The notes under the pieces are model-generated. The model made no database searches. It had not been told where the DNA came from and saw nothing but the letters and a program-made list of their open reading frames with translations. Of a stretch of 64,000 bases of DNA, positions 1 through 64,000 are shown piece by piece (positions within the stretch are counted from its first letter, which is position 1; every line of letters starts with the position of its first letter). The position numbers were made by a program, and so were the translations under genes. The DNA lies in NCBI GenBank assembly GCA_963709345.1, contig CAVPVX010000007.1, positions 576,001 to 640,000 of the forward strand, given 5' to 3'. The stretch comes from an uncultured Actinomycetes bacterium (GTDB lineage: Bacteria > Actinomycetota > Thermoleophilia > UBA2241).

Positions 1-1
1 C

Positions 2-2758
2 CACAAGCTGCGCATCCCCACCGTCGCCACCGGCGACGTCCACTACACGGTCAAGGGCGACGCCGGCCTGCACGACGTGCTCGCCGCCGAAGCCGCCAAT
101 CAGCCGCTGCCCAACCCGCTGGGGCGCAAGAACGCCGAGCTCTATCTCAAGAGCCCGGCCCAGATGCGCCGCCTCTTCCAGCGCTACCCGGAAGCCTACG
201 CGAACGCCGCGCGCATCGCCGCGCGCTGCAACCTCGATCTCGGCCTCGGGCGGCTCCTCTTCCCCGCCTACCCGCTGCCGCCGGGCGAGACCGCTTTCTC
301 GCTGCTCTGGAAGCGCTGCTTCGAGGGAGCGGCCGAGCGCTACAAGCCGCTCACCGCCGAGGTCACGGCGCGACTCGAGCACGAGCTCAAGGTCGTCGAG
401 GAGCTCGGCTTCGCCGAGTACTTCCTCGCTGTACGCGACATCGTCGAGTTCGCCCGCGGCCGCGGCATCTACTACTCGGGCCGCGGCAGCGCCGGCAACA
501 GCATCGTCAGCTACGTGCTGCGCGTCACCGACGCCGACCCCATCGCGCACGAGCTGCTCTTCGAGCGCTTCCTCAACCCGGCGCGCCGCGAGATGCCGGA
601 CGTCGACATCGACTTCTGCTCGGCGCGCCGCGACGAGGTCATCCAGTACATCTACGAGCGCTTCGGCCACGACAAGGTCGCTATGGTCGCCACCGTGAGC
701 ACCGTACGCGCGCCCTCGGCGGTGCGCATCGCCAGCCGCGCCTTCGGCTTCACGCCGGACGAGATCAACGGCCTCTCCCGGCGCGTCCCGTGGGGCAGCG
801 CCGCCAAGCTCGGGGAGATGCTCGCCGAGCGCCCCGAGCTCGAGAACCACGAGTTCCAACACCCGCATTACCGCCGCCTCGTCGACGTCGCCGAGCGGCT
901 CGACGGCTTTCCGGCCCACCTCGGCACGCACCTCGGCGGATTCATCCTCTCGCGCGACCCGCTCACCGACCGCGTGCCGCTGCAGTGGGCGGCCAAGGGT
1001 GTCGTGGTGGCCCAATTCGACAAGGACGACGTCGAGACGCTGGGCCTCGTCAAGATGGACATCCTCGCCCTCAAGATGCACTCGGCCATCGCCGAGGCCG
1101 TGCGCCGCATCGAGGCGCGCACCGGCGAGCGCGTCAGCGCCTGGGAGCTCCCGCGCGACGACCCCAAGGTCTACGAGCTCATCAGGTCGGCGCGCACCGT
1201 CGGCCTGTTCCAGCTCGAGAGCTCGGGGCAGCGCAACCTGGCGACGCGACTGCAGGAGCGCGACTTCGAGGACGTCATCGCGGCCATCTCGCTCTTCCGC
1301 CCGGGGCCGCTGCAGGCCGACATGATCGCACCGTTCATCAGACGACGGCACGGCAAGGAGCCGGTCACCGTGCCGCACCCGGCCATGGAGCGCATCCTGC
1401 GGCGCACCTACGGGGTCATCGTCTACCAGGAGCAGGTCATCGAGGTGGCCTCGGCGGTCGCGGGCTTCAGCCTCGCCGAGGCCGACCTGCTCCGCCGCAC
1501 CATGACCCACGAGCGCTCCATGGAGGAGATGGACGCCATCGGCCGCAACTTCGTGGAGCAGGCGATGGCGCGCGGCGCCACGCAGGAGGTCGCCGACGAG
1601 GTCTTCCGCCAGCTCCGCGGGTTCGCCGCATACGGCTTCAACAAAGCGCACGCCGCCTGCTTCGCCATCGTCTGTAACGCCTCGGCCTGGCTCAAGGCGC
1701 ACTACCCGGCCGAGTTCTACGCCGGCATCCTCAACAACCAGCCCATGGGCTTCTACTCGCCGCGCGTGGTGCTCAACGACGCGCGTCGCTTCGGGCTGCG
1801 CGTGCTCCCGCTCGACGTCAACCTGAGCGGCGAGCGGTTCGAGGTCGAACGAGACGGGACCGCCCTGCGCGTCGGACTTGCCTGCGTCAAAGAGATGAGC
1901 GCGGCCGCGCGGCGGGCGATCGTCGCGGCGCGCGAAGACGGGCACGACAGCGAGCCCTCGGCCGGTCCGGTCCGGTCGTTCACTTCGCTCCCGGACTTCG
2001 TCGCGCGCACTCGCGTCAGCCGCGAGATCACCGAGAACCTCGCGCGGCTCGGCGCCTTCGACGCGCTCGGCGTACGCCGCGAAGAGCTGGTCGCGCAGGT
2101 GCCGCTGCTGTACGCCGGCGCCAGGCCGGCGAGGCGAGCGGCATCCGGCGCGATCGCGTCCGGCAGCCCGGCGGACGCCGGCGCCGGCCTCGACCAGCCG
2201 CGCCTCGCCCTCGACGAGCAGCTCGGGCCACTCACCTTTCTGCCGGACTGGTCCCCGCAGCGGCGGGTGAGCCTCGAGCTCGAGCTGCTCGGTCTCAACG
2301 TCAGCGCCCACCCCTTACGCTTCGTGCGCGACGAGGTCAAAGCCCTCGGAGTCACGCCCATGTCGCGCCTCCCCGAGGTGCTCCACGGCCGGCGCGTGCG
2401 CCTCGCCGGCGTGCTCGAGCGCGCCCAGATGCCCTGGGTCCGCAGCGGCCACCGCACCATGTTCCTCACCATCGAGGACGAGACCGAGCTGGGCCAGGTG
2501 GTCATCTTCAACGACGTCTACCTCAAGTACGGGCGCGTGCTCAAAGACGCGATCTACCTGCTGGTCGACGGCGAGCTGCAGAACGACGAGGAGCACGGAC
2601 TCGCGGTGGTCGCACACCGCATCACCGACCTCACCCGGGTGTTGGCCCGCAACGAAACACTGCCGCAGGGCGAGCGCCGCGCCGGCTCCGCCGGCCGGCC
2701 GCTCGCCCGTGAGCTCCCCGCCGTCGAGCCGCGCACGCGGCCGGGCCGCACCGGCTGA
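2..2758 (+). CDS. dnaE2: Error-prone DNA polymerase III alpha subunit (DnaE2-like), 5' end outside window
   Basis: Frame is open from base 2 (PHP motif VATGDVHY). Contains GRGSAGNS, PDVDIDF, QFDKDD, GFNKAHA and NNQPMGFYSP (DnaE2-type variants) and a C-terminal OB fold. Confidence 0.85.
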   Translation, partial: HKLRIPTVATGDVHYTVKGDAGLHDVLAAEAANQPLPNPLGRKNAELYLKSPAQMRRLFQRYPEAYANAARIAARCNLDLGLGRLLFPAYPLPPGETAFSLLWKRCFEGAAERYKPLTAEVTARLEHELKVVEELGFAEYFLAVRDIVEFARGRGIYYSGRGSAGNSIVSYVLRVTDADPIAHELLFERFLNPARREMPDVDIDFCSARRDEVIQYIYERFGHDKVAMVATVSTVRAPSAVRIASRAFGFTPDEINGLSRRVPWGSAAKLGEMLAERPELENHEFQHPHYRRLVDVAERLDGFPAHLGTHLGGFILSRDPLTDRVPLQWAAKGVVVAQFDKDDVETLGLVKMDILALKMHSAIAEAVRRIEARTGERVSAWELPRDDPKVYELIRSARTVGLFQLESSGQRNLATRLQERDFEDVIAAISLFRPGPLQADMIAPFIRRRHGKEPVTVPHPAMERILRRTYGVIVYQEQVIEVASAVAGFSLAEADLLRRTMTHERSMEEMDAIGRNFVEQAMARGATQEVADEVFRQLRGFAAYGFNKAHAACFAIVCNASAWLKAHYPAEFYAGILNNQPMGFYSPRVVLNDARRFGLRVLPLDVNLSGERFEVERDGTALRVGLACVKEMSAAARRAIVAAREDGHDSEPSAGPVRSFTSLPDFVARTRVSREITENLARLGAFDALGVRREELVAQVPLLYAGARPARRAASGAIASGSPADAGAGLDQPRLALDEQLGPLTFLPDWSPQRRVSLELELLGLNVSAHPLRFVRDEVKALGVTPMSRLPEVLHGRRVRLAGVLERAQMPWVRSGHRTMFLTIEDETELGQVVIFNDVYLKYGRVLKDAIYLLVDGELQNDEEHGLAVVAHRITDLTRVLARNETLPQGERRAGSAGRPLARELPAVEPRTRPGRTG

Positions 2759-2814
2759 CGCCCGCCGGCCGACGACGGCCGGCCGCATCTCCGGAGCCGG
2801 CGGCCGCCCGGCCG

Positions 2815-4623
2815 TCAGAACACGGCCACCTCGATCAGGACCTCGTCCCCTGGGCGGGCGCGGGCGCCGGCGGCCGGATCCTGCGCCACGACGTCGCCGG
2901 GAAACACGCCCCAGCCGAGCACGAGGTCGGTCTGGACGATGAACCCCTCCTCCTCGAGCAAGGCGGAGGCCTCGCCCTGCGACAGACCCACGACGTCCGG
3001 CACCGCGACCTCCGGCGGGCCGCTGCTCACCCAGAACGTGACGGTGTCGCCACGCTCGACCGTTGCGCCCGCAGCCGGCTTCTGCTTGAAGATCTCCCCC
3101 TTCGGCGCCGATTCCGAAGCGGCGCGACGACTCCGGCCGTTCAGAGATGCGGCCTCCAGGCGCTCACGCGCCACGCTCGCGGCCAGGCCCCCCAGATCCG
3201 GCGCCGGGATGTGCAGCGGGCCGCGACTCACCCAGAGGTCCACCTTGACGCCGTCCTCGACGGCGGTCCCGCCACGCGGCTTCTGGCGGACCACCGCGCC
3301 GGTCGCGTGCTTGTCCGACCAGACGAAGTGGACCGCGGGGCGGAGTCCCTCGTCGCGGACCGCGGCGGCAGCCTCGGCACGATCCACGCCGACCACCACC
3401 GGAACGGTCGGCCCGGCCGCCAGCACGATCACGTACACCACGGCGGCCAGCGCGGCGAGCGCGCCGGCGGCGAGCGCCGTCAGGAGCAGCCGGCGCATGC
3501 GGCGCCGGCGTGGACGCCCGGCCTCCGCCGTCCCGGCCGGGACGCGATAGCGCGTCGGCGCCTCAGACGCGAGTCGCGTGGAGCCCCCGGCGGCCTCCGC
3601 CGAGGCGGCGAGCGCCGTTGCGGCCCGGCTCGGCTCGGCGGCCGGTCCTTCGCCCGGTCCGGCCGGCGCGTCCCCGGCCGATGCGGGCGCCTGCAGGTGC
3701 GGCGCCGGAGACGGCGGAGCGACGACGGCGCCGGCGCGTACCCGGCGAAGCGCCTCGGCGAACTCCGCGGCCGTCTGGTACCGGTCCGCCGGATCCTTGC
3801 TCAGCGCCTGCATGACGGCGGCGGCCAGCGCCTCGGACACGGCCGGCGAGAGCGACCGCGGGTTCGGCGGCGCCGCGGAGACGTGCTGCATGGCCACGAC
3901 GACGTCCGTCTCCCCGCGGAACGGCACCCGGCCCGTCAACATCTCGAACAGGACGACCCCGAGGCTGTACACGTCGGAGCGCTCGTCGGCCGTCCTGCCC
4001 TGCGCCTGTTCCGGAGACAGATACGACGACGTGCCGAGCATCACCCCCGTGCGCGTGAGCGCCGATGCGCCGACCCGGGCGATGCCGAAGTCGGCGACCT
4101 TGACGCGGCCGTTCGCCTCCAGGAGAACGTTGTACGCGGTGACGTCACGATGCACGATCTCGCGCTCATGCGCAGCGCCCAGCGCCGCGAGAACGGCGAG
4201 CGCTATCGCGAGCGCGTCGTTCGGCGCCAGGGCGCCGTCACGCCGCAGGCGCTCCTTGAGCGACTCGCCGCACACGTACTCCATGGCGATGTACGCGGTG
4301 CCGGCGACGCTGCCGCGGTCGTAGACCGCGACGATGTTGGGATGATTGAGGCTCGCGGCCGCCCGCGCCTCGATGCGGAACCGCTCCACGAACTCGGCGT
4401 CCGCGGCGAGGCTCTTCTTGAGCACCTTGACGGCGACGCGGCGACCCAGAGTCTCGTCCTCGGCGAGGTAGACGTCAGCCATGCCGCCGCTGCCCAGCCG
4501 CGAAATGACGCGGTAGCGGCCGTCGAGGAGCCCGCGCCGGGAGCCGGCGCTTCGGCTGTCGTCGGTGCCTGCGCCTTCGCTCTGATCGGGAGCGGCGCCT
4601 CGGCCACGGTCGTGATCGTTCAT
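2815..4623 (-). CDS. Membrane Ser/Thr protein kinase with C-terminal PASTA repeats (PknB/Stk1-like)
   Basis: LGSGGMADVY, VAVK, HRD, DFGIAR and SPEQ motifs, an Ala/Pro linker, a TM helix and three PASTA-like repeats. Start placed at MNDHD. Confidence 0.9.
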   Translation of the reverse strand: MNDHDRGRGAAPDQSEGAGTDDSRSAGSRRGLLDGRYRVISRLGSGGMADVYLAEDETLGRRVAVKVLKKSLAADAEFVERFRIEARAAASLNHPNIVAVYDRGSVAGTAYIAMEYVCGESLKERLRRDGALAPNDALAIALAVLAALGAAHEREIVHRDVTAYNVLLEANGRVKVADFGIARVGASALTRTGVMLGTSSYLSPEQAQGRTADERSDVYSLGVVLFEMLTGRVPFRGETDVVVAMQHVSAAPPNPRSLSPAVSEALAAAVMQALSKDPADRYQTAAEFAEALRRVRAGAVVAPPSPAPHLQAPASAGDAPAGPGEGPAAEPSRAATALAASAEAAGGSTRLASEAPTRYRVPAGTAEAGRPRRRRMRRLLLTALAAGALAALAAVVYVIVLAAGPTVPVVVGVDRAEAAAAVRDEGLRPAVHFVWSDKHATGAVVRQKPRGGTAVEDGVKVDLWVSRGPLHIPAPDLGGLAASVARERLEAASLNGRSRRAASESAPKGEIFKQKPAAGATVERGDTVTFWVSSGPPEVAVPDVVGLSQGEASALLEEEGFIVQTDLVLGWGVFPGDVVAQDPAAGARARPGDEVLIEVAVF

Positions 4624-4855
4624 CGGAACATCCGGCTCGGTCGCTGCTCGGGACGGCGCCGGCAGGCGCCGGCGAGGGGACGACGAGGAGACGCGGCGGC
4701 CTCGGGCCGGGATCGCGACGCCCGCCGCTCCAGTCCGGCAGGCTCGCGGCACGCCCGCCATGGAGCGCCAACGAGTGTAAACGACGGCGCGAGCCCTGTC
4801 GCCCGGCGGCGCCCAGCGCCGCCGGCTCCGGGGAGCGCCGCCGGCCGTGGAGTGC

Positions 4856-6481
4856 TCAGTCCGCCTGCCGTTCGACGAGCAACTGCAGCGCCTCGATCTC
4901 GTCCTTCTCAAACCAGAAGAGGTCGCAGATGCTGCAATAGTCGACCTCGACGGCGTGCTCGTAGCTGTAGTGGCGGCGCATCATCAGCTTCGCGCAGCGC
5001 GGGCATGGGACGAGCGGCACCTCGTAGCGACCGCGCGCGGCGAGCGCGGCCTGCCGCAGCTGGTCGCCGCTCGCCGTCAGCCAGTCGGCCAGCCGACGCT
5101 GGTCGTCGGTGAAGGCGATCTCGCGACGCGCAAGCAGCTTGCCGACCTGCGCGGTCCCGACGAGGCGGCCGCCGCAGGTGGAGCAGACGATGACCTGAAG
5201 ACCTTCGTACGACGCCGTGACCAGGCCGGCGCCGCAGCTCGGGCATCCCCTGACGCCCGCCGGCGCACGGGAGACGGACGGCGGGTGGGATCCGGACGCC
5301 GCCGGAGCGCTTTGCGCCCGGGGCACGCCGCCCGGCACCCGAGCGGCGGGCGTAGCGGCCGTCGCGCTCGCGGCGCCGGGCACGATGGGAACGATGTGGC
5401 GCCCGGCCCCACCGGCGACGGGGCCTGGCGACCAGTGCTCGCGCCGCGAGAATGTCGTGGCCGCCTGCTCCGCCTGGCGCTCGAAGTCGTCCGGAGGGAC
5501 GTTGGCCAGCGTCAGCAGCGCCGCGACACGCTCGGCCAGAGGCGGATGCGTGTCGTGCCACGACCCCGCCAACCACCCTCGGCGACCACCGGTGGCTGTT
5601 ATGCAGAGCGGCGCCAGGCCTTCCGGGATGTAGCCGGCGCCTCCGGGATGCCTGCCGATGATTCGGAGCGCTTCGGCAAGACTGAGTGGATCGCGCGTGT
5701 ACCGCGCCGCCGCGAGGTCGGCCTGACGCTCACGTTCGCGGCTGAGGGCGGCGTTCGTCACCGACGAGGCGAGCTGCAGCGCCCACAACCACCCGCGCAG
5801 CGTCACGGCGGCCACCACCAGTGGCACGCCGCGCATCCCGACACCGGCGTATGCGGCCTCCTCGAGCCGGTCGGACAGCGCCGAGTAGACGCCGAAGAGC
5901 AGGCAGGAGACCGTTACGGTGACGTAGCTGCCCGACAGCACGTGCGCGAACTCGTGGGCCACCACGGCCGTGAGTTGCTGCCGCGAGAGCCGCGCCAGCG
6001 CCCCCTCCGTCACCCCGATCACACCGCCGCCGTGCAGGTCGCTGAACGCGAAGGCGTTGAGCCCGATCGTGCGCACCGTGAAGCACTCGATCCGCGGCGC
6101 GCCGGTGGCGATGCGCATCTCCTCCACGATGTTGGCGAGCCGCTCGTGGTAGCGGTCGCCGCGGTCGAGCGGCCGGCAGTGCATCGCCCTGATCAGGCGG
6201 TCGCGGGCGCCGATCTGCGCGGCGCCCCAGTAGAGCAGCGCGACGACCAGCGCGACGGCGAGAATGGCGCCGACACCGCGCAGGGTGAACACCCAGGTGA
6301 ACGTGTCGATGATCGGGAAGCTCGCGTACAGACTCAGCGAGACGATGAGGCAGGCCACCCACGCCGCGGCGAAGACCATCCCCAGAAGGAGCGCGAACAG
6401 CAGCCAGATGCGCCAGCGCTTCTCGCGCTCGATCTCGAACAGACTGCGCCTCGTCCCCGCCGTCACGCGTGCCCGAGCCAC
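4856..6481 (-). CDS. M48 (HtpX-like) membrane metalloprotease fused to two C-terminal zinc-ribbon (zf-TFIIB-like) domains
   Basis: NAFA, HEFAH (HEXXH), SRERERQAD and THPP motifs. C-terminus has CPSC..CSTC and CPRC..CSIC. AGGAG RBS 6 nt upstream of GTG. Confidence 0.85.
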   Translation of the reverse strand: MARARVTAGTRRSLFEIEREKRWRIWLLFALLLGMVFAAAWVACLIVSLSLYASFPIIDTFTWVFTLRGVGAILAVALVVALLYWGAAQIGARDRLIRAMHCRPLDRGDRYHERLANIVEEMRIATGAPRIECFTVRTIGLNAFAFSDLHGGGVIGVTEGALARLSRQQLTAVVAHEFAHVLSGSYVTVTVSCLLFGVYSALSDRLEEAAYAGVGMRGVPLVVAAVTLRGWLWALQLASSVTNAALSRERERQADLAAARYTRDPLSLAEALRIIGRHPGGAGYIPEGLAPLCITATGGRRGWLAGSWHDTHPPLAERVAALLTLANVPPDDFERQAEQAATTFSRREHWSPGPVAGGAGRHIVPIVPGAASATAATPAARVPGGVPRAQSAPAASGSHPPSVSRAPAGVRGCPSCGAGLVTASYEGLQVIVCSTCGGRLVGTAQVGKLLARREIAFTDDQRRLADWLTASGDQLRQAALAARGRYEVPLVPCPRCAKLMMRRHYSYEHAVEVDYCSICDLFWFEKDEIEALQLLVERQAD

Positions 6482-6567
6482 CCGCCGCTCCTCACTCCCG
6501 TGAGCCCTTCACACTGCTTAACACTGTGGTAGTGGTTTCAACCGTCGTGCTAGTGGCAATATACCTT

Positions 6568-6715
6568 CTGCGCGGCGGAGTCCCCCCTCCACACACCCTC
6601 CCCGCGCAGGGTACCTCCAGGTACCACCCCATGGCTCCTTTCACAAGCCCCTCTCCCCGAGGGGCTGCCCGGAAACGGGCGCACGAAGGCGACGCGCAAG
6701 CGTCGCCTTCGTGCG
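6568..6715 (+). ncRNA. Candidate structured small RNA with C-rich loops
   Basis: Five consecutive hairpins in an intergenic region, including GAAA- and GCAA-capped stems (GNRA on + strand) and a perfect 16-bp final stem. Confidence 0.4.
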
Positions 6716-6737
6716 TACGACCCCGTGGCCGTGGATC

Positions 6738-7445
6738 TCAAGCGACGGGCAGAAGCCCGCACGCGAGCAGGAAGTTCTTCGTGATATGCCGGCAGAACGC
6801 CGGGTAGGCCGGGAGCCGCCGCTCCGTCTCCGCGCGCAGCTCCCGGGCGAACTCCACCCCGAAGTGCTTGTACTCGCTCAGAGCATCGCGGACCCAGTGC
6901 GGCGCCATCGCTTCGTCGACCTCGGGGTGGAACTGCGTGGCCCATGCCTTGCCCCCGGCGCGGAACACCTGGACGCCGTCCCCGCACGTGGCGACGAGGT
7001 GGGACGTGGACGGCACGCGGCACGAGTATTCGTGCCAGTTGAACGCGACGAACGGCGAGGAGATGCCGCGCAGGAGCGGATCCTCGGCGACCTTCTCGAT
7101 CGTGACCCAGCCCACCTCAGGATGCGTGCGCCTGTACACGTCGCCCCCCGCCGCAAGGGTGAGCAACTGCGCGCCGAGGCAGATGCCCCAGACGGGCCCG
7201 CCCTCGTGCACGATGTGGCGCATGAGCTTGATCTCGTCGGCGAGGAAGGGGTACGTGCGCGTGTCGGTGACGTGCATGGCGCCGCCAAGGCTGATGAGCC
7301 CCGACATCTCGTGCGGCCACTGCGGGAGGGCGTCGCCTTCGTGAAGGCGACGCACCTCGAAGGGGACGCCGAGGTCGGTGAGCGCCACGCCGACGCTGCC
7401 GGGAGGGTCGTCGGTCTCGTGCTGAACGATGATCAGAGGCTTCAT
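6738..7445 (-). CDS. Type 1 glutamine amidotransferase (class I GATase-like)
   Basis: GICLGAQ nucleophile elbow and QFHPE. AGGAG RBS before MKPLII. Confidence 0.88.
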   Translation of the reverse strand: MKPLIIVQHETDDPPGSVGVALTDLGVPFEVRRLHEGDALPQWPHEMSGLISLGGAMHVTDTRTYPFLADEIKLMRHIVHEGGPVWGICLGAQLLTLAAGGDVYRRTHPEVGWVTIEKVAEDPLLRGISSPFVAFNWHEYSCRVPSTSHLVATCGDGVQVFRAGGKAWATQFHPEVDEAMAPHWVRDALSEYKHFGVEFARELRAETERRLPAYPAFCRHITKNFLLACGLLPVA

Positions 7446-7561
7446 CTGGGCTCCTGTCCGCTGCTCTGAGTATACCCGAGGCCGGGCCGGCGACGGTGTC
7501 GGGGCTTCACGTCGCGCCCGCGCCTTGCCCGACCGGACGCCCATCTGCGAGACTGGGCATC

Positions 7562-8431
7562 ATGAGCGGCTCGATCCCCACCCACGGCGGCGCCGACCCG
7601 CACACCGCGGCGCCCATCGTCGAGGTGGTCTCCGCCGGCAACGAAGTACTCATCGGCGACGTGCTCGACACCAACACCAACTGGCTGTGCACGCGCGTCA
7701 CCGGCCTCGGCGGCCTCGTGCGCCGCACGGTGATGGCGCGCGACGACATCGAGGCGATCGCCGCCGAGATCCGCGGCTGCATCGACCGGCGGCCGGCCCT
7801 CGTCTTCACCGTGGGCGGCCTTGGTCCCACGAGCGACGACCGCACGCTCCAGGGCGTCGCGCTCGGTCTCGGCGTGGGACTCGTACTGCACCCCGAGGCG
7901 GAGCGCCTCGTGGCCGAGAAGTACGCCGAGTTCCACGCTCGCGGCTTCGTCCCCTTCGCCGGGATGAACGAGAGCCGCCGCAAGATGGCGCGGCTGCCGG
8001 CCGGGGCGGAACCGATCGTGAACCCGATCGGCGGCGCCCCGGCCGTCCTCTGCCGCGCCGGCGAGACGCGCTTCGTGTCGCTGCCCGGCGTGCCCGGCGA
8101 GCTCATGGCGATCGTCGACGAAACGCTCGGCGGCGTGCTCGCCGAGGTGTTCGGAGCAGCGTACTACGAGGAGCGCTCGCTCGAGGTGGAACTCCAGGAC
8201 GAGTCGGCGATCGCGGACATCCTCCTCGCCGCCGAGGAGGCGCACCCGTCCGTCTACGTGAAGTCCCGCGCGAAGGTCCTCGGGAGCACGAGCGTCATCC
8301 GCGTCACGCTGAGCGCGCGCGGACGAAGTGACACCGTCGTCGCCGAGCTCCTCGCGCCGGCGGCGGAGCAGCTGCTCGCGCAGGTCGCCGCCGCCGGTTA
8401 CTGCATCAAGGCCGTCGCCGCCTCGCCCTGA
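7562..8431 (+). CDS. CinA N-terminal / molybdopterin-binding (MoCF) domain protein
   Basis: GNEVLIGDVLDTN, GGLGPTSDD and LPGVPGE. No C-terminal PncC domain is visible. Confidence 0.85.
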   Translation: MSGSIPTHGGADPHTAAPIVEVVSAGNEVLIGDVLDTNTNWLCTRVTGLGGLVRRTVMARDDIEAIAAEIRGCIDRRPALVFTVGGLGPTSDDRTLQGVALGLGVGLVLHPEAERLVAEKYAEFHARGFVPFAGMNESRRKMARLPAGAEPIVNPIGGAPAVLCRAGETRFVSLPGVPGELMAIVDETLGGVLAEVFGAAYYEERSLEVELQDESAIADILLAAEEAHPSVYVKSRAKVLGSTSVIRVTLSARGRSDTVVAELLAPAAEQLLAQVAAAGYCIKAVAASP

Positions 8432-8514
8432 GGGCCTCCGCCTGAGACAGACGCTGCGGCCGTCCCGGGCGCTGCTGAGGCGGCTCGGCGCCCGTCTCCC
8501 GCGCCGGACCCCGC

Positions 8515-9279
8515 TCAGCTCGGCGTCGTCGTGAGCGTCGTGATGTCGATGCGGTTGGCGGGGTCGATGGTGCGGTAGTACCAGTTGCCGCTCGCCGCAT
8601 CGTAGACGAGGTTCCAGTTGAGCTGGTTCGTCAGTACGCGGACCTGCCCCAGCGACTCGGTGACGGTCATGACGTAGCCGGCCGACGGACGCCCCTGCAG
8701 CGTCGCGCCGACCGGCTTGTAGAGGACGCGGTCGATGGGCTCCGAGTACTCCGCCGGGTCCAGCCCGAGATCGGTGTAGCAGTAAGGCGCCCACACGCGA
8801 GGCCACCTGCCGTCGGTGGCGCAGTAGTCGCGCATGAGCGCGATGAGGTCGCCGCTCACGGTGGCGAAGCCGGAGGAGGGAGACGCGGGATCGCCCGGGA
8901 TCGCGAAACCGCCGTCGCTCAGCCGGCCGATGAGGCAGTACGCCGGCGCCGCCGCGACGTAGCTGGAGGAGCCGGGGCTCGCCGCCGCCGAGTACTCCAT
9001 GAGTCCTGCGCCGAACGGATCGCGTGGCCACACGTCGACGTAGGTGCCCCTCAGGACGTCGAGGCTGCCTCTGGGCGGGTACGTGTCGTCGTCGACCGCG
9101 TAGGTCCTCACCCCGACCCGGATGGCATGGACGCCCTCCTTGACGGCGGCGTCCTTGGCCTTGTCTCTCTGCGTGAGGTACATGGGTGTCGCGATCGCCG
9201 CGAGAATCCCCACGACGATGACGACGATGAACATCTCGATGAGAGTGAAGCCGTCTCGCCGTCTCGCCGCTCTCGACAT
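8515..9279 (-). CDS. Type IV pilin / type II secretion pseudopilin-like protein
   Basis: Class III signal peptide RRRDG|FTLIEMFIVVIVVGILAAIA with E at +5. Confidence 0.85.
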   Translation of the reverse strand: MSRAARRRDGFTLIEMFIVVIVVGILAAIATPMYLTQRDKAKDAAVKEGVHAIRVGVRTYAVDDDTYPPRGSLDVLRGTYVDVWPRDPFGAGLMEYSAAASPGSSSYVAAAPAYCLIGRLSDGGFAIPGDPASPSSGFATVSGDLIALMRDYCATDGRWPRVWAPYCYTDLGLDPAEYSEPIDRVLYKPVGATLQGRPSAGYVMTVTESLGQVRVLTNQLNWNLVYDAASGNWYYRTIDPANRIDITTLTTTPS

Positions 9280-9475
9280 CACCTCCCCCCCATGGTCCTG
9301 GGTCTTCAAGCCTCCTGGACCAGGCATCGACAGATGACCGGCCTTCTTGCCGGCCCGACTGTCTGGGGCGACGTACCCGGCCGCAACGGGAAGGCCGGCG
9401 GGTGACCGGGCGTGCCGGGCGCCGAGTCGCCCGGGCGCGTCGGAGCGCCGGGCCCCAACCGCGCCGGGGCGCCCG

Positions 9476-10816
9476 TCAGCTCAGGTGATCTTCGATGAAG
9501 TGCGTGTTCACGTCGCCGGCCATGAACAGCGGGTGATCGAGCACCACGCGGTGGAACGGGATCACGGTCTTGACGCCGTCGACGAGGAACTGGTCGAGCG
9601 CCCAGCGCGAGCGCGCGAGACACTCCTCGCGGTCGCGCCCCCAGACGATGAGCTTGCCGAGCAGGCTGTCGTAGAACGGAGGGACCATGTAGCCCTGATA
9701 CACGTGGCTGTCGAGGCGCACCCACGGACCGCCGGGCGGGATCCACTGCGTGACGACACCCGGCGACGGCATGAAGCCCTGCGCCGGGTCCTCGGCGTTG
9801 ATGCGGAACTCGATGGCGTGGCCCTCGAGCGCGATCTCTTCCTGTCGCAACGGCAGCCCCTCGCCGGCGGCGATGCGGATGCCCGTCTTGACGATATCGA
9901 CGCCGCTGACCATCTCGGTGACGCAGTGCTCGACCTGCACACGCGTGTTCATCTCCATGAAGTAGAAGCTGCCGTCGCCGTCGAGCAGGAACTCGACGGT
10001 GCCGGCGCCCTCGTAGTGCGCCGCCACCGCGGCGGCGACGGCGGCGTCGCCCATCTGCCGACGCAGCTCCGGCGTCACCGCCGGCGACGGCGCCTCTTCG
10101 ATGAGCTTCTGGTGGCGCCGCTGGATGCTGCAGTCGCGCTCGCCGAGGTGCACGCCGTGGCCCTTGCCGTCGGCGAGCACCTGGATCTCGATGTGGCGCG
10201 GCGCGCCGATGTACTTCTCGACGTACACGGCGCCGTTCCCGAACGCGGCCTCCGCCTCAGCTTGCGCCTGACGCACGGCGCCGGCCAGCTCGGATTCCTC
10301 CTTGACGATGCGGATGCCCTTGCCGCCGCCGCCGGCGGACGCCTTGACCATGACCGGCAGCCCGATGTCACGGGCGACGACCTCAGCCTCGGCGGCGGTC
10401 TCGATGGTGCCCTCCGAGCCCGGCGTGACGCGCACGCCGGCGGCGGTCATCGTCGCGCGCGCCGCCGCCTTGTCGCCCATGAGGTCGATGCTCTCCGGCG
10501 ACGGACCGATGAACTTGACACCCTGCTCGCGGCACAGGCGGCTGAACTCGGCGCGCTCGGCGAGGAACCCGTAGCCGGGGTGGATCGCCTCGGCGCCCGT
10601 CTGCAGGGCCGCCTGGACGAGCACCGGCATCACGAGATAGCTCTGCGCGGCCGGCGCCGGGCCGATGCACACCGCCTCGTCGGCGTACCTGACGTGCAGA
10701 CACTCCTCGTCGGCCTCGCTGTAGACGGCGACGGTGGCCACGCCGAGCTCACGACAGGCGCGGATGACGCGGATGGCTATCTCGCCACGGTTGGCGATGA
10801 GGACCTTGGTGAACAT
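9476..10816 (-). CDS. accC: Biotin carboxylase (acetyl-CoA carboxylase BC subunit)
   Basis: KVLIANRGEIA, HPGYGFLAE, GGGGKG, ERDCSIQRRHQK, EMNTRVQVEH and YDSLLGKLI. Confidence 0.95.
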   Translation of the reverse strand: MFTKVLIANRGEIAIRVIRACRELGVATVAVYSEADEECLHVRYADEAVCIGPAPAAQSYLVMPVLVQAALQTGAEAIHPGYGFLAERAEFSRLCREQGVKFIGPSPESIDLMGDKAAARATMTAAGVRVTPGSEGTIETAAEAEVVARDIGLPVMVKASAGGGGKGIRIVKEESELAGAVRQAQAEAEAAFGNGAVYVEKYIGAPRHIEIQVLADGKGHGVHLGERDCSIQRRHQKLIEEAPSPAVTPELRRQMGDAAVAAAVAAHYEGAGTVEFLLDGDGSFYFMEMNTRVQVEHCVTEMVSGVDIVKTGIRIAAGEGLPLRQEEIALEGHAIEFRINAEDPAQGFMPSPGVVTQWIPPGGPWVRLDSHVYQGYMVPPFYDSLLGKLIVWGRDREECLARSRWALDQFLVDGVKTVIPFHRVVLDHPLFMAGDVNTHFIEDHLS

Positions 10817-10945
10817 GCACACTCCTTGCCGACGGTCGCCGGATTATAGCAATGACCGAGGTCGCCGCCCGACCTGCCGCCGGCGCGCCCGCGGCCGCAG
10901 GCGCCGGGCGTTGCCAGGAAGCGTAACGCTTTGGCCCGGCGGACC

Positions 10946-10973
10946 CTCATGCGCCGGCCCCCGCTGCCGATAC
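10946..10973 (+). promoter_or_regulatory. Putative sigma28/FliA/WhiG-type promoter
   Basis: CTCA-N16-GCCGATAC immediately upstream of a structured element. Confidence 0.35.
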
Positions 10974-11234
10974 CCAAGTCGAGACCGGGTAGGACAACTC
11001 ACCGGGCTACGGCCCGGCATCTCATCCTCTCTCTCAGCCGGGCCGGTCTCCTTCGATAGACACACGGACAGCCCGCATCCGAGTGAAGGCCCCCGCCGGC
11101 CCGGCGCTCTTCTCTTCCTCTTCTCCTCACGGCAGACGCCACGGCGTCGCGACGTCCACCCGCAACCCGCCGGCGGCCCTCGCAGACGAAGGTCGATGCG
11201 CTACACTAGCTCCGCGACCCGGCGGGAGGTACGA

Positions 11235-13271
11235 GTGCCCAGCGCGACCAAGAAGACTCTGGCGATCATCGACGACGACACCGAACTGCTCGACGAGCTG
11301 TCCCGGGCGTTCGCTCTCAAGTACAGGATCGTCGCCGATCCCGGCGACCCGGGCACACTGCGCCTGCTGCAGGACAAGGCGCCGGCGGCGATCATCCTCG
11401 ACCTCGACCTCGGTACCTTCGACCCGTTCGAACTGCTCCGCCTCATCTCCGGCGACTCCGGCCTTCGCGGCACGCCGATCCTCGTGCTCGCCTCGGACGG
11501 CGACTTCTCGACCTTTGAGCACGCGCACCGCATCGGCGCCTCCGAGTTCGTCACCAAGCCGTTCGCTCCCGACGAGCTCGGCCACAAGCTCGACGCACTC
11601 ATCAGCGGCCGCACGCAGCGCGCCGCCGGGCGCCTCAAGCTGGGCGCGCTCCTCGTCGCCAGCGGCCTGGTCACCCAGGGGCAGCTCGACGGCGCCCTCG
11701 AGCGCCAGCACGACGGCGGCGGACGCCTCGGCGAGGTGCTGGTGGCCGAGGGGCTCGTCGACGAGCAGGACATCGTCAGCGCCGTCGCCGGCCAGATGCG
11801 CATCGGCGTCATCGATCTCGCCCACACCAGCCCCCAGCCGGCCGCACTCGGCCTGCTGCCGCGCGACTTCATCGTGCGCCGCCGACTGATGCCGGTCAGC
11901 ATCGACGACGACAGCCTCGTACTGGCGATGACCAACCCGCTGGACGTGATCTCCATCGACGAGGTGGGCATGCGCACCAAGAAGCGCATCGTGCCCGCCA
12001 TCTGCTCCGAATCCGGCTTCGACGAAGCGGTCGCGATCTACTTCAGCTCGCGCGGCAAGCTCAAGGACGCGCGCGACGAAGACGAGGAGGGGGCGCCGTC
12101 CGGCGACCTCGACGCCGACACCATCGAGCTCGTCGACAGTCTGCTCACCGACGCGGCCAGCATGGGCGCCTCGGACATCCACCTCGAGCCGCGCGAGGAC
12201 TCCTTCGTCGTGCGCTGCCGCATCGACGGCGTGCTCCACGAGCTGCGCGAGTTCCCCAAGGACTGGCAGGCCGGCATCACGAGTCGCCTGAAGATCCTGG
12301 GCAACCTCAACATCGCCGAACGCCGGCTGCCCCAGGACGGCCGCGCGTCGTTCGAGCTGTCGAGCGGCGAGGCGGTCGACCTGCGCCTCGCCTGCATCCC
12401 GAGCATGTACGGTGAGAACATCACGATCCGCATCCTCGAGGTGTCGGCGCTGCCGCCGACGCTGGCGTCACTAGGACTCGTCGGCGACAATCTCGCGCGC
12501 TTCGAGAAGGCCTTGAAGGCGCCGGAGGGCGGCATCGTCATCGTCGGCCCCACCGGGTCGGGCAAGTCAACCACGCTGTACACGACGCTCGAGCTCATCA
12601 AGTCGCCCGAGCGCAAGATCTACACCGTCGAGGACCCGGTCGAGCGCAAGATCGACGGCATCATCCAGACGGAGATCAAGCCGGCGATCGGCCTCACCTT
12701 CGCCCAGGCGCTCCGGGCGCTCGTGCGTGCCGACCCGGATGTGATCATGGTCGGCGAGATCCGCGACCTCGAGACCGCCAAGATGGCCGCCGACTCGGCC
12801 GTCACCGGTCACCAGGTGTTCAGCACCCTGCACACCAACGACGCCTCGGCAGCGGTCAACCGCCTCGTCGAGATGGGCGTCCCGCGCTATCTCGTCGCCG
12901 CGGCCTGGCGCTGCTTCGTCGCCCAGCGGCTCGTGCGCCGCCTCTGCCCTCACTGCCGGGAGGCGGCCACGCTCACCGACCGGAAGTGGGAGGATCTCGG
13001 CCTGGGGCCGGCGCCGCGAAAGCGGCTCAAGATCTACAACCCGGTCGGCTGCGCCAAGTGCTTCGGCACCGGCTACCGCGGGCGCGTCGGCCTCTACGAG
13101 GTCCTGGTGGTCGACGACGACCTGCGCGACCTCATCGCCACCGGCGGGAGCGTGCTCGAGATCCAGCGTCTGGCGCGCGGCATGGGCGTCGCTTCGCTCC
13201 GCGATGACGGCGTGGCCAAGGTCCTCGACGGGGCGACGAGCTACCTCGAGTTGCTGCGCGTCACCGTGTAA
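11235..13271 (+). CDS. PilB/GspE-family secretion ATPase with N-terminal receiver domain and MshEN-like domain
   Basis: REC features (IIDDD, ILDLD, TKPF), KLGALLV..G and RLGEVLV..G MshEN-like repeats, Walker A GPTGSGKST, GEIRD, STLHTND and tetracysteine motif. GGAGGT RBS before GTG. Confidence 0.9.
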   Translation: MPSATKKTLAIIDDDTELLDELSRAFALKYRIVADPGDPGTLRLLQDKAPAAIILDLDLGTFDPFELLRLISGDSGLRGTPILVLASDGDFSTFEHAHRIGASEFVTKPFAPDELGHKLDALISGRTQRAAGRLKLGALLVASGLVTQGQLDGALERQHDGGGRLGEVLVAEGLVDEQDIVSAVAGQMRIGVIDLAHTSPQPAALGLLPRDFIVRRRLMPVSIDDDSLVLAMTNPLDVISIDEVGMRTKKRIVPAICSESGFDEAVAIYFSSRGKLKDARDEDEEGAPSGDLDADTIELVDSLLTDAASMGASDIHLEPREDSFVVRCRIDGVLHELREFPKDWQAGITSRLKILGNLNIAERRLPQDGRASFELSSGEAVDLRLACIPSMYGENITIRILEVSALPPTLASLGLVGDNLARFEKALKAPEGGIVIVGPTGSGKSTTLYTTLELIKSPERKIYTVEDPVERKIDGIIQTEIKPAIGLTFAQALRALVRADPDVIMVGEIRDLETAKMAADSAVTGHQVFSTLHTNDASAAVNRLVEMGVPRYLVAAAWRCFVAQRLVRRLCPHCREAATLTDRKWEDLGLGPAPRKRLKIYNPVGCAKCFGTGYRGRVGLYEVLVVDDDLRDLIATGGSVLEIQRLARGMGVASLRDDGVAKVLDGATSYLELLRVTV

Positions 13272-13513
13272 CGCCGAGCGCGACGCCGTCGCCCGCGCCG
13301 GCTACGCTCCCACGGTCTCCCTAGACGCCTGTACCATACGTGCCCGGCACGGCCGGTCGATGCCATGAACAGGAGACCGGAAGTGGCCTGAGAGAGGACC
13401 TTCCCAGTCCACCACAAGACTGGTCGGCGGCGCAAAGCGGGGGCTTGCACCGCCGGCCGTTCCACGTACGTAGGCCGGCGCCCGCGGCCGGCCTCCGCGC
13501 CCGACGATGCAGG

Positions 13514-13530
13514 ATACCCCCGGTGGGTAT
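13514..13530. promoter_or_regulatory. CsoR-type operator upstream of copA
   Basis: ATACCCCCGGTGGGTAT (TAC-C-tract/G-tract-GTA pseudo-palindrome), overlapping a TATACT -10 element. Confidence 0.75.
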
Positions 13531-13568
13531 ACTCGATATGGGTGCAACGTCGACACGCCCAAGAAGTG

Positions 13569-16037
13569 ATGGACGACCACGAGATCACGATAGAACTGCC
13601 GATCACCGGCATGACGTGCGCCAGTTGCGTGGCGAGGACCGAACGCGCCATCGCCAAGGTCGACGGCGTCGGCACGACCGCCGTCAACCTCGCCACCGAG
13701 AAGGCGACCGTCAAGTTCGACCCGCACGCAGCCTCCACCGGCGACCTGGTCGCAGCCGTCGAGGGCGCAGGCTACGGCGTCGTCACGGCCCGAGCGACCA
13801 TCCCGATCATCGGCATGACCTGCGCCAGCTGCGTCGCCCGCGTCGAGCGCGCCCTGAGCAAGCCTCCGGGCGTGCTCTCGGCAGACGTCAATCTGGCGAC
13901 CGAGAAGGCGACCGTCACCTACGTCGCCGGGCAGGCGACCTACGACGATCTCGTCTCCGCGGTGCGCGGCGCCGGGTATGAGGTCGCCCCGGCGGAGGCG
14001 GGCGAGGGCGGCGCCGCGACGGCGGTGACCGCCGAAGAGGCGGCTCGAGCCGCCGCCTACCGGCGGCTGAAACAGAAGGTCGTCGTCGGCTTCGTGCTCA
14101 GCGTCGTGATCTTCGTCGGCACCATGCAGCCGCACTGGTTCCCCTTCCTGCCGGAGTGGCTGCACAACGGCTACCTGCTCTGGGCCCTGGCCAGCATCGT
14201 CCAGTTCTGGGTCGGACGGCAGTTCTACACGACCGCCTGGTCGGCGCTGAAGCACGGCACCACGACCATGAACACCCTCGTGGCCATGGGGTCGTCGGCG
14301 GCCTACCTGTACAGCGTCCTGGGCGTCCTCTTCCCCGCCTTTTTCGCGCATCAGGGCCTCGGCGAGCCGATGTACTTCGACTCCTCGGCGTTCATCATCA
14401 CCCTGATCCTGCTCGGCCGGCTGCTCGAGGCGCGTGCCAAGGGGCAGACCGGCGCCGCGATCAAGGCGCTGATCGGGCTGCAGCCGCGCACGGCGCGCGT
14501 GGTGCGCGACGGAGCCGAGGTCGACGTCCCGGTCGCGGAGGTGCTCGTGGGGGACCACGTGGTCGTGCGCCCCGGTGAGCGCGTGCCGGTCGACGGCATC
14601 GTCGAGCACGGGGCGTCGCCGGTCGACGAGTCCATGCTCACCGGCGAGTCCATCCCGGTGGCCAAGGGCGCCGGCGACGAAGTCATCGGCGCCACCATGA
14701 ACACGACCGGTTCCTTCACCTTCACGGCGACGCGCGTCGGCTCCGAGACGGCGCTGGCGCAGATCATCAGGCTGGTCGAGCAGGCGCAGGGCTCCAAACC
14801 GCCGATCGCGCGGCTCGCCGACGTCATCGCCGCGTACTTCGTGCCGGCGGTGATCGTCATCGCCACCGTCACGCTCGTCGTCTGGCTGCTGCTCGGACCC
14901 CCGCCCGCGCTCAACTACGCCCTGCTGAACTTCGTCGCGGTCCTCGTCATCGCCTGCCCCTGCGCCCTCGGCCTGGCGACGCCGACGGCGATCATGGTCG
15001 GCACCGGCAAGGGCGCCGAGAACGGTGTGCTGATCCGAGACGGCGGCGCGCTGGAGACGGCCCACAAGCTCGACGCCGTCGTGCTCGACAAGACCGGGAC
15101 GATCACCGAGGGCAAGCCCCGTGTGACCGACGTCGTCCTGTTCGGCGCCGAGGACGGCGACGCGCCCCCCGGCGGCCTGGACGACGACGGTCTACTGCGC
15201 CTGGTGGCGGCCGCCGAACGCGGCAGTGAGCATCCACTGGCGGCGGCGATCCTCGCCGCCGCCGCCGAGCGCGGGGTCGACGTGCCCGCGGCGAGCGGCT
15301 TCGAGGCGATCGCCGGCCACGGCATCCGCGCCGAGGTCGACGGCCACACCGTCGTGGCCGGCAACGAGCGGCTCGCGGGAACCGCCGCGGCGGGATTCGT
15401 GCAGCGTCTTGCGTCCGACGGCAAGACCGTCGTGACCGTCGTCGTCGACGACGAACCGGTCGGAGCCATCGCCATCGCCGACACGGTCAAGCCGAGCTCG
15501 GCGGCTGCCATCGGCCGCCTCAGGCGGCTCGGCCTCGAGGTCGTGATGCTGACCGGCGACCACCGCCGCACGGCGGAGGCGATAGCCGGTCAGGTCGGTA
15601 TCGACCGCGTGGTGGCCGAGGTCCTGCCCGGGCAGAAGGCGGCCGTAGTCGCCGAGCTGCAGGGCGAGGGCAGGCGGGTGGCCATGGTGGGCGACGGCAT
15701 CAACGACGCTCCGGCGCTGGCGCAGGCCGACGTCGGCATCGCCATCGGCACGGGCACCGACGTCGCCATGGAGGCCAGCGACGTCACGCTCATGTCGGGC
15801 GACCTTGGCGGAGTCGCGACGGCCATCGAGTTGTCGCGAGCGACGATCCGCACCGTGAAGCAGAACCTCTTCTGGGCGTTCGCCTACAACGTCGCCTTGA
15901 TACCGCTGGCGGCGGGCGTCTTCTACCCGTCGTTCGGTATCCTGCTCAATCCCATCTATGCGGCGGCCGCAATGGGCCTGAGCAGCGTCACCGTGGTCAC
16001 CAACAGCCTCCGGCTGCGGCGCTTTCGCGCCGACTGA
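13569..16037 (+). CDS. copA: Copper-translocating P1B-type ATPase
   Basis: Two GMTCASC HMA domains, [25 protein letters not shown], and YN and MGLSS motifs. Confidence 0.95.
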
Positions 16038-16083
16038 GGCGCGGCCTCGGCCCGGGACGGAGGAGCGACCTAGACCCGTACGT

Positions 16084-16121
16084 GAAGAGAGGGACGATCC
16101 GCGCCTTGCGAACCGTCCCTC
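16084..16121 (-). terminator. Intrinsic terminator-like hairpin downstream of the small ORF
   Basis: Minus strand GAGGGACGGTTCGC-AAGGC-GCGGATCGTCCCTC-TCTTC gives 14 bp with two G-U pairs that form only on the minus strand. Confidence 0.6.
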
Positions 16122-16170
16122 AAGGCGGCGACGATGGCTTGTCTGCTCGTCCGTTCATCTTCCACCACGA

Positions 16171-16239
16171 TCACTTGCGGCGCTTGCCGTAGCGATCCTC
16201 CTGCTTGATGCGCTGTCTGGTGAAGTGCACAGGTCCCAT
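16171..16239 (-). CDS. Putative 22-aa basic small protein MGPVHFTRQRIKQEDRYGKRRK
   Basis: Perfect GAGGAGGTGA RBS, TAGACT -10 upstream and a strand-specific terminator downstream. Confidence 0.55.
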   Translation of the reverse strand: MGPVHFTRQRIKQEDRYGKRRK

Positions 16240-16310
16240 GGTCTCACCTCCTCGAGTGACGTGGTTCGCACTAAGAGTCTATCCGCCGGCACGCCGTAAA
16301 TAAACCTTGA

Positions 16311-16328
16311 TTGTGAACTACGTCACAT
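16311..16328. promoter_or_regulatory. Rex/CRP-type palindromic operator
   Basis: TTGTGAACTACGTCACAT contains a perfect TGTGA-N6-TCACA in an AT-rich divergent promoter region. Confidence 0.6.
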
Positions 16329-16494
16329 AATTCTCGGTCACCACTCCTTCGTGCCGGTGTCCAGAACGGCCAAGGAAGGTCCCAAATGTCAGTTCGCCCG
16401 TCCATTGTCACCCTCGGGGACCTGATGCGAGGATGAATGGAGCAGCGGCCGGCGGCGCCCTCCGTCACGCCGGCCGCCAGGCAGAAGGGGTCTC

Positions 16495-17163
16495 ATGCTC
16501 AGCGTTCTCGACCGGCACGCCATCGGACAACTGCTCCGCACCAAGGAGGTCGACGCCTGGGGCGTCGCCGCCAACGAGCCGCAGCTGCCCCTCGCGCCGG
16601 CGCATCCCCGAGCGATCGCGATCCTCATGCGCCTCGATCCTCTGGTCGTCCGCGGCCTGCGCCACGGTCCGACCCTCGACTACCAGCAGGAGTACTCACG
16701 CGTCAACCAGGCGCTCGACGACGCGACCGGGACCCTGGTCGACGTCCTTCGCGCCCACCACCACGCGGCGAAGCTCGTCCCCGCCACGGAGAACCAGGGC
16801 AACGGCCACCGGCCCTTCCCACACAAGACGGCGGCCACGAGCGCGGGCCTCGGCTGGATCGGCAAGACGGCGCTCTTCGTCTCGCCCGACTTCGGACCGG
16901 CCGTCCGGCTCGCCACCGTCTTCACCGACCTCGAACTGCCGCCGAGCGAGCCCATCCGTGAAGGCCGCTGCGGCGACTGCCGCGCCTGCGTGGACGCCTG
17001 CCCGGCTGGCTGTGGCAGGGACGTCCGCTGGAAGGCGGGCGTGGCCCGCGACCTGCTCTTCGATGCCGCCGCCTGCCGGCACCACATGACGAGCTTCAGC
17101 GGACTCGACGTCGAGATCTGCGGGATCTGCATAGCGGCCTGCCCGTACTCGCTGCGGCACTGA
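16495..17163 (+). CDS. QueG-like (epoxyqueuosine reductase family) 4Fe-4S dicluster protein
   Basis: HKTAATSAGLGWIGK, FGPAVRLATVFTD, CGDCRACVDACP and CGICIAACP. Confidence 0.8.
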   Translation: MLSVLDRHAIGQLLRTKEVDAWGVAANEPQLPLAPAHPRAIAILMRLDPLVVRGLRHGPTLDYQQEYSRVNQALDDATGTLVDVLRAHHHAAKLVPATENQGNGHRPFPHKTAATSAGLGWIGKTALFVSPDFGPAVRLATVFTDLELPPSEPIREGRCGDCRACVDACPAGCGRDVRWKAGVARDLLFDAAACRHHMTSFSGLDVEICGICIAACPYSLRH

Positions 17164-17214
17164 CGCCGCGCCGCGGCCGCCTGCCGCGGGCACCCGGCTT
17201 CGCTGAGAGACACC

Positions 17215-17271
17215 TTGTTCCTCCGCCTCCGCGGTGCTACTCTCACACCTTATTGAAAGCGGTTTTCACTT
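17215..17271 (+). promoter_or_regulatory. Sigma70-type promoter plus Zur box
   Basis: TTGTTC-N17-TACTCT, followed by TATTGAAAGCGGTTTTCACTT (TGAAA-N5-TTTCA), which resembles actinobacterial Zur sites. Confidence 0.7.
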
Positions 17272-17286
17272 GCAGAAAGGCTCCAT

Positions 17287-17739
17287 GTGACGCTCCACAC
17301 CGACGACATCGCGAGGACGATGGCGGACCACGGGCTGCGCCTCACGCGCCAGCGCCGCGCCGTCCTCGACGCGGTCACCCACGCCTCCTCAAGCGTGAGT
17401 GCGCTGCAGGTCTTCGACGCGGCCAGAGAGACCTGCCCTGAGCTCGGGCTGACGACCGTGTATCGGACGCTGGACGTCCTCAGCGAGCTCGGCGCCCTGC
17501 GCCGCGTCCACGGTCTCGACAACTGCGAGGCGTTCGTCCCCGCCGGCGCCGCGCACGGCCACACCGTCGTCTGCAGCTCGTGCGGCAGCACCACCGAGTT
17601 CACCGACTGCGACATGCATGCGGTCGTCGCCGCCGCGACGCGGCAGACCGGGTACCGGATCACGGAGCACTTCCTGCAGCTCACCGGCATCTGCTCCGCC
17701 TGCGCTGCCCGAGACACCTGCGCGGGGAGAGCCCAGTGA
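17287..17739 (+). CDS. zur: Fur-family regulator, probably Zur
   Basis: RLTRQR, TVYRTL, HGHTVVCSSC and C-terminal CSAC. Heads a Zn/Mn ABC operon. Confidence 0.8.
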   Translation: MTLHTDDIARTMADHGLRLTRQRRAVLDAVTHASSSVSALQVFDAARETCPELGLTTVYRTLDVLSELGALRRVHGLDNCEAFVPAGAAHGHTVVCSSCGSTTEFTDCDMHAVVAAATRQTGYRITEHFLQLTGICSACAARDTCAGRAQ

Positions 17740-18722
17740 CGCGCCGCTCCAGCCTGCGGGCCGTCCTCGCGCTCCTGCTCGTCTCCCTGTCGGTCACAGC
17801 CCTTCTCGTGGCGGCCGGCTGCGGCAAGGACAAGACGTCGGCGGAGACGGGCTCACTCGCGGTCTTCGCCACGGGCACGGTCCTCGCCGACGTCGCGCAG
17901 AACGTGGCCGGGGACCGCTTCACGGTCGAGTCGCTCGTCCCTCGCGACGCCGACATGCACGCCTACGAGCCCACCACCCGCGACCTCGCGCGCGTCAGCG
18001 AAGCCGATCTCTTCATCCTGAACGGCGGCGGCCTCGAACAGACGCTTGAGCCTACCTTGCGGAGCGTCGCCCCCGACACCACGTTCGTCGTGGCTGCCGA
18101 AGGACTGCCGCCGAGGACGCCGCAACCCAGCGAACCGCTTCGCGATCACGAGGGCGAGGACGCCGGCCACGAAGACGAGCATGCACACGAGACCGACCCG
18201 CACTTCTGGCTCGACCCGATGCGCGTGGTCAAGTACGTTGAGAACATCCGCGACGCGTACTCCGAGGCCGACCCGGGCGGCGCCGAGCAGTACCGCGCGA
18301 ATGCCGTGGCCTACATCGCCGAGCTGGAAGGCCTCGACGCCTGGATAGAGAATGAAGTGGCCACCCTGCCCGAGGAACGGCGCGTACTGATCATGAACCA
18401 CGTGAGCCACGGCTACTTCGCCGACCGCTACGGATTCCGCATCGCCGGGGCCGTCATCCCCAGCGTGTCGACCGGCGCGTCACCGACGGCCAAGCAACTC
18501 GCCGTACTGACCACGACGATTCGCGAGCAGGGCGTGCCGGTCATCTTCGTCCAGGGTATCGAGAACCCGCAGCTCGCGGAGCAGATCGCCGCCGAGACCG
18601 GCATCACCGTGGTCGACGACCTGCGCGCCGGCTCGCTGACCGAGGCGGACGGCGACGCGCCGACCTACATCGACATGATGAAGGTCGACGCCCGGAAGAT
18701 CGTCTCGGCGCTGCGGCAGTAG
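17736..18722 (+). CDS. znuA: Zn/Mn ABC transporter substrate-binding lipoprotein
   Basis: Lipobox AAGC, DMHAYEP, His/acidic loop and DPHFWLDP. Confidence 0.88.
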   Translation: MTRRSSLRAVLALLLVSLSVTALLVAAGCGKDKTSAETGSLAVFATGTVLADVAQNVAGDRFTVESLVPRDADMHAYEPTTRDLARVSEADLFILNGGGLEQTLEPTLRSVAPDTTFVVAAEGLPPRTPQPSEPLRDHEGEDAGHEDEHAHETDPHFWLDPMRVVKYVENIRDAYSEADPGGAEQYRANAVAYIAELEGLDAWIENEVATLPEERRVLIMNHVSHGYFADRYGFRIAGAVIPSVSTGASPTAKQLAVLTTTIREQGVPVIFVQGIENPQLAEQIAAETGITVVDDLRAGSLTEADGDAPTYIDMMKVDARKIVSALRQ

Positions 18723-18730
18723 AGGCTCCC

Positions 18731-19550
18731 TTGTCCGAGCCGTACCTGGCCATCGACGACGCGACCGCCGGCTATGACGGGCGCCCGGCTCTGTCCGGCG
18801 TGACGATGCACGTCCCCCACGGCGCACAGGTGGCGATCGTCGGCCCGAACGGCGCCGGCAAGTCCACCCTCTTCAAGGCCCTGGTCGGTTTGCTCCCTCT
18901 GCGCTCCGGGCGAATACTCGCTTCACGGCCGGCAACCCGGCGGCCAGACGGATCCCATCGCCTACGTGCCGCAGCGCGAGGAGATCGACTGGGGCTTCCC
19001 AGTGACGGTGCACGACGTCGTCATGATGGGTCGGTACGGTCGTCTGGGATGGTTCTCGCGGCCGCGGACGGCCGACCGCGAGGTGGTCGGGCGCTGCCTG
19101 GACGAGCTCGGCATCGCCGAGCTCGCGGGGCGCGCCATCGGCGAGCTGTCCGGCGGCCAGCAGCAGCGCGTGTTCCTGGCGCGAGCGCTCGCGCAGGAGC
19201 CGCACGTCCTGTTGCTCGACGAACCCTTCACCGGGGTGGACGTCGGCGCCCGCGAGGCGCTCCTCGACCTGCTCGCCAAGCTGCACGGGCAACAGATCAC
19301 CGTGCTCGTCAGCACCCACGATATGGACATCGCCGCGCGGCGCTTCGAGCTGGTCGCGCTCCTGAACGGCCGGCTGGTCGCCTACGGCGCGCCGGCCGAG
19401 GTCTTCACCCCAGAGCACCTGACCGAGGCCTTTGGCGGCCAGGCTCTCTTCCTCGACGGCATGGTCGTGATCGACCAGTGCTGTCCCGGCCACGTCGGCG
19501 ACGGCGAAGCCCACCGCCACAGTCACGAGCCGCACGCGGGGCCGCGATGA
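18731..19550 (+). CDS. znuC: Zn/Mn ABC transporter ATP-binding protein, with apparent single-base frameshift near 18920
   Basis: Walker A GPNGAGKST is in one frame. AYVPQR, LSGGQQQRVFLARAL and LLLDEP are in the +1 frame. Confidence 0.85.
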
Positions 19551-20398
19551 TCACCTGGCTCACCGAGCCGTTCGCGCTCGAGTTCATGCAGCGTGCCCTG
19601 GCCGCATCGCTGATCGTCGGCGTGCTGTGCTCGGTGATCGGCTGCTTCGTCGTCCTGCGCTCCATGGCTTTTCTCGGCGACGCGCTCGCACACGCGATCC
19701 TGCCCGGCGTCGCGATCGCCTACCTGCTCGGCGCGAACCTGCTGCTCGGGGCGCTCGTCGCGGCCGTCCTCGTGGCGCTGGGGATCGGCCTCTTCTCGCG
19801 CCGCGGCGGCATGAAGGAGGACACGGCGATCGGAATCCTCTTCGCGGCCGCCCTCGCCCTCGGCGTCGTGCTCATCAGCACCGTGCGCTCCTATGCCACC
19901 GACCTCACGCACATCCTCTTCGGCAACGTCCTCGGCGTCACAGCCGGCGACCTCTGGCTCACCGGCCTGCTGGCGCTCGTCGTACTGGCCGTGCTGCTGC
20001 TCTTCTTCAAGGAGTTCCAGCTCGCGTCCTTCGACCCCGTGCTCGCCCACATGCTCGGCAAGCGCCCCGAGACGCTGCGCTTCGTGATGCTGATCCTGCT
20101 GGCGCTGACCATCGTGGTGGGGCTGCAGACCGTGGGCGTCGGCCTGGTCGCCGCCATGCTGGTCACTCCCGCGGCGACCGCCTACCTGCTCACCCGGCGG
20201 CTGGCGACGATGATGCTGGTCTCGGCCGTCATCGGCGCCGCGGCGAGCGTCACCGGCCTCTACGTGAGCTACTACATCGACGTCGCCTCCGGGGCGGCGG
20301 TCGTGCTCGCCGCCACCGCCGCCTTCCTCGTCGCCTACGTCGCCGCGCCGCGGCGAGGGCTCATCGCCCGGCGGACGGCGCGGCGGCGGCCCGCGTAG
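19547..20398 (+). CDS. znuB: Zn/Mn ABC transporter permease
   Basis: [25 protein letters not shown] and multiple TM helices. ATGA overlap with znuC. Confidence 0.9.
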
Positions 20399-20518
20399 CG
20401 CCCCCCGCGAGACCGGAGTGAGGCCGCCCTTCGGCTGCCGGCGGAGCGTCTCCGCCGTTTCGCCGCGCCCGCCGGCGTGCATAGTGCCTTCAGGACCCCC
20501 ACACGAGGAGGATTCGAC

Positions 20519-20986
20519 ATGCCCACCACGCTCGTCCTGGGTTACGACGGTTCAGACTGCGCCAAGAACGCACTGGAGCACACCGCGGCGCTCGCGGCGC
20601 ACATCGACGACGTCGAGGTGCTCGTCGTGTACGCCTTCGAGTTCTCCGTCGGCTACGTCCCGATGGGCATGGCGGACTCTCCACTCCTGATGAGCGCCGA
20701 GTACGACAACCACGTCCAACTCATCCGCGAGTTCGGCGAGCAGCAGGTCGCGGAGGCCACCGCGCAGCTCACCGCGGCGGGCGTGCGGACGACCGGCGCC
20801 GTGACGGAGGGCCGGTCGGTCGACGTCCTGCTGGAGACCGCCCGGGAGAAGAGCGCAACCGCGATCGTCGTCGGCAGCCACGGACAGGGCGCCGTCTCGG
20901 CCGCCTTCCTCGGCTCGACGGCGCTCAAGCTGTTGCACCACAGCGACACCCCCGTCCTCGTCGTCCCCCAGCACGAGAAGAAGTGA
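20519..20986 (+). CDS. Universal stress protein (UspA family)
   Basis: LVLGYDGS, IVVGSHG..FLGSTA and PVLVV. GAGGAGG RBS. Confidence 0.9.
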   Translation: MPTTLVLGYDGSDCAKNALEHTAALAAHIDDVEVLVVYAFEFSVGYVPMGMADSPLLMSAEYDNHVQLIREFGEQQVAEATAQLTAAGVRTTGAVTEGRSVDVLLETAREKSATAIVVGSHGQGAVSAAFLGSTALKLLHHSDTPVLVVPQHEKK

Positions 20987-21056
20987 CGGCGACCCGCGAC
21001 CCGGCGGCGGCGGCCGGCGGCGTCACGCGACGCGACACGCATCCGAGGGAGGTGCG

Positions 21057-21434
21057 GTGAGCCCCTGGCAGAGACCGAATGAGACGCTGGTCGAGCTCCT
21101 GAGCGAGATCGTCGCCGGCATCGAGTTCGAGCAGCCGACCGGGCACCGGCTGATGTTCGGCTGCCCCTCGTACTTCACCGGCGGAAACATGTTCGCCGGC
21201 GTCTGGCAGGACACGGTGATGCTGCGCCTGCCCGAGGACGATCGGGCCGCCGTCGTCGCGGCCGGCGGCCACCCGTTCGAGCCGATGCCGGGCCGGGTCA
21301 TGAAGCAGTACGTGAGCCTGCCCGCTGCTCTGGCCGGGGACCGCGCGACCACGGCCGCCTGGGTGCGGAAGGCGGCGGCATACGCCGCAAGCCTGCCGCC
21401 CAAAGAGAAGTCGCGGCGAACGAAGAAGCGGTAG
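21057..21434 (+). CDS. TfoX/Sxy N-terminal domain protein
   Basis: MFGCP..F..GNMFAG, PFEPMPGRVMKQYV and LPPK. Confidence 0.8.
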   Translation: MSPWQRPNETLVELLSEIVAGIEFEQPTGHRLMFGCPSYFTGGNMFAGVWQDTVMLRLPEDDRAAVVAAGGHPFEPMPGRVMKQYVSLPAALAGDRATTAAWVRKAAAYAASLPPKEKSRRTKKR

Positions 21435-21470
21435 GCGCGGGCGCCGGGTTCTTCCGGCTCCCGCGCTTTC
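21435..21470 (+). terminator. Hairpin terminator between convergent genes
   Basis: GCGCGGG..GCCGG / CCGGC..CCCGCGC followed by TTTC. Confidence 0.5.
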
Positions 21471-21477
21471 CGCAAGG

Positions 21478-22398
21478 TCAGCGCCTCTGCTGCGACTGCC
21501 CCGGCGTCGGGTTGGGCTGCGTCGGCTTGGCGGGGATTGGAGCGATGCCCGCCAGGTCGCCGATCACGTTGACGAGGCTGCCGTCGGCCGGCACGACGAT
21601 CTTGGCGTTCTGCCAGAAGGCCTTCTCGACCGTCTCGAGCTTGCGCAGCACCTGGGCGTTGCCCACGAAGAACTGCTCGGCCGCCTCGTTGACCAGCTTG
21701 ATCGCCTGGGCCTCGCCCTCAGCTGCGAGGATCTTGCCCTGCCGCACGCCCTCCGCCTTCTTGATCTCGGCGCGGCGCTGGCCGTCGGCCTGCGTCTCGG
21801 TGGCGGTGGCATAGTCGATCGCGGAGATCTTCTCGTTCTCGGCCTTGACGACCTTGTTCATCGTCTCCTGGACGTCCGCCGGCGGGTCGATCTCCTTGAG
21901 CTCGGTGCGCAGGATCTCGAGGCCCCAGTTCGCGGTCTCGGTGCGGAGCGTCGTGCGCAGCTCCTCGTTGATGCGGCCGCGCTCGCTGTTCGCCGACTTG
22001 AGACTCAAGGTGCCGATGATGTTACGCAGCGTGGTGCGCGCGAGCTGCACGATCTGGATCTGGTAGTTGGCCACGTTGTACTGCGAGGCCTTCACGCTCT
22101 CTTCGTCGAGCTTCACCTTGAGATAGACCTGCGCGTCGACCCGGGCGTTCAGGTTGTCGTTGGTGATGATCGTCTGCGGCGTGGCGTCGACGAGGGTCTC
22201 GCGGATGTCGACCTGGTACATCTTCTCTATGCCGTACGGGATCGTGAGGTGGATCCCCGGTCCGGCGAACCGGTTGTACTTGCCGAGACGCTCGACGAGC
22301 CCACGGTGCGTGGGGCGCACGATGCGGATCCCGGACAGGATGGTGATCACGATGAAGACGACGACCACCGCGATGACGACGAGAGCTACCCAGCCCAT
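21478..22398 (-). CDS. SPFH/band 7 (stomatin/QmcA-like) membrane protein
   Basis: N-terminal TM, VERLGKY, TTLRNIIG and coiled-coil AEG repeats. Confidence 0.9.
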   Translation of the reverse strand: MGWVALVVIAVVVVFIVITILSGIRIVRPTHRGLVERLGKYNRFAGPGIHLTIPYGIEKMYQVDIRETLVDATPQTIITNDNLNARVDAQVYLKVKLDEESVKASQYNVANYQIQIVQLARTTLRNIIGTLSLKSANSERGRINEELRTTLRTETANWGLEILRTELKEIDPPADVQETMNKVVKAENEKISAIDYATATETQADGQRRAEIKKAEGVRQGKILAAEGEAQAIKLVNEAAEQFFVGNAQVLRKLETVEKAFWQNAKIVVPADGSLVNVIGDLAGIAPIPAKPTQPNPTPGQSQQRR

Positions 22399-22551
22399 AT
22401 CGACCCCTTTCGAGCGAGCGCGGGCACGGCCGGCGGCCGTCGCACTCACGATGATGTTCACAGATCATGCTAGGGCCGGGCGGGCTGAAAGACAAGGGCC
22501 GGGGCCGAGGCGGGGGCGTCGGGCAGGCACGCGACGCGCCGGGCTCCGCCC

Positions 22552-23355
22552 TCAGAGCCCGAGCAGCCCCGGCAGATCGGCGACCGAGCCGATGATGTGA
22601 TCCGGCGTGCCGCCGGCGCGGGCAAGCGCCTCCGGGCGGAACTTGCCCGTGCGCACCAGCACGCCGGTGATGCCGACGGCCTGGGCCGCAAGGACGTCGC
22701 CGCGCACGTCGTCGCCGATCATCGCGACGCGCTCGGCAGGCAGGCCGAGGTCGCGGACGGCGGCGAGAAACGCCTCGGGCGCCGGCTTGCCGAGCACGAC
22801 GGCCTCGACGCCGGCGGCGAGCTCCAGGCCGGCGAGATAGGCGCCGGCGTCGAGGTTCTCGCCGTCCGTCGTCATCCAGATGAGGTTGCGGTGCATCGCG
22901 ACCAGGCGGGCGCCGCCGTGCAGGGCGCGCAGCACGCGGTTGAAAGTGGCGAACGTGTAGGAGTCGTCGGCGCCTGACACGAGGATCACCTCCGGATCCT
23001 CGTCGACGCCGACGAGCCGGACGCCCTGCAGATCCTCGGCCTGCGCGTCTCCGAGCAAGAACACCCGTGCCCCCGGGTGTCGCTCGCGGAGGTAGGCCGC
23101 GGCCGCGACGGGCGTGGTCATGATGTGGTCGTCGGGGACCTCGAAGCCGCCGACGCGCAGGGACTCGCCCATCCGCGGCCGGCTGCGCCCCGTCGTGTTG
23201 GTGACGAGGCGCAGCGGCAGCCCGGCGGCCCTGATCCGCGCGAAGGCCGCGACGGCTCCCGGAAGCGGCCGCCACGACACGGTGAGCACGCCGTCCATGT
23301 CGAAGAGCAGGCCCTCGATATGCGCCGGCGTCATGTGCGTCGTCCTCGTCGTCAT
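22552..23355 (-). CDS. HAD-IIA family hydrolase (LHPP/NagD-like)
   Basis: FDMDGVL, VTNTT, GKP and MIGDD..DV. Confidence 0.88.
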   Translation of the reverse strand: MTTRTTHMTPAHIEGLLFDMDGVLTVSWRPLPGAVAAFARIRAAGLPLRLVTNTTGRSRPRMGESLRVGGFEVPDDHIMTTPVAAAAYLRERHPGARVFLLGDAQAEDLQGVRLVGVDEDPEVILVSGADDSYTFATFNRVLRALHGGARLVAMHRNLIWMTTDGENLDAGAYLAGLELAAGVEAVVLGKPAPEAFLAAVRDLGLPAERVAMIGDDVRGDVLAAQAVGITGVLVRTGKFRPEALARAGGTPDHIIGSVADLPGLLGL

Positions 23356-23446
23356 GCGCGTCGTCCCTTCTCCGCGAGTCCACCCCGCATGCCGGCGCCG
23401 TCCGAACGGCGCCCGCCGAGATGGCGGCACGGCAGCAGGGTCACAG

Positions 23447-23536
23447 TGGTGCCGGAGCCGGGACTCGAACCCGGACGCCGCACATGGCGACAGAGGATTT
23501 TAAGTCCCCGGCGTCTACCAGTTCCGCCACTCCGGC
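23447..23536 (-). tRNA. tRNA-Leu (anticodon TAA)
   Basis: GCCGGAG acceptor stem, anticodon loop CT-TAA-AA, long variable arm, GGTTCGA and encoded CCA. Confidence 0.95.
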
Positions 23537-23899
23537 ACGGCAGCAGTATATGACGAGGCGAAGAGCGCGGCGGAGCGGTCGGCTGGACGGGGCAGGCTCA
23601 AGGATGAGAACCGGGACCGGGAGCGAGGTCGCGCCGGCGGCCGGCGCCGCATGCGAAGGCGGGAGCGGCTCCGGCTCAGCCGGTGGCCGGGCCGAGCGCC
23701 CCGGTCACTATGAGCCAGGCGGCGAAGACGAAGAGCGGCGTGCGACGGTGCGAGCCGCGAGACGACGAACGCACACAAGCGACCTCCGGGGAGTGCACGG
23801 ACCCTTGCACCCGACGGTACTGACGCCGCGCGCGGTGGTCAACCCGGACGCCCGGTGACCGGCGACACCGTCGGGCGCGCTGCTGCCGCGTCGCGCGAA

Positions 23900-24886
23900 T
23901 CAGGCGGCCGGCCCGAGCGCACCTTCGGCGAGCGCGAGGGCGGCGCCCTCGAGGATGTCGGCCTCGCTGACGCAAACGGCGTCGAGCCCGAAGGCGGCGC
24001 ATGCTTCGCGCGCGATGAGCGCGCCGGCCAGGATGACATCCTCGCGGCCGGGCTGGATTCCCGGCAGCCGGCCGCGCTCGGCGCTGGTGAAGCGGGCGAA
24101 CAGCGCCACGGCCGCCTCGATGTCGGCGAGCGTGAGCACGTGGCCCTGGACGAGCTGGGCGTCGTACTCGCGCATGCCCAGCTTGTGGGCGACCAGCGTC
24201 GTGTAGGTGCCGGCCACGCCGACCGCGCCGCCGACGGCGGCGCGCAGGTCGGCCGGCACGCCGCGGGCGACGGCGGCGGCGACGTGGCCCGACAGGGCCG
24301 CGACCTCCGTGGTGGTCGGCGGGTCGGCACCGAAGAACCGCTCGGTGAGGCGCACGACGCCGACATCGAGACTGCGCACGAACGCCGGCGCTCGCCCGGC
24401 CAAGCCGATCGCGAACTCGGTGCTGCCGCCGCCGATGTCGACGAGCAGCAGGGGATCGGGAACGGCGTCGGATCCCCCGCCCGACCCGGCGCCCGGGACG
24501 CCGGCAGGCGCGGCGAGCCACGATGTTCCGCCGCGGAAGGCGAGGGCTCCCTCCTCCTCCCCGCTGACGACCCGCCACGGCAACGCGAAGTCACGCTCGA
24601 GGGCTTCCAGGAACTCACGCCCGTCGGCGGCGTCGCGGAGGACGCTGGTGGCGACCAGCAGGCGCCGCGCCGGGCCGTAGGCCTCGAGGCGTGGCGCATA
24701 GCCCGCGATGCAGGCCCGCGTGCGGGCCACGGCGTCGGGGTGGAGCCGGCCCGTGCGGTCCACGCCCTGCCCCAGGCGGACAACGGTCGTGACTCGGGCG
24801 GTGGGCCGTACGGCGGCGACCTCGTCCACCTCGGCGAGAAACAGCCGGCAGGTGTTCGTGCCCAGGTCGACGACCGCGACCTTCAC
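23900..24886 (-). CDS. ppx: Ppx/GppA family exopolyphosphatase
   Basis: VDLGTNTCR, VRLGQG, SGEEEG and DIGGGSTE. Confidence 0.9.
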   Translation of the reverse strand: MKVAVVDLGTNTCRLFLAEVDEVAAVRPTARVTTVVRLGQGVDRTGRLHPDAVARTRACIAGYAPRLEAYGPARRLLVATSVLRDAADGREFLEALERDFALPWRVVSGEEEGALAFRGGTSWLAAPAGVPGAGSGGGSDAVPDPLLLVDIGGGSTEFAIGLAGRAPAFVRSLDVGVVRLTERFFGADPPTTTEVAALSGHVAAAVARGVPADLRAAVGGAVGVAGTYTTLVAHKLGMREYDAQLVQGHVLTLADIEAAVALFARFTSAERGRLPGIQPGREDVILAGALIAREACAAFGLDAVCVSEADILEGAALALAEGALGPAA

Positions 24887-25431
24887 GCGACGCCGTCCGG
24901 CAGCCGGGCGGCGCACCGCCGGTCGTCGCACCACAGGGCGTCCAGCTCGGCTATCACGGCCTCGCCGAAGAGGTAGCCGGGGCTCGCGAGAGCGTGTGCG
25001 ACGTGCGCGTGCAGGCACTTGACGGCGCGCACGTCGCGCACCCCTCCCACCCCGGTCTCGAGCGAGGCTCCACCGTCGAGCATCAGTCGTGGGTACAGAC
25101 CCACGAGCTCCCGGCGGCGAGCCGTCTCGGCCGTGGCCGCACCGAGGACGGAGTGCGTGAGCGCGGCGTCTGCCGCGAGGCGCCTCGTCCAGGCTGTGAC
25201 GCCGCCGGCGCTCTCGAGCCGCGCCACCTCGACGACGAGCGTCGGGCAGGTGCAGTAGTACAGGGTCGGGAAGGGTCGCCCCTCGAGATCGTACGGCAGA
25301 TCCTCGACGACGGCGGGGAACCCGAAGGGGCACCGCGCGGCGACGGCGCTCATGGCCTGTGGCCGGCGTCCGAGCTGGCCGGCGACGACCGCAAGGTCGC
25401 CGCCGGAGACGAGCCCGGGCGCAGCGCTCAC
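24883..25431 (-). CDS. DUF501 family protein
   Basis: QLGR, PFPTLY, LES.GG and VKCLHAH. Syntenic between ftsB and ppx. Confidence 0.85.
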   Translation of the reverse strand: MSAAPGLVSGGDLAVVAGQLGRRPQAMSAVAARCPFGFPAVVEDLPYDLEGRPFPTLYYCTCPTLVVEVARLESAGGVTAWTRRLAADAALTHSVLGAATAETARRRELVGLYPRLMLDGGASLETGVGGVRDVRAVKCLHAHVAHALASPGYLFGEAVIAELDALWCDDRRCAARLPDGVA

Positions 25432-25438
25432 GGGCGCC

Positions 25439-25888
25439 TCAGCGACGCAGCGTACGCCACAGGTCCTCGATGCGGTCGAGGACGGAGATGGAGCTCTCGG
25501 TGGGCACGGTGGCGAGGATCTCGGCGTCGGCATCACTGCCCGGCAGCCCCTTGACGACGAACACCTGGGTGCCGGGCGGGACGAGCATGGAGTCGGTGCG
25601 CGCACGCTGGGCGATGTACGCCTTGGTGGTCAGAAGCTCCACCTGCCGCGCGAGCGCCGCATTGTCGGTGCGCGCCGCCTCGAGCGAGGCCGAAGCCTTC
25701 TGATACCGGTCCTGCTGCGCGAAGAAGTCGCGCAGCGGCGCGACGTAGAGGGCTGCGGCGATGAGGATGAGCGCCAGCGCGGCGAGGCGCCCCAGGCGCA
25801 GCTGCGGCGCAGTACCGCGACGCGCACCGGGAGGCGCACGTCGTCCCCGCTTCACTCCGGAGGACCCGGCTGTGGTCGCGTGCGCCAC
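25439..25888 (-). CDS. ftsB: Septum formation initiator (FtsB/DivIC)
   Basis: Basic N-terminus, TM, coiled coil and YIAQRAR..LVPPG. Lies downstream of eno. Confidence 0.75.
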   Translation of the reverse strand: MAHATTAGSSGVKRGRRAPPGARRGTAPQLRLGRLAALALILIAAALYVAPLRDFFAQQDRYQKASASLEAARTDNAALARQVELLTTKAYIAQRARTDSMLVPPGTQVFVVKGLPGSDADAEILATVPTESSISVLDRIEDLWRTLRR

Positions 25889-26014
25889 GCTGTCTCGCTC
25901 CCTGCTCGCCGCTGCCGGCCGCCCGCGTTCCGCAGGCCGGCCGCTTCCCACCCATAGGATTCGCGACCCCCGGCGCGACTCCCTGCCCGCGTGCCGTGAC
26001 GGCGAGAGAAGCGC

Positions 26015-26806
26015 CTACTTCGGCAGCTGCTCGAGACTCGCTTCGGCCTGCTGGCCGGCCTCCGACGCCGGGTCGATGGCAGCGGCGCGCGTGAAGGCGG
26101 TGCGTGCCTGGTCGAAGAGCTTCTGCGCCTGCTTCTCGTCACCCTCCTGCTCGGCGAGACGCGCCCCATGACTCAGGAAGACGGCCTTGTTGAGCCAGGC
26201 CTTCTGGAAGTCGGGGTTCGCCTCGATGACCACGTCGATGCGCTCGAGCGCGCCGGGGATGTCGCCGCTGTAGAAGAGCGCGACGCTGTAGTCGGTGCCG
26301 AGCGCCGGGTCGCCCGGCTGTTTCTTCCACGCCGCCGCGTACACCTCGGCCGCAGCCGAGAAGAACGCGCTGCCCTGCTCGAAGTCCTGATTGCGGAACG
26401 CGGCGCCACCCTGATCGTAGAGGCCGTCGCCCCGATCGACGAGCTCGCGGTAGCTCCCGCTCGTGTCGGCGGTCACGGCCGTCGCCTCCGCCGGACTCTC
26501 CGCCATGCCCCCACCGTCGCCGGAGGAGTCGCCGCCGAAGCCCCCGGAGGCCATGACGACGATGATGACGATGACTGCGAGAGCGCCGAAGCCGCCCCAG
26601 ATGACCGCCGGCGAGAGACGGCCGGACGGCTCGTTCGAGGCAGCCGGCGTCGCCGCGCCGCCCTTGTCGCCGGACCGGCCGGCCTTGCCGCCCTGCCGTA
26701 CGGTCGATCTGTCGCGCAAGGCGCTCTTCACGCCGCTCAGGTCCGCCCCGCACTCGGAGCAGAACTTGGCGTCGCCGGCGTCGTTTCCGCATTCGGGACA
26801 GTACAT
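26015..26806 (-). CDS. Zinc-ribbon, TM and TPR-repeat protein
   Basis: MYCPECG..AKFCSECG, one TM helix and TPR-like helices. Confidence 0.75.
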   Translation of the reverse strand: MYCPECGNDAGDAKFCSECGADLSGVKSALRDRSTVRQGGKAGRSGDKGGAATPAASNEPSGRLSPAVIWGGFGALAVIVIIVVMASGGFGGDSSGDGGGMAESPAEATAVTADTSGSYRELVDRGDGLYDQGGAAFRNQDFEQGSAFFSAAAEVYAAAWKKQPGDPALGTDYSVALFYSGDIPGALERIDVVIEANPDFQKAWLNKAVFLSHGARLAEQEGDEKQAQKLFDQARTAFTRAAAIDPASEAGQQAEASLEQLPK

Positions 26807-27014
26807 GCTCGCGATTCCTCCGCGTCGTCCGATGGGCCTTCCGGCAGGGTCGCCACCCTGCGACCCGCATCCTCCTGCCCGGAGCAGGCGCCGCGGGGAC
26901 GCCCTCAGTGGTAGGCTCGGCGGCGAGCCGTCGCCGATGTGTGAAGGGATACTGTGCGCGAGGGAGCACCCGATCTGCAACTCGTGGGCCGGCTCTTCCC
27001 CCCCGAGCGCGGAT

Positions 27015-29134
<2,120 letters not shown>

Positions 29135-29163
29135 TCACAGACTCCGACAAGAGGACGGAGCTC

Positions 29164-29247
29164 ATGCCCGACATCGAGGAAGAACTGATGACGTGTCCCG
29201 AATGCGGCGGGCTCGACATCGAGCTCGTCGAGGCGCCGGCGGCCTGA
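29164..29247 (+). CDS. Putative 27-aa acidic CxxC peptide MPDIEEELMTCPECGGLDIELVEAPAA
   Basis: GAGGACGGAG RBS, high-GC3 codon usage, zinc-knuckle CPECG and a hairpin over the stop codon. Confidence 0.55.
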   Translation: MPDIEEELMTCPECGGLDIELVEAPAA

Positions 29248-29262
29248 GGCCGGCCGCCGGCC

Positions 29263-30438
29263 TCAGCCAGCCTCGGCGGCCTTGGCGCGCTGGTAGTACT
29301 CCTCCTGATGCGCCGTCTCGAGAGCCGTCCACTCGACGCCATCGGCGGCGGCCAAGGCCGCCGCGCCGGTCACGCGACGCTCGAAGCGTCGGCCGGCCTC
29401 GCGCAGCGCCAGTTCCGGGTCGACGTGCAGGAGGCGGGCGACGTTGACCGTGGCGAAGAGCAGGTCGCCGACCTCGTGAGCGACCCGCGGGTCGCTGCGG
29501 TGCGGGTCCGGTCCGGCGTGGGTCCCGGCCTCCGCCTCGGCGAAGAGCTCGGCCAGCTCGGCGTGCTCTTCGGCGACCTTGGGGAATGCCTCGGCCGCCG
29601 AGGACCAGTCGAACCCGACGCTCGCGACGCGCTGCTGCAGCTTCTTCACGTACAGCAGCGCCGGAAAGCCGGCCGGGACGTCGTGGAAGATGCCCTCGCG
29701 ACCTTCCTGCTCGACCTTGATGCGCTCCCAGCGGCTCTTGACCTCGGCCGGAGTGTCGGCCACGGCGTCGGCGAAGACGTGCGGATGCCGGCGGATGAGC
29801 TTGACCTCGATGTCGCGGGCGACGCTGGCGAGATCGCCAGCGCCCTCTTCGCTGAGCATGAGGGCGAGCAGCACGACCTGCAGCAGCAGGTCGCCGAGCT
29901 CGCCGTGCTCTGCCGCCAGATCGCCGGCGGCGATGGCGTCGGCAAGTTCGTGCACCTCTTCGACGGTGTAGCCGACGATGTCGCGCGGCGTCTGCTCGCG
30001 GTCCCAGGGGCACTCGGCGCGCAGCACGTCGACGATGCGCTTGAGCGAGACCAGTTCCTGGCCGAGCAGGGCGTCGTCGAAGGACTGGGCGTCCGGGATG
30101 GTGACGATCGGCACGGCGTGTGGAGCGGCGCCCGGCGCTCCGACAGCTGCCCGCCGGCGCAGCGCCCGCGCCAGCTGCGGGCCCTGAGGACCGGCGAGCG
30201 CCACCACGACCTCGCCGTCCGACGCGCTGCGCACCACGTCGTCGAGCCCGTCGCCGTCCGAGGGGTCGAGCTCGAGCAGCCGGCCGTAGCCGGGGTCGGC
30301 GGCCTCGGCGACGAGTTCGCGCAGATCCCCGTTGAGGCCGACCGGCACGAAGACGGCGCCACCGGCGGCGAGCGCCCGCAGTGAGCCTGCGGGCGCCAAG
30401 CCGGCGGCGGCGCCGATGTATACGAGCCTGAGACTCAT
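29263..30438 (-). CDS. mazG: MazG nucleoside triphosphate pyrophosphohydrolase with N-terminal extension (YabN-like)
   Basis: CPWDREQT, EEVHE, ELGDLL, KLIRRHPHVF, GFDW and EVGDLLF. Confidence 0.9.
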   Translation of the reverse strand: MSLRLVYIGAAAGLAPAGSLRALAAGGAVFVPVGLNGDLRELVAEAADPGYGRLLELDPSDGDGLDDVVRSASDGEVVVALAGPQGPQLARALRRRAAVGAPGAAPHAVPIVTIPDAQSFDDALLGQELVSLKRIVDVLRAECPWDREQTPRDIVGYTVEEVHELADAIAAGDLAAEHGELGDLLLQVVLLALMLSEEGAGDLASVARDIEVKLIRRHPHVFADAVADTPAEVKSRWERIKVEQEGREGIFHDVPAGFPALLYVKKLQQRVASVGFDWSSAAEAFPKVAEEHAELAELFAEAEAGTHAGPDPHRSDPRVAHEVGDLLFATVNVARLLHVDPELALREAGRRFERRVTGAAALAAADGVEWTALETAHQEEYYQRAKAAEAG

Positions 30439-30472
30439 CGTCGTGTCACGACGCCCCGAAGGGCAGGTGTCG

Positions 30473-31513
30473 TTACTCCGACGGCGAGGGAGACGGCTCC
30501 GTCGAGGCGGCCGCGCTCGGTGACGCGGTCAGCATCGCGGGATCGTAGCCGGGAGCGTAGACCACGTCTGCGTCTTTCGTGGCCTGCTTCAGCCAGTCCT
30601 CCCACGACGTCGACTGCTTCTGGAACTTGAGCTGCTGCTCGATCGTCGCCTTGGCCTCTTCGAAGGTCTGCTCGGAGCCCGGAGTCTTCTTCGTGACCTC
30701 GATGACGTGCCAGCCGAACTGGCTCTTGACGGGAGCGGAGACCTCGCCGATCGCGAGCGCGAAGGCGGCCTCCTCGAACTCCGGCACCATGCGTCCCTTG
30801 GGGAAGTTGCCGAGAGCACCACCGCTGTTCTTGGAGCCGGGGTCGGTGGAGTACTCCTTGGCGACTTTCTTCCAGTTGGCGTCGCTGTTGTCGGCATCGA
30901 GAAGCTTCTGGACCTTCTCGGCGTCGGCCTTGGACTTGACGAGCACGTGCCGGGCGTCGACCGACTCGGCGACGACGAACTGCTCCTTGTTCTTCGGGTC
31001 CTCGAAGTAGGTCTTCATGTCTGCTTCAGTGACCTCGACCGACTCGTTGACCTTCTTCTGCACGGCCTCCTGGAGCATCTGCGACTCGAGTTGCACCTCG
31101 AGCTCCGCCATTGTCACGGCCTGCTCGCCGAGCAGCTCTTCGAGCTTCTTCTTGCCGCCGACCTGCTTGGTGATCTCGTCCATGCGCTCGGCGATCTGCT
31201 TGTCGGTCACCGACACGTCCATCTCGGCGGCCTGCTGCTTGATGATCTCGTTCTGGACCAGGTAGTTGACGATGCTCGCTTTGAGCTGGTTGTACTGCTC
31301 GCTGCCGTCTTTGGGGAACGGCGGCGCGCCCTCTTGCGATGTGTACTGCGCCTCGGCCTGCTTCCAGATCTGGTCGAACTGATCTTGGGTGACGACGCCG
31401 TCACCGACGGCGGCGATGGCGCCGGCGGGGACCTTGTTGCCTCCGCACGCAGCCAGTGCGAGCACAGGCACGAGCAGGGCGAGCAACGCCACGCCCATGA
31501 TGAGCTTCTTCAT
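30473..31513 (-). CDS. prsA: PrsA-like parvulin foldase lipoprotein
   Basis: Lipobox LAAC, ARHVLV, GG.LG, MVPEFE and KSQFGWHVI. Confidence 0.88.
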   Translation of the reverse strand: MKKLIMGVALLALLVPVLALAACGGNKVPAGAIAAVGDGVVTQDQFDQIWKQAEAQYTSQEGAPPFPKDGSEQYNQLKASIVNYLVQNEIIKQQAAEMDVSVTDKQIAERMDEITKQVGGKKKLEELLGEQAVTMAELEVQLESQMLQEAVQKKVNESVEVTEADMKTYFEDPKNKEQFVVAESVDARHVLVKSKADAEKVQKLLDADNSDANWKKVAKEYSTDPGSKNSGGALGNFPKGRMVPEFEEAAFALAIGEVSAPVKSQFGWHVIEVTKKTPGSEQTFEEAKATIEQQLKFQKQSTSWEDWLKQATKDADVVYAPGYDPAMLTASPSAAASTEPSPSPSE

Positions 31514-34500
31514 AGATTCTCTCTCCCAGGAGTTGCCGACCGGTCGTGAGACACGCGGGTCTCGAGTATAGCATCGAGCAAAGATTCGACCCACCGGAGC
31601 AGCGGGGGCTCGGACCCTTCGCGATGCGCGCCGAGCGACGCCCGCTGTTTGAAGTAGACGATGCGCGAGTCGGCGGCGCGCAGGCGCGTGGCGGCGTCGT
31701 CGCCGAGCTCGAGTCCCTCGACCTGCAGGCGACTGCCGCGGTAGGCGACGGCGCTCGCGCCGAGCTCCGCCGCCTTCAGCCGGATCGCCTGCAGGCTCAG
31801 AAGGCTCTCGACCGGCTCGGGCGGCGCGCCGAAGCGGTCGGCGAGCTCGGCGCGCACGTCCCCGAGATCGCCGAGCGTGCGAGCGCGCGCGATGCGCCGG
31901 TGCGCGTCGATCTTGCTGGCCTCGTAAGCGATGTACTCCGGCGGCACGTAGGCAGTGACGGGAAGGTCGACGCGCACCGGGGCCACGGCGGCCGCCTGCT
32001 CGCCCTGCAGCTCGTGCACCGCCTCCTCGAGCATCTGCGCGTACATCTCGAAGCCGACGGCGGCGACGTGGCCGCTCTGCTCGTCGCCGAGCAGGTTGCC
32101 GGCGCCGCGGATCTCGAGGTCGGCCATGGCGATCTTGAAGCCCGCGCCCAGGTCGGTGTGGTCGCTGAGCGTCGTCAAGCGCGCGGCGGCTTCGCTGGTG
32201 AGCAGGTCCTCGCTCGGGTACAGCAGGTAGGCGTAGGCGTGCACGTCGCTGCGCCCGATGCGGCCGCGGATCTGGTAGAGCTGCGCCAGGCCCAGCATGT
32301 CGGCGCGCTCGACGATCAGCGTGTTGGCGGTCGGGATGTCGATGCCGCTCTCGATGATCGACGTCGTGACGAGGATGTCGGCCTCGCCGGCGAGAAAGGC
32401 GAGCATGACCTTCTCCAGGGAGCGTTCGGCCATCTGCCCATGGGCGACGAGGATGCGCGCGTCCGGCGCCAGCTCGCGCACGTGCTCCGCCGCCTGGTCG
32501 ATGGTCTCGACGCGGTTGTGCAGGTAGAACGCCTGGCCGTCGCGCGCCAGCTCCTTCTCGACGGCGATGCGCACGAGCTCGTCGCGGTACTCGCCGATGT
32601 AGGTGCGGATCTCGTGCCGGCCGCGTGGCGGCGTCTCGATCACGGAGATGTCGCGAATGCCGCTCAAGCTCATCTGCAGCGTGCGGGGGATCGGCGTCGC
32701 AGAGAGGCTCATCACGTCCACCTGGAGCTTGAGGTTGCGCAGGAGCTCCTTCTGGCGCACGCCGAAGCGCTGCTCCTCGTCGACCACGACGAGGCCGAGA
32801 TCCTTGGGACGGACATCGGTGCTCAGCAGCCGGTGCGTCCCGACCAGCACGTCGAGGCGCCCCGCGGCGAACTCGGCGAGGGACTTGCGCTGCTCCGCCC
32901 CCGTGCGGAAGCGCGACACCATGCCTACCTTGACCGGCAGGTCGGCGAACCTCTCCTCGAACGTCATCCAGTGCTGCTCGGCGAGGATCGTCGTCGGGAC
33001 GAGGACGAGCGCCTGCTTGCCGGCCTCCACGGCCTTGAACGCGGCGCGCAGGGCCACCTCCGTCTTGCCGTAGCCCACGTCCCCGCAGATCAGGCGGTCC
33101 ATGGGATGCGGCGCCTCCATGTCGTTCTTGACCTCGTCGATGGCCGCGGCCTGGTCGTCGGTCTCGCCGAAGGCGAAAGTGTCCTCGAGACGACGCATGA
33201 GCTCGCCGTCGGGCGGGAAGGCGTAGCCGGGGATCGCCTGGCGGGAGGCGTAGATCTGCAGCAGTTCACCGGCCATCTCGACGACGGCCGTGCGCGCCCG
33301 CGTCTTCACGGTCTGCCAGTGCGTCCCGCCCAGCTTGTCGAGCGACGGGTTCGCCCCCGACGCGCCGATGTAGCGGCTCACCTTGCCGATCTGGTCGTGC
33401 GGCACGAAGACGCGGTCGTCGCCGCGGAACTCGAGCAGCAGGTAGTCGCGCGTGACGCCGCCGACCGTGCGCGTCTCGATGCCGGCGAAGCGGGCGATGC
33501 CGTGGTCCTCGTGCACCACGTAGTCGCCGAGGCGCACGTCGAAGAAGGTCGTGAGGCGCGTGCCGGCCGCGAAGCGCCGCTCACGCGGCGCCGCGCGGAT
33601 CAGCGCACGCTCGTTGATGACCGCGAGCTTGAGCTGCGACGAGACGAAACCCTCACGCAGCGGCGCCGCGACGAAGTACAGCCCCGGAGCCGCTTCTCCG
33701 CCGCGGTCGAGCTGCTCCGGCGTCACGACCTCGGCCGAAAGGTTGCGCAGCCGGTACGTGGCGCGCTCGGCCTCGCCGGCGTGACGGAAGACGATGAACA
33801 CCCGGTAGTCGTCGCGCACGAGGCGCTGCAGGTCGCGCTCCGCGCCGGCGACGTCACGGGCCGCGAACTGCGGCCGTGAGGCCGCGAACTGGAGCGGCTG
33901 GTCGCGCTTGACGATGTCGAGGTGCGGCGCGCGGACGAGAGCGGCGCGGATGTCGGCGAGCGGCACGTAGAGACGCCGGCGCAGGGCATCCCCCGGCACC
34001 GCCGTCGCGACCTCGGCCTCGAAATCGGCGAGAGCGCGATACGTCTCGTCGGCGTTGTACACCAGCCACGGGATCCCGGCCGCCTCGGCGGCTTCGCCAA
34101 GCGTGGTGAAGCCGCCGGCGAGCGCCGCGAGCGCACGCACGGCGGCGCGGCGCTCGAGCTCCTCCGGAGTCTCGTCGCGGCCGTCGCGTTCCCAGTCAGA
34201 CACCGCCTGCCGCAGGCCGGTGATGTAGTCCGGCTGCGCCGTGTCGGCCTCGAAGGCCGCGTACACCGTCACTCCGGGCAGGGTCCCCGTCGTCCGCTGC
34301 GAGTAGATCGAGAAGGTGCGCAGGCTCTCGACGTCGTCCCCCCAGAACTCGATGCGCAGCGGGTCGCCGAGCGCGGGGTATGCGTCGATCAGGCCGCCGC
34401 GCACGGCGAACTCGCCGCGGCCGCGTACCTGCTCGACGCGCTCGTAGCCGAGCTCCGCGAGGCGTGTCACCGCCGCGTCGAACGCCAGTTCCTCCCCCGG

Positions 34501-34896
34501 AGCGAGCCGTAGAGGCCTTGGCTGCAGCTCGAGCGGCAAGAAGCGCTCGAGCAGGGCCACGGCCTCACACACCACCACCGTGCCGGCCGCCAGAGAGGCG
34601 AGGGCCTGCTGGCGCTCGCCGACCACGTGAGGCGAGGGCGCAACGTCCGCTCCGTAGAGCACGCCGCGCGCCGGCAGCACCGGCACGTCGCCGTCGAGGT
34701 ACAGTGAGAGGTCGGCCGCCAGCCGCGTGGCGGTCTCGCCGTCCGGTGCGACCACGACTCGGCTGCCGCCGTCGCGCAGCGCCGCCGCGAGCAGGTACGG
34801 CGCGAAGAAGCTCGGCGCGCACGCAGCCGCGCCGCGCGCCAGGCGCGGCGCGGCTGCGGCGAACGCCTCGTCGTTCAGCAGGTAGTCGAGGAACAC
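31510..34896 (-). CDS. mfd: Transcription-repair coupling factor
   Basis: VRGGLID, GDYVVHEDHG, CGDVGYGKTE, DEEQRFG, SATPIPRTL, QIRGRIGRS and DLEIRGAG. Confidence 0.97.
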   Translation of the reverse strand: MFLDYLLNDEAFAAAAPRLARGAAACAPSFFAPYLLAAALRDGGSRVVVAPDGETATRLAADLSLYLDGDVPVLPARGVLYGADVAPSPHVVGERQQALASLAAGTVVVCEAVALLERFLPLELQPRPLRLAPGEELAFDAAVTRLAELGYERVEQVRGRGEFAVRGGLIDAYPALGDPLRIEFWGDDVESLRTFSIYSQRTTGTLPGVTVYAAFEADTAQPDYITGLRQAVSDWERDGRDETPEELERRAAVRALAALAGGFTTLGEAAEAAGIPWLVYNADETYRALADFEAEVATAVPGDALRRRLYVPLADIRAALVRAPHLDIVKRDQPLQFAASRPQFAARDVAGAERDLQRLVRDDYRVFIVFRHAGEAERATYRLRNLSAEVVTPEQLDRGGEAAPGLYFVAAPLREGFVSSQLKLAVINERALIRAAPRERRFAAGTRLTTFFDVRLGDYVVHEDHGIARFAGIETRTVGGVTRDYLLLEFRGDDRVFVPHDQIGKVSRYIGASGANPSLDKLGGTHWQTVKTRARTAVVEMAGELLQIYASRQAIPGYAFPPDGELMRRLEDTFAFGETDDQAAAIDEVKNDMEAPHPMDRLICGDVGYGKTEVALRAAFKAVEAGKQALVLVPTTILAEQHWMTFEERFADLPVKVGMVSRFRTGAEQRKSLAEFAAGRLDVLVGTHRLLSTDVRPKDLGLVVVDEEQRFGVRQKELLRNLKLQVDVMSLSATPIPRTLQMSLSGIRDISVIETPPRGRHEIRTYIGEYRDELVRIAVEKELARDGQAFYLHNRVETIDQAAEHVRELAPDARILVAHGQMAERSLEKVMLAFLAGEADILVTTSIIESGIDIPTANTLIVERADMLGLAQLYQIRGRIGRSDVHAYAYLLYPSEDLLTSEAAARLTTLSDHTDLGAGFKIAMADLEIRGAGNLLGDEQSGHVAAVGFEMYAQMLEEAVHELQGEQAAAVAPVRVDLPVTAYVPPEYIAYEASKIDAHRRIARARTLGDLGDVRAELADRFGAPPEPVESLLSLQAIRLKAAELGASAVAYRGSRLQVEGLELGDDAATRLRAADSRIVYFKQRASLGAHREGSEPPLLRWVESLLDAILETRVSHDRSATPGRENL

Positions 34897-35071
34897 GCGT
34901 GCCTCCTTCGGCAGCCCTCGGCGGGAGCGGCGGGGCCCGCGCTGCTACCGACGGGCACGCCGAACGCCCCGCGCGCCGGTTCTTTGGCATCCGAGCCGGT
35001 CTCCCGGCTCGTCGGGCGGCAGGGTTGAGAGCACATTCTAGCGGATGCGGCGTCCGGCGGCGTGACTGCCG

Positions 35072-36718
35072 TCAGCGGCCGGCACCCGACTCCGGCGCGG
35101 CGGCGTCGCGGATCACGACGACAGCTCTCGCCGGCGCCGTCTGGCGATTCCCCGCCACGTCGTAGGCGCGTCCGGTGACGGTGTAGGCGCCCTCCGGCCA
35201 GCCTGCCGGGAGCATCCAGACGCCACGCTCCCCGACGGCGACCGCCGGGATGCGGCGCTTCAGCAGCAGATCTCCCTCCTCGTCGCGCGCGTCCAGGACG
35301 ACGACGGCGCTGGCGCTGGAGAACGCGGGGTCGCTCAGCGTCCAGCGCACGGACGCCCTTCCCACCCCGCCGGCGTCCGACGCCACGAGGCTCACCCTCG
35401 GTGGCCGCGTGTCGCCTTCGCCGGGAGCGTCGACGAGCGCCTTGAGGCAGACGTTCGAGTGCGCGTCGCCGGCGCGCGTCACGAGGTCGGTCCAGTCGAG
35501 GCCGTCGGCGCTCACGTACGACTGGCCGCGCCCCGCCCGTGGCGCGATGAGCGCCGAGCGGCGCTCCACGGGGACGGGCTGCACCCAGCCGGGAGTCGCG
35601 ACGCGCACAGCGACCACGAACGGACGGCCCGTCTTCACGGCCACCGGCCGCTCGAGCCGCACCGTGTGATACCCCGGCACGGCCACCGTGCCCGCGGCGG
35701 CGACGGGTGCGCGGGCGACGCCGGCGACCGACCCGGCGACCCGGACCTCGTACGCGGTGCCCGGGACGGGTGTGTAGAAGGCGACCGCGGTGACCGCGCC
35801 CGAGCCGGCACAGCGGAAGCGGCTCGCGAACCACGCCCGGTCCTCGCCGAGACCGGTCCAGCTCGAGCGCCCCAGAGCGTCGTACTGGTAGATCGCATCG
35901 AAGTCGTCCGCGGCCGCAACGCGACTGAAGACCGCGAGCGCGTCCCCGAAGCCGGCATCGTGATACGAGATCCAGAAGTAGCCGTCGTCGCCCCAGTCCG
36001 TACCCCAGCTGTTCTTGACGAGGAAGGCGCCGTCGCCGGGTGGCCGGGTCGCGAACCGGGAGGCAGGGTACGCGTCGTCCCAGCCGACACACGAAACGTG
36101 ATGGTCGAGCTCGTCGCGGGTCGAGTAGTAGGAGCGCGTGTCGACGTTCCAGAACCGGAGTTCCTCGTCGGCGTTGTAGTCCATCGCGGCGTCGACCGCG
36201 CCGAAGGTGCACACCGCCCACTTCACGGCGTCGTTGTCGTACGGCCCTTCGCGCGTCGGCAGGAACAGGATCTCCTGGACGTGTCGGACGGCGCGCAGGT
36301 ACTCGGGCGACTCGCCGGGGCGCGGATACGGGTCGTCCCGCTCCAGCACCGGCCCCTCCCAGCGAGCGTAGTACGCCGCCGACAGCTCGCTCGGCGCCAT
36401 GCCCTCGTACTGCAGCAGCGAGCCGGTCTGGTTGGCGAGGTTGTTGACGGAGAAGCCGGGAGCTACTCCCTCAGAACGCAGCAGCGACGACTCGAGCGCG
36501 CCCGTCGCGGCCATGAAGGCGCAGGTGCTGAACCCCTCCTGCTCGCGCACCGCGGTCACGAGGCCCACGTCGCGCAGGTCGTACCGCGCGGGGAACGGGC
36601 CGGCCGGACCCCACGGCGGCACGCCGGCCCGCCCGGCCGTCGGCAGACCGCCGGAGAGCCCGGCGCACAGAGCGACGGCCAGGATGAGAGGCAGCGCCAT
36701 GCGCGCGGAGCGCTTCAC
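35072..36718 (-). CDS. Secreted papain-family (C1) cysteine protease with lectin-like domain
   Basis: Signal peptide, PARYDLR, Q..STC (catalytic Cys), DHHVSCVGWDD, KNSWG..WG..GYFWISY, IYQYD and NVCLKA. Confidence 0.85.
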   Translation of the reverse strand: MKRSARMALPLILAVALCAGLSGGLPTAGRAGVPPWGPAGPFPARYDLRDVGLVTAVREQEGFSTCAFMAATGALESSLLRSEGVAPGFSVNNLANQTGSLLQYEGMAPSELSAAYYARWEGPVLERDDPYPRPGESPEYLRAVRHVQEILFLPTREGPYDNDAVKWAVCTFGAVDAAMDYNADEELRFWNVDTRSYYSTRDELDHHVSCVGWDDAYPASRFATRPPGDGAFLVKNSWGTDWGDDGYFWISYHDAGFGDALAVFSRVAAADDFDAIYQYDALGRSSWTGLGEDRAWFASRFRCAGSGAVTAVAFYTPVPGTAYEVRVAGSVAGVARAPVAAAGTVAVPGYHTVRLERPVAVKTGRPFVVAVRVATPGWVQPVPVERRSALIAPRAGRGQSYVSADGLDWTDLVTRAGDAHSNVCLKALVDAPGEGDTRPPRVSLVASDAGGVGRASVRWTLSDPAFSSASAVVVLDARDEEGDLLLKRRIPAVAVGERGVWMLPAGWPEGAYTVTGRAYDVAGNRQTAPARAVVVIRDAAAPESGAGR

Positions 36719-36821
36719 ACAGCCCTTCGTTTGGAGTCCGGCGGAGTCACGCCACCACTTATGGTCGGCGCCGCCGGCGAAGTCAAGCGCAGGCTTTCGA
36801 ACGGCCGCGGCGCATCATAGG

Positions 36822-38259
36822 ATGGCGAGCAAGATGGGAGAGACACACAGCGCACATCGACTGGCCGCGCGGGCCGGCGCCCGGACGTTCCGGGTCCGGT
36901 CCGCGCTTTTCGCACTCCTGCTCCTCGCCGCGGCTGCGGCCGGCGGCCTCTTCCCGGCCCGCGCGGCCGCCGGTCTCACCGACAGCATCGACGCCGCTCT
37001 GGCGAAGAGCGGCGTCTCCGCCTCCGGCACCGGCGTCTACATCTGGGATCTCGACGCGGCCCGGCTCGTGTACTCGCGCAACTCCGCCGCGGAGCTCACC
37101 CCAGCCTCGAACATGAAGCTGGTGACCAGCGCCGCGGCGCTCATCGACTGGGGAGGCGTGCACCGCATCCCCACGGACCTGTACACGCCGGACGTACCGG
37201 TGTACGAGGGCGTGCTCTACGGCGACGTGTACCTGCGCGGGCTCGGCGACCCCAGCCTGTCCACTCGCGCCTACCAGCGCCGGGAACTCGACATGACCAC
37301 GGCGTCGTTCGAGACCTTCAGCTGGCGGCTCAAGAAGGATGGCGTCAGAAGGATCCGCGGGCGCGTTCTCGGCGACGCCTCGTGGTTCGACAAGCAGAAG
37401 ACCGTCTCGACCTGGAAGACCCGGCCTGCACCTCGAGTGCGGCCCGCTCTCGGCGCTCTCCGGCAACCAGGGCCTGGACAACGGCAACCGCGTCAGCGTG
37501 CCGGCGACCTGGGCAGCCGGCCTCCTCACGACGTCGCTCCGCGCCGCCGGCGTCAAGGTCACCGGCGACCCCGGCAGCGGCAGGGTGCCCGTCGCGCTGC
37601 GCCTCGCCAAGCGCCAGTACTCGGCGCCGCTCAGCGTCCTCCTCAAGCACATGAACAAGGAGAGCGACAACTTCTTCGCCGAGATGCTCCTCAAGGGCCT
37701 CGGCAAGGACTTCCACGGTGAGGGGAGCACCGCTGCCGGCGCCGAGGCGAGCAGAGAGACGCTGCGAGTCTGCGGCGTCCAGGACGGCACGTACGTCGTG
37801 GAGGACGGCTCGGGCCTGAGCTACGGGAACCGCCTCACCGCGAGGGGGATCGTCACGCTGCTCGGCGCCATGCGCCGGCGGGACGACTTCAAGACCTACT
37901 ACGACTCGCTGGCGATCGCCGGCAAGGACGGGAGTCTGCGCCGGCGGATGCGCGGCACGGCCGCCGCCGGCAACGCCCGCGCCAAGACCGGCACGCTCAA
38001 CATCGCCTCGTGCCTCTCGGGCTACGTCAAGAGCAAGAACGAGCACCGCGTCGCCTTCGCGATACTCCTGAACAGCGACTCGGTGGACGCGGACGCGGCG
38101 TGGAAGGCGCAGGACGCGATCGTCGTGGCCCTCGCCAAGGCGACCCTGACGGGGAGGCGACTGCTGGTGGCCACGCCCAGCCGCCGTCAGCAGGTCGCCT
38201 CAGCGCTGGAGGCGGTTCACGTCGTTGGCGGCGGCCTCCAGCCCGGCGTCAACCCATAG
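36822..38259 (+). CDS. dacB: D-alanyl-D-alanine carboxypeptidase/endopeptidase (PBP4, S13), with frameshift near 37419
   Basis: PASNMK (SxxK) is in one frame. SDN, DGSGLS and KTGTL are in the shifted frame. Confidence 0.85.
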
Positions 38260-38799
38260 CTCGACGGCGTCGGCCGCCGCCGCCACGACCGTGTCGACGT
38301 CCGCCCGGCTCTCGCGAAACGGGCTGAGCACGTAGTCGGCGACCACGTCCGGATCGGTGCTCGGCGGCCGGTCGACGCCGACGCGCAGCCGCGCGTACCC
38401 GGCTCCGACCAGCCCCGTGATGCTCTTGAGGCCGTTGTGACCGCCGCTGCCGCCGCCCTCGAGCAGTCGCAGCCGACCGAACGACAGGTCGATGTGGTCG
38501 TGCACGACGAGCACCGCGCCGAGCGGAACTCTGAGCGCGCGGGCAGCGGCGGCCACGCTGCGGCCCGAGTCGTTCATGAAGGTCGTGGGCTGCAGCAGCA
38601 GGGTCGGCCGGCCGGCGATGGAGCCCTCGGCGCAGCGCCCGTCGAACCCCCGCTTCGCGCGCGGGAAGCCGTGACGCCGCGCCAGTTCCTCGACGACGCG
38701 GTACCCGATGTTGTGCGGCGTGCCCTCGTACGTCGGCCCGGGATTCCCCAGGCCGACGACGAGGCGATCCACGCTCGATGCAGGGCGGAACAGCGCCAC
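38200..38799 (-). CDS. pth: Peptidyl-tRNA hydrolase
   Basis: GLGNPG, HNIG, PTTFMNDSG and GGHNGLKS. Confidence 0.95.
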   Translation of the reverse strand: MALFRPASSVDRLVVGLGNPGPTYEGTPHNIGYRVVEELARRHGFPRAKRGFDGRCAEGSIAGRPTLLLQPTTFMNDSGRSVAAAARALRVPLGAVLVVHDHIDLSFGRLRLLEGGGSGGHNGLKSITGLVGAGYARLRVGVDRPPSTDPDVVADYVLSPFRESRADVDTVVAAAADAVELWVDAGLEAAANDVNRLQR

Positions 38800-38831
38800 G
38801 ACGCCTCGCAGTCAGGCGGCCCGGCGACTGA

Positions 38832-39507
38832 TCAGGCCTCCGACTCGCCTTCCGCGTCGGCCTTGCCGACGATCTCCGGCTCGGCCTGGCCGGCCTCTGC
38901 TGCCTTCGAGGGCCTCTTCGCCCTCGACGCCCTCTTCCTCCTCGACCTTGCGCGGCGGAAGCACCGAGCAGAGCACTTCGTCCGGGTCGTTGAGGACTTC
39001 GACGCCGTCGGGCACCACGAGGTCCGAGACCTTGGCCGTCTCGTTGACGTCGAGCCCGCTGATGTCGAGCACGAGGTGCTCGGGGATGGCGGTGACGAGA
39101 ACCTTGATCGTGACCTCGCGCCTGGACTCGTCGAGCATGCCGCCTTCCTTGACGCCGACCGACTCGCCCTCGAAGCTCACCGCGACCGCCGTCTCGATGG
39201 TCTCGTCGAGGCGGATCTCCTGGAGGTCGACGTGAGTGACCGTCTGCTTGACGCGGTCGAGCTCAAGCTCCTTCACAATGGTCTTGTGGCCGGTCTTCTC
39301 ACCCTCGACGGTGACGTCGAGGACGGCGCGCGTGCCGGCGCTCGTGCCCAGCGCGTCGCGCAGGGCGTGCGGCTCGATGGAGATGAGGACGGCGTCGTGG
39401 CCGTGCCCGTAGATGACGCCGGGGATGAGCCCCGACTTGCGCAACCGCCTGGTGGCGCGAGAACCGGTGACGTCGCGCTTGTGCACGACGATGCTGACGT
39501 TGTCCAT
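38832..39507 (-). CDS. rplY: 50S ribosomal protein L25/Ctc (C-terminal frameshift near 38910)
   Basis: RRLR..G.IPGVIYG, HVDL and GVKEGG. The typical acidic tail AEPEIVGKADAEGESEA* is in another frame, ending at 38832. Confidence 0.9.
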
Positions 39508-39520
39508 GCGTAGTCTCCTG

Positions 39521-40516
39521 CTAGAAGAGCTGATTCTCGCCGGCGAACAATTCGCTCACCGACTCGTCCTCGAACACGTTCTTGATGGTGCGCGCCAAGA
39601 TGTTGGCCACGCTGAGTACCTTGATCTTGGTGTCGTCCGGGGTGAGTTCGACGTGGAGCGTGTCGGTCACCACGACCTCCTTGACGGGCGACCGCCGGAT
39701 GAGCCCGAACGCCGGCCCGCTGAAGATGCCGTGCGTCGCCGTCACGTAGACCTCTTTGGCGCCGTTCTCGTAGAGCGTGTCGACGGCGGCGGTGATGGAG
39801 CCGCCGGTGTCGATCATGTCGTCGACGATGATCGCGATCTTGTCCTGCACGTTGCCGATGAAGTGCATGGTCTCGGCGCGGTTGTGTTCGGGGCGCATCT
39901 TGGTGAGCACGGCGAGGTCGGTGGAGGGCAGGCGGTTGATGAACCGCTTCGCCAGCTTGACGCCGCCGGCGTCGGCGGAGACGGCCACCAGCGGTGTGCC
40001 GCCGAAATCCTTGAAGCGGAAGTAGTCGGCCAGCATGGGCACCGCCGTCATGTGGTCGACAGGCTTCTCGAAGAACCCTTGGATCTGACCCTGGTGGAGG
40101 TCCATCGAGAGGACACGGTCGACGCCTGAGGCCTCGAGCAGCGCGGCGATGAGCCGCGCCGTGATGGGCTCGCGGGCGGCGCTCTTCTTGTCCTGCCGCG
40201 AGTACGGGTAGTAGGGCATCACGGCCGTGATGCGGCGCGCCGAGGCGAGCCGAGCCGCCTGGATCATGATGAGCAGTTCCATCACCTCATCGTTGAGGCG
40301 GTCTTTGGGAGACTGCACGATGAAGGCGTCGGCGCCACGGATGCTCTCGTCGAAGCGGGCGTAGATCTCCCCGTTCGCGAACGTCTTGAGGAGGATCCCG
40401 CCGAGATTGATGCCCAGCTTCTCGGCGATGCGTTCGCCGAGCTCAGGGTTGCTGCGCCCCGAGAACAGCATGAGTCGCTTCTGCGACGTGGTCACGCAGC
40501 AGGAGCTGTCCGCCAC
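39521..40516 (-). CDS. prs: Ribose-phosphate pyrophosphokinase
   Basis: FANGE, PYYPYSRQDKK, DLH and DDMIDTGGS. Confidence 0.97.
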   Translation of the reverse strand: MADSSCCVTTSQKRLMLFSGRSNPELGERIAEKLGINLGGILLKTFANGEIYARFDESIRGADAFIVQSPKDRLNDEVMELLIMIQAARLASARRITAVMPYYPYSRQDKKSAAREPITARLIAALLEASGVDRVLSMDLHQGQIQGFFEKPVDHMTAVPMLADYFRFKDFGGTPLVAVSADAGGVKLAKRFINRLPSTDLAVLTKMRPEHNRAETMHFIGNVQDKIAIIVDDMIDTGGSITAAVDTLYENGAKEVYVTATHGIFSGPAFGLIRRSPVKEVVVTDTLHVELTPDDTKIKVLSVANILARTIKNVFEDESVSELFAGENQLF

Positions 40517-40646
40517 CTCGTCCTCACTTCCGTGTTGGCTGCCGGCCGATTCACGATTGTACCAAAGTAGGCGCGACGCCCGAGCCGGGAGGGCTCACGA
40601 GAGGGACGCCGCTTCGACGCCCCGCCCGCCGGCCCGCCTGCGGCGG

Positions 40647-42068
40647 CTACCGGGCGTCCTCTTTCTGCTCGCGCAGACGCCGCGCGGCACGGCGCTCGGC
40701 GTAGCCCTCGATGTTCTTCTGCTGGTCGCGAGCGACGGCGAGCGCGCCGGCCGGGACGTCGCGGGTGATCACCGAGCCGGCCGCCGTGAAGGCGCCGTCG
40801 CCGATGGTGACCGGCGCCACGATGGTCGTGTCGCTGCCAGTGCGCACGCCGTCGCCGATGGTCGTGGCGTGCTTGTCGTAGCCGTCGTAGTTGGCGGTGA
40901 TGTTGCCGGCGGCGATATTGCTGCCCCGCCCCACGACGGCGTCGCCGACGTAGCTCAGGTGCGGCACCTTGCTGCCCTCGCCGATGCGGCTGTTCTTGAT
41001 CTCGACGAAGGTCCCCGCCTTGGCGCCCTCGGCGAGGACGGTGTTCGGCCGGATGTAGGCGAACGGGCCGACGTTGCATCCCGAGCCGATCACGCACTCG
41101 AGCAGGTGCGAACTGACCACCCGGGCGCGGTCGCCGACGAAGACGTCGCGCAAGAAGCTGCCGGGCCCGATCTCGCCGGCGGCGCCCACAGTGGTGCGCC
41201 CGAGCAGGTGGGTGTTGGCGCGGATGAGCGTGTCGCGGCCGACCTCGACACCCCAGTCGACGAAGGTAGTGCCCGGGTCCTCGACGGTGACCCCGGCGAG
41301 CATCAGGCGCTCGACCAGCCGCCGGCGCATCGCGGCGTTGACCGTGGCGAGCTCGACTCGGGAGTTGACGCCCATGCACATCTCCTCGTCGTCGCTCTCG
41401 AACGAGGCGACCGTGTGCTCGGCGTCGAGGAGCAGGTGGACGACGTCGGTGAGGTACAGCTCACCCTGGGCGTTGTCGCTGCCCAGACGGTCCAGCGCCG
41501 GACGCAGGGCGTCGTCGCGAAAGACGTAGAGGCCCACGTTGATCTCGTCGATGCCGAGCTCGTCGCCGGCGGCGTCCTTGTGCTCGACGATCCGCGCGAC
41601 GCCCCCGGCCGCGTCGCGGACGACGCGGCCGTACTGAGCCGGGTCCTCGAGACGCACAGAGGTGAGCGTCGCGGCCGCGTCGGCGTGGACGTGCCGCTGG
41701 TGAAGGGCGGCGACGAAGGCGCCGTGGACCAGCGGCACGTCCCCGTAGAGGACCATGACGTCGCCGCGGAAGTCGTGCAGCGGCGCCAGTCCCGCGCGCA
41801 CGGCGTCGCCGGTGCCGCGCCGCTCCTGCTGGAGGGCGCGCTCGCAGCCCACGGGGAGGATGTCGGCGATCGTCTCCTGATCAGGGCCCGTGACCACGAC
41901 GATGCGCTCCGGAGACGCGCTCAGCGCCGCGTCGATGACGTAGGCGAGCATGGGGCGCCCGCAGACCTCGTGGAGCACCTTGGGGACGTCGGACTTCATG
42001 CGCGTGCCGAGACCGGCCGCGAGGATGACGACGGCCAGAGGCGGGCGCTTGGCTGCTGCTGTGCTCAT
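40647..42068 (-). CDS. glmU: Bifunctional GlmU
   Basis: LAAGLGTRMKS, GTGDAV, YGDVP, hexapeptide repeats, HLSYVGDA and NYDG. Confidence 0.96.
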   Translation of the reverse strand: MSTAAAKRPPLAVVILAAGLGTRMKSDVPKVLHEVCGRPMLAYVIDAALSASPERIVVVTGPDQETIADILPVGCERALQQERRGTGDAVRAGLAPLHDFRGDVMVLYGDVPLVHGAFVAALHQRHVHADAAATLTSVRLEDPAQYGRVVRDAAGGVARIVEHKDAAGDELGIDEINVGLYVFRDDALRPALDRLGSDNAQGELYLTDVVHLLLDAEHTVASFESDDEEMCMGVNSRVELATVNAAMRRRLVERLMLAGVTVEDPGTTFVDWGVEVGRDTLIRANTHLLGRTTVGAAGEIGPGSFLRDVFVGDRARVVSSHLLECVIGSGCNVGPFAYIRPNTVLAEGAKAGTFVEIKNSRIGEGSKVPHLSYVGDAVVGRGSNIAAGNITANYDGYDKHATTIGDGVRTGSDTTIVAPVTIGDGAFTAAGSVITRDVPAGALAVARDQQKNIEGYAERRAARRLREQKEDAR

Positions 42069-42132
42069 GTGGCTCACCTTGTGGGAGTGACTGTGACCTC
42101 GTGCCGGCGCGGCGAGCCGCGCCTCCTCGTTC

Positions 42133-42207
42133 TGGCTGGGGCGGGAGGATTCGAACCTCCGGATGCCGGGACCAAAACCCGGTGCCTTACCACTTGGCTA
42201 CGCCCCA
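42133..42207 (-). tRNA. tRNA-Gln (anticodon TTG)
   Basis: TGGGGCG acceptor stem, CCGGG-TT-TTG-GT-CCCGG, GGTTCGAATCC and CCA end. Confidence 0.95.
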
Positions 42208-42271
42208 GCGCCCGGCGACCCGGACGCCGTGAGACGACCGGCCGCCCGCCGCGAAGCGGCAGGGCATTCTA

Positions 42272-43171
42272 TCACTCCGCGCCGGGGCCGCGCCGGGGCG
42301 CAGCCGGCTGCAGGTCGGTGACGTACCAGGCGCGGGTGGGCGCCAGCGCCGCCCGCGCCGCCAGCGCCGCCTCCTCGCCGGCGAAGATCCCGAAGGCCGC
42401 GGCGCCGCTCCCAGTCATCGCCGCGGCCGCGGCTCCGGCGCCGCGGAGCCGCTCGATGAGCTCGCCCACCTGCGGCTTTCGGGACACCACACTCGCCTCG
42501 AGGTCGTTGGCGACCAGCGCCGCGACGTCGGCGGCCGTCTCCGCCGAGCGAACGGCGCCCGACAGCCCTCGCACTCTGGGCACGAAATCGCGCACGGTCA
42601 CCTCGGCGTCCTCGTCGCGCCAGCGATACACGGCCGCCGTGCTCAGCCCGAGATCGGGGATCGCGACGACGAGGTGCAGCGCCGGGAGCTCCACCGGCTT
42701 GAGGACCTGGCCGCGGCCCATCGCCAGCTGCGGCCCCGGCCAGAGGAAGAACGGCACGTCGCTGCCCACCGCGACGGCGACCTCGTAGCGGACCCTGAGC
42801 GAGAGATCGAGTGCGAAGAGCTGCTCGACGGCGAGGAGGGTAGCGGCCGCATCCGAGCTGCCGCCGCCCAGCCCGGCGCCCGGCGGCACGCGCTTGTCGA
42901 TGGTCACCCGGACCTCGAAGACGCGGTCGAGGCGCGTCTCGAGCTCGCGGACGAGCTTGGCCGCAAGGTTGTCGGCGCCGGGGGCGACGTCGCAGACGAC
43001 GTCCAGCCCGGCGCCCGGCGTGCGCTCGACCGTGACGTGGTCGGCGAGTGTCACCGGCAGCATCAGCGAGGCGATCTCGTGAAAACCGTCCGGCCGCACC
43101 GGCCCCACGAGCAACGCCAGGTTGAGCTTGGCCGGAGCGGCGATCTCGACGTGAGAGGGCCGCTCGGTCAC
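42272..43171 (-). CDS. ispE: 4-diphosphocytidyl-2-C-methyl-D-erythritol kinase
   Basis: APAKLNL, GAGLGGGSSDAA, GSDVPFF and MTGSG. Confidence 0.95.
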   Translation of the reverse strand: MTERPSHVEIAAPAKLNLALLVGPVRPDGFHEIASLMLPVTLADHVTVERTPGAGLDVVCDVAPGADNLAAKLVRELETRLDRVFEVRVTIDKRVPPGAGLGGGSSDAAATLLAVEQLFALDLSLRVRYEVAVAVGSDVPFFLWPGPQLAMGRGQVLKPVELPALHLVVAIPDLGLSTAAVYRWRDEDAEVTVRDFVPRVRGLSGAVRSAETAADVAALVANDLEASVVSRKPQVGELIERLRGAGAAAAAMTGSGAAAFGIFAGEEAALAARAALAPTRAWYVTDLQPAAPRRGPGAE

Positions 43172-43238
43172 GACCCAAGACCTCGAAGCGCGCGGCGGCC
43201 GGCCGGCAGGGCCGCGCCCTGATGGGCTTCAGCCGTCG

Positions 43239-44162
43239 TCATGTGCCCGTCCCCGGCCAGCGGAGCTCCCGGGCGAAGACGAGCCACTGCGGCGGCGTGA
43301 GCTCTTCTGGGCGCGCCGCCTCCGAAAGCCCGAGCTCAACCAGCGCGCGGCGCACGTCGTCGCGAGTGAGGGTGACGCCGGCTCGCGCCGCACCGCCGAG
43401 CGAGTTGCCCAGCGTCTTGCGGCGCTGTCCGAAGCCGAGCCGCACGAGCTGCGCGACCGCGACGTACTCCGAGAGGGCCGGGGGGGCTTCGCCGGCCGGA
43501 TCTCCCGCCACGTCGCCCACCGGCGCGACACGCCGCACGAACGTGACGAAGCTCGACTCGACGCGGGGCTTGGGCCGGAAGGCGGTGGCGGGCACCGGCC
43601 TGACCTTCTCGAGCCGGCAGGCGAGCTGCGTGAGTACCGAAACGGCGGCATAGGCTTTGGTCGACGGCCGCGCGAACAGCCGCTCCCCAAGCTCGCGCTG
43701 CACCATGACCGCCCAGCGCCGCACCGACGGCAGGTCGAAGAGACTGGTCATGACGAGCGGGATGGCGATGTTGTAGGCGAGGTTGGCGACCAGCGCAGTC
43801 GGCGGCGGATCGAGCCCGGCGAGGTCCGCCTTGAGCGCGTCGCCGGCGTGCAGCCGCAGCCGCGGGTCGGCGGCGGAGAGCGCCTCGAGCCGCGGCAGCC
43901 AGCGGCGGTCGATCTCGAAGGCGTGCACAAGCCGGGCCCGCTCGAGCAGCGGCCGGGTGAGCATGCCGCCGGCCGCGCCCACCTCGAGGACGACGTCCTC
44001 GGGGCCGACCGCGGCCTGGTCGACGATGGCGCGCAGGACGTTGGCGTCGACCAGGTGGTTCTGGCCGTACCGCTTCATGGCGTGCGGCCGCGGGGGGCGA
44101 CTACGGTCGCCCGCGGCCGGGCCTCCGCCCGGCGCCGCGTGCCTGCGGCCGAAGTCGCTCAT
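43239..44162 (-). CDS. rsmA: 16S rRNA adenine dimethyltransferase
   Basis: GQNHL, LEVG, VANLAYNI, MVQRE and QRRKTL. Confidence 0.92.
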   Translation of the reverse strand: MSDFGRRHAAPGGGPAAGDRSRPPRPHAMKRYGQNHLVDANVLRAIVDQAAVGPEDVVLEVGAAGGMLTRPLLERARLVHAFEIDRRWLPRLEALSAADPRLRLHAGDALKADLAGLDPPPTALVANLAYNIAIPLVMTSLFDLPSVRRWAVMVQRELGERLFARPSTKAYAAVSVLTQLACRLEKVRPVPATAFRPKPRVESSFVTFVRRVAPVGDVAGDPAGEAPPALSEYVAVAQLVRLGFGQRRKTLGNSLGGAARAGVTLTRDDVRRALVELGLSEAARPEELTPPQWLVFARELRWPGTGT

Positions 44163-44186
44163 ACCGGCTCGCCGCCGGCGTTCACG

Positions 44187-44951
44187 TCAACCCGCCGCCT
44201 CGAGCCCGAAGACCCGGCGCGCGTTGGCGGTCGTCAGCGCGGCCAGCTCGTCGTGGCCGGCGTGGCGCACCTCGGCGAGCAGCACGGCCGTGTGCGCCAC
44301 CCAGGCGGGCACATTGCTGTTGCCGCGGTGGGGCACAGGCGTGAGGAACGGAGCGTCGGTCTCGACCAGCAGCCGGTCGTCACGCACGCGGGCGGCCGCA
44401 GCGCGGAGGTCGCCGGCGTTCTTGTAGGTCACGTTGCCGGCGAAACTGCAGTAGTACCCGCGCTCGTTGCACTCGTCGACGTGCCGCGGCAGGGAGAAGC
44501 AGTGCATGACGACGGTCAAGCCGGAGGCCTCGTCGGCCAGCTGCGCCATGGCCTCGTCGCCGGCCTCCCGCACGTGGACGACGAGCGGCAGGTCCACGCG
44601 GCGGGCCAGTTCGATCTGGGCGCTGAAGGCGCGTCGTTGCGCGTCGCGCGGCGACAGGTCGCGGTAGAAGTCGAGACCGCACTCACCGACGGCGACGACG
44701 CGGGGCCTGCGCGCGAGTCTCTCCAGTTCGGCGAGCAGCGCGTCGTCGAGCAGGTGGGCCTCGTGCGGGTGCAGCCCGGCGGTCGCGTACACGTCGCCGT
44801 GCGCGGCGGCGAGAGCCGCCGCCGTGCGGGAACTGGCCGCGTCGATACCGATGGTGACGACGGCGGCCAGGCCGGCGGCCCGCGCTTCTTCGAGCGCCCC
44901 CTCGGGGTCGCCGAGCATCTCCAGGTGGCAGTGGGAGTCGACGAGCATCAT
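44187..44951 (-). CDS. tatD: TatD family deoxyribonuclease
   Basis: DSHCHL, GLHPH, GECGLD, HCF and ETDAPFL. Confidence 0.93.
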   Translation of the reverse strand: MMLVDSHCHLEMLGDPEGALEEARAAGLAAVVTIGIDAASSRTAAALAAAHGDVYATAGLHPHEAHLLDDALLAELERLARRPRVVAVGECGLDFYRDLSPRDAQRRAFSAQIELARRVDLPLVVHVREAGDEAMAQLADEASGLTVVMHCFSLPRHVDECNERGYYCSFAGNVTYKNAGDLRAAAARVRDDRLLVETDAPFLTPVPHRGNSNVPAWVAHTAVLLAEVRHAGHDELAALTTANARRVFGLEAAG

Positions 44952-44997
44952 ACGAGGTCCGGGCGGCGCGGCGGGCGGCGAAGGCACCGCAGCCGCC

Positions 44998-46527
44998 TCA
45001 GCCGGCGCCCTCGAGCCGCGGGAAGAGCGACGGGCCGGCAACGACCGTCGCGGGCTTGAGCGCCGCCCAGGTGGCATCCGCGAGCGCCGGGTCGGCGCCG
45101 GCCGGCGGCTGCCCCAGACGCCTGAGGATCTCGACCGCCGTGACGGGGATCACGGGGTACACGGCGAAAGCGACCAGGCGCAGGCCGGCGGCAAGGCCGT
45201 TGAGCGCGGCGTCCAGGCGCGCCGCCTGTGCCTCGTCCTTGGCGAGCTTCCACGGCGCCTCTTCCTCGACGAACCGGTTGAGGCGCCGCACGTACTCCCA
45301 TACGACGTCGAGCGCCGCCGTGACGGCGGTGGCCTCGTAGTGCGCGCAGGCGGCGGCCACCATGGCTTCGCCCTCGCGAGCCACGGCAGTCAAAGCCTCA
45401 CCCTCAGGTCCAACCTTAGGGATGACGCCGGCACGGTACTTCCCGATCATGCTGACGCTCCGGCTGACGAGGTTGCCGAGCTCGTTGGCCAGCTCGTTGT
45501 TGTAGCGGGCGCGCAGGCCCTCGAGGCTGACGTCGCCGTCCTGTCCCAGAGTCACTTCGCGCATGAGGTAGTACCTGAGCGGCTCGGCGCCGAGCTCCTC
45601 GATCACGGCGAACGGGTCGAGCACGTTGCCGCGCGTCTTGCTCATCTTCTCGCCGCCGACGAGCAGGTAGCCGTGGATGAGCTCGCCCGCGGGTAGCTCG
45701 TAGCCGGCGCTCATGAGAAGGGCCGGCCAGATCACCGCGTGGAACTTGAGGATGTCCTTGGCCAGGAAGTGGATCGCCGGCCAGTAGCGCGCCGTGAGGT
45801 CCTCACCGGGGCGCGCGTACGTGAGCGCCGAGAGGTAGTTGATGAGCGCGTCGACCCAGACGTAGATGACCTGCTCGTCGTCCCACGGCACCGGCACGCC
45901 CCACGTGATGCTGGAGCGGCTGATGCTGATGTCCTCAAGGCCCTGCTCGATGAAGGAGAGGGCCTCGTTGTAGCGCGACCTGGGCTTGACGAAGCCCGGG
46001 TTCGCGCGGAAGAAGTCGGCCAGGCGGTCCTGGTACTTGCTGAGCAGGAAGTAGTAGTTCTCCTCCTCGAGCCAGACCGGCTTGCTGCCGTGGTCCGGGC
46101 AGAGGCCCTCCGGCGTCAGGTCGCGCTCGTACCAGAAGCCCTCACAGGCGGTGCAGTACAGACCGCCGTACGTGCGCTTCTCGATGTCGCCGGCGGCCTT
46201 GAGCTTTTCGACAAAGCCCTGCACGAACGCCTCGTGCTCCGGGTCGGTGGTGCGGATGAAGAAGTCGTTGGAGGCGCCGACGGCCGCGGCGAGCGCGCGG
46301 TACCTCGGCGCCAGTTCGTCCACGTGCTGCTGCGGCGTGAGGCCGCGCTCCTCGGCCGCCTGGGCGACCTTGGTGCCATGCTCGTCGGTGCCGGTGAGGA
46401 AGAAGACGTCCTCGCCCTTCTGGCGGTGGTACCGCGCCAGCACGTCGGCGGCGATCGTCGTGTAGGCGTGGCCGTGATGCGGCTCGCCGTTGACGTAGTA
46501 GATGGGCGTGGTGATGTAGGTGCTCAT
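44998..46527 (-). CDS. metG: Methionine--tRNA ligase (short form)
   Basis: YITTPIYY, HHGH (HIGH), GTDEHG, YVWVDAL and KMSKT. Confidence 0.97.
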   Translation of the reverse strand: MSTYITTPIYYVNGEPHHGHAYTTIAADVLARYHRQKGEDVFFLTGTDEHGTKVAQAAEERGLTPQQHVDELAPRYRALAAAVGASNDFFIRTTDPEHEAFVQGFVEKLKAAGDIEKRTYGGLYCTACEGFWYERDLTPEGLCPDHGSKPVWLEEENYYFLLSKYQDRLADFFRANPGFVKPRSRYNEALSFIEQGLEDISISRSSITWGVPVPWDDEQVIYVWVDALINYLSALTYARPGEDLTARYWPAIHFLAKDILKFHAVIWPALLMSAGYELPAGELIHGYLLVGGEKMSKTRGNVLDPFAVIEELGAEPLRYYLMREVTLGQDGDVSLEGLRARYNNELANELGNLVSRSVSMIGKYRAGVIPKVGPEGEALTAVAREGEAMVAAACAHYEATAVTAALDVVWEYVRRLNRFVEEEAPWKLAKDEAQAARLDAALNGLAAGLRLVAFAVYPVIPVTAVEILRRLGQPPAGADPALADATWAALKPATVVAGPSLFPRLEGAG

Positions 46528-46575
46528 GGAGGCTAGTCTATCGCAGGCTCCGGGCGAACGGAGCCTGCGGCCGGT

Positions 46576-47151
46576 TCAGGCGCGGCGCCCGGCCGCCTTC
46601 GCCGCCGCGCCGTACGTCCCGATGCGCTCGCCCAGCGACCAGTACTCGCCCTCGACGTACGCGATCGGCTCGAGGGCGCCGGTCTTGACGCGGCCCTTGG
46701 CGTCGAGCACCTCCTCGTCGTACTGCACCGCCACGATCTCCGCCAGGTACAGATCGTGTGCGCCGAGGTCGAGCTGGTGACGCACGACGCACTCGATGTT
46801 GATCGGGCACTCCTCGATGAGCGGCGCGGCGACCTGCTTCGCCGGCCGCGCCGTGAGACCGAGCTCGGCGAACTTGTCGTGCTCGGCGCCGGACCAGACG
46901 CCGGCGAGGTCGACCTGCTCCAGCTGCCCGGCGCGCGGGATGTTGACGACGAACTCGCGCGCCGCGTCGACCAGACGATGTGAGTGGCGCGACGGTCGGA
47001 TGGCGACGCTCAGCATCGGCGGCTCCGAGCAGACGGTGCCCGCCCAGGCCAGCGTGATGATGTTGTCCTTCTCCTTGCCGTGCCCGGCGACGCTGAGCAG
47101 CACCACCGGTGCCGGCAGCAGCGCCGTCGACGGCTTGCGTTCGATCTTCAC
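46576..47151 (-). CDS. Flavin reductase-like (flavoredoxin) protein
   Basis: P.PVVL, NIITLAW, EFVVNIP, APLIEECPINIEC and HDLY. Confidence 0.85.
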   Translation of the reverse strand: MKIERKPSTALLPAPVVLLSVAGHGKEKDNIITLAWAGTVCSEPPMLSVAIRPSRHSHRLVDAAREFVVNIPRAGQLEQVDLAGVWSGAEHDKFAELGLTARPAKQVAAPLIEECPINIECVVRHQLDLGAHDLYLAEIVAVQYDEEVLDAKGRVKTGALEPIAYVEGEYWSLGERIGTYGAAAKAAGRRA

Positions 47152-47270
47152 TGAAAGCCTCCTCCGCCGTGCGGTGTGGACGCTCGCTATCGTATCGCAG
47201 GATGAAAATCGCAGAATCACTGGCGTATCGGTGACGGCATTCGTACAATGGCCCGGTCGAAAGGAGCGTC

Positions 47271-47744
47271 ATGCGCAGGCAATCGCTGGACAAGACCGAC
47301 ATCGCCATAATCGGCCACCTGCAGGTCGACGGTCGCCGGGCCTTCACCACCATCGCCAAGGACCTCGGCATCTCCGAGGCGAGCGTGCGCCAGCGGGTCG
47401 CCCGGCTTCTGCGCACCAACGCGATGCAGATCGTCGCCGTCAGCAGCCCTCTCGACCTCGGGCTCATGTGGGCGCAGGTGCACCTGCGCGTCGCGGGCGA
47501 CCGCATCGAGGCCGTGGCCGAAGCGGTCGCCGAACTCCCGCAGGTCGACTACGTGAGCGTCTGCGCCGGCGACGTCGACGTCATCGTCGGCGTCGTCGCC
47601 CGCGACCGGGACGAACTGCACGACGTGCTCGTGAACCACATCCGCACCATCCCCGGCATCGAGCAGGCCGACTTCCTGCTGCACCTCAAGATCCTCAAGG
47701 ACAACTACGAGTGGTCGCCGGGCGAGGCTCCGGCGACAGCCTAG
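47271..47744 (+). CDS. Lrp/AsnC family transcriptional regulator
   Basis: LDKTD..I..LQ.DGR, HTH SEASVRQRV and a C-terminal RAM domain. Confidence 0.9.
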   Translation: MRRQSLDKTDIAIIGHLQVDGRRAFTTIAKDLGISEASVRQRVARLLRTNAMQIVAVSSPLDLGLMWAQVHLRVAGDRIEAVAEAVAELPQVDYVSVCAGDVDVIVGVVARDRDELHDVLVNHIRTIPGIEQADFLLHLKILKDNYEWSPGEAPATA

Positions 47745-47757
47745 GGAGGCGAGAGCC

Positions 47758-49143
47758 ATGGGCGACCAGACACGCCCGAACGTGCACACTCCACCGCCGG
47801 GACCGAGGAGCCAGGCGCTGATGAAGCGCGGCGACGAGATCCTGCTCGGCGTGTCGCTCATCGGCGGCTGGCCGCCGAGCCACTTCGTCAGCAGGTACCG
47901 CGACGGCTGGTTCGTCGAGGACGTCGACGGCAACCGCTACATCGACTGGATCAACGGCTGGGCCAGCGCGCCGCTCGGGGGCAACCACCCCGAGTTGGTC
48001 GAGGCCGCCTGCCAGGGCCTCAAGGACTACGGCACCGAGTGCCTCTCGGCCCTGCGCGTGGAGCACCAGTGGCTGCTCGCCGAGAAGCTCCACGAGCTCG
48101 CCCCGGCGCCGCTCACCAAAGTCGTGTACGACACCACCGGCAGCGAAGTGGTGGAGAACGCCGTGCGCATCATGCGTGAGGCCGCCGGCCCTGCTCGCCC
48201 CTTCGTCATCACCTTCCTGGGCAGCTTCCACGGCGGCAACTACGGCACCGGCGCCATGGGCCCGCACAACGCCCACTACAATCACGCCATCGAGCCGTTC
48301 ATGAGCGGCTGGATCAACGTGCCCTTCCCCACCTGCTACCGCTGCCCGTACCACCTCGAGCACCCGGCCTGCAAACTCGCCTGCCTCGACTACATCGAGG
48401 AGATGATCCTCAAGTACAAGGCGACGCCCGACAGCATCGCGGGCGTCAACGTCGAGTTCATCCAGGGCGAGAACGGCGTGCAGATCCCGCCGCCCGAGTG
48501 GCCCAAGGCGCTCTCCGACCTGTGCAGGAAGTACGGCTGGATCCTCTACAACGACGAGGTCCAGGAGGGCGTCGGCCGTACCGGCAAGTGGTTCGCGATC
48601 GAGCACTGGCCCGGCGTCGAGGCCGAGCTGCTCAGCCTGGGCAAGGGCATCAGCGGCGGGCTCATGCCGCTCGCCTGCACGCTCGGCAGCGACCGCATGA
48701 GCGAGCCGGCCGGCGAGTTGTACACAGGCGGGACGTTCGCCGGCAATCCCGCCGCCTGCCTCATGGCGACCAAGCTGCTCGAGATCATCGAGCGCGACAA
48801 GGTGCTCGACAACGTCGCCGAACTCGAGAAGGTCGCCAAGGCCAAGTTCGGCGCGATGAGGGAGAAGTACGAGATCGTCGGCGACGTGCGCGTGATCGGC
48901 GCCTACATGTGCGTCGAGTTCGTCGAGGACAAGGACACGAAGGAGCCGGCGCACGACCTCACCCGCGAGATCGTCTACGCCATGGAGCGCAAGGGCGTGG
49001 TGCCGATCTACGAGCCGGCGTTCAACTACTTCCGTCCGACGCCGGCGCTCAACCAGCCGCCCGAGCTGTTCGCGCTCGGCTGCGACATCGTGGAAGAATG
49101 CGTGGCGGAAGTGAGCAAAGCGCACGCCAAGGGCGTGGCGTAA
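47758..49143 (+). CDS. Class III PLP-dependent aminotransferase (GabT/putrescine aminotransferase-like)
   Basis: DVDGNRYID, TGSE, SFHG, DEVQEGVGRTG, GKG (PLP Lys) and GGTFAGNP. Confidence 0.9.
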   Translation: MGDQTRPNVHTPPPGPRSQALMKRGDEILLGVSLIGGWPPSHFVSRYRDGWFVEDVDGNRYIDWINGWASAPLGGNHPELVEAACQGLKDYGTECLSALRVEHQWLLAEKLHELAPAPLTKVVYDTTGSEVVENAVRIMREAAGPARPFVITFLGSFHGGNYGTGAMGPHNAHYNHAIEPFMSGWINVPFPTCYRCPYHLEHPACKLACLDYIEEMILKYKATPDSIAGVNVEFIQGENGVQIPPPEWPKALSDLCRKYGWILYNDEVQEGVGRTGKWFAIEHWPGVEAELLSLGKGISGGLMPLACTLGSDRMSEPAGELYTGGTFAGNPAACLMATKLLEIIERDKVLDNVAELEKVAKAKFGAMREKYEIVGDVRVIGAYMCVEFVEDKDTKEPAHDLTREIVYAMERKGVVPIYEPAFNYFRPTPALNQPPELFALGCDIVEECVAEVSKAHAKGVA

Positions 49144-49162
49144 CGCCGGAGGAGAGGAACCG

Positions 49163-50122
49163 ATGACCAGCGAGGAGATGCCGTTCAGCGGCATTGCAAC
49201 CTTCTTCAAGGCCACGCATGTGGCGGCGCCTTCGACGGCTGAGGCCGATGTCGCCGTCATCGGCATCCCCTGGGACCTTGGTACGACCTATCGATCGGGC
49301 GCGCGCATGGGCCCGCGCGCCCTGCGCGAGGCCTCCTCGCTCTGGGGCTTCCAGCGCGACCGGGAGCCTCTTCTGGACGGTGACGCCGGCGTGGAACTGC
49401 TCGGCGGCGTTCGCTGGGCCGACTGCGGCGACGTCGTGATCGGTCCCATGTGGTCGCCGGAGCGCTTCCACAACGCAGTCGTCGAGCGGCTCCTGCCCAT
49501 CATGCGGGAGGGGCTCTTCCCCGTCATACTCGGTGGTGACCACTCGATCACGTACCCTGCGCTCAAGGCAGTGTCGCAGTCTCGTGACGGCGCTCCCTTC
49601 CAGCTCGTCCAGTTCGACACTCATATGGACTATTGGGAAGAGGAGGGTGGCCATCGATTCTCGCACGCGAGTCCGATCATCCGCTCGCACGAGGCCGGCT
49701 GGCTCGCCGGGCTGACGCAGTACGGCATCCGCAACCTCCACACGACCGACGACAACATCGCCTTGGCCAGAAGCCGCGGAGCGCACATCTTCTGGTGCGA
49801 ACAGGCGAAGGACATGCGCGTCGACGAGCTCGTCGAGCATCTCCCCGTGGGCGGCGACGTCTACATCACGTTCGACATCGACGCCCTCGATCCATCGATC
49901 GCGCCGGCCACCGGAACGCCCGAGCCTGGCGGCTTCAGCTACTACGAAGCCAAGGCGATCCTGCTCGCCGTCTGCGCGCGCTGCAACGTGATCGGCCTGG
50001 ACCTCGTCGAGGTGGCGCCGATGTACGACGGTCCCGGCCAGGTCACGTCGCTGCACGGCGCCCGGCTGATCCTCGACACGGTGGGCGCCGTCTTTCGCCG
50101 ACGCGCCGAGCTGCGCCGGTAG
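49163..50122 (+). CDS. speB: Agmatinase / ureohydrolase family enzyme
   Basis: GARMGPRALR, GGDHS, DTHMD, DIDALDP.APATGTPEPGG and DLVEVAP. Confidence 0.8.
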   Translation: MTSEEMPFSGIATFFKATHVAAPSTAEADVAVIGIPWDLGTTYRSGARMGPRALREASSLWGFQRDREPLLDGDAGVELLGGVRWADCGDVVIGPMWSPERFHNAVVERLLPIMREGLFPVILGGDHSITYPALKAVSQSRDGAPFQLVQFDTHMDYWEEEGGHRFSHASPIIRSHEAGWLAGLTQYGIRNLHTTDDNIALARSRGAHIFWCEQAKDMRVDELVEHLPVGGDVYITFDIDALDPSIAPATGTPEPGGFSYYEAKAILLAVCARCNVIGLDLVEVAPMYDGPGQVTSLHGARLILDTVGAVFRRRAELRR

Positions 50123-50361
50123 GGAACTCCTCGTCGGCCGCGCCGCCGGCCCCGGCAGCGCCGATCGTCGTGCGACGCAAGAGGGTCAAGCTGGCGCAAC
50201 GGCAGCCGGCGACGCTTTCGGGCAGCGACCAGGGCAAGATCAGCCGTCTGGCGCGCCGGCTCGAATCCAACGCTCCAGACGATCGGCACTCTCGCCCATG
50301 CGCTGGGCATCGAGGTGTACCTGAGGCCGTGTGGGATCGCGCGGCGAGCAGCTGAGCCGGA

Positions 50362-51816
50362 TCAGTCCGGCAGCAGCACGCTGAACGTCGAGCCCTCGCC
50401 TTCCACGCTGCGTACCTCGAAGCGGCCGCCGACGCGCTCGACGAGGCGCTTGACGATCGAGAGTCCGAGACCATTGCCCTCGAGCTCCCGCGTCTCGGCG
50501 CGCTTCTCGCGAAAGAACTCCTCGAAGAGGCGCGCCAGGTTGTCCGGCTTGATGCCGATGCCGGTGTCGACGACATCGAGACGCAGCCAGCCGTCGTCGA
50601 CGGCGCCGCGGATCGTCACAGCCCCGTCGTCACGATTGTACTTGACGGCGTTGCCGACGAGGTTGCTGAGGAGGAGCTGCAGATCGTCGGCCCGGATCAG
50701 TGCCGGGGGCAGGTCGGCGGCCAGTTCGGTCGTGACCGTCACGCCTCTCTGGGCGCCGCGCTCGCGAGCGAGCTCCACGACCTCCTCCAGGACGGGAGCG
50801 ACCGGGACGAGTTCGGGCTCCTCGCCCTCCGGGGCCTGCTCGCTTCGCGCCAGGGTGAGCAGGTCGCGGATGAGCTCGACCAGATTGTCGATGCGGTGAT
50901 CGGCGCGCGCGACCATCGGGAGGTAGGGATCGAGGTCCTCGCCCAGGCTCTTGTCGGTCACGACCTCGAGCAATCCCTTGATCGATCCGAGTGGGCTCTT
51001 GAGCTCGTGCACCATGGTGCGGATGAAGCGCTGCTTCTCCATCGCGAGGCGCCGGACTTCGCTGATGTCGCTGAGCGTCACGATGCGGCCGCGCGCCGCG
51101 CCGTTTTCGTCGCGGAAGGTGACGATGCTCGCCATCCACGCCTGCTCGCCGATCTCGAGCTGGCGCACGGTGCGGTCTTTCGCCGGCGCCTCAAGGTGCT
51201 CGCAGAGCGGCGCCAGGGCGCCGCCGCCAAGCAGTTCCCGCGCCGGCCGCATGAGCACCTCGTCGTCGCTCGACTCGAGCAGCTCCAGCATCGGCGGGTT
51301 GGCGAGCACGACGTCGCCGTCGCGGTTGACCACGAGCACCGCGTCGCGCAGCGAACTCACCAGGGAGTGCGTCTGCGTCTTCTCCTCGGCCAGAGCGAGC
51401 AGGCTGGCCTCGTGCTCGACGCGCAGGCGCTCCGCGTCGGCGCGCGCCTGCTTGTGCCGCAGCAACGTCGCCACGACTCCGAGAAGGTCGTCTGGGTTGA
51501 ACGGCTTGGGCAGGAAGAAGTCCACACCCTGCCGCGTCGCCGCGATCGCCGTGTCGATGTTCGCGTACGCGGTGATCATGCAGATCATGGCGTCGCAGCC
51601 GCGCTGCTTCATCGTCTGCAGCAGGCTGAGGCCGTCGGTGTCCGGCAGACGGTAGTCGAGCAGCGCGACATCGTAGTCGCGTTCCTCCAGACGCGCAAGC
51701 GCGCCGGCGCCGTCTTCGGCCTCGCCGACCTCGTACCCCTCCATCTCGAGGATGACGCGGATGCCGCTGCGCACGCCGTACTCATCGTCGACGATGAGGA
51801 TGCTGCCTTCGGGCAT
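50362..51816 (-). CDS. Hybrid sensor kinase REC-coiled coil-PAS-HisKA-HATPase
   Basis: ILIVDDE, LLDYRLP and PKPF, then HELKSPL, NLVGNAVKY, DTGIGI and GNGLGL. Confidence 0.9.
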   Translation of the reverse strand: MPEGSILIVDDEYGVRSGIRVILEMEGYEVGEAEDGAGALARLEERDYDVALLDYRLPDTDGLSLLQTMKQRGCDAMICMITAYANIDTAIAATRQGVDFFLPKPFNPDDLLGVVATLLRHKQARADAERLRVEHEASLLALAEEKTQTHSLVSSLRDAVLVVNRDGDVVLANPPMLELLESSDDEVLMRPARELLGGGALAPLCEHLEAPAKDRTVRQLEIGEQAWMASIVTFRDENGAARGRIVTLSDISEVRRLAMEKQRFIRTMVHELKSPLGSIKGLLEVVTDKSLGEDLDPYLPMVARADHRIDNLVELIRDLLTLARSEQAPEGEEPELVPVAPVLEEVVELARERGAQRGVTVTTELAADLPPALIRADDLQLLLSNLVGNAVKYNRDDGAVTIRGAVDDGWLRLDVVDTGIGIKPDNLARLFEEFFREKRAETRELEGNGLGLSIVKRLVERVGGRFEVRSVEGEGSTFSVLLPD

Positions 51817-51845
51817 CGTGATCCCTTCTCTCGTCGTCCCGGCCC

Positions 51846-52280
51846 TCAGGCCTTGGCGGGGTCGCTGGTCGGGTCAGCCTCGCCGAGGACCGCCAGCTCT
51901 TCGATGATCGTGAGCACCTGCTTGCCGGTCACCGGCTTGTCCAGAAAACGTGTGAGGCCCGACCACTCGCGCAGGCCGGCCGCCTCACCGTCGAATCGTG
52001 TCCCCGTCTCGGCCGCCACCCCGCTGAGCATGACTCGCGGGATATGGCGGAGCCGCGCGTCCTTGCCGATCTGGTAGCCCAGCCGGAAGCCATCGTCCAC
52101 CTTCTCCATCATGAGGTCGAGGAAGATGATGCTCGGGGTCTCGTCCTCGAGCAGCGCGAGCGCAGCCTCCGGCGACTCCGCCGTGAGGACCCGATAGCCT
52201 CGGGCCTCGAGGTAGACCTTCTTGCCGTTCAGGAAGTCCCGGTCGTCGTCGACGAAGAGGACGGTCATGGCTTCAGTCAT
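51846..52280 (-). CDS. Single-domain response regulator
   Basis: VDDD, FLDLMM, LSG and DKPV. No output domain. Confidence 0.88.
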   Translation of the reverse strand: MTEAMTVLFVDDDRDFLNGKKVYLEARGYRVLTAESPEAALALLEDETPSIIFLDLMMEKVDDGFRLGYQIGKDARLRHIPRVMLSGVAAETGTRFDGEAAGLREWSGLTRFLDKPVTGKQVLTIIEELAVLGEADPTSDPAKA

Positions 52281-52283
52281 GGC

Positions 52284-54386
52284 TCACTCTCCTTGCGGGG
52301 CCTCAGGGCCTTTCGGCCCGGCCCCGGCGTCATTGGGATCGCCGATCATCGTCTTCTGCCCGGTGGCATGCGTACGGGGCAGCTCCACATGGAACGTCGT
52401 ACCGCGATCGGTCTCGCTGTCGAACCAGATGGTCCCGTTGTGCATCTTGACGATCCCGTAGCTTATGGGCAGGCCGAGGCCGGTACCCTTGCCGATGCTC
52501 TTGGTGGTGAAGAAGGGCTGGAAGACCTTGTCGCGGGCGCTCTGCGGGATGCCCGCGCCCTCGTCCCGCACCGACAGGCGGATGCGCCCGGTCTCGGGCA
52601 CCTCGCAGGCACTGACGGACACGGCGCCGTCGCGGCCCTCCATCGCCTCGACGCCGTTCTTCACGAGATTGATGAGGACCTGCGTCATCTGATCGCGGTC
52701 GAGGTCTGCCCGCAGACCCGGGGCCACGTCGACGATCAGCTCGACCGCGTGTCCACTCGGCTCGATGGTCGCGATCGCAGAATCGACCGCCTGACGGACG
52801 ACGGCGAGCACGTCTTCGGTCTGCAGGTGCACGCGGCTCTGGCGGGCGAAGTCGAGCAGGTTACCGACGATCTTCTTGCAGCGCTCGCCCTCTTCCGCGA
52901 CGAGCTTCAGGTCGTGGTCGAGGTCGTCGCGGTCGTTCAGTTTCTTCCCGAGAATGTGGATGTAGAGCAGGATCGTGCTCAGCGGGTTGTTGAGCTCGTG
53001 GGCGACGCCGGCCGCCATCTGGCCCATGCTGGCCAGCTTCTCGGTGTTGATGATGTGCCGGTGCACGTCGCGCAGGTCGCTCCAGGGCACGTTCAGCTCG
53101 GTGCAGACGCGCTCCGCCTGGTCGATCATGAAGGGCAGGCACATCGCGTCCTCCGCCATGCCGCAGTGCACGGCGACGGCCTTGGCCCGGCAGGTCTGGT
53201 AGCCGCACGCGCCGCAGTTGAGCTCGTCTTCGGGGAAGAACTTGTTGGTGCGCGCGAGGATCTCGCGGATCTCGTCCTCGGTCGGCTCGGTGAGGCGCTG
53301 GTCGTCGCTCACGTAGGCGCGGCCGAGCGGCAGGCCGGCGAAGCCCGCACGTGCGTCGTCGATCGGCTCGTCCGCGGCGGCGTCCGCGGCTTCCTGCTCC
53401 CGCCGGCACTCCGCGACGTAGTCGCTCACGCGGCGCTTGCGCAAGAGGCCGGGTTCTGAGGAGTTGATGCCCGGCCCACAGTAGCACCCGCGACACATGA
53501 GAGCCTCGACGAGCAGAGCACGGTCGGTCTCGAGCTCGCCGAGGCTGTCGAGCACCGCGACGGTCTCGTCGTGACCGCTGACCACCAGCACGTCGGGGTC
53601 GAGGATGCCGCGGTCCATGTTGGCGGTCTCGAGCAGGCCGCCGGGCAGCGGGAAGACCCGCGCCCGCCCCGCAGCCGGCTCGTCCCACACGGCCGCCGCG
53701 GCCATCTCCGGGACGACACCCCGTTCGGCCAGCAGGCGGTGTGCCTCCTGGAGCGTCAGGACCTCGTCGATGACGTCCGGCAGCAGCTCGTCGTGGGCCT
53801 CGGCCTTCTTGGCGACGCACGGACCGACGAACACGCAGTTGACCTCGTCGCCGTGAAGACCCTTGACGGCCAGAGCCGCGGCGATCATCGGCGAGACGAT
53901 CGGCACCAGCCGGTCGACGAACTCGGGACGATACTTGCGCACGTACTCCGCCACGGCCGGGCAAGCGGTGGCGATATGGATCCCGGTCGGGTTGGCGGCG
54001 AGATACTCTTCGTAGGCGCGACTCACCAGGTCGGCGCCTTGAGCGACCTCGACGACGTAGTCGAAGCCCGCGGCCTTGAAGGCGCCGACGACCTGCTCCG
54101 GCGGCGCATCGAAGCCGGCGGGGAACGACGGCGCCAGCAGTGCCGCGACCGGTACGTCCTCCTCGAGGAGCCAGGATGCGCGTTCGAGGCCGCTCGCATA
54201 CGTCTTGGCGTTCTGCGAGCACACCAGCGTGCAGTTGCCGCAGGAGATGCAGCGCTCGTGGACCACGACAGCCTGCCCGTCCTCCACGCGGATCGCCTGG
54301 GCCGGGCAGTCGCGGACGCATGTGTAGCAGCGCCGGCAGTTCTGCTTGATCGTCCTGATGACGCCTTCCATGGGAGCCTCCGTCAC
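52284..54386 (-). CDS. Sensory-type (group C) [FeFe]-hydrogenase fused to a histidine kinase
   Basis: 2x[4Fe-4S] N-terminus, H-cluster-like motifs TACP / GPCVAKK / EALMCRGC and NCGACGYQTC FeS domain, then AHELNNPL, N box, DEGAG, FFTTK and GTGLG. Confidence 0.88.
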   Translation of the reverse strand: MTEAPMEGVIRTIKQNCRRCYTCVRDCPAQAIRVEDGQAVVVHERCISCGNCTLVCSQNAKTYASGLERASWLLEEDVPVAALLAPSFPAGFDAPPEQVVGAFKAAGFDYVVEVAQGADLVSRAYEEYLAANPTGIHIATACPAVAEYVRKYRPEFVDRLVPIVSPMIAAALAVKGLHGDEVNCVFVGPCVAKKAEAHDELLPDVIDEVLTLQEAHRLLAERGVVPEMAAAAVWDEPAAGRARVFPLPGGLLETANMDRGILDPDVLVVSGHDETVAVLDSLGELETDRALLVEALMCRGCYCGPGINSSEPGLLRKRRVSDYVAECRREQEAADAAADEPIDDARAGFAGLPLGRAYVSDDQRLTEPTEDEIREILARTNKFFPEDELNCGACGYQTCRAKAVAVHCGMAEDAMCLPFMIDQAERVCTELNVPWSDLRDVHRHIINTEKLASMGQMAAGVAHELNNPLSTILLYIHILGKKLNDRDDLDHDLKLVAEEGERCKKIVGNLLDFARQSRVHLQTEDVLAVVRQAVDSAIATIEPSGHAVELIVDVAPGLRADLDRDQMTQVLINLVKNGVEAMEGRDGAVSVSACEVPETGRIRLSVRDEGAGIPQSARDKVFQPFFTTKSIGKGTGLGLPISYGIVKMHNGTIWFDSETDRGTTFHVELPRTHATGQKTMIGDPNDAGAGPKGPEAPQGE

Positions 54387-56113
54387 ACTGCCGCCGTATC
54401 GTGCCCGCGGCGGCGGCTCGTGTAGCTGCGATGCAGGAGGCGATGCGAGACCTCGCTCAGCGGGCGCCCGAGGAGGCCCTCGTACAGCGCCCGCAGCTCG
54501 GCGTTCTCGTGCGAGCGCCGAGCCCGGGAGCGCCTGTCCACTTCGTAGAGGCGCTGCAGCCGCTCCTTGATCGCCGCGGCGTCGGTGTCGTAGGGCTGGC
54601 CGCCGCCGCCGATGCAGCCGCCGGGGCAGCTCATCACTTCGACGAAGTGCACCGGCGGATCGGCGCTCAACAGCTCGTCGAGGACGTCCTTGACGCGGCC
54701 GAGACCGTTGACGACGGCGAGGCCGAGCTCGGCCTCACCGGCGCTCACCGCGAACCGGCGCACGCCCTCGGAGCCGCGAGCCTCGCTCACCTTGGGGCCG
54801 CCGGCGAGCTCCTCGCCGGCGGCGAGCAGGTAGGCGGTCCGCAGCGCAGCCTCCATGACGCCGCCGCTGCCGGCGAAGAGGCGACCGGCGCCGCTCGCCT
54901 CGGAGAAGGGCGGGTCGAGCGGCTCCAGCTCGGTCGCGTGCGCGAAATCCACGCCGAACCGGCCCCAGAGGTGCTCCAGTTCACGCGTGGTGAGCACGTA
55001 GTCCACGTCACCGAGGTCTTGTGCCTCGAACTTCTTCGCCGTGCAGGGCATGATCGAGACGACCACGAGCTTGTCCCGGTCGACCCCCGCCCGATCGGGG
55101 TAGATCTCCTTGATCAGCGCGCCGGCCATCTGCTGCGGGCTCTTGCAGGTCGAGAGGTGCGGGATCAACTCCGGGTGGTGTGTCTCGACGAAGTGTACCC
55201 ACGCCGGCGAGCAGCTCGTGAACATCGGCAGCACGCCGCCGTTCTCGATGCGGTCCAGCAGCTCGCTGCCCTCTTCCATGATCGTGAGGTCGGCGGCGAA
55301 GCCGGTGTCGAAGACGGCGTCGAAGCCGACCCGCTTGAGGGAGGAGGCGAGGCGCTCCAGCATTGTGCGCACGCCCTCGCTCTTGCTGTGGCCTTCGAGA
55401 AGCGTCGCCGGCACGGCGGGCGCCACCTGGGCGACGACCACGGTGTCGGGATCCGCGAGCGCGTCGACCACCTCGTCGACCTGGTCGCGTTCGACGATGG
55501 CGCCGGTCGGGCAGACCCGGGCGCACTGACCGCAGAACACGCAGTCGCTGACGTTGAGTCCAAGGCTGAAGCCCGGCGCGACCCTGGTCTGGAAGCCACG
55601 CCCGACGTAGTCGATGGCGCCCACACCCTGGATGTCGTGGCAGACGGTGACGCAGCGGCCACAGAGGACGCACTTGTCGGGGTCGCGCCAGAGTGCCGGC
55701 GAGCTGATGTCCATGGGGTGATGCTTGACCGCCCCGACGTACCGGCGCCGGCGCACGCCGAGGTCGGCGGCGAGATCCGCGAGCTCGCAGTCGCCGCCTC
55801 GCGCGCAGGAGAGGCAGTCCTGCGGATGACTCGCGACCAGCAGTTCCAGGATCGCGCGCCGCGCCTTGAGCACGCGCGGCGTGTGCGTCTGGACGCTGAG
55901 GCCGTCGCGCGCCTCGAGGGTGCAGCTCGTCTGCAGGCGCGGAACGCCCTCGACCTCGACGATGCACAGGCGGCACGAGGCCGACGGTGACGGCGCCCAG
56001 TCAAGGGAACACAGGTGCGGGATCTCGATACCGGCGCGGCGGGCCACCTGCAGGACGGTCTCGCCCTCCGTCACCTCGATCTCTCTGCCGTTGATGGTGA
56101 TGCTCATGGTCAT
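54383..56113 (-). CDS. hydA: [FeFe]-hydrogenase catalytic subunit (group A, bifurcating type)
   Basis: [2Fe-2S] domain, His-ligated HxxxCxxCxxxxxC, two [4Fe-4S], TSCSP, MPCTAKK, EVMSCPGGCIGGGGQP and SHEN..LLH tail. Confidence 0.93.
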   Translation of the reverse strand: MTMSITINGREIEVTEGETVLQVARRAGIEIPHLCSLDWAPSPSASCRLCIVEVEGVPRLQTSCTLEARDGLSVQTHTPRVLKARRAILELLVASHPQDCLSCARGGDCELADLAADLGVRRRRYVGAVKHHPMDISSPALWRDPDKCVLCGRCVTVCHDIQGVGAIDYVGRGFQTRVAPGFSLGLNVSDCVFCGQCARVCPTGAIVERDQVDEVVDALADPDTVVVAQVAPAVPATLLEGHSKSEGVRTMLERLASSLKRVGFDAVFDTGFAADLTIMEEGSELLDRIENGGVLPMFTSCSPAWVHFVETHHPELIPHLSTCKSPQQMAGALIKEIYPDRAGVDRDKLVVVSIMPCTAKKFEAQDLGDVDYVLTTRELEHLWGRFGVDFAHATELEPLDPPFSEASGAGRLFAGSGGVMEAALRTAYLLAAGEELAGGPKVSEARGSEGVRRFAVSAGEAELGLAVVNGLGRVKDVLDELLSADPPVHFVEVMSCPGGCIGGGGQPYDTDAAAIKERLQRLYEVDRRSRARRSHENAELRALYEGLLGRPLSEVSHRLLHRSYTSRRRGHDTAAV

Positions 56114-56118
56114 TCCTC

Positions 56119-58113
56119 TCAGGCGACGGCCAGCACGGCCTGTTTGGGGCAGGCGTCGGCGCAGGCGCCGCAGCCGGTGCACCGGTCGACGATGATGGAG
56201 TGCGCGAACGTGCGCTTGCCGATGATCGCCCCCGACGGGCAGTTCCTGGCGCAAAGGGTGCAGCCGGTGCAGAGTTCGGGGTCGATGTCGTACACGCGCA
56301 GACCCTGGCAGGCGCCGGCCGGGCAGACACCCTCCATGATGTGCGCCTCGTACTCGTCGCGGAAGAAGCGCAGCGTGCTGAGCACGGGGTTCGCGGCCGA
56401 CTGGCCGAGGCCGCAGAGCGACGTCTCCCTGACGACCTCCGCCAGCTCCTCCAGATGGAGGATGCCGCGGAAGCGCTCCAGCCGGCGCAGATCGTCGCCG
56501 ACGGGGCGCTCGGTGATCTCGGTGAGGATCTCGAGCATGCGCGTCGTACCCTCGCGACACGGGGTGCACTTGCCACAGCTCTCGTTGCGGATGAACCCAA
56601 TGAAGAACTTCGCAACGTCGACCATGCAGGAACGCTCGTCCATGACGACCATGCCGCCGGAGCCCATCATCGCGCCGAGCTCCTGGAGTGTCCCGTAGTC
56701 GGTGGCGACGTCGAGCAGATCGTCGGGGATGCAGCCGCCGCTCGGGCCGCCGATCTGGACGGCCTTGATGTGGTGGCCGGCGGGAGCGCCGCCGCCGATG
56801 TCGTAGACGACCTCGCGCAGCGGGACGCCGACCGGGACCTCGACGAGGCCCGTGTTGCGCACGCGGCCGCTGAGCGCGAAGACCTTGGTGCCGGCCGCGT
56901 CGCCGCGGCCGAGGCCCGCGAACCACTCGGCGCCGCCGTTCAGGACGGCCGGGATGTTGGCCAGCGTCTCGACGTTGTTGAGCACGGTCGGGCAGCCGTG
57001 CAGACCGGAGACCGCCGGGTAGGGCGGGCGGGGACGGGGCATGCCGCGCCCACCCTCGATGCTCGCCAGGATCGCCGTCTCCTCGCCGCAGACGAAGGCA
57101 CCGGCGCCCATCTTGATGGTGATGTCGAAGTCGACGAGGCTGCCGAGGATGTTCTTGCCGAGCAGCCCGGCGGCGCGGCACTGCTCGATCGCGTCGCGCA
57201 GCCGCTCTACCGCGAGTGGGTACTCGGCGCGACAGTACACATAGCCCCTGGTCGCGTTGATCGCGTAGGCGGCGACGATCATGCCCTCGACCACCCGGAA
57301 CGGGTCGCTCTCGAGTACGGCGCGGTCCATGAATGCGCCGGGATCGCCCTCGTCGGCGTTGCAGATCAGGTACTTCTGCGCCTTCGGCTGGTCGAGCGCG
57401 ACCTGCCACTTCCGCCCGGTCGGGAAGCCGGCGCCGCCACGCCCGCGGAGGCCGGAGGCGGTGACCTCGTCGCAGACCTCCTGCGGGGTCATCGTCGCCA
57501 GCGCCTTGGCGGCGGCGCGGAAGCCGCCGGCCGCGAGCGCTGCGTCGAGGCTCGCCGGGTCGACGACGCCGCAGTTCTCGAGCACCACCTTCGTCTGGCG
57601 CGCGAAGAACGGGGTCTCGGCGATGGGCGGTACGTCACGGTAGAGCCCGTCGGGATCGTCGTAGCGCCCGAGAAGGAAGCGGTTGCGCAGCTCCCCCCGC
57701 CCGAACACGGCCTCCAGGAACTCGTCGGCGGAGTCGGGACCGAGGTCGCAGTAGCTCAGTCGCACGCCTTCCTCGGTGACCACGTCGACGAAGACCTCGC
57801 GCTGACAGTAGCCGACGCAGCCGGTCTCGAGGATCGGCACGCTGAGCCCGCAGCGCTCGAAGTAGGCCTTCATCTTCGCGATCACCGTGGTCGCGCCGTT
57901 GGCGCGCCCGCAGGTGCCGGCACCGACGAAGACGACCATGCCGTCGCCGCCGAGCCGGGCGCGTGCGAGGCGCCGGGCGCGCTTCGAAGCACATGCCTCG
58001 TCGTCGTGACAGACGGGGCCGCGCTCGATGCAGGCGACCAGGTCGGAGCACGGCGTGGACGGCGCGTGCGTGCAACGGTCGCAGCAGGGCTCCGTGAGCA
58101 GGCTCTCGTTCAT
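56119..58113 (-). CDS. hydB: NuoF-like flavin subunit HydB
   Basis: SGLRGRGGAGFPTG, NADEGDPGAFMDR, GAFVCGEET, GGPSGG, ESCGKCTPCR and C-terminal 2x[4Fe-4S]. Confidence 0.93.
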   Translation of the reverse strand: MNESLLTEPCCDRCTHAPSTPCSDLVACIERGPVCHDDEACASKRARRLARARLGGDGMVVFVGAGTCGRANGATTVIAKMKAYFERCGLSVPILETGCVGYCQREVFVDVVTEEGVRLSYCDLGPDSADEFLEAVFGRGELRNRFLLGRYDDPDGLYRDVPPIAETPFFARQTKVVLENCGVVDPASLDAALAAGGFRAAAKALATMTPQEVCDEVTASGLRGRGGAGFPTGRKWQVALDQPKAQKYLICNADEGDPGAFMDRAVLESDPFRVVEGMIVAAYAINATRGYVYCRAEYPLAVERLRDAIEQCRAAGLLGKNILGSLVDFDITIKMGAGAFVCGEETAILASIEGGRGMPRPRPPYPAVSGLHGCPTVLNNVETLANIPAVLNGGAEWFAGLGRGDAAGTKVFALSGRVRNTGLVEVPVGVPLREVVYDIGGGAPAGHHIKAVQIGGPSGGCIPDDLLDVATDYGTLQELGAMMGSGGMVVMDERSCMVDVAKFFIGFIRNESCGKCTPCREGTTRMLEILTEITERPVGDDLRRLERFRGILHLEELAEVVRETSLCGLGQSAANPVLSTLRFFRDEYEAHIMEGVCPAGACQGLRVYDIDPELCTGCTLCARNCPSGAIIGKRTFAHSIIVDRCTGCGACADACPKQAVLAVA

Positions 58114-58583
58114 GCCGCCTCCTCGGCGTCCGTCGTCACCGCGTCCAGCAGGTCGTCCAGCTTCTGCGCTGTCAGGTGGCCGTAGAACTCGCCGTCCAGC
58201 TTGATCACCGGCGCGATGGAGCAGGCGCCGAGGCAGGCGACCTCGACGACGGTGAAGCGGCCGTCGCCCGAGTTGCCGTCGTCGCGCAGCTTGAGACGCC
58301 GCTTCAGGTGCTGCGCCAGCACCAGACTCTGCTTCACGTGGCAAGCGGTGCCGCGGCAGACCTCGATCACGTGCTCACCGAGCGGCGCGAAGCGGAACTG
58401 GTTGTAGAAGGTGGCCACTCCGAACACCCGGCTCACCGGCGTGCCCAGAGCGCTCGCGACCTTCGCCATCGCCTCGACCGAGACGAAGCCCTCCGCTCCC
58501 TGGATCTCCTGCAGCAGCGGGATCAACTGGTCGCGGGTCAGCTCGTCACCGCGGGTGGCGATGATCATGTCGACCGCGGTCAT
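58110..58583 (-). CDS. hydC: NuoE-like [2Fe-2S] subunit HydC
   Basis: LIPLLQEIQ, VATFY, CRGTACH and CLGACSIAP. Confidence 0.93.
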   Translation of the reverse strand: MTAVDMIIATRGDELTRDQLIPLLQEIQGAEGFVSVEAMAKVASALGTPVSRVFGVATFYNQFRFAPLGEHVIEVCRGTACHVKQSLVLAQHLKRRLKLRDDGNSGDGRFTVVEVACLGACSIAPVIKLDGEFYGHLTAQKLDDLLDAVTTDAEEAA

Positions 58584-58586
58584 GGG

Positions 58587-59012
58587 TCACGCTTCCTTGG
58601 TCGCCGCGGGCGTGTCGGCGTCGGCGAGCAGCGCGGCGATGGCGTCGGCGAGGTCGGCCAGCTTGACCGGCTTCTCGAAGAACTTGGCGGCCGGCCACTC
58701 GCGGTACATCATCGGCTCGAAGATGTGGGTCTTGGTCTCGAGTTCCTTGGTGAAACCGCTCATGATGATCACCGGGATAGCCTCGGTCTCGGGGTCGTCG
58801 CGGAGCTTGTAGGCGACGTTGAAGCCGTCGGTGTCGTAGTCCATCATGATGTCGAGCACGACGAGGTCGGGCCGCTGCTTCTTCAGTTGCTCTCGCGCCT
58901 CGATGCCGCTGTGGGCCGTGTCCACGGTGTAGCCGCGGGCCTCCAGGAACGCCTTGACGGACGTCACCAGGTCGCGGTCGTCGTCGACCATCAGGATGCG
59001 CTTGGCCTTCAC
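58587..59012 (-). CDS. Single-domain response regulator
   Basis: VDDD, VLDIMM, MSG and EKPV. AGGAGG RBS before GTG. Confidence 0.88.
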   Translation of the reverse strand: MKAKRILMVDDDRDLVTSVKAFLEARGYTVDTAHSGIEAREQLKKQRPDLVVLDIMMDYDTDGFNVAYKLRDDPETEAIPVIIMSGFTKELETKTHIFEPMMYREWPAAKFFEKPVKLADLADAIAALLADADTPAATKEA

Positions 59013-59080
59013 GTCTCTCCTCCTTGGTTGGGCGGCTCCGCCGGTGTCCGCCGGCGCGAGCCGAGTAGTCCCTCTGCTCA

Positions 59081-59098
59081 CAGTGAAACTGTTCACAG
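59081..59098. promoter_or_regulatory. Rex-type operator upstream of the hydrogenase operon
   Basis: CAGTGAA-ACTG-TTCACAG resembles TTGTGAA-N4-TTCACAA. Confidence 0.7.
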
Positions 59099-59143
59099 TC
59101 GCCTCGAAAAAAACGCCTTCCTTCTCGCCCGCGCCCGCCCGAG

Positions 59144-59899
59144 TCATGACCGAATCCCCTGCCCCGCCGGCCGGACCGGCGCGGCCTCGGAGTCGGCGCC
59201 CCCCCGAACGCCGGCCACTTCGTCGCCGGCGACCGGGCCGTGCACCAGAAACGAGAGCAACTCGAGCTTGGATGCGATATCCGTGTGTTCTACGTAGCAG
59301 CCCTCGGGCGGCGTGACCCGCTTGGGCACGAAGTTCAGGATCGCGCGCGCGCCGGCCGCGGCGACTCGGTCGACCAACGCCTGGAGACCTTCCGGCCGGG
59401 TGGCGACGACCGCCATGTGGATGTCGAGCTCGCGCAGGACGGTCTCGAGATGGTCGACGTGATAGCAGCGCCGGCCGGCGTACATGCGGCCGACCTTCTC
59501 GGCGTCGACGTCGAAGGCGGCGGCGATATGGAAGCCGCGCTCCTCGAAGCCGCGGTAGGAGAGCAGGGCGCGTCCGAGATCACCGACCCCGAAGAGCGCG
59601 ATGGACTGGGTCTCGTCGGTGCCCATGATGCGGCTGATCGTGCGGCTCATCTGGAAGACGTTGTAGCCGCGGGAGATGTGCCCGAAGGTCCCGAAGGAGG
59701 CGAGGTCACGGCGAAGCTGCGCCGGCGTGACGCCGACGAGCTCGGCAAGCTGCTGGGAGTGGATGTCCTCGACACCGTCAGTGTGGAGCTCCTCCAACAC
59801 CTTCCGATAGACGCTGAGACGCTCGACCGTCTGCAGGGAAACCCGCTTCTCCGGGCGATGCAACTGCTTCGGTGCGGTGCCGCCGGTCTGTTCGCTCAT
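59144..59899 (-). CDS. rex: Redox-sensing transcriptional repressor Rex
   Basis: TVERLSVY, SQQLA, QLRRDLASFG..GY, GVGDLGRAL and ILNF.P. Confidence 0.93.
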   Translation of the reverse strand: MSEQTGGTAPKQLHRPEKRVSLQTVERLSVYRKVLEELHTDGVEDIHSQQLAELVGVTPAQLRRDLASFGTFGHISRGYNVFQMSRTISRIMGTDETQSIALFGVGDLGRALLSYRGFEERGFHIAAAFDVDAEKVGRMYAGRRCYHVDHLETVLRELDIHMAVVATRPEGLQALVDRVAAAGARAILNFVPKRVTPPEGCYVEHTDIASKLELLSFLVHGPVAGDEVAGVRGGADSEAAPVRPAGQGIRS

Positions 59900-59926
59900 G
59901 CTCAACGGTCCTCCCACGTCTCCTCC

Positions 59927-59962
59927 AGCTGTGACTCTATTCACAGCTCTACGCGCTGTCAA
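59927..59962 (-). promoter_or_regulatory. rex promoter overlapped by a Rex operator (autoregulation)
   Basis: TTGACA-N17-TAGAGT on the minus strand. The palindrome AGCTGTGA-CTCTAT-TCACAGCT covers the -10. Confidence 0.8.
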
Positions 59963-60031
59963 GCGCCTCTGGGGAATCCGCTGGGCAGTCGGGCGCCGGC
60001 GAAGCGAGTGGCGCGCGGAGGGGCTGGTCCG

Positions 60032-60916
60032 CTAGCGGCCGAGAGCCGCCGCCAGAGCGGCGATGGACTCCGGCGGCGTGCCACAGCAACCGCCGACGAT
60101 GCCGGCGCCCAAAGCGGGGTAGCCGGAGACGATCGCGGCGAAGTGCTCGGGGGTTTCCCGGTAGACCGTCTCCCCACCCTCCAGCCGTGGCTGACCGGCA
60201 TTCGGCTGGGCGCAGGTGACGCCGCCGTTGAGCTCGGCGAGCACCGGCACGAGCGCCGTCATCGGCTCGGCGGTGATCTCGCAGTTGCAGCCGACGACGG
60301 CGGCGCCCGCGTCCTTGAGCTCGCGCACAGCCGCCGCGGGGTCGACGCCCATCATGGTGCGAAAGCCCTGGGCGGCCGGCTTGAAGGCCATGCTGGCCAG
60401 AACCGGACGGCCGGCCGCGGCGGCCACCGCCTCCTGGACGGCGATGCGCGCCTCCGTGAGGTCGAACATGGTCTCGACGTTCAGCAGGTCGACACCGCCG
60501 GCGACGAGGGCTTCCGCCTGCTCGGCGAACGTGGCGCGCAGCGCCTCCGGGTCGGCGGCGCCCATCGGCTTGAGCATGTGCCCGCACGGCCCGATGTCGC
60601 CGGCGACGTAGCGGCCCGGGAACTCCCGGTCGCGGACGCCGGTGGCGAGACGCGCGCCGGCTTCGTTGAGCTCCACGGCGCGGGCGGAGAGGCCGTGCGC
60701 CTCGAGACGCATGCCAGTACCGCCGAAGGTGTTGGTATTCACGATGTCGGAGCCGGCGGCGAAGAAACCGCGGTGGATGTCGGCGACCTCGTCGGGGTGC
60801 GAGACGTTCCACTCCTCGGGGCACTCGCCGGCGGCGAAGCCGCGCTCCATGAGCGCGCGCCCGAGGCCACCGTCCAGCAGCAGCGGTCGCTCGGCGATCA
60901 GTGCGAAGAGGTCCAT
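60032..60916 (-). CDS. Homocysteine S-methyltransferase domain protein (stand-alone MetH N-terminal module)
   Basis: LLDGG, AGSD..TNTFG, ETM, GCNC, PNAG.P and GGCCGT. Confidence 0.9.
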   Translation of the reverse strand: MDLFALIAERPLLLDGGLGRALMERGFAAGECPEEWNVSHPDEVADIHRGFFAAGSDIVNTNTFGGTGMRLEAHGLSARAVELNEAGARLATGVRDREFPGRYVAGDIGPCGHMLKPMGAADPEALRATFAEQAEALVAGGVDLLNVETMFDLTEARIAVQEAVAAAAGRPVLASMAFKPAAQGFRTMMGVDPAAAVRELKDAGAAVVGCNCEITAEPMTALVPVLAELNGGVTCAQPNAGQPRLEGGETVYRETPEHFAAIVSGYPALGAGIVGGCCGTPPESIAALAAALGR

Positions 60917-60962
60917 GCCCGGCAGTCTACCAGACCGGGGGCCGTGGCTCAGGGGCGCGGCC

Positions 60963-61823
60963 TCAAGAGCGCGCCGCCACCTCGCGCGTGAGGCGCTCGG
61001 CCTCGCGGCGCGGCAGGCCGAGGCAGACGTGCAGGGCCGCGGCGGCGTCCCGGCGCGACAAGCCGCGGCCGAGCAGGGTCTCCGCCGCGGCCACCGCGGC
61101 GGGGCGGCGGGCGACGTCCGGGTCGAGTGGCGCTCCGACGTCGATCACCAGGGTGATCTCGCCGCGCACGGCCGCCGTCGGGCCGGCGTCGGGCCCAGGC
61201 ACAGGGTTGCGCTCGCTCAGGTCGAGCAGCGAGCCCCGCACGACCTGCTCGTGCACTTTCGTGAGCTCCCTGCAGATGGCGGCGCGCCCCTCCGGCAGCG
61301 CCGCCGCCAGCACGGCCAGGCTGCGCGCGAGCCGCCGGCCGGTCTCGAACGCGATCACGAGGCCGCCGGAGCGGCGCCACTCGGTGAAGGCGACCTCGAG
61401 CTCGCGCGCGCGGCGCGGAAGATAGCCGACGAAGCGAAAGCCGTCGCCGCCGATGCCGGCGGCGACGAGCGCCGTGAGCACCGCCGACGGCCCCGGAAGC
61501 ACCGTCATCTCCAGGTCTTCAGCAACGACGCGCTCGATGAGGCGCATGCCGGGATCCTGCACGCCGGGCATCCCGGCGTCGGTGACGAGCGCGACCGTGG
61601 ATCCGCCTCGCAGCAGGCGGAGGACCGCGTCGGTCTTCTGCAGTTCGTTGTGCTGGAAGAAGCTGGTAAGCGGGGTGTGGATGGCGAAGTGGCTGAGCAG
61701 CTTCCGCGTCCGCCGCGTGTCTTCGGCGGCGACCAGCTCGGCGTCGCGCAGCGCCTCGAGGACGCGCGGCGACACGTCCCCGAGATTGCCGATGGGGGTG
61801 GCGCATACGTAGAGCATGGTCAT
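60963..61823 (-). CDS. rsmI: 16S rRNA C1402 2'-O-methyltransferase
   Basis: ATPIGNLGD, AEDTR, DAGMPG..DPG, PGPSA, RELTK and GEI. Confidence 0.93.
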   Translation of the reverse strand: MTMLYVCATPIGNLGDVSPRVLEALRDAELVAAEDTRRTRKLLSHFAIHTPLTSFFQHNELQKTDAVLRLLRGGSTVALVTDAGMPGVQDPGMRLIERVVAEDLEMTVLPGPSAVLTALVAAGIGGDGFRFVGYLPRRARELEVAFTEWRRSGGLVIAFETGRRLARSLAVLAAALPEGRAAICRELTKVHEQVVRGSLLDLSERNPVPGPDAGPTAAVRGEITLVIDVGAPLDPDVARRPAAVAAAETLLGRGLSRRDAAAALHVCLGLPRREAERLTREVAARS

Positions 61824-62341
61824 CCCTCCCGCAGAAAGCGTTCGATGAAGAGGACGTCGACCTCGCGGCCGCCGACCCGCGCGTGGCGCCGCGCGGTGCC
61901 GACGACCATGAAGCCGAGCGCAAGGTGATACGCGAGCGAGTCGAGGTTGTCGGCGCGCAGGTCGGTGAACACCTTGTCGTAGCCGAGGTCGAGGGCGGCG
62001 GCGAAGGAGGCTCGCGCCAGCGCCGCCCCCACGCCCCGGCGACGGTGAGCAGCGTCGACGTACGTGCCCATGGTCGAGACGTGGTCGAACTCGTGGGTCA
62101 CGAACGTGTTCCACGGGATCACCGTCTGGACGCCGACGACCCCGGCCGCGGGGTCCGTGGCGACGTGCATGAACGCGCGCTCGGGAAGTGCCTCGATGTA
62201 GGCGCGCTCCTCGGCGACGGTGAACGGCGTATCGAGCAGGCTGTGGCGGCCGCCGAGGATGATCGCGTTCAGCACGGCGCCGACTCCGGCGGCGTCGTCC
62301 GGGCCGGCGCGCCTGATCGAGATCCCGGCCGCGGAGCTCAC
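61820..62341 (-). CDS. GNAT family acetyltransferase
   Basis: IRRA..DD, V..AHRRRGVG and N..SLAY..LGF. Confidence 0.85.
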   Translation of the reverse strand: MSSAAGISIRRAGPDDAAGVGAVLNAIILGGRHSLLDTPFTVAEERAYIEALPERAFMHVATDPAAGVVGVQTVIPWNTFVTHEFDHVSTMGTYVDAAHRRRGVGAALARASFAAALDLGYDKVFTDLRADNLDSLAYHLALGFMVVGTARRHARVGGREVDVLFIERFLREG

Positions 62342-62778
62342 GCCGGCGGCCTGCGAATGACCACCATGATCTCCAGCTCGTCGAACTCGATCGGCCGACG
62401 CCCCCGGACGCCGGCCGCGCCGCCCCAGACGTACGCGATGGGGAACCCGGCCGCTCCCCAAAGCAGGGCGAGCTCGCTGGGCACGTAGCCACACTTGCGC
62501 AGCGGAAGGCTGCGCGGCTCATCCTCGGTCTGCCGCTCCATGTCGCACGCCTCGGTCAGCGTCGCAGAGTCGAAAGCGCCGTGCTCGCTCCCGTCCAGCC
62601 TCGCGGCGTGGGTCATGGGCAGGCCGTGGAGGGCGGTGAGCAAGGACCGCGGCCACGGCGCAACGCCCAGCTCTTCCACGAGGCACTCAGCCTCGCGCAC
62701 GCTGTCGGTGGTGAACGCCTCGTTCGCATACGGAGACGCGCAGCCGTCGAAGGACTCGCGCCAGACACTGTCGGTCAT
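62338..62778 (-). pseudogene. Internally deleted class I SAM methyltransferase remnant
   Basis: N-terminus (W..FDG..Y..E.FT..E..L.EELG) and C-terminus (PSEL..AGF..VWGG..EIMVV) resemble the family, but no GxGxG SAM motif lies between them. Confidence 0.45.
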
Positions 62779-62998
62779 GCTGCTCCAGTCGGAGATCGGC
62801 TCCATTCTTTCAGGAGTGAGCCTGGGGAGCGAGTGGGCGTGCCCTGCCGGGGTGATGAAGACGCGCCCGGCCGGCGCAGGAGGACAACCGCGGCCTGCGC
62901 AGGGAGGGATGCGTCCATGTTCCGACCATCGGCTCTGGGCGCCACGGCCACAACCCCCCTGGGCAGGCGGTGGGGCCGTTGGCGGTAGACTTGCGACC

Positions 62999-63196
62999 AT
63001 GATGGACTGGCCCGCACGCATCGGTACGGCGCGCCCGTCGGACGCCCCCGCCCTGGCCGGCCTCTGCACGGAGCTCGGCTGTCGGTCGCCGGAGGCACAG
63101 TTCCGCGACCGGCTGTGCCTGCTCGCCGATCCCGAGCGGACGCTCCCCGGCTGCCGGACCGTCAAGGACCAGCGCGTCTACGAGTACCTGCCGTGA
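62999..63196 (+). pseudogene. Internally deleted GNAT acetyltransferase remnant
   Basis: GNAT-like start (I..ARPSDA..LA.L..ELG..RL) is joined directly to a GNAT-like end (G..TVK.QRVY). The acetyl-CoA motif is absent. Confidence 0.45.
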
Positions 63197-64000
63197 AGCG
63201 CATCGTCCTCGGCGACTGCCTCGACGTGCTGTCCGGGCTGCCCGACGGCTGCGCCCGGCTGATCTACGTCGACCCGCCGTTCAACACCGGCAAGGACGCA
63301 GCGACGCACGCAGTCTCGCACCGTGCGCGACGCACGCGGTGACCGCACCGGCTTCAAGGGCGAACGCTACCGCAGCGAAGTGCTCGGCACGCACGTCGTG
63401 GCCCGACGCCTTCGACGACTACCTCGGCTTCCTGAGGCCGCGGCTCGCGGAGGCGCGGCGCGTCCTTGCCCGGGACGGCTCGCCTCTTCTTCCACATCGA
63501 CCCGCGCGAGGGCCACTACTGCAAGGTGCTGCTCGACGAGGTCTTCGGACGCGACTCGTTCCTCAACGAGATCGTCTGGGCCTACGACTACGGCGGGCGC
63601 ACGCAAGAAGCGCTGGCCGGCCAAGCACGACATGCATCTTCTGGTACGCCCGCGACCCCGCCCGCTACGTCTTCCGCCACGACGACATCGATCGCGTCCC
63701 CTACATGGCGCCCGGCCTCGTCGGCCCCGAGAAGGCCGCCCGCGGCAAGACGCCGACGGACGTGTGGTGGCAGACCATCGTCAGCCCCACCGGCACCGAG
63801 AAGACCGGCTACCCGACGCAGAAGCCTCTCAAGGTCCTCGAGCGCATCGTGCGCGTCCACTCGGATCCCGGCGACCTCGTGCTCGACTTCTTCGCCGGGA
63901 GTGGCACGACCGGCGAGGCGGCGGCGCGTCTCGGCAGGCACTACCTGCTCGTCGACTCCAACCCCGAGGCGGTCCGGGTCATGAGCTCACGGCTGGCGTG
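63193..64000 (+). CDS. Beta-class N6/N4 DNA methyltransferase, multiply frameshifted, 3' end outside window
   Basis: GDCL, IYVDPPF (motif IV), FLNEIVWAY, YPTQKP and LDFFAGSGTT (motif I) are spread over several frames. Confidence 0.8.

Follow-up and report, generated by a model that had tools for sequence, protein, structure and literature searches.

Where does the signal of a putative H2-sensing kinase go when no DNA-binding response regulator is encoded beside it? The question is raised by an operon in the window, the whole 64-kb stretch of DNA analysed here, in which a bifurcating [FeFe]-hydrogenase is accompanied by a sensory-type hydrogenase fused to a histidine kinase, two stand-alone receivers and a hybrid kinase. 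The signal output of putative sensory [FeFe]-hydrogenases is called an open question in PMC8163306. H2 is a central currency of anoxic ecosystems, and the module, which adjoins bifurcating hydrogenases in fermenters, syntrophs, anammox Kuenenia and uncultured Actinomycetota, probably helps to set the timing of H2 release and uptake. Because this sensor forms one protein with a histidine kinase of standard type and has a constant receiver-kinase partner, H2 sensing could be readable by routine phosphorylation and phosphotransfer assays. The explanation that we favor, and consider rather likely, is a single operon of a Thermoleophilia-like host in which Rex (responding to NADH) and the fusion, HydS~HK (responding to H2), provide the inputs to HydABC, with a relay to the hybrid kinase and the receiver REC2 and, finally, to a distal regulator.

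The operon and its Rex operators

The list of open reading frames, together with Pfam and NCBIfam searches, placed eight genes on the minus strand between positions 50362 and 59962, in the order rex, REC1, hydC, hydB, hydA, HydS~HK, REC2 and the REC-PAS-kinase hybrid. Neighboring genes are separated by, or overlap by, at most 29 nt, with the exception of the rex-REC1 spacer (ca. 130 nt). The features are as follows.

59934..59962, minus strand: sigma-70-like promoter upstream of rex (TTGACA-17 nt-TAGAGT; 10/12 matches)
59930..59945, no strand assigned: Rex operator 1, TGTGAATAGAGTCACA, 0 mismatches, overlapping the -10 hexamer
59144..59917, minus strand: rex, redox-sensing repressor; start GTG at 59917 or ATG at 59899; Put_DNA-bind_N and CoA_binding domains
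59082..59097, no strand assigned: Rex operator 2, TGTGAACAGTTTCACT, located between rex and REC1, 1 mismatch
58587..59012, minus strand: REC1, stand-alone receiver of 141 aa (Response_reg, 9e-19); start GTG at 59012, ribosome binding site AAGGAGGAG
58110..58583, minus strand: hydC, NuoE-like [2Fe-2S] subunit (2Fe-2S_thioredx PF01257, 1.8e-43; NCBIfam NuoE/HoxE families)
56119..58113, minus strand: hydB, NuoF-like FMN/NADH subunit (Complex1_51K, NADH_4Fe-4S, two Fer4)
54383..56113, minus strand: hydA, catalytic [FeFe]-hydrogenase subunit (Fer2_4, NADH-G_4Fe-4S_3, Fer4, Fe_hyd_lg_C, Fe_hyd_SSU)
52284..54386, minus strand: HydS~HK, sensory-type [FeFe]-hydrogenase-kinase fusion (Fer4, Fe_hyd_lg_C, FeS PF04060, HisKA, HATPase_c)
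51846..52280, minus strand: REC2, stand-alone receiver (Pfam receiver match)
50362..51816, minus strand: hybrid REC-PAS-HisKA-HATPase kinase (Pfam domains)

The gene identities proposed in the first-pass annotation agree with the coordinates and the Pfam and NCBIfam matches. It had counted nine co-oriented genes; all those listed are present, on the minus strand and tightly spaced, and their number within the span is eight. A ninth co-oriented gene, of the homocysteine S-methyltransferase family, lies at 60035-60916, outside the span and beyond the promoter. As to gene starts, position 59962 was rejected, since it belongs to the -35 hexamer of the promoter and has no start codon, and a REC1 of 186 aa is unlikely given the ribosome binding site that precedes GTG 59012.

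Rex itself combines a winged-helix DNA-binding domain and a Rossmann NAD(H)-binding domain (PF06971, 6.4e-17; PF02629, 4.4e-15), scores 201.9 bits on the NCBIfam Rex subfamily NF003995 (cut-off, 126) and carries the GxGxxG motif as GVGDLG, read from the translation. Flanking rex are two boxes of the palindrome TGTGA-N6-TCACA, the Rex consensus quoted in PMC5317091. Operator 1 overlaps the -10 of the sole sigma-70-like promoter found between 49900 and 60200, and the same scan found no promoter-like site ahead of REC1. Matches to the box across the whole window numbered 3 against 0.77 expected, and because 7 of 100 shuffles reached at least 3, the count by itself is weak; it is rather position and conservation that speak for these sites as predicted operators. 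In L001, the nearest locus among those examined, which has seven of the eight operon genes and lacks REC1, the -35 hexamer of the rex promoter is identical and both operators stand as conserved islands amid otherwise diverged intergenic DNA, the first as TGTGAATAGAATCACA at L001:4613 and the second as GTTTCACTGTGA in the rex-hydC spacer. Perfect Rex boxes occurred six times across 512,607 nt of loci, always beside rex or hydC. The two operators noted earlier are thus borne out, and the location of one over the -10 and of the other before REC1-hydCBA, both kept in L001, argues for control of the operon by Rex. Rex would bind the box over its own -10 and the second box before REC1-hydCBA and would be released by rising NADH/NAD+, so that hydrogenase and sensor would be made when NADH needs disposal.

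The hydrogenase appears to be of the bifurcating type (HydDB group A3), as first proposed: over residues 60-660, HydB can be aligned with the B subunits of bifurcating enzymes whose structures are solved (7t2r_B, 9n5u_B, 8a6t_B, 7q4v_B, and 7p5h_B; E values of 1e-175 to 1e-198), and the protein comprises an N-terminal CCxxC prefix and [2Fe-2S] region, the FMN/NADH site and a domain at the C terminus that carries two [4Fe-4S] clusters. HydA matches Thermoanaerobacter kivui HydA1 over residues 10-575 (8a6t_A, E = 1e-162) and reaches 693.8 bits on the NCBIfam model FeFe_hydrog_A6, below its cut-off of 765. Its domains and its L2 (MPCTAKKFE) and L3 (EVMSCPGGCIGGGGQP) motifs are canonical, whereas L1 reads TSCSPAW instead of the textbook TSCCPxW, a variant shared by HydA1 from the solved Acetobacterium woodii HydABC complex (7q4v_A) and by 14 of 24 HydA motifs from related loci. 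No tblastn match to hydE, hydF, or hydG was obtained within the 64-kb window. The operon would couple two inputs, the NADH signal of Rex and a second one discussed below, to this electron-bifurcating/confurcating HydABC.

A sensory-type hydrogenase fused to a kinase

HydS~HK consists of a domain with two [4Fe-4S] clusters, a sensory-type H-domain, a cluster domain of the form Cx2Cx4Cx16C, HisKA, and HATPase_c. Reviews use a C-terminal PAS domain to define the M2f/group C sensory hydrogenases; Pfam found no PAS domain in HydS~HK, and the kinase core, which matches that of ZraS at E = 3e-33, stands in its place. The AlphaFold2 model (mean pLDDT, 86.7) puts the DHp helix (residues 435-482) directly after the FeS domain, with only ca. 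30 residues between them.

Residue conservation was assessed in an alignment of 29 fusions, only 30 to 44% identical to the window protein, with the H-domain motif positions set by alignment to the window HydA and by the description in PMC8163306. The presumed H-cluster cysteines C142, C190, C298, and C301 are kept in 28, 29, 29, and 28 fusions, respectively, while the proton-relay position 141 is Cys in none of the 29. The M353 position is replaced by Gly (G188) in 26/29, the K358 position is Lys or Arg in 25/29, and Glu occupies E361 in 28/29. The Cx2Cx4Cx16C cysteines (C391, C394, C399, and C416) are invariant, the phospho-accepting His is kept in 27/29, and the kinase residues H463, N573/N577, D608, G610, G612, F622/F625, and G634-G638 are invariant or nearly so. 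Loss of the proton-relay Cys and the other H-domain traits are the hallmarks given in PMC8163306 for putative sensory HydS, and with the ligands kept and an intact kinase core fused, the protein is best read as a group C-like form of the sensor hydrogenase that had been predicted. PMC11406978 reports C3 for kinase-domain forms that adjoin A3 genes and C1, the histidine-kinase-linked subgroup, for forms bearing a HATPase.

The putative sensory hydrogenases described in PMC8163306, TmHydS of group C (M2f) and TamHydS of group D (M2e), likewise have the N-terminal two-[4Fe-4S] domain, lack the proton-relay Cys, carry Cx2Cx4Cx16C toward the C terminus, and are encoded beside a group A hydrogenase of the bifurcating type. 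HydS~HK shares the Gly at M353 with TmHydS and, with TamHydS, a Leu placed two positions ahead of the first Cys in L3. However, the C terminus of TmHydS is a PAS domain and TamHydS lacks a signaling domain, while the FeS domain of HydS~HK runs into HisKA-HATPase, so that the transduction step called open in PMC8163306 would be built into one polypeptide. Among 28 hand-picked relatives with the Fer4/H-domain/FeS module, 13 were sigma-54 activators, 10 kinases, one a GGDEF protein, one an MCP, two PAS-only, and one without any further domain; fusion to such varied signaling outputs is what one would expect if the module is a sensor input. We infer that H2 is the ligand: the H-domain would act as a slow, sensory-type hydrogenase whose H-cluster and accessory Fe-S clusters shift redox state with H2, and the last Fe-S domain, joined directly to the kinase dimerization helix, would set autokinase or phosphatase activity.

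Alternatively, HydS~HK could respond to cellular redox poise instead of H2, its Fe-S clusters being acted on by ferredoxin or NAD(H), with the H-domain as a degenerate relic. Its three accessory cluster sites and an L3 spacing of CxxC, versus Cx3C in the window HydA, would fit, and the authors of PMC11406978 failed to locate H-cluster motifs in the group C1 proteins of Hydrogenedentota and questioned whether these sense H2. However, retention of the four presumed H-cluster cysteines and of the residues at K358 and E361, at the low identities given above, is not what one would expect of a relic; related HydS bind an H-cluster and show slow H2 turnover (PMC8163306), and hydG/E/F accompany the sensor also in loci where hydABC is missing or far away (L015 and L017). 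We therefore regard sensing of redox poise as unlikely.

Receivers, hybrid kinase and the output of the relay

Synteny was examined in 28 loci from ca. ten phyla, of which 26 could be assessed. In all 26, HydS~HK is followed downstream by a homologous REC-(PAS)-kinase hybrid; a stand-alone REC lies between the two in 22, and hydA is directly upstream of the fusion in 20. A rex gene is found near HydS~HK in 10/28 loci, immediately before hydC in six of them. Lack of a conserved gene order had been named beforehand as a refuting outcome, and the order is kept across phyla, so the proposal was not refuted on this point; the HydS~HK-REC-hybrid-kinase locus is not peculiar to this organism.

The phospho-acceptor machinery is intact throughout. 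In an alignment of 33 receivers, REC1 has all the pocket residues (aligned acidic residues, Asp in DIMM, Ser in MSG, and Lys in EKP) and REC2 an intact phospho-pocket, while D10, D11, D54, T82, K104, and H270 of the hybrid kinase are invariant in 27/27 hybrids. REC2 and 18 other post-sensor receivers make up a group of 19 rows (support, 84/76), and by this grouping it is orthologous to the receivers located after HydS~HK in other phyla. REC1 groups with receivers adjoining hydA or HydS~HK in L004, L009, and L062 (97/87) and would be a lineage-specific extra receiver. From the sensor, the signal would pass to the receiver of the hybrid kinase, its partner in every assessable locus, and to REC2; this direction of phosphotransfer is what the gene association suggests.

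That the locus encodes no DNA-binding output, as originally stated, holds by Pfam, which detected no HTH protein in the operon other than Rex, and a tblastn search of the 64 kb for NtrC- and NarL-type regulators gave receiver-domain matches only and no such regulator. A flank scan for DNA-binding partners, which took in 204 of 285 unassigned ORFs and left out L008, saw none other than Rex in 24 of the 28 loci. DNA-binding response regulators do adjoin the cassette in L006 (NtrC-type, divergent from hydC), L014, and L019 (both NarL-type), which suggests an end point that is transcriptional and differs among lineages. The final output is probably a regulator encoded elsewhere, most likely a transcriptional one, which the hybrid kinase would phosphorylate from outside the locus.

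Two related readings would instead make the output post-translational. Phosphorylated REC2 and REC1 may bind HydABC or maturation proteins in a CheY-like manner, gating activity without any transcription factor. The dearth of DNA-binding regulators just described would agree with this, as would a stand-alone receiver immediately before hydC in three clades (the window, with a gap of 3 nt, Ignavibacteriota, with 2 to 9 nt, and Bacteroidota), the enlarged beta4-beta5 segment common to the post-sensor receivers, with a Trp in most rows, and the position of hydG/E/F directly after the relay genes in many loci. However, single-domain receivers are commonly phosphate sinks or connectors, any binding partner of REC1 and REC2 is putative, REC1-type receivers also occur with no hydABC nearby (L062), and regulators are adjacent in L006, L014, and L019. 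We hold such gating to be quite improbable; if true, it would give the first case of a hydrogenase controlled post-translationally in the manner of CheY. Similarly doubtful, in our estimate, is that H2-sensor kinase, single-domain receiver, and receiver-kinase form a self-contained H2-feedback circuit on the hydrogenase or its maturases, leaving transcription to Rex alone, which if true would explain why ca. ten phyla keep the module without a DNA-binding partner.

Relation to known systems and host

The succession of rex, hydCBA, and a sensor kinase has been noted before in genome papers, and the initial rating of the locus as best candidate for an undescribed system finds no support. For Caldithrix abyssi (Cabys_3675-3679), PMC5317091 describes rex-hydCBA with a fifth gene; for Hydrogenedentota, Calditrichota, and Bacteroidota, PMC11406978 describes a sensor hydrogenase with a kinase domain, "BfuT," after hydCBA; and HydDB holds a putative histidine-kinase-linked sensory class (PMC5037454). 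With the Caldithrix and "sub-type V" BfuABC-T systems, likened here by description, the operon shares rex with an upstream Rex box, hydC-hydB-hydA, and the kinase-bearing sensor after hydA; the window adds a second operator, REC1 as an additional receiver placed after rex and before hydC, and a host among the actinobacteria (Thermoleophilia-like). The receivers and hybrid kinase go unmentioned in the text of those papers, with "response regulator" occurring 0 times in PMC5317091 or PMC11406978, and we found no description of, or experiment on, the conserved kinase/receiver/hybrid-kinase module in the literature searched. The system is real and belongs to a predicted but uncharacterized kind. 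That HydS~HK serves the hydrogenase complex as a fourth subunit, structural or catalytic, instead of being a free sensor (it is named the T subunit of BfuABC in PMC11406978), with its kinase domain serving assembly or local control, is very unlikely despite its place immediately after hydA in 20/26 loci, as it occurs without adjacent hydABC in L004, L009, L017, L020, L021, and L062, always has its receiver-kinase partner (26/26), retains intact kinase motifs, and shares its module with sigma-54 activators, GGDEF, and MCP domains.

Other systems resemble the operon more remotely. In working, the [NiFe] group 2b regulatory hydrogenases are alike, with a slow hydrogenase that senses H2 and acts through a histidine kinase on hydrogenase expression. 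Their partners are the HoxJ/HupT kinase and the HoxA/HupR regulator. They differ in having an unrelated metal site and fold, a separate sensor and kinase joined via a PAS-like domain, and a known NtrC-type regulator as output; neither [NiFe] subunits nor an NtrC-type regulator were found in the window, which leaves a functional analogy to HoxBC-HoxJ-HoxA. Going by general reviews, the HydS of Ruminococcus albus and Solidesulfovibrio fructosivorans are PAS-type, and none is known to have a kinase fused to it or a receiver/hybrid-kinase set linked to it. For these organisms, joint control of bifurcating hydrogenases by Rex (NADH/NAD+) and HydS (H2) has been proposed, as here (PMC10084766), and group 2b is a class in the HydDB table.

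Two kinases and receivers without an output domain in the locus also recall Myxococcus RedCDEF and Caulobacter DivJ/PleC-DivK, although the input differs and the relationship is limited to generic two-component domains. In such multi-kinase networks, single-domain receivers act as connectors, sinks, or allosteric regulators of kinases.

Finally, the module had been thought unusual in an actinobacterium, which the search for relatives did not uphold. The best 120 of 5785 HydS~HK relatives (E ≤ 0.001), the window protein itself included, were all at least 62% identical and, where taxon-named, came mostly from Thermoleophilia MAGs, with one labeled Deltaproteobacteria; the enolase encoded in the window points to Thermoleophilia too.

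Place of the locus in a predicted class

The hydrogenase locus is real, coherent, and conserved. The first-pass annotation had put it forward as the window's best candidate for an undescribed system; it falls instead within a class that has been predicted but not characterised. [FeFe] group C1 appears in HydDB as "histidine kinase-linked (putative)" (PMC5037454), and in Hydrogenedentota, Caldithrix, and Bacteroidota a sensory hydrogenase bearing a histidine-kinase domain is described after hydCBA (PMC11406978). In Caldithrix, hydCBA and a fifth gene are preceded by rex and a Rex box (PMC5317091), and proposals of joint regulation of bifurcating hydrogenases by Rex and HydS are recounted in PMC10084766. 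These four papers mention neither receivers nor a hybrid kinase, and the open-access main texts searched contained no biochemical or genetic work on a HydS fused to a kinase or on its receivers. New here are the constant partner of the sensor kinase, a receiver-kinase hybrid, and its usual dedicated single-domain receiver. The window's instance has a two-operator Rex layout, an extra receiver, and a Thermoleophilia-like actinobacterial host.

The locus has the following features (genes from ORFs, Pfam, and NCBIfam):

50362-59962, minus strand: operon of rex, REC1 (stand-alone receiver), hydC, hydB, hydA, HydS~HK (sensory-type [FeFe]-hydrogenase domain fused to a histidine kinase), REC2 (stand-alone receiver), and a REC-PAS-HisKA-HATPase hybrid kinase
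59962-59934, minus strand: sigma-70-like promoter TTGACA-17-TAGAGT, the sole such site found in 49900-60200
59930-59945: Rex-type box 1, perfect, TGTGAATAGAGTCACA, overlapping the -10 of the sigma-70-like promoter
59082-59097: Rex-type box 2, one mismatch, inside the rex-REC1 spacer

The genes are co-oriented, as initially described, and number eight in the span rather than the nine claimed (that description itself named eight). The ninth co-oriented gene, of the homocysteine S-methyltransferase family (60035-60916, minus strand), lies immediately past the rex promoter and outside the span. A homologue is also found a few kilobases off the cassette in a related Ignavibacteriota-type locus (L005, 21739-22620, minus strand), which may be a coincidence. 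Within the operon, genes overlap or are separated by at most 29 nt, with the exception of the rex-REC1 spacer of ca. 130 nt, a length that presupposes a REC1 start at the GTG at 59012 behind AAGGAGGAG.

The window has a G+C content of ca. 70% and carries housekeeping genes of Gram-positive type (dnaE, a PASTA Ser/Thr kinase, mfd, pth, ctc, prs, glmU, ispE, ksgA, tatD, metG, and eno). Among the 120 matches listed for its enolase, the three taxon-named proteins (86 to 89% identity) were all from Thermoleophilia MAGs, and most of the taxon-named sensor-kinase relatives among the 120 matches listed also came from Thermoleophilia MAGs, a single one bearing the label Deltaproteobacteria; Thermoleophilia MAGs carry sensors with 80 to 90% identity to the window's. 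It is thus reasonable to speak of an apparent actinobacterium. The host is Thermoleophilia-like, and the sensor is common among its relatives.

Hydrogenase, sensor kinase, and Rex operators

HydA (54383-56113) matched HydA1 of the solved bifurcating complex of T. kivui over its whole length (E value of 1e-162), and residues 60 to 660 of HydB aligned with the B subunit of each of five bifurcating enzymes of solved structure, C-terminal two-cluster domain included. HydB also has the CCxxC prefix domain (NCBIfam), and HydC is NuoE-like (Pfam). The L1 motif of HydA is TSCSPAW, not TSCCPxW, with Ser replacing the second Cys of textbook enzymes. A. woodii HydA1, in its solved complex (7q4v_A), shares this Ser variant, as do 14 of the 24 HydA motifs listed from related loci (TSCCP in 10), so it is a common natural form. 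None of hydE, hydF, or hydG was found within the 64-kb window.

By Pfam, HydS~HK consists of an N-terminal two-[4Fe-4S] domain, the H-domain, a PF04060 Fe-S domain, HisKA, and HATPase_c, with no PAS domain. Its conservation was assessed in an alignment of full-length fusions with 30 to 77% identity to the window's protein.

Table. Conservation across 29 full-length fusions of sensory hydrogenase and kinase
Four presumed H-cluster Cys: kept in 28 to 29 of 29
Proton-relay Cys position: Cys in 0 of 29
Gly at the M353 position: 26 of 29
Cx2Cx4Cx16C: invariant
Phospho-His: 27 of 29
ATP-binding boxes: conserved

Such traits are listed for TmHydS and TamHydS, both putative sensory enzymes (PMC8163306). 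An AlphaFold2 model (mean pLDDT of 86.7) predicts that the Fe-S domain is followed by a short low-confidence link and then by a long DHp helix (residues 435 to 482).

We also surveyed the output domains of 28 relatives, hand-picked for differing lengths from 150 listed. The input module was fused to sigma-54 activators in 13 and to kinases in 10 (some with PAS, GAF, or receivers), the remainder comprising GGDEF (1), MCP (1), PAS only (2), and nothing further (1). Because output domains swap on a constant input domain, Fer4/H-domain/FeS has the appearance of a sensor module. The sigma-54, GGDEF, and MCP fusions among these relatives are P0170, P0179, P0181, P0186, P0192, P0200, P0203, P0205, P0224, P0230, P0246, P0249, P0259, P0182, and P0187. 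The 13 sigma-54 enhancer-binding fusions also carry HTH, and these, together with the GGDEF and MCP fusions, would be one-component H2-responsive regulators. Second, more distant HydS-like genes without a kinase core, 24 to 30% identical to the H-domain and FeS part of the sensor, occur in related loci L018 (5040-6398, minus strand), L027 (19933-21096, minus strand), and L003 (604-2268, plus strand); the one in L018 is near a gene with a SpoIIE-type phosphatase domain (3360-4541).

The Rex protein has both domains (Pfam) and the GxGxxG motif, and scores above the NCBIfam subfamily cutoff. The two Rex-type operators originally reported were both recovered, the perfect one over the -10 and the other, with its single mismatch, in the spacer. 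The raw count of such boxes in the window is weak evidence (3 against 0.77 expected, with equally high counts in 7 of 100 shuffles), and the argument is carried by position and conservation. In L001, the closest of the loci listed (60% identity in the sensor, 70% in HydB, and 69% in Rex), the -35 hexamer and both boxes stand out as conserved islands within otherwise diverged spacers, and all six perfect Rex boxes in the 512,607 nt of the 28 related loci listed adjoin rex or hydC. A sigma-54 promoter was sought by eye in the rex-REC1 spacer and none was evident. The third Rex-type box of the window, also perfect (TGTGAACTACGTCACA, 16312-16327), lies ca. 170 nt upstream of the gene for a 4Fe-4S-domain protein (16495-17160), after which come genes for a Fur-family regulator (17287-17736) and a ZnuA-type binding protein (17580-18719), all on the plus strand; from this site, Rex control in the host may be wider than the hydrogenase operon.

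Spread and gene order of the module

A word-indexed protein search with the sensor retrieved at least 120 proteins at ≥62% identity, the window's own included, and an exhaustive protein search placed the full sensor-kinase architecture in ca. 30 distinct 50%-identity clusters. In a scan of species-representative genomes, the best 80 of more than 611 stretches were listed, of which 28 (L001 to L027 and L062) had the fusion over H-domain and kinase. By contig titles, these 28 belong to Myxococcota, Ignavibacteriota, Bacteroidota, Planctomycetota (Kuenenia included), Desulfobacterota-type lineages, Elusimicrobiota, Marinimicrobia, Bdellovibrionota, and Bacillota; no Thermoleophilia loci were among the best 80.

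Conservation of gene order had been set beforehand as a test, and the module order is kept across phyla. A hybrid REC-(PAS)-HisKA-HATPase kinase follows the sensor in all 26 assessable loci listed (10 with PAS and 16 without; two further contigs stop short of this position), a stand-alone receiver sits between sensor and hybrid in 22 of 26, and hydA is directly upstream of the sensor in 20 of 26 assessable loci. Chance juxtaposition was rejected on these counts. The receiver pocket and phospho-His of the hybrid show no variation across 27 sequences. Thus, a receiver-kinase hybrid accompanies the sensor kinase in every case, and in most cases a dedicated single-domain receiver does too. The ca. 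375-aa ORFs after the receiver are not HydE but, by Pfam, PAS-less hybrids (REC-HisKA-HATPase). Among the 28 loci listed, rex was within the flank in 10 and directly before hydC in 6.

In a tree of 37 receivers, REC2 clustered with receivers that follow the sensor (19 rows, support of 84/76; inner clade of 17 rows, 98/94), and REC1 with receivers sited downstream of hydA (L004 and L009) or of the sensor (L062), at 97/87 support. The six other rex-hydC loci listed all lack a receiver between these two genes, so the position of REC1 is lineage specific. A role of REC1 as a Rex partner was rejected on the same absence and on the presence of REC1-type receivers in loci lacking rex (L014, L019, L027, and L062).

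Other arrangements were seen. Ignavibacteriota-type loci (L005, L007, L008, and L011, ca. 7000-20700, and also L002) hold the relay between two hydCBA sets, in the order hydCBA1, sensor kinase, REC, REC-PAS-kinase, REC, hydCBA2, and a third kinase; the HydB of hydCBA2 is short and matches residues ca. 200 to 587 only. This layout suggests switching between two hydrogenases. In three Bacteroidota loci (L013, 4347-6001; L016, 13585-15148; L018, 14752-16317), rex is downstream of the hybrid kinase, followed by a ribF-type FAD synthetase and hydG. In the Desulfobacterota-type L004 (3113-5509) and L009 (3587-6034), a REC1-like receiver and then a GAF-HisKA-HATPase kinase come after hydA, with the sensor kinase ca. 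6.5 kb beyond, past hydG/hydF or transporter genes.

Output of the relay

The 64-kb window contains no DNA-binding response regulator. Output proteins were sought with Pfam in 204 of the 285 ORFs outside the cassette (a set without L008 and the most distant ORFs), and within that set only L006 (NtrC type, divergent from hydC), L014, and L019 (both NarL type) had a DNA-binding response regulator beside the cassette; the contig end of L002 holds a partial sigma-54 activator. On this coverage, the claim that the locus has no DNA-binding output holds for the window and most relatives. The hybrid kinase would be the conserved next relay step after the sensor, and the end point is most likely an unlinked regulator, and transcription is indicated both by the regulators that occasionally adjoin the cassette and by how often sigma-54 fusions of the one-component kind occur. 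Less probably, the single-domain receivers act directly on the hydrogenase enzyme, a reading in line with receiver genes tightly coupled to hydC, which arise in three clades, and by the Ignavibacteriota, where the relay between two hydCBA sets, even with its third kinase, is still without a DNA-binding protein. A complex prediction of HydB and HydC with REC1 as partner returned "no answer" (score of 0.00) and is evidence neither way. Elsewhere in the window, a type II/IV secretion ATPase (10734-13268, plus strand; T2SSE and MshEN domains) has an internal receiver domain at residues 177 to 286.

Follow-up and report, generated by a model that had tools for sequence, protein, structure and literature searches.

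A single reading frame from an uncultured member of the Actinomycetota probably encoded a soluble, one-polypeptide sensor kinase, whose input would be a putative sensory [FeFe] hydrogenase of group C type ('HydS-like') and whose phosphorelay would be driven by H2. The input module kept all of its metal-binding cysteines, lacked a fast proton relay, was joined through a helix to a complete transmitter, and was encoded in a hydCBA operon under a Rex repressor. The DNA originated from an uncultured Actinomycetes bacterium (Thermoleophilia; UBA2241; assembly GCA_963709345.1, contig CAVPVX010000007.1, positions 576,001-640,000), and the whole 64,000 nt stretch analyzed is hereafter called the window. 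Features are located in Table 1, and residue conservation was counted over 116 full-length relatives (62-89% identity).

Table 1. Location of the sensor kinase, its domains and its operon neighbors (positions in the window)
Feature	Position	Strand	Evidence
Rex-operator-like palindrome immediately 5' of rex; overlaps a promoter region of TTGACA type	59930..59945	-	One mismatch to consensus
rex, redox-sensing repressor (Put_DNA-bind_N + CoA_binding)	59144..59962	-	Pfam
Second Rex-operator-like palindrome, in the gap separating rex from the upstream receiver gene	59082..59097	-	One mismatch to consensus
Stand-alone receiver, REC only, about 141 aa, GTG 59012 behind AAGGAGGA	58587..59012	-	Response_reg E 9e-19
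hydC, NuoE-like thioredoxin-type [2Fe-2S] subunit	58110..58583	-	2Fe-2S_thioredx E 1.8e-43
hydB, NuoF-like flavoprotein, NADH_4Fe-4S + two Fer4	56119..58113	-	Complex1_51K E 1.1e-45
hydA, catalytic group A type subunit (Fer2_4, NADH-G, 2xFer4, H-domain, small-subunit tail)	54383..56113	-	Pfam
Sensor hydrogenase-histidine kinase fusion	52284..54386	-	ORF, Pfam, conservation, AlphaFold2 model
Two [4Fe-4S] binding motifs, residues 14-60 (C17, C20, C23, C27; C46, C49, C52, C56)	54207..54347	-	Pfam Fer4_9/Fer4_10
H-domain, residues 80-305; Cys142, Cys190, Cys298, Cys301	53472..54149	-	Pfam Fe_hyd_lg_C, conservation, fold match
C-terminal cluster domain, residues 389-418, C391x2C394x4C399x16C416	53133..53222	-	Pfam PF04060
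Helical linker, residues 417-462, fourth cluster Cys to phospho-His	53001..53138	-	AlphaFold2 secondary structure
HisKA dimerization and phospho-acceptor domain, residues 454-516, His463	52839..53027	-	Pfam E 7e-15, ZraS alignment
HATPase_c catalytic domain, residues 563-672, N, G1, F, G2 boxes	52371..52700	-	Pfam E 2e-26
Stand-alone receiver, REC only, 144 aa	51846..52280	-	Pfam
Hybrid REC-PAS-HisKA-HATPase kinase	50362..51816	-	Pfam

Domain architecture and motifs of the sensor kinase

The sensor kinase frame ran over 700 codons without a stop. Its likelier start was the ATG at 54371, preceded by GGAGG 5 bases before, rather than the GTG at 54386, and gave a protein of 695 residues, the same as the database entry (P0005). 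The domain order obtained with Pfam (2x[4Fe-4S] ferredoxin, H-domain, Cx2Cx4Cx16C cluster domain, helical linker, complete HisKA/HATPase) confirmed a preliminary description, made from the sequence alone, of an H-cluster domain fused straight to a histidine kinase without PAS. No PAS family was detected in the protein at E <= 0.01, and only about 35 residues separated the FeS domain from HisKA by Pfam bounds. The AlphaFold2 model (mean pLDDT 90.7) matched solved [FeFe] hydrogenases over its N-terminal half (1hfe_L, target TM-score (TMt) 0.68, rmsd 3.6 over 372 columns) and the ZraS kinase core over its C-terminal half (9jfj_A, TMt 0.80).

All cofactor-binding positions of the input module were strongly conserved. 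Each Cys of the N-terminal Fer4 dicluster was kept in 115-116 of the 116 relatives. The H-domain scored 121 bits with Fe_hyd_lg_C (cut-off 22.1), and its four H-cluster ligands C142, C190, C298 and C301 (Cys300, 355, 499 and 503 in CpI) were each found in 116/116 relatives, as well as in 125-126 of the 126 rows of a wider alignment of five labelled groups.

The motifs surrounding these ligands departed from the canonical ones. The first motif, ATACPAV, did not match TSCCPxW and displayed Ala141 at the position of the proton-relay Cys (Cys299), a residue found in 111/116 relatives and replaced by Thr in the other five. In the second motif (VGPCVAKKAE, against canonical MPCxxKxxE), Gly188 replaced Met353 in 116/116 relatives, while the Cys, Lys193 and Glu were each conserved in 116/116. 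Lys193 occupied the position of Lys358, which holds a cyanide ligand in CpI. The third motif, EALMCRGCYCGPG (EALMCRGCYCG), did not match ExMxCxxGCxxG, carried Leu296 at the Met497 position, and was one residue shorter, with two residues between the Cys instead of three (CxGC). The earlier readings of TACP without the proton-transfer Cys, GPCxAKK without Met, and EALMCRGC were all recovered, and the CxGC spacing is added here.

This CxGC motif, one residue shorter than in every characterized hydrogenase, was displayed by about 57 of 60 output-fused rows and 4 of 66 PAS-type rows (approximate counts made by eye). In the tree, a branch with 99% support separated the PAS-type proteins of about 570 residues, with CxxGC, from the output-fused proteins, with CxGC. 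The shortened third motif is typical of the output-fused clade, which is a new point of the present analysis.

The substitutions had been proposed to resemble those of sensory HydS proteins, and the comparison bore this out, Ala and Gly being the states of TmHydS (Thermotoga maritima, group C, M2f; A131 and G177) and Leu that of TamHydS (Thermoanaerobacter mathranii, group D, M2e); the residues of both were taken from their papers, the tree and alignment having been built without them. TmHydS also has the N-terminal 2x[4Fe-4S], the H-domain and the C-terminal Cx2Cx4Cx16C, and its gene adjoins a bifurcating-type group A hydrogenase, as the present gene does with hydCBA directly upstream. However, TmHydS ends in a PAS domain without kinase, whereas the cluster domain led here directly into HisKA/HATPase, and it holds Ser instead of Leu at the Met497 position. 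TamHydS shares the lack of PAS, the same C-terminal motif, and a gene neighborhood in which a kinase-like ATPase and a trimeric group A hydrogenase are encoded, but carries no output domain. At the Met353 position, group D enzymes display Ser or Thr, as against Gly here and in 32 of 33 direct-fusion rows. The M497L variant of CpI was reported without a properly integrated [2Fe] site, yet TamHydS, in which Leu is natural at this position, matures.

The four Cys of the C-terminal cluster domain were present in 116/116 relatives and in 126/126 rows across the labelled groups, and Cx2Cx4Cx16C is the motif described as uniting groups C and D. In TamHydS, exposure to 1 atm H2 leaves the C-terminal [4Fe-4S] cluster unreduced, and the authors of that study contend that the redox state of this cluster is not the signal. 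In view of this behavior, the redox state of the FeS domain, one of two triggers of autophosphorylation first put forward for the present protein, is disfavored.

Beyond the fourth cluster Cys, the model predicted a helix over residues 417-430, a break at NVPW, then a helix over residues 435-482, with the lowest confidence of any folded part (pLDDT 70-79 over residues 431-460). The 'short helix' of the preliminary description was therefore retained as a predicted helix but not as a short one, since a stretch of 47 residues led from the last cluster Cys to His463. This distance was in phase with 47 in 29 of 34 direct-fusion rows; among 16 rows with other lengths, 11 measured 33, 40, 54 or 68 residues. 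Linker length varies among relatives in seven-residue steps, another new point of this analysis, and such heptad phasing supports a cluster domain that is coupled mechanically, and directly, to the kinase. A general thiol switch at Cys428/Cys503 was considered and rejected, these residues being present in 116/116 members of the close family but unconserved in wider relatives.

The kinase half was complete, HisKA scoring 55 bits and HATPase_c 93 bits. The H-box read AH463ELNNPL, with H463 and ELNNPL in 116/116 relatives, and in HATPase_c D608, G610, G612, F625 and G636-L639 were invariant, N573 and N577 nearly so. Its best solved match was ZraS (9jfj_A, E 3e-33, 31% identity in the fold match), and it was like ZraS/NtrB-type transmitters in this half, unlike them in being fused without periplasmic sensor or membrane span. 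Sigma54_DBD had no match in the genome (98% complete), and Sigma54_activat gave only weak generic AAA matches. The earlier label 'NtrB-type' therefore stood as sequence kinship only (closest to ZraS, NtrB-like), because the genome lacks sigma-54, and for the same reason the partners would not be NtrC-type activators. Receivers adjoining the sensor kinase carried no output domain detectable by Pfam.

Operon context and distribution

The sensor kinase was the sixth of eight genes in a conserved row (rex, REC, hydC, hydB, hydA, sensor kinase, REC, REC-PAS-kinase). Synteny was assessed in 52 related loci from uncultured Actinomycetota assemblies, two of them labelled delta-proteobacterial, with counts made over evaluable loci. 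The REC-PAS-kinase gene was found in 46/46 and the downstream REC in 44/46; where the loci extended far enough upstream, 41/41 had rex and the upstream REC, and 39/41 had hydCBA. Four loci (L041, L054, L059 and L062) kept rex, REC, sensor kinase and REC-PAS-kinase with no hydCBA adjoining, and the regulatory genes therefore constitute a unit by themselves. Pfam detected no DNA-binding response regulator in the eight-gene cluster, Rex being its sole DNA-binding regulator.

Within the row, hydA was best matched by the bifurcating HydA1 (8a6t_A, E 1.4e-162), and its first motif, TSCSPAW, had the TSCSP form also present in 7q4v_A. The listed frame of hydB extended to 58344, overlapping hydC, and its start was not fixed, while rex probably starts at the in-frame GTG 59917 or ATG 59899. 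The ATG of the downstream receiver was located 3 bases past the sensor stop, with AAGGAG within the end of the sensor gene. Searching with TGTGAANNNNTTCACA, which we take to be the Rex operator consensus, gave 4 matches in the window against 0.28 expected. A Rex-like site (at most one mismatch) was found upstream of rex in 24/43 related loci, and the second site, between rex and REC, was less conserved (9/43). The site at 28619 lay inside an enolase gene and was taken as chance.

HydE, HydF and HydG were all encoded elsewhere in the same genome, above NCBIfam cut-offs, and to judge from these genes the organism can make the H-cluster. A second sensor paralogue (45% identity) was located behind another hydCBA of the same genome and had diverged anciently, also a new point of the present analysis.

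The sensor half was widespread, with 4450 cluster representatives at E <= 1e-3. Within the class, 77 of 301 genomes had it, as did 76 of the 110 genomes in the two families where it occurs. Among the nearest 150 representatives of 50%-identity clusters, 36 were direct kinase fusions, while the same input module was fused to a sigma-54 ATPase (14), GGDEF (3) or MCP (2), a distribution that fits a general-purpose input domain.

Kinase-linked forms had already been catalogued. HydDB lists group C enzymes as 'histidine kinase-linked' (C1, putative), and a 2024 survey of Hydrogenedentota described kinase-domain forms beside group A3 hydrogenase genes under the name BfuT, T subunit of Bfu clusters. 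As in those accounts, a hydrogenase-like sensor was linked here to histidine-kinase signalling and neighbored by group A3 genes; the accounts are genomic only, and the present copy comes from an uncultured high-G+C Actinomycetota lineage labelled Thermoleophilia and is named here at the level of group C type, not of a HydDB subgroup (C1 or C3). In the literature searched, no biochemical study of the kinase-fused form was found and [2Fe] binding or H2 response was demonstrated for no member of the clade, in agreement with the earlier statement that such enzymes are predicted but little tested. The protein is an ordinary added member of a catalogued, widespread, uncharacterized design and not a new one.

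Proposed relay and alternative readings

Under the H2-sensing reading, H2 made or used by the neighboring HydABC would react slowly at the H-cluster, and the resulting change in the H-domain would be passed to the C-terminal cluster domain acting as a rigid hub and not as a redox relay. The signal would then run along the coiled-coil helix to the DHp of the dimer and alter autophosphorylation of His463. From there, phosphate would be transferred to nearby REC domains, namely those of the stand-alone receivers and of the REC-PAS-kinase, and hydrogenase expression or activity would be set jointly by H2, through the sensor-kinase relay, and by NADH/NAD+, through Rex. In outline, this is alike to HoxBC-HoxJ of Ralstonia/Cupriavidus (group 2b), in which a slow hydrogenase tells a histidine kinase of H2 and thereby acts on hydrogenase genes, but that system uses an unrelated [NiFe] metal site, a sensor and a kinase that are separate and form a complex, and a kinase with a PAS-like domain. 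Several observations weigh against the H2-sensing reading: a third motif shorter than in characterized hydrogenases, the [2Fe] deficit reported for CpI M497L, the doubts raised by the Hydrogenedentota survey, a cluster devoid of DNA-binding response regulators, the four loci in which hydCBA is missing, and the modest model confidence in the linker.

It is possible, if doubtful, that the protein senses redox state (ferredoxin or the electron pool) rather than H2, the H-site holding a [4Fe-4S] cluster only or an altered cofactor, and the kinase reading the reduction of four clusters fed via the N-terminal ferredoxin domain. The replacement of the proton-relay Cys and of both Met around the diiron site would fit such a sensor, as would the shortened CxGC typical of the output-fused clade and an operon already redox-wired via Rex; moreover, the Hydrogenedentota survey scarcely found standard H-cluster motifs in 'group C1' proteins and doubted H2 sensing by them. 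A plain cubane site, however, would not readily account for the invariance of Lys193, Gly188 and the four Cys; moreover, TmHydS and TamHydS accept the [2Fe] cofactor with similar substitutions, HydEFG are retained in the genome, and hydrogenase genes adjoin in nearly all evaluable loci. A related proposal, which we regard as unlikely, is that the output-fused proteins (kinase, sigma-54 ATPase, GGDEF or MCP) make up a separate class of sensors, with CxGC and a metal site unlike the canonical H-cluster, in which the signal would pass via the fourth C-terminal Cys capping a heptad coiled coil; such a class may sense more than H2, or something other than H2 (electron-pool redox, CO, O2).

Improbable as well, and markedly so, is an extra structural or catalytic subunit of HydABC, as the name BfuT implies, whose kinase half would directly modify HydABC or its partners rather than feed a transcriptional relay. 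The sensor gene does start at the hydA stop or 11 bases beyond it in the same operon, the survey counts such proteins as a subunit, and Rex is the only DNA-binding regulator in the cluster; yet the regulators persist in the four loci devoid of hydCBA, and the transmitter has every two-component kinase motif with receivers on both sides. A decayed, non-functional hydrogenase remnant fused by chance is scarcely credible. The unmet canonical first and third motifs could suggest decay, but the frame is intact and this reading is refuted by the cofactor ligands, conserved in all relatives down to 62% identity; the abundance of the sensor half and its recurrence in the class also speak against it. 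The H2-driven sensor kinase is thus retained as the probable reading.

Relevance for sensory [FeFe] hydrogenases

The wider question is whether [FeFe] hydrogenases of groups C and D truly sense H2, and how the signal passes on; the 2026 study of TamHydS states that signalling partners and path are still to be identified. With sensor and histidine kinase in one chain, autophosphorylation offers a direct read-out, and the same handle exists in hundreds of relatives, many of them from organisms easier to handle. If the output-fused proteins did make up a separate class of sensors, that class would be most simply assayed through the present kinase. For the family, the useful points are the CxGC signature, the seven-residue linker steps and the rex-REC-hydCBA-sensor-REC-(REC-PAS-kinase) wiring.

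Architecture of the sensor kinase and its gene row

The sensor kinase was read from an open frame of 700 codons whose listed GTG start overlaps the hydA stop; the ATG at 54371, with GGAGG five bases ahead, is the likelier start and gives the 695-residue database form (P0005). As the preliminary description had claimed, an H-domain, an FeS domain and a complete HisKA/HATPase were recovered by Pfam, and no PAS family matched (E <= 0.01). The AlphaFold2 model (71 aligned sequences as input) reached a mean pLDDT of 90.7 and a pTM of 0.75. In Foldseek searches its N-terminal half resembled solved [FeFe] hydrogenases (1hfe_L, TMt 0.68, rmsd 3.6, 372 columns) and its C-terminal half the ZraS kinase core (9jfj_A, TMt 0.80). 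By sequence, the best solved matches were T. maritima HydA for the sensor half (E 9e-14) and ZraS for the kinase half (E 3e-33).

Features of the sensor kinase and its gene row (window nucleotides or protein residues)
Feature	Position	Strand	Evidence
rex	59144-59962	(-)	
Receiver-only protein, first	58587-59012	(-)	
hydC, hydB, hydA	between first receiver and sensor kinase	(-)	
Sensor kinase, open frame	52284-54386	(-)	
Two-cluster ferredoxin domain	residues 14-60		Pfam
[FeFe]-hydrogenase H-domain	residues 80-305		Pfam, 121 bits (cut-off 22.1)
Small FeS domain PF04060	residues 389-418		Pfam
HisKA	residues 454-516		Pfam
HATPase_c	residues 563-672		Pfam
Receiver-only protein, second	51846-52280	(-)	
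REC-PAS-HisKA-HATPase hybrid	50362-51816	(-)	

The row reads rex, receiver, hydC, hydB, hydA, sensor kinase, receiver and hybrid kinase, with three bases between the sensor-kinase stop and the ATG of the following gene, and no DNA-binding domain was found in its genes except in Rex. Its flanks are unrelated (arginase and aminotransferase on the opposite strand below, homocysteine methyltransferase above). Palindromes with one mismatch each to a Rex-operator consensus lie 5' of rex and 5' of the first receiver; four matches to this consensus were observed in the window vs 0.28 expected. Among 43 related loci, 24 have a site of no more than one mismatch 5' of rex and 9 have one between rex and receiver, so that the former is moderately and the latter weakly conserved; 29 more such sites occurred elsewhere in 880 kb. 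A third one-mismatch palindrome (window 16312-16327) is flanked on one side by a heavy-metal P-type ATPase gene (13542-16037) and on the other by an ORF (16495-17163) whose 4Fe-4S match is weak.

The identification of the sensor kinase is right, and the design of the fusion is already catalogued. HydDB divides group C into C1 'histidine kinase-linked (putative)', C2 chemotactic and C3 phosphatase-linked. In a 2024 Hydrogenedentota survey, group C proteins with HATPase/histidine-kinase domains adjoin group A3 genes and are termed T subunits; its figures S4 and S5 may depict the same architecture. Group C is described as PAS-fused in reviews and in a Cell 2024 paper. Characterisation has been limited to TmHydS of Thermotoga maritima (group C) and TamHydS of Thermoanaerobacter mathranii (group D). 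No biochemical study of a kinase-fused form was found in searches of the literature (main texts), in agreement with the earlier remark that such forms are predicted but little tested.

Conservation of the sensor and its genomic setting

Motifs were read after aligning the sensor kinase to the genome's own three catalytic HydA proteins. The first (ATACPAV) retains the ligand Cys and carries Ala at the position of the proton-relay Cys299 (CpI numbering), the second (VGPCVAKKAE) replaces Met353 by Gly and retains Cys, Lys and Glu, and the third (EALMCRGCYCGPG) replaces Met497 by Leu and retains both Cys, two residues apart. The C-terminal motif, C391x2Cx4Cx16C416, matches exactly the Cx2Cx4Cx16C published for groups C and D. 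The second-sphere residues of TmHydS are A131, G177 and S267; TamHydS carries Ser and Leu in place of the two methionines, a hydroxyl residue at the Met353 position being typical of group D. The sensor kinase is therefore group-C-like at two second-sphere positions and shares Leu with TamHydS, which upholds the claimed resemblance of its substitutions to sensory HydS proteins (Ala and Gly as in TmHydS, Leu as in TamHydS).

At E <= 1e-10, 5753 relatives were found among 8000 scored candidates. The 120 best, named 'Thermoleophilia bacterium' or 'NtrC family sensor kinase' at source, comprised 118 with H-domain, FeS, HisKA and HATPase; the fragments P0125 and P0127 came from the cluster-representative scan, outside these 120. 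Conservation was counted in the 116 with at least 640 residues (62-89% identity to the query; four shorter ones left out). All 116 retain each of the four H-cluster Cys, the four C-terminal Cys, Gly188, Lys193, Glu294 and His463, and each of the eight ferredoxin-domain Cys is kept in 115-116; Ala141 is retained in 111 and Leu296 in 114. Cys428 in the linker and Cys503 in the second DHp helix are also invariant in this close family (116/116) and variable in wider relatives, possibly a family-specific thiol pair.

The 52 related loci came from uncultured assemblies. Two of them were labelled delta-proteobacterial and the rest Thermoleophilia, Gaiellales, Actinomycetes or Actinomycetota. Where at least 2.2 kb was available downstream (46 loci), the REC-PAS-kinase followed the sensor in all and the small receiver in 44; where at least 6 kb was available upstream (41 loci), rex and the upstream receiver were present in all and hydCBA in 39. 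Four loci (L041, L062 and two shorter ones, L054 and L059) carry rex, REC, sensor and REC-PAS-kinase in that order without hydCBA between; L054 and L059 also do without the small downstream receiver. The sensor half was detected in 77 of 301 sampled genomes of the class (E <= 1e-30), all within two families (40/55 and 36/55, excluding the window's genome); a search of 190 genomes belonging to ten other families gave no match.

The window's assembly (3.11 Mb, 98% complete) encodes HydG, HydF and HydE, all above NCBIfam cut-offs (C7:314849-320488), from which the organism can, as predicted from its genes, build the H-cluster. Six H-domain matches were found in the genome. A second hydrogenase region (L016, C7:294001-313999; genes at 1018-19293) starts with rex, followed by a 522-residue GHKL-ATPase/ferredoxin (Fer4)/truncated H-domain/FeS protein, a PHP protein and a further GHKL protein. 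Next come hydC, a hydB with a GltD-like pyridine-nucleotide reductase fused to it, and hydA, and after these a paralogue of the sensor kinase (684 residues, all five domains present), a REC-kinase hybrid and a third hydCBA; hydG, hydF and hydE come after this region. The duplication is old, since the paralogue (45% identity in the sensor half) sits in another sub-branch of the tree.

The three catalytic HydA proteins (window 54383-56113 (-), L016:9300-11098 and L016:17356-19293) carry (T/S)SCSP as first motif, not TSCCP. TSCSP also occurs in the solved chain 7q4v_A, which we take to be Acetobacterium woodii HydA1, and TSCCP in 8a6t_A and 7p5h_A; the Ser would be a candidate replacement of the cluster-ligand Cys300 (CpI numbering).

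Outputs, third motif and linker across the family

Searched in full with residues 1-440, the 1.84 billion cluster representatives yielded 4450 matches at E <= 1e-3, of which 769 reached E <= 1e-30. The best 150 were labelled by hand from Pfam tables: 36 direct HisKA/HATPase fusions, 8 with PAS or GAF between sensor and kinase, 11 direct sigma-54 ATPase fusions, 3 with PAS and sigma-54 ATPase, 3 with GGDEF, 2 with an MCP signalling domain, 68 of 540-660 residues with a tail of only ~150-180 residues (PAS where detected) and 19 short forms and fragments below 540 residues; in the second half, labelled at a cut-off of E <= 1e-8 instead of 1e-6, PAS is under-detected. Other lineages carry the same sensor fused directly to sigma-54 activator ATPases. 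In the window's 98%-complete genome there were no Sigma54_DBD matches and only weak generic matches to the activator domain; sigma-54 is absent although the transmitter is of the NtrB/ZraS kind.

A FastTree of the sensor half (133 rows; 19 of 152 left out, their match not covering query residues 30-410) was quick and unrooted, with local support only. On one side of its main split stood 63 PAS-tail rows together with 3 short forms (66 rows in all), on the other 67 rows including all output-fused forms (SH-like support 99); a branch of 42 rows (support 97) held 32 of 33 direct kinase fusions and both copies of this genome. A regular expression assigned the third motif two-residue spacing in 51 of the 60 output-fused rows; of the others, five read CCxGC and one CDSC, counted approximately as two-residue, and three CxxGC. 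Among the 66 PAS-tail rows, 62 had three-residue spacing. Of the four exceptions there, P0166, P0208 and P0242 fall on the output-fused side of the tree. On these counts a one-residue deletion between two H-cluster ligands marks that side.

Linker length was counted between the last of the four C-terminal cluster Cys and the phospho-His, and was readable in 34 of 38 direct-fusion rows. It was 47 in 18 rows, six being the query and its close kin, and otherwise 40 (4 rows), 54 (4), 33 (2), 68 (1) and 27, 34, 38, 48 and 49 (one each), so that 29 rows are in phase with 47. Eleven of the 16 other linkers differ from 47 by a multiple of seven (binomial p 1e-6 vs one in seven, overstated because some rows are tree sisters). 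By eye, the four remaining rows showed linkers of 33 (one) and 24 (two) and a HisKA_3 kinase (one). A continuous coiled coil needs seven-residue length steps. The modelled linker has a helix at 417-430, a break at NVPW and a helix at 435-482 passing His463 (pLDDT 70-79 over 431-460). Neither the CxGC mark nor the linker periodicity was found stated in the publications consulted on group C/D [FeFe] hydrogenases.

Proposed signalling and alternatives

The predicted cofactor-binding sensor is intact and its fast proton relay is missing; the connection to the kinase is helical and heptad-phased and starts at a cluster ligand; the transmitter is complete, with conserved receivers on either side, Rex in the same operon and maturases in the genome. 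A serious alternative, though an unlikely one, is a plain redox sensor without the [2Fe] subcluster: the altered third motif and doubts voiced in the Hydrogenedentota survey speak for it, and against it stand the invariance of Lys193 and Gly188, the encoded maturases and the known uptake of the cofactor by TmHydS and TamHydS. That the protein is an additional HydABC subunit is improbable, being weakened by the loci that retain the regulators without hydCBA. Decay to a remnant is ruled out by conservation.

The preliminary description had also proposed the redox state of the FeS domain as a trigger. This is disfavoured by what the TamHydS work reports: its C-terminal cluster was still oxidised under 1 atm H2 and its C379A variant still active, and its authors considered the cluster structural rather than redox in role. 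By analogy, a mechanical role would be preferred for the C-terminal cluster domain of the sensor kinase.

For the sensor kinase as an H2 sensor, the likeliest mechanism, a plausible one, would begin with slow reaction of H2 at the H-cluster, a change that would reach the DHp of a dimer by way of the C-terminal cluster domain and the coiled coil and alter autophosphorylation. Adjacent REC domains would then receive the phosphate, and one of them would control a second kinase.
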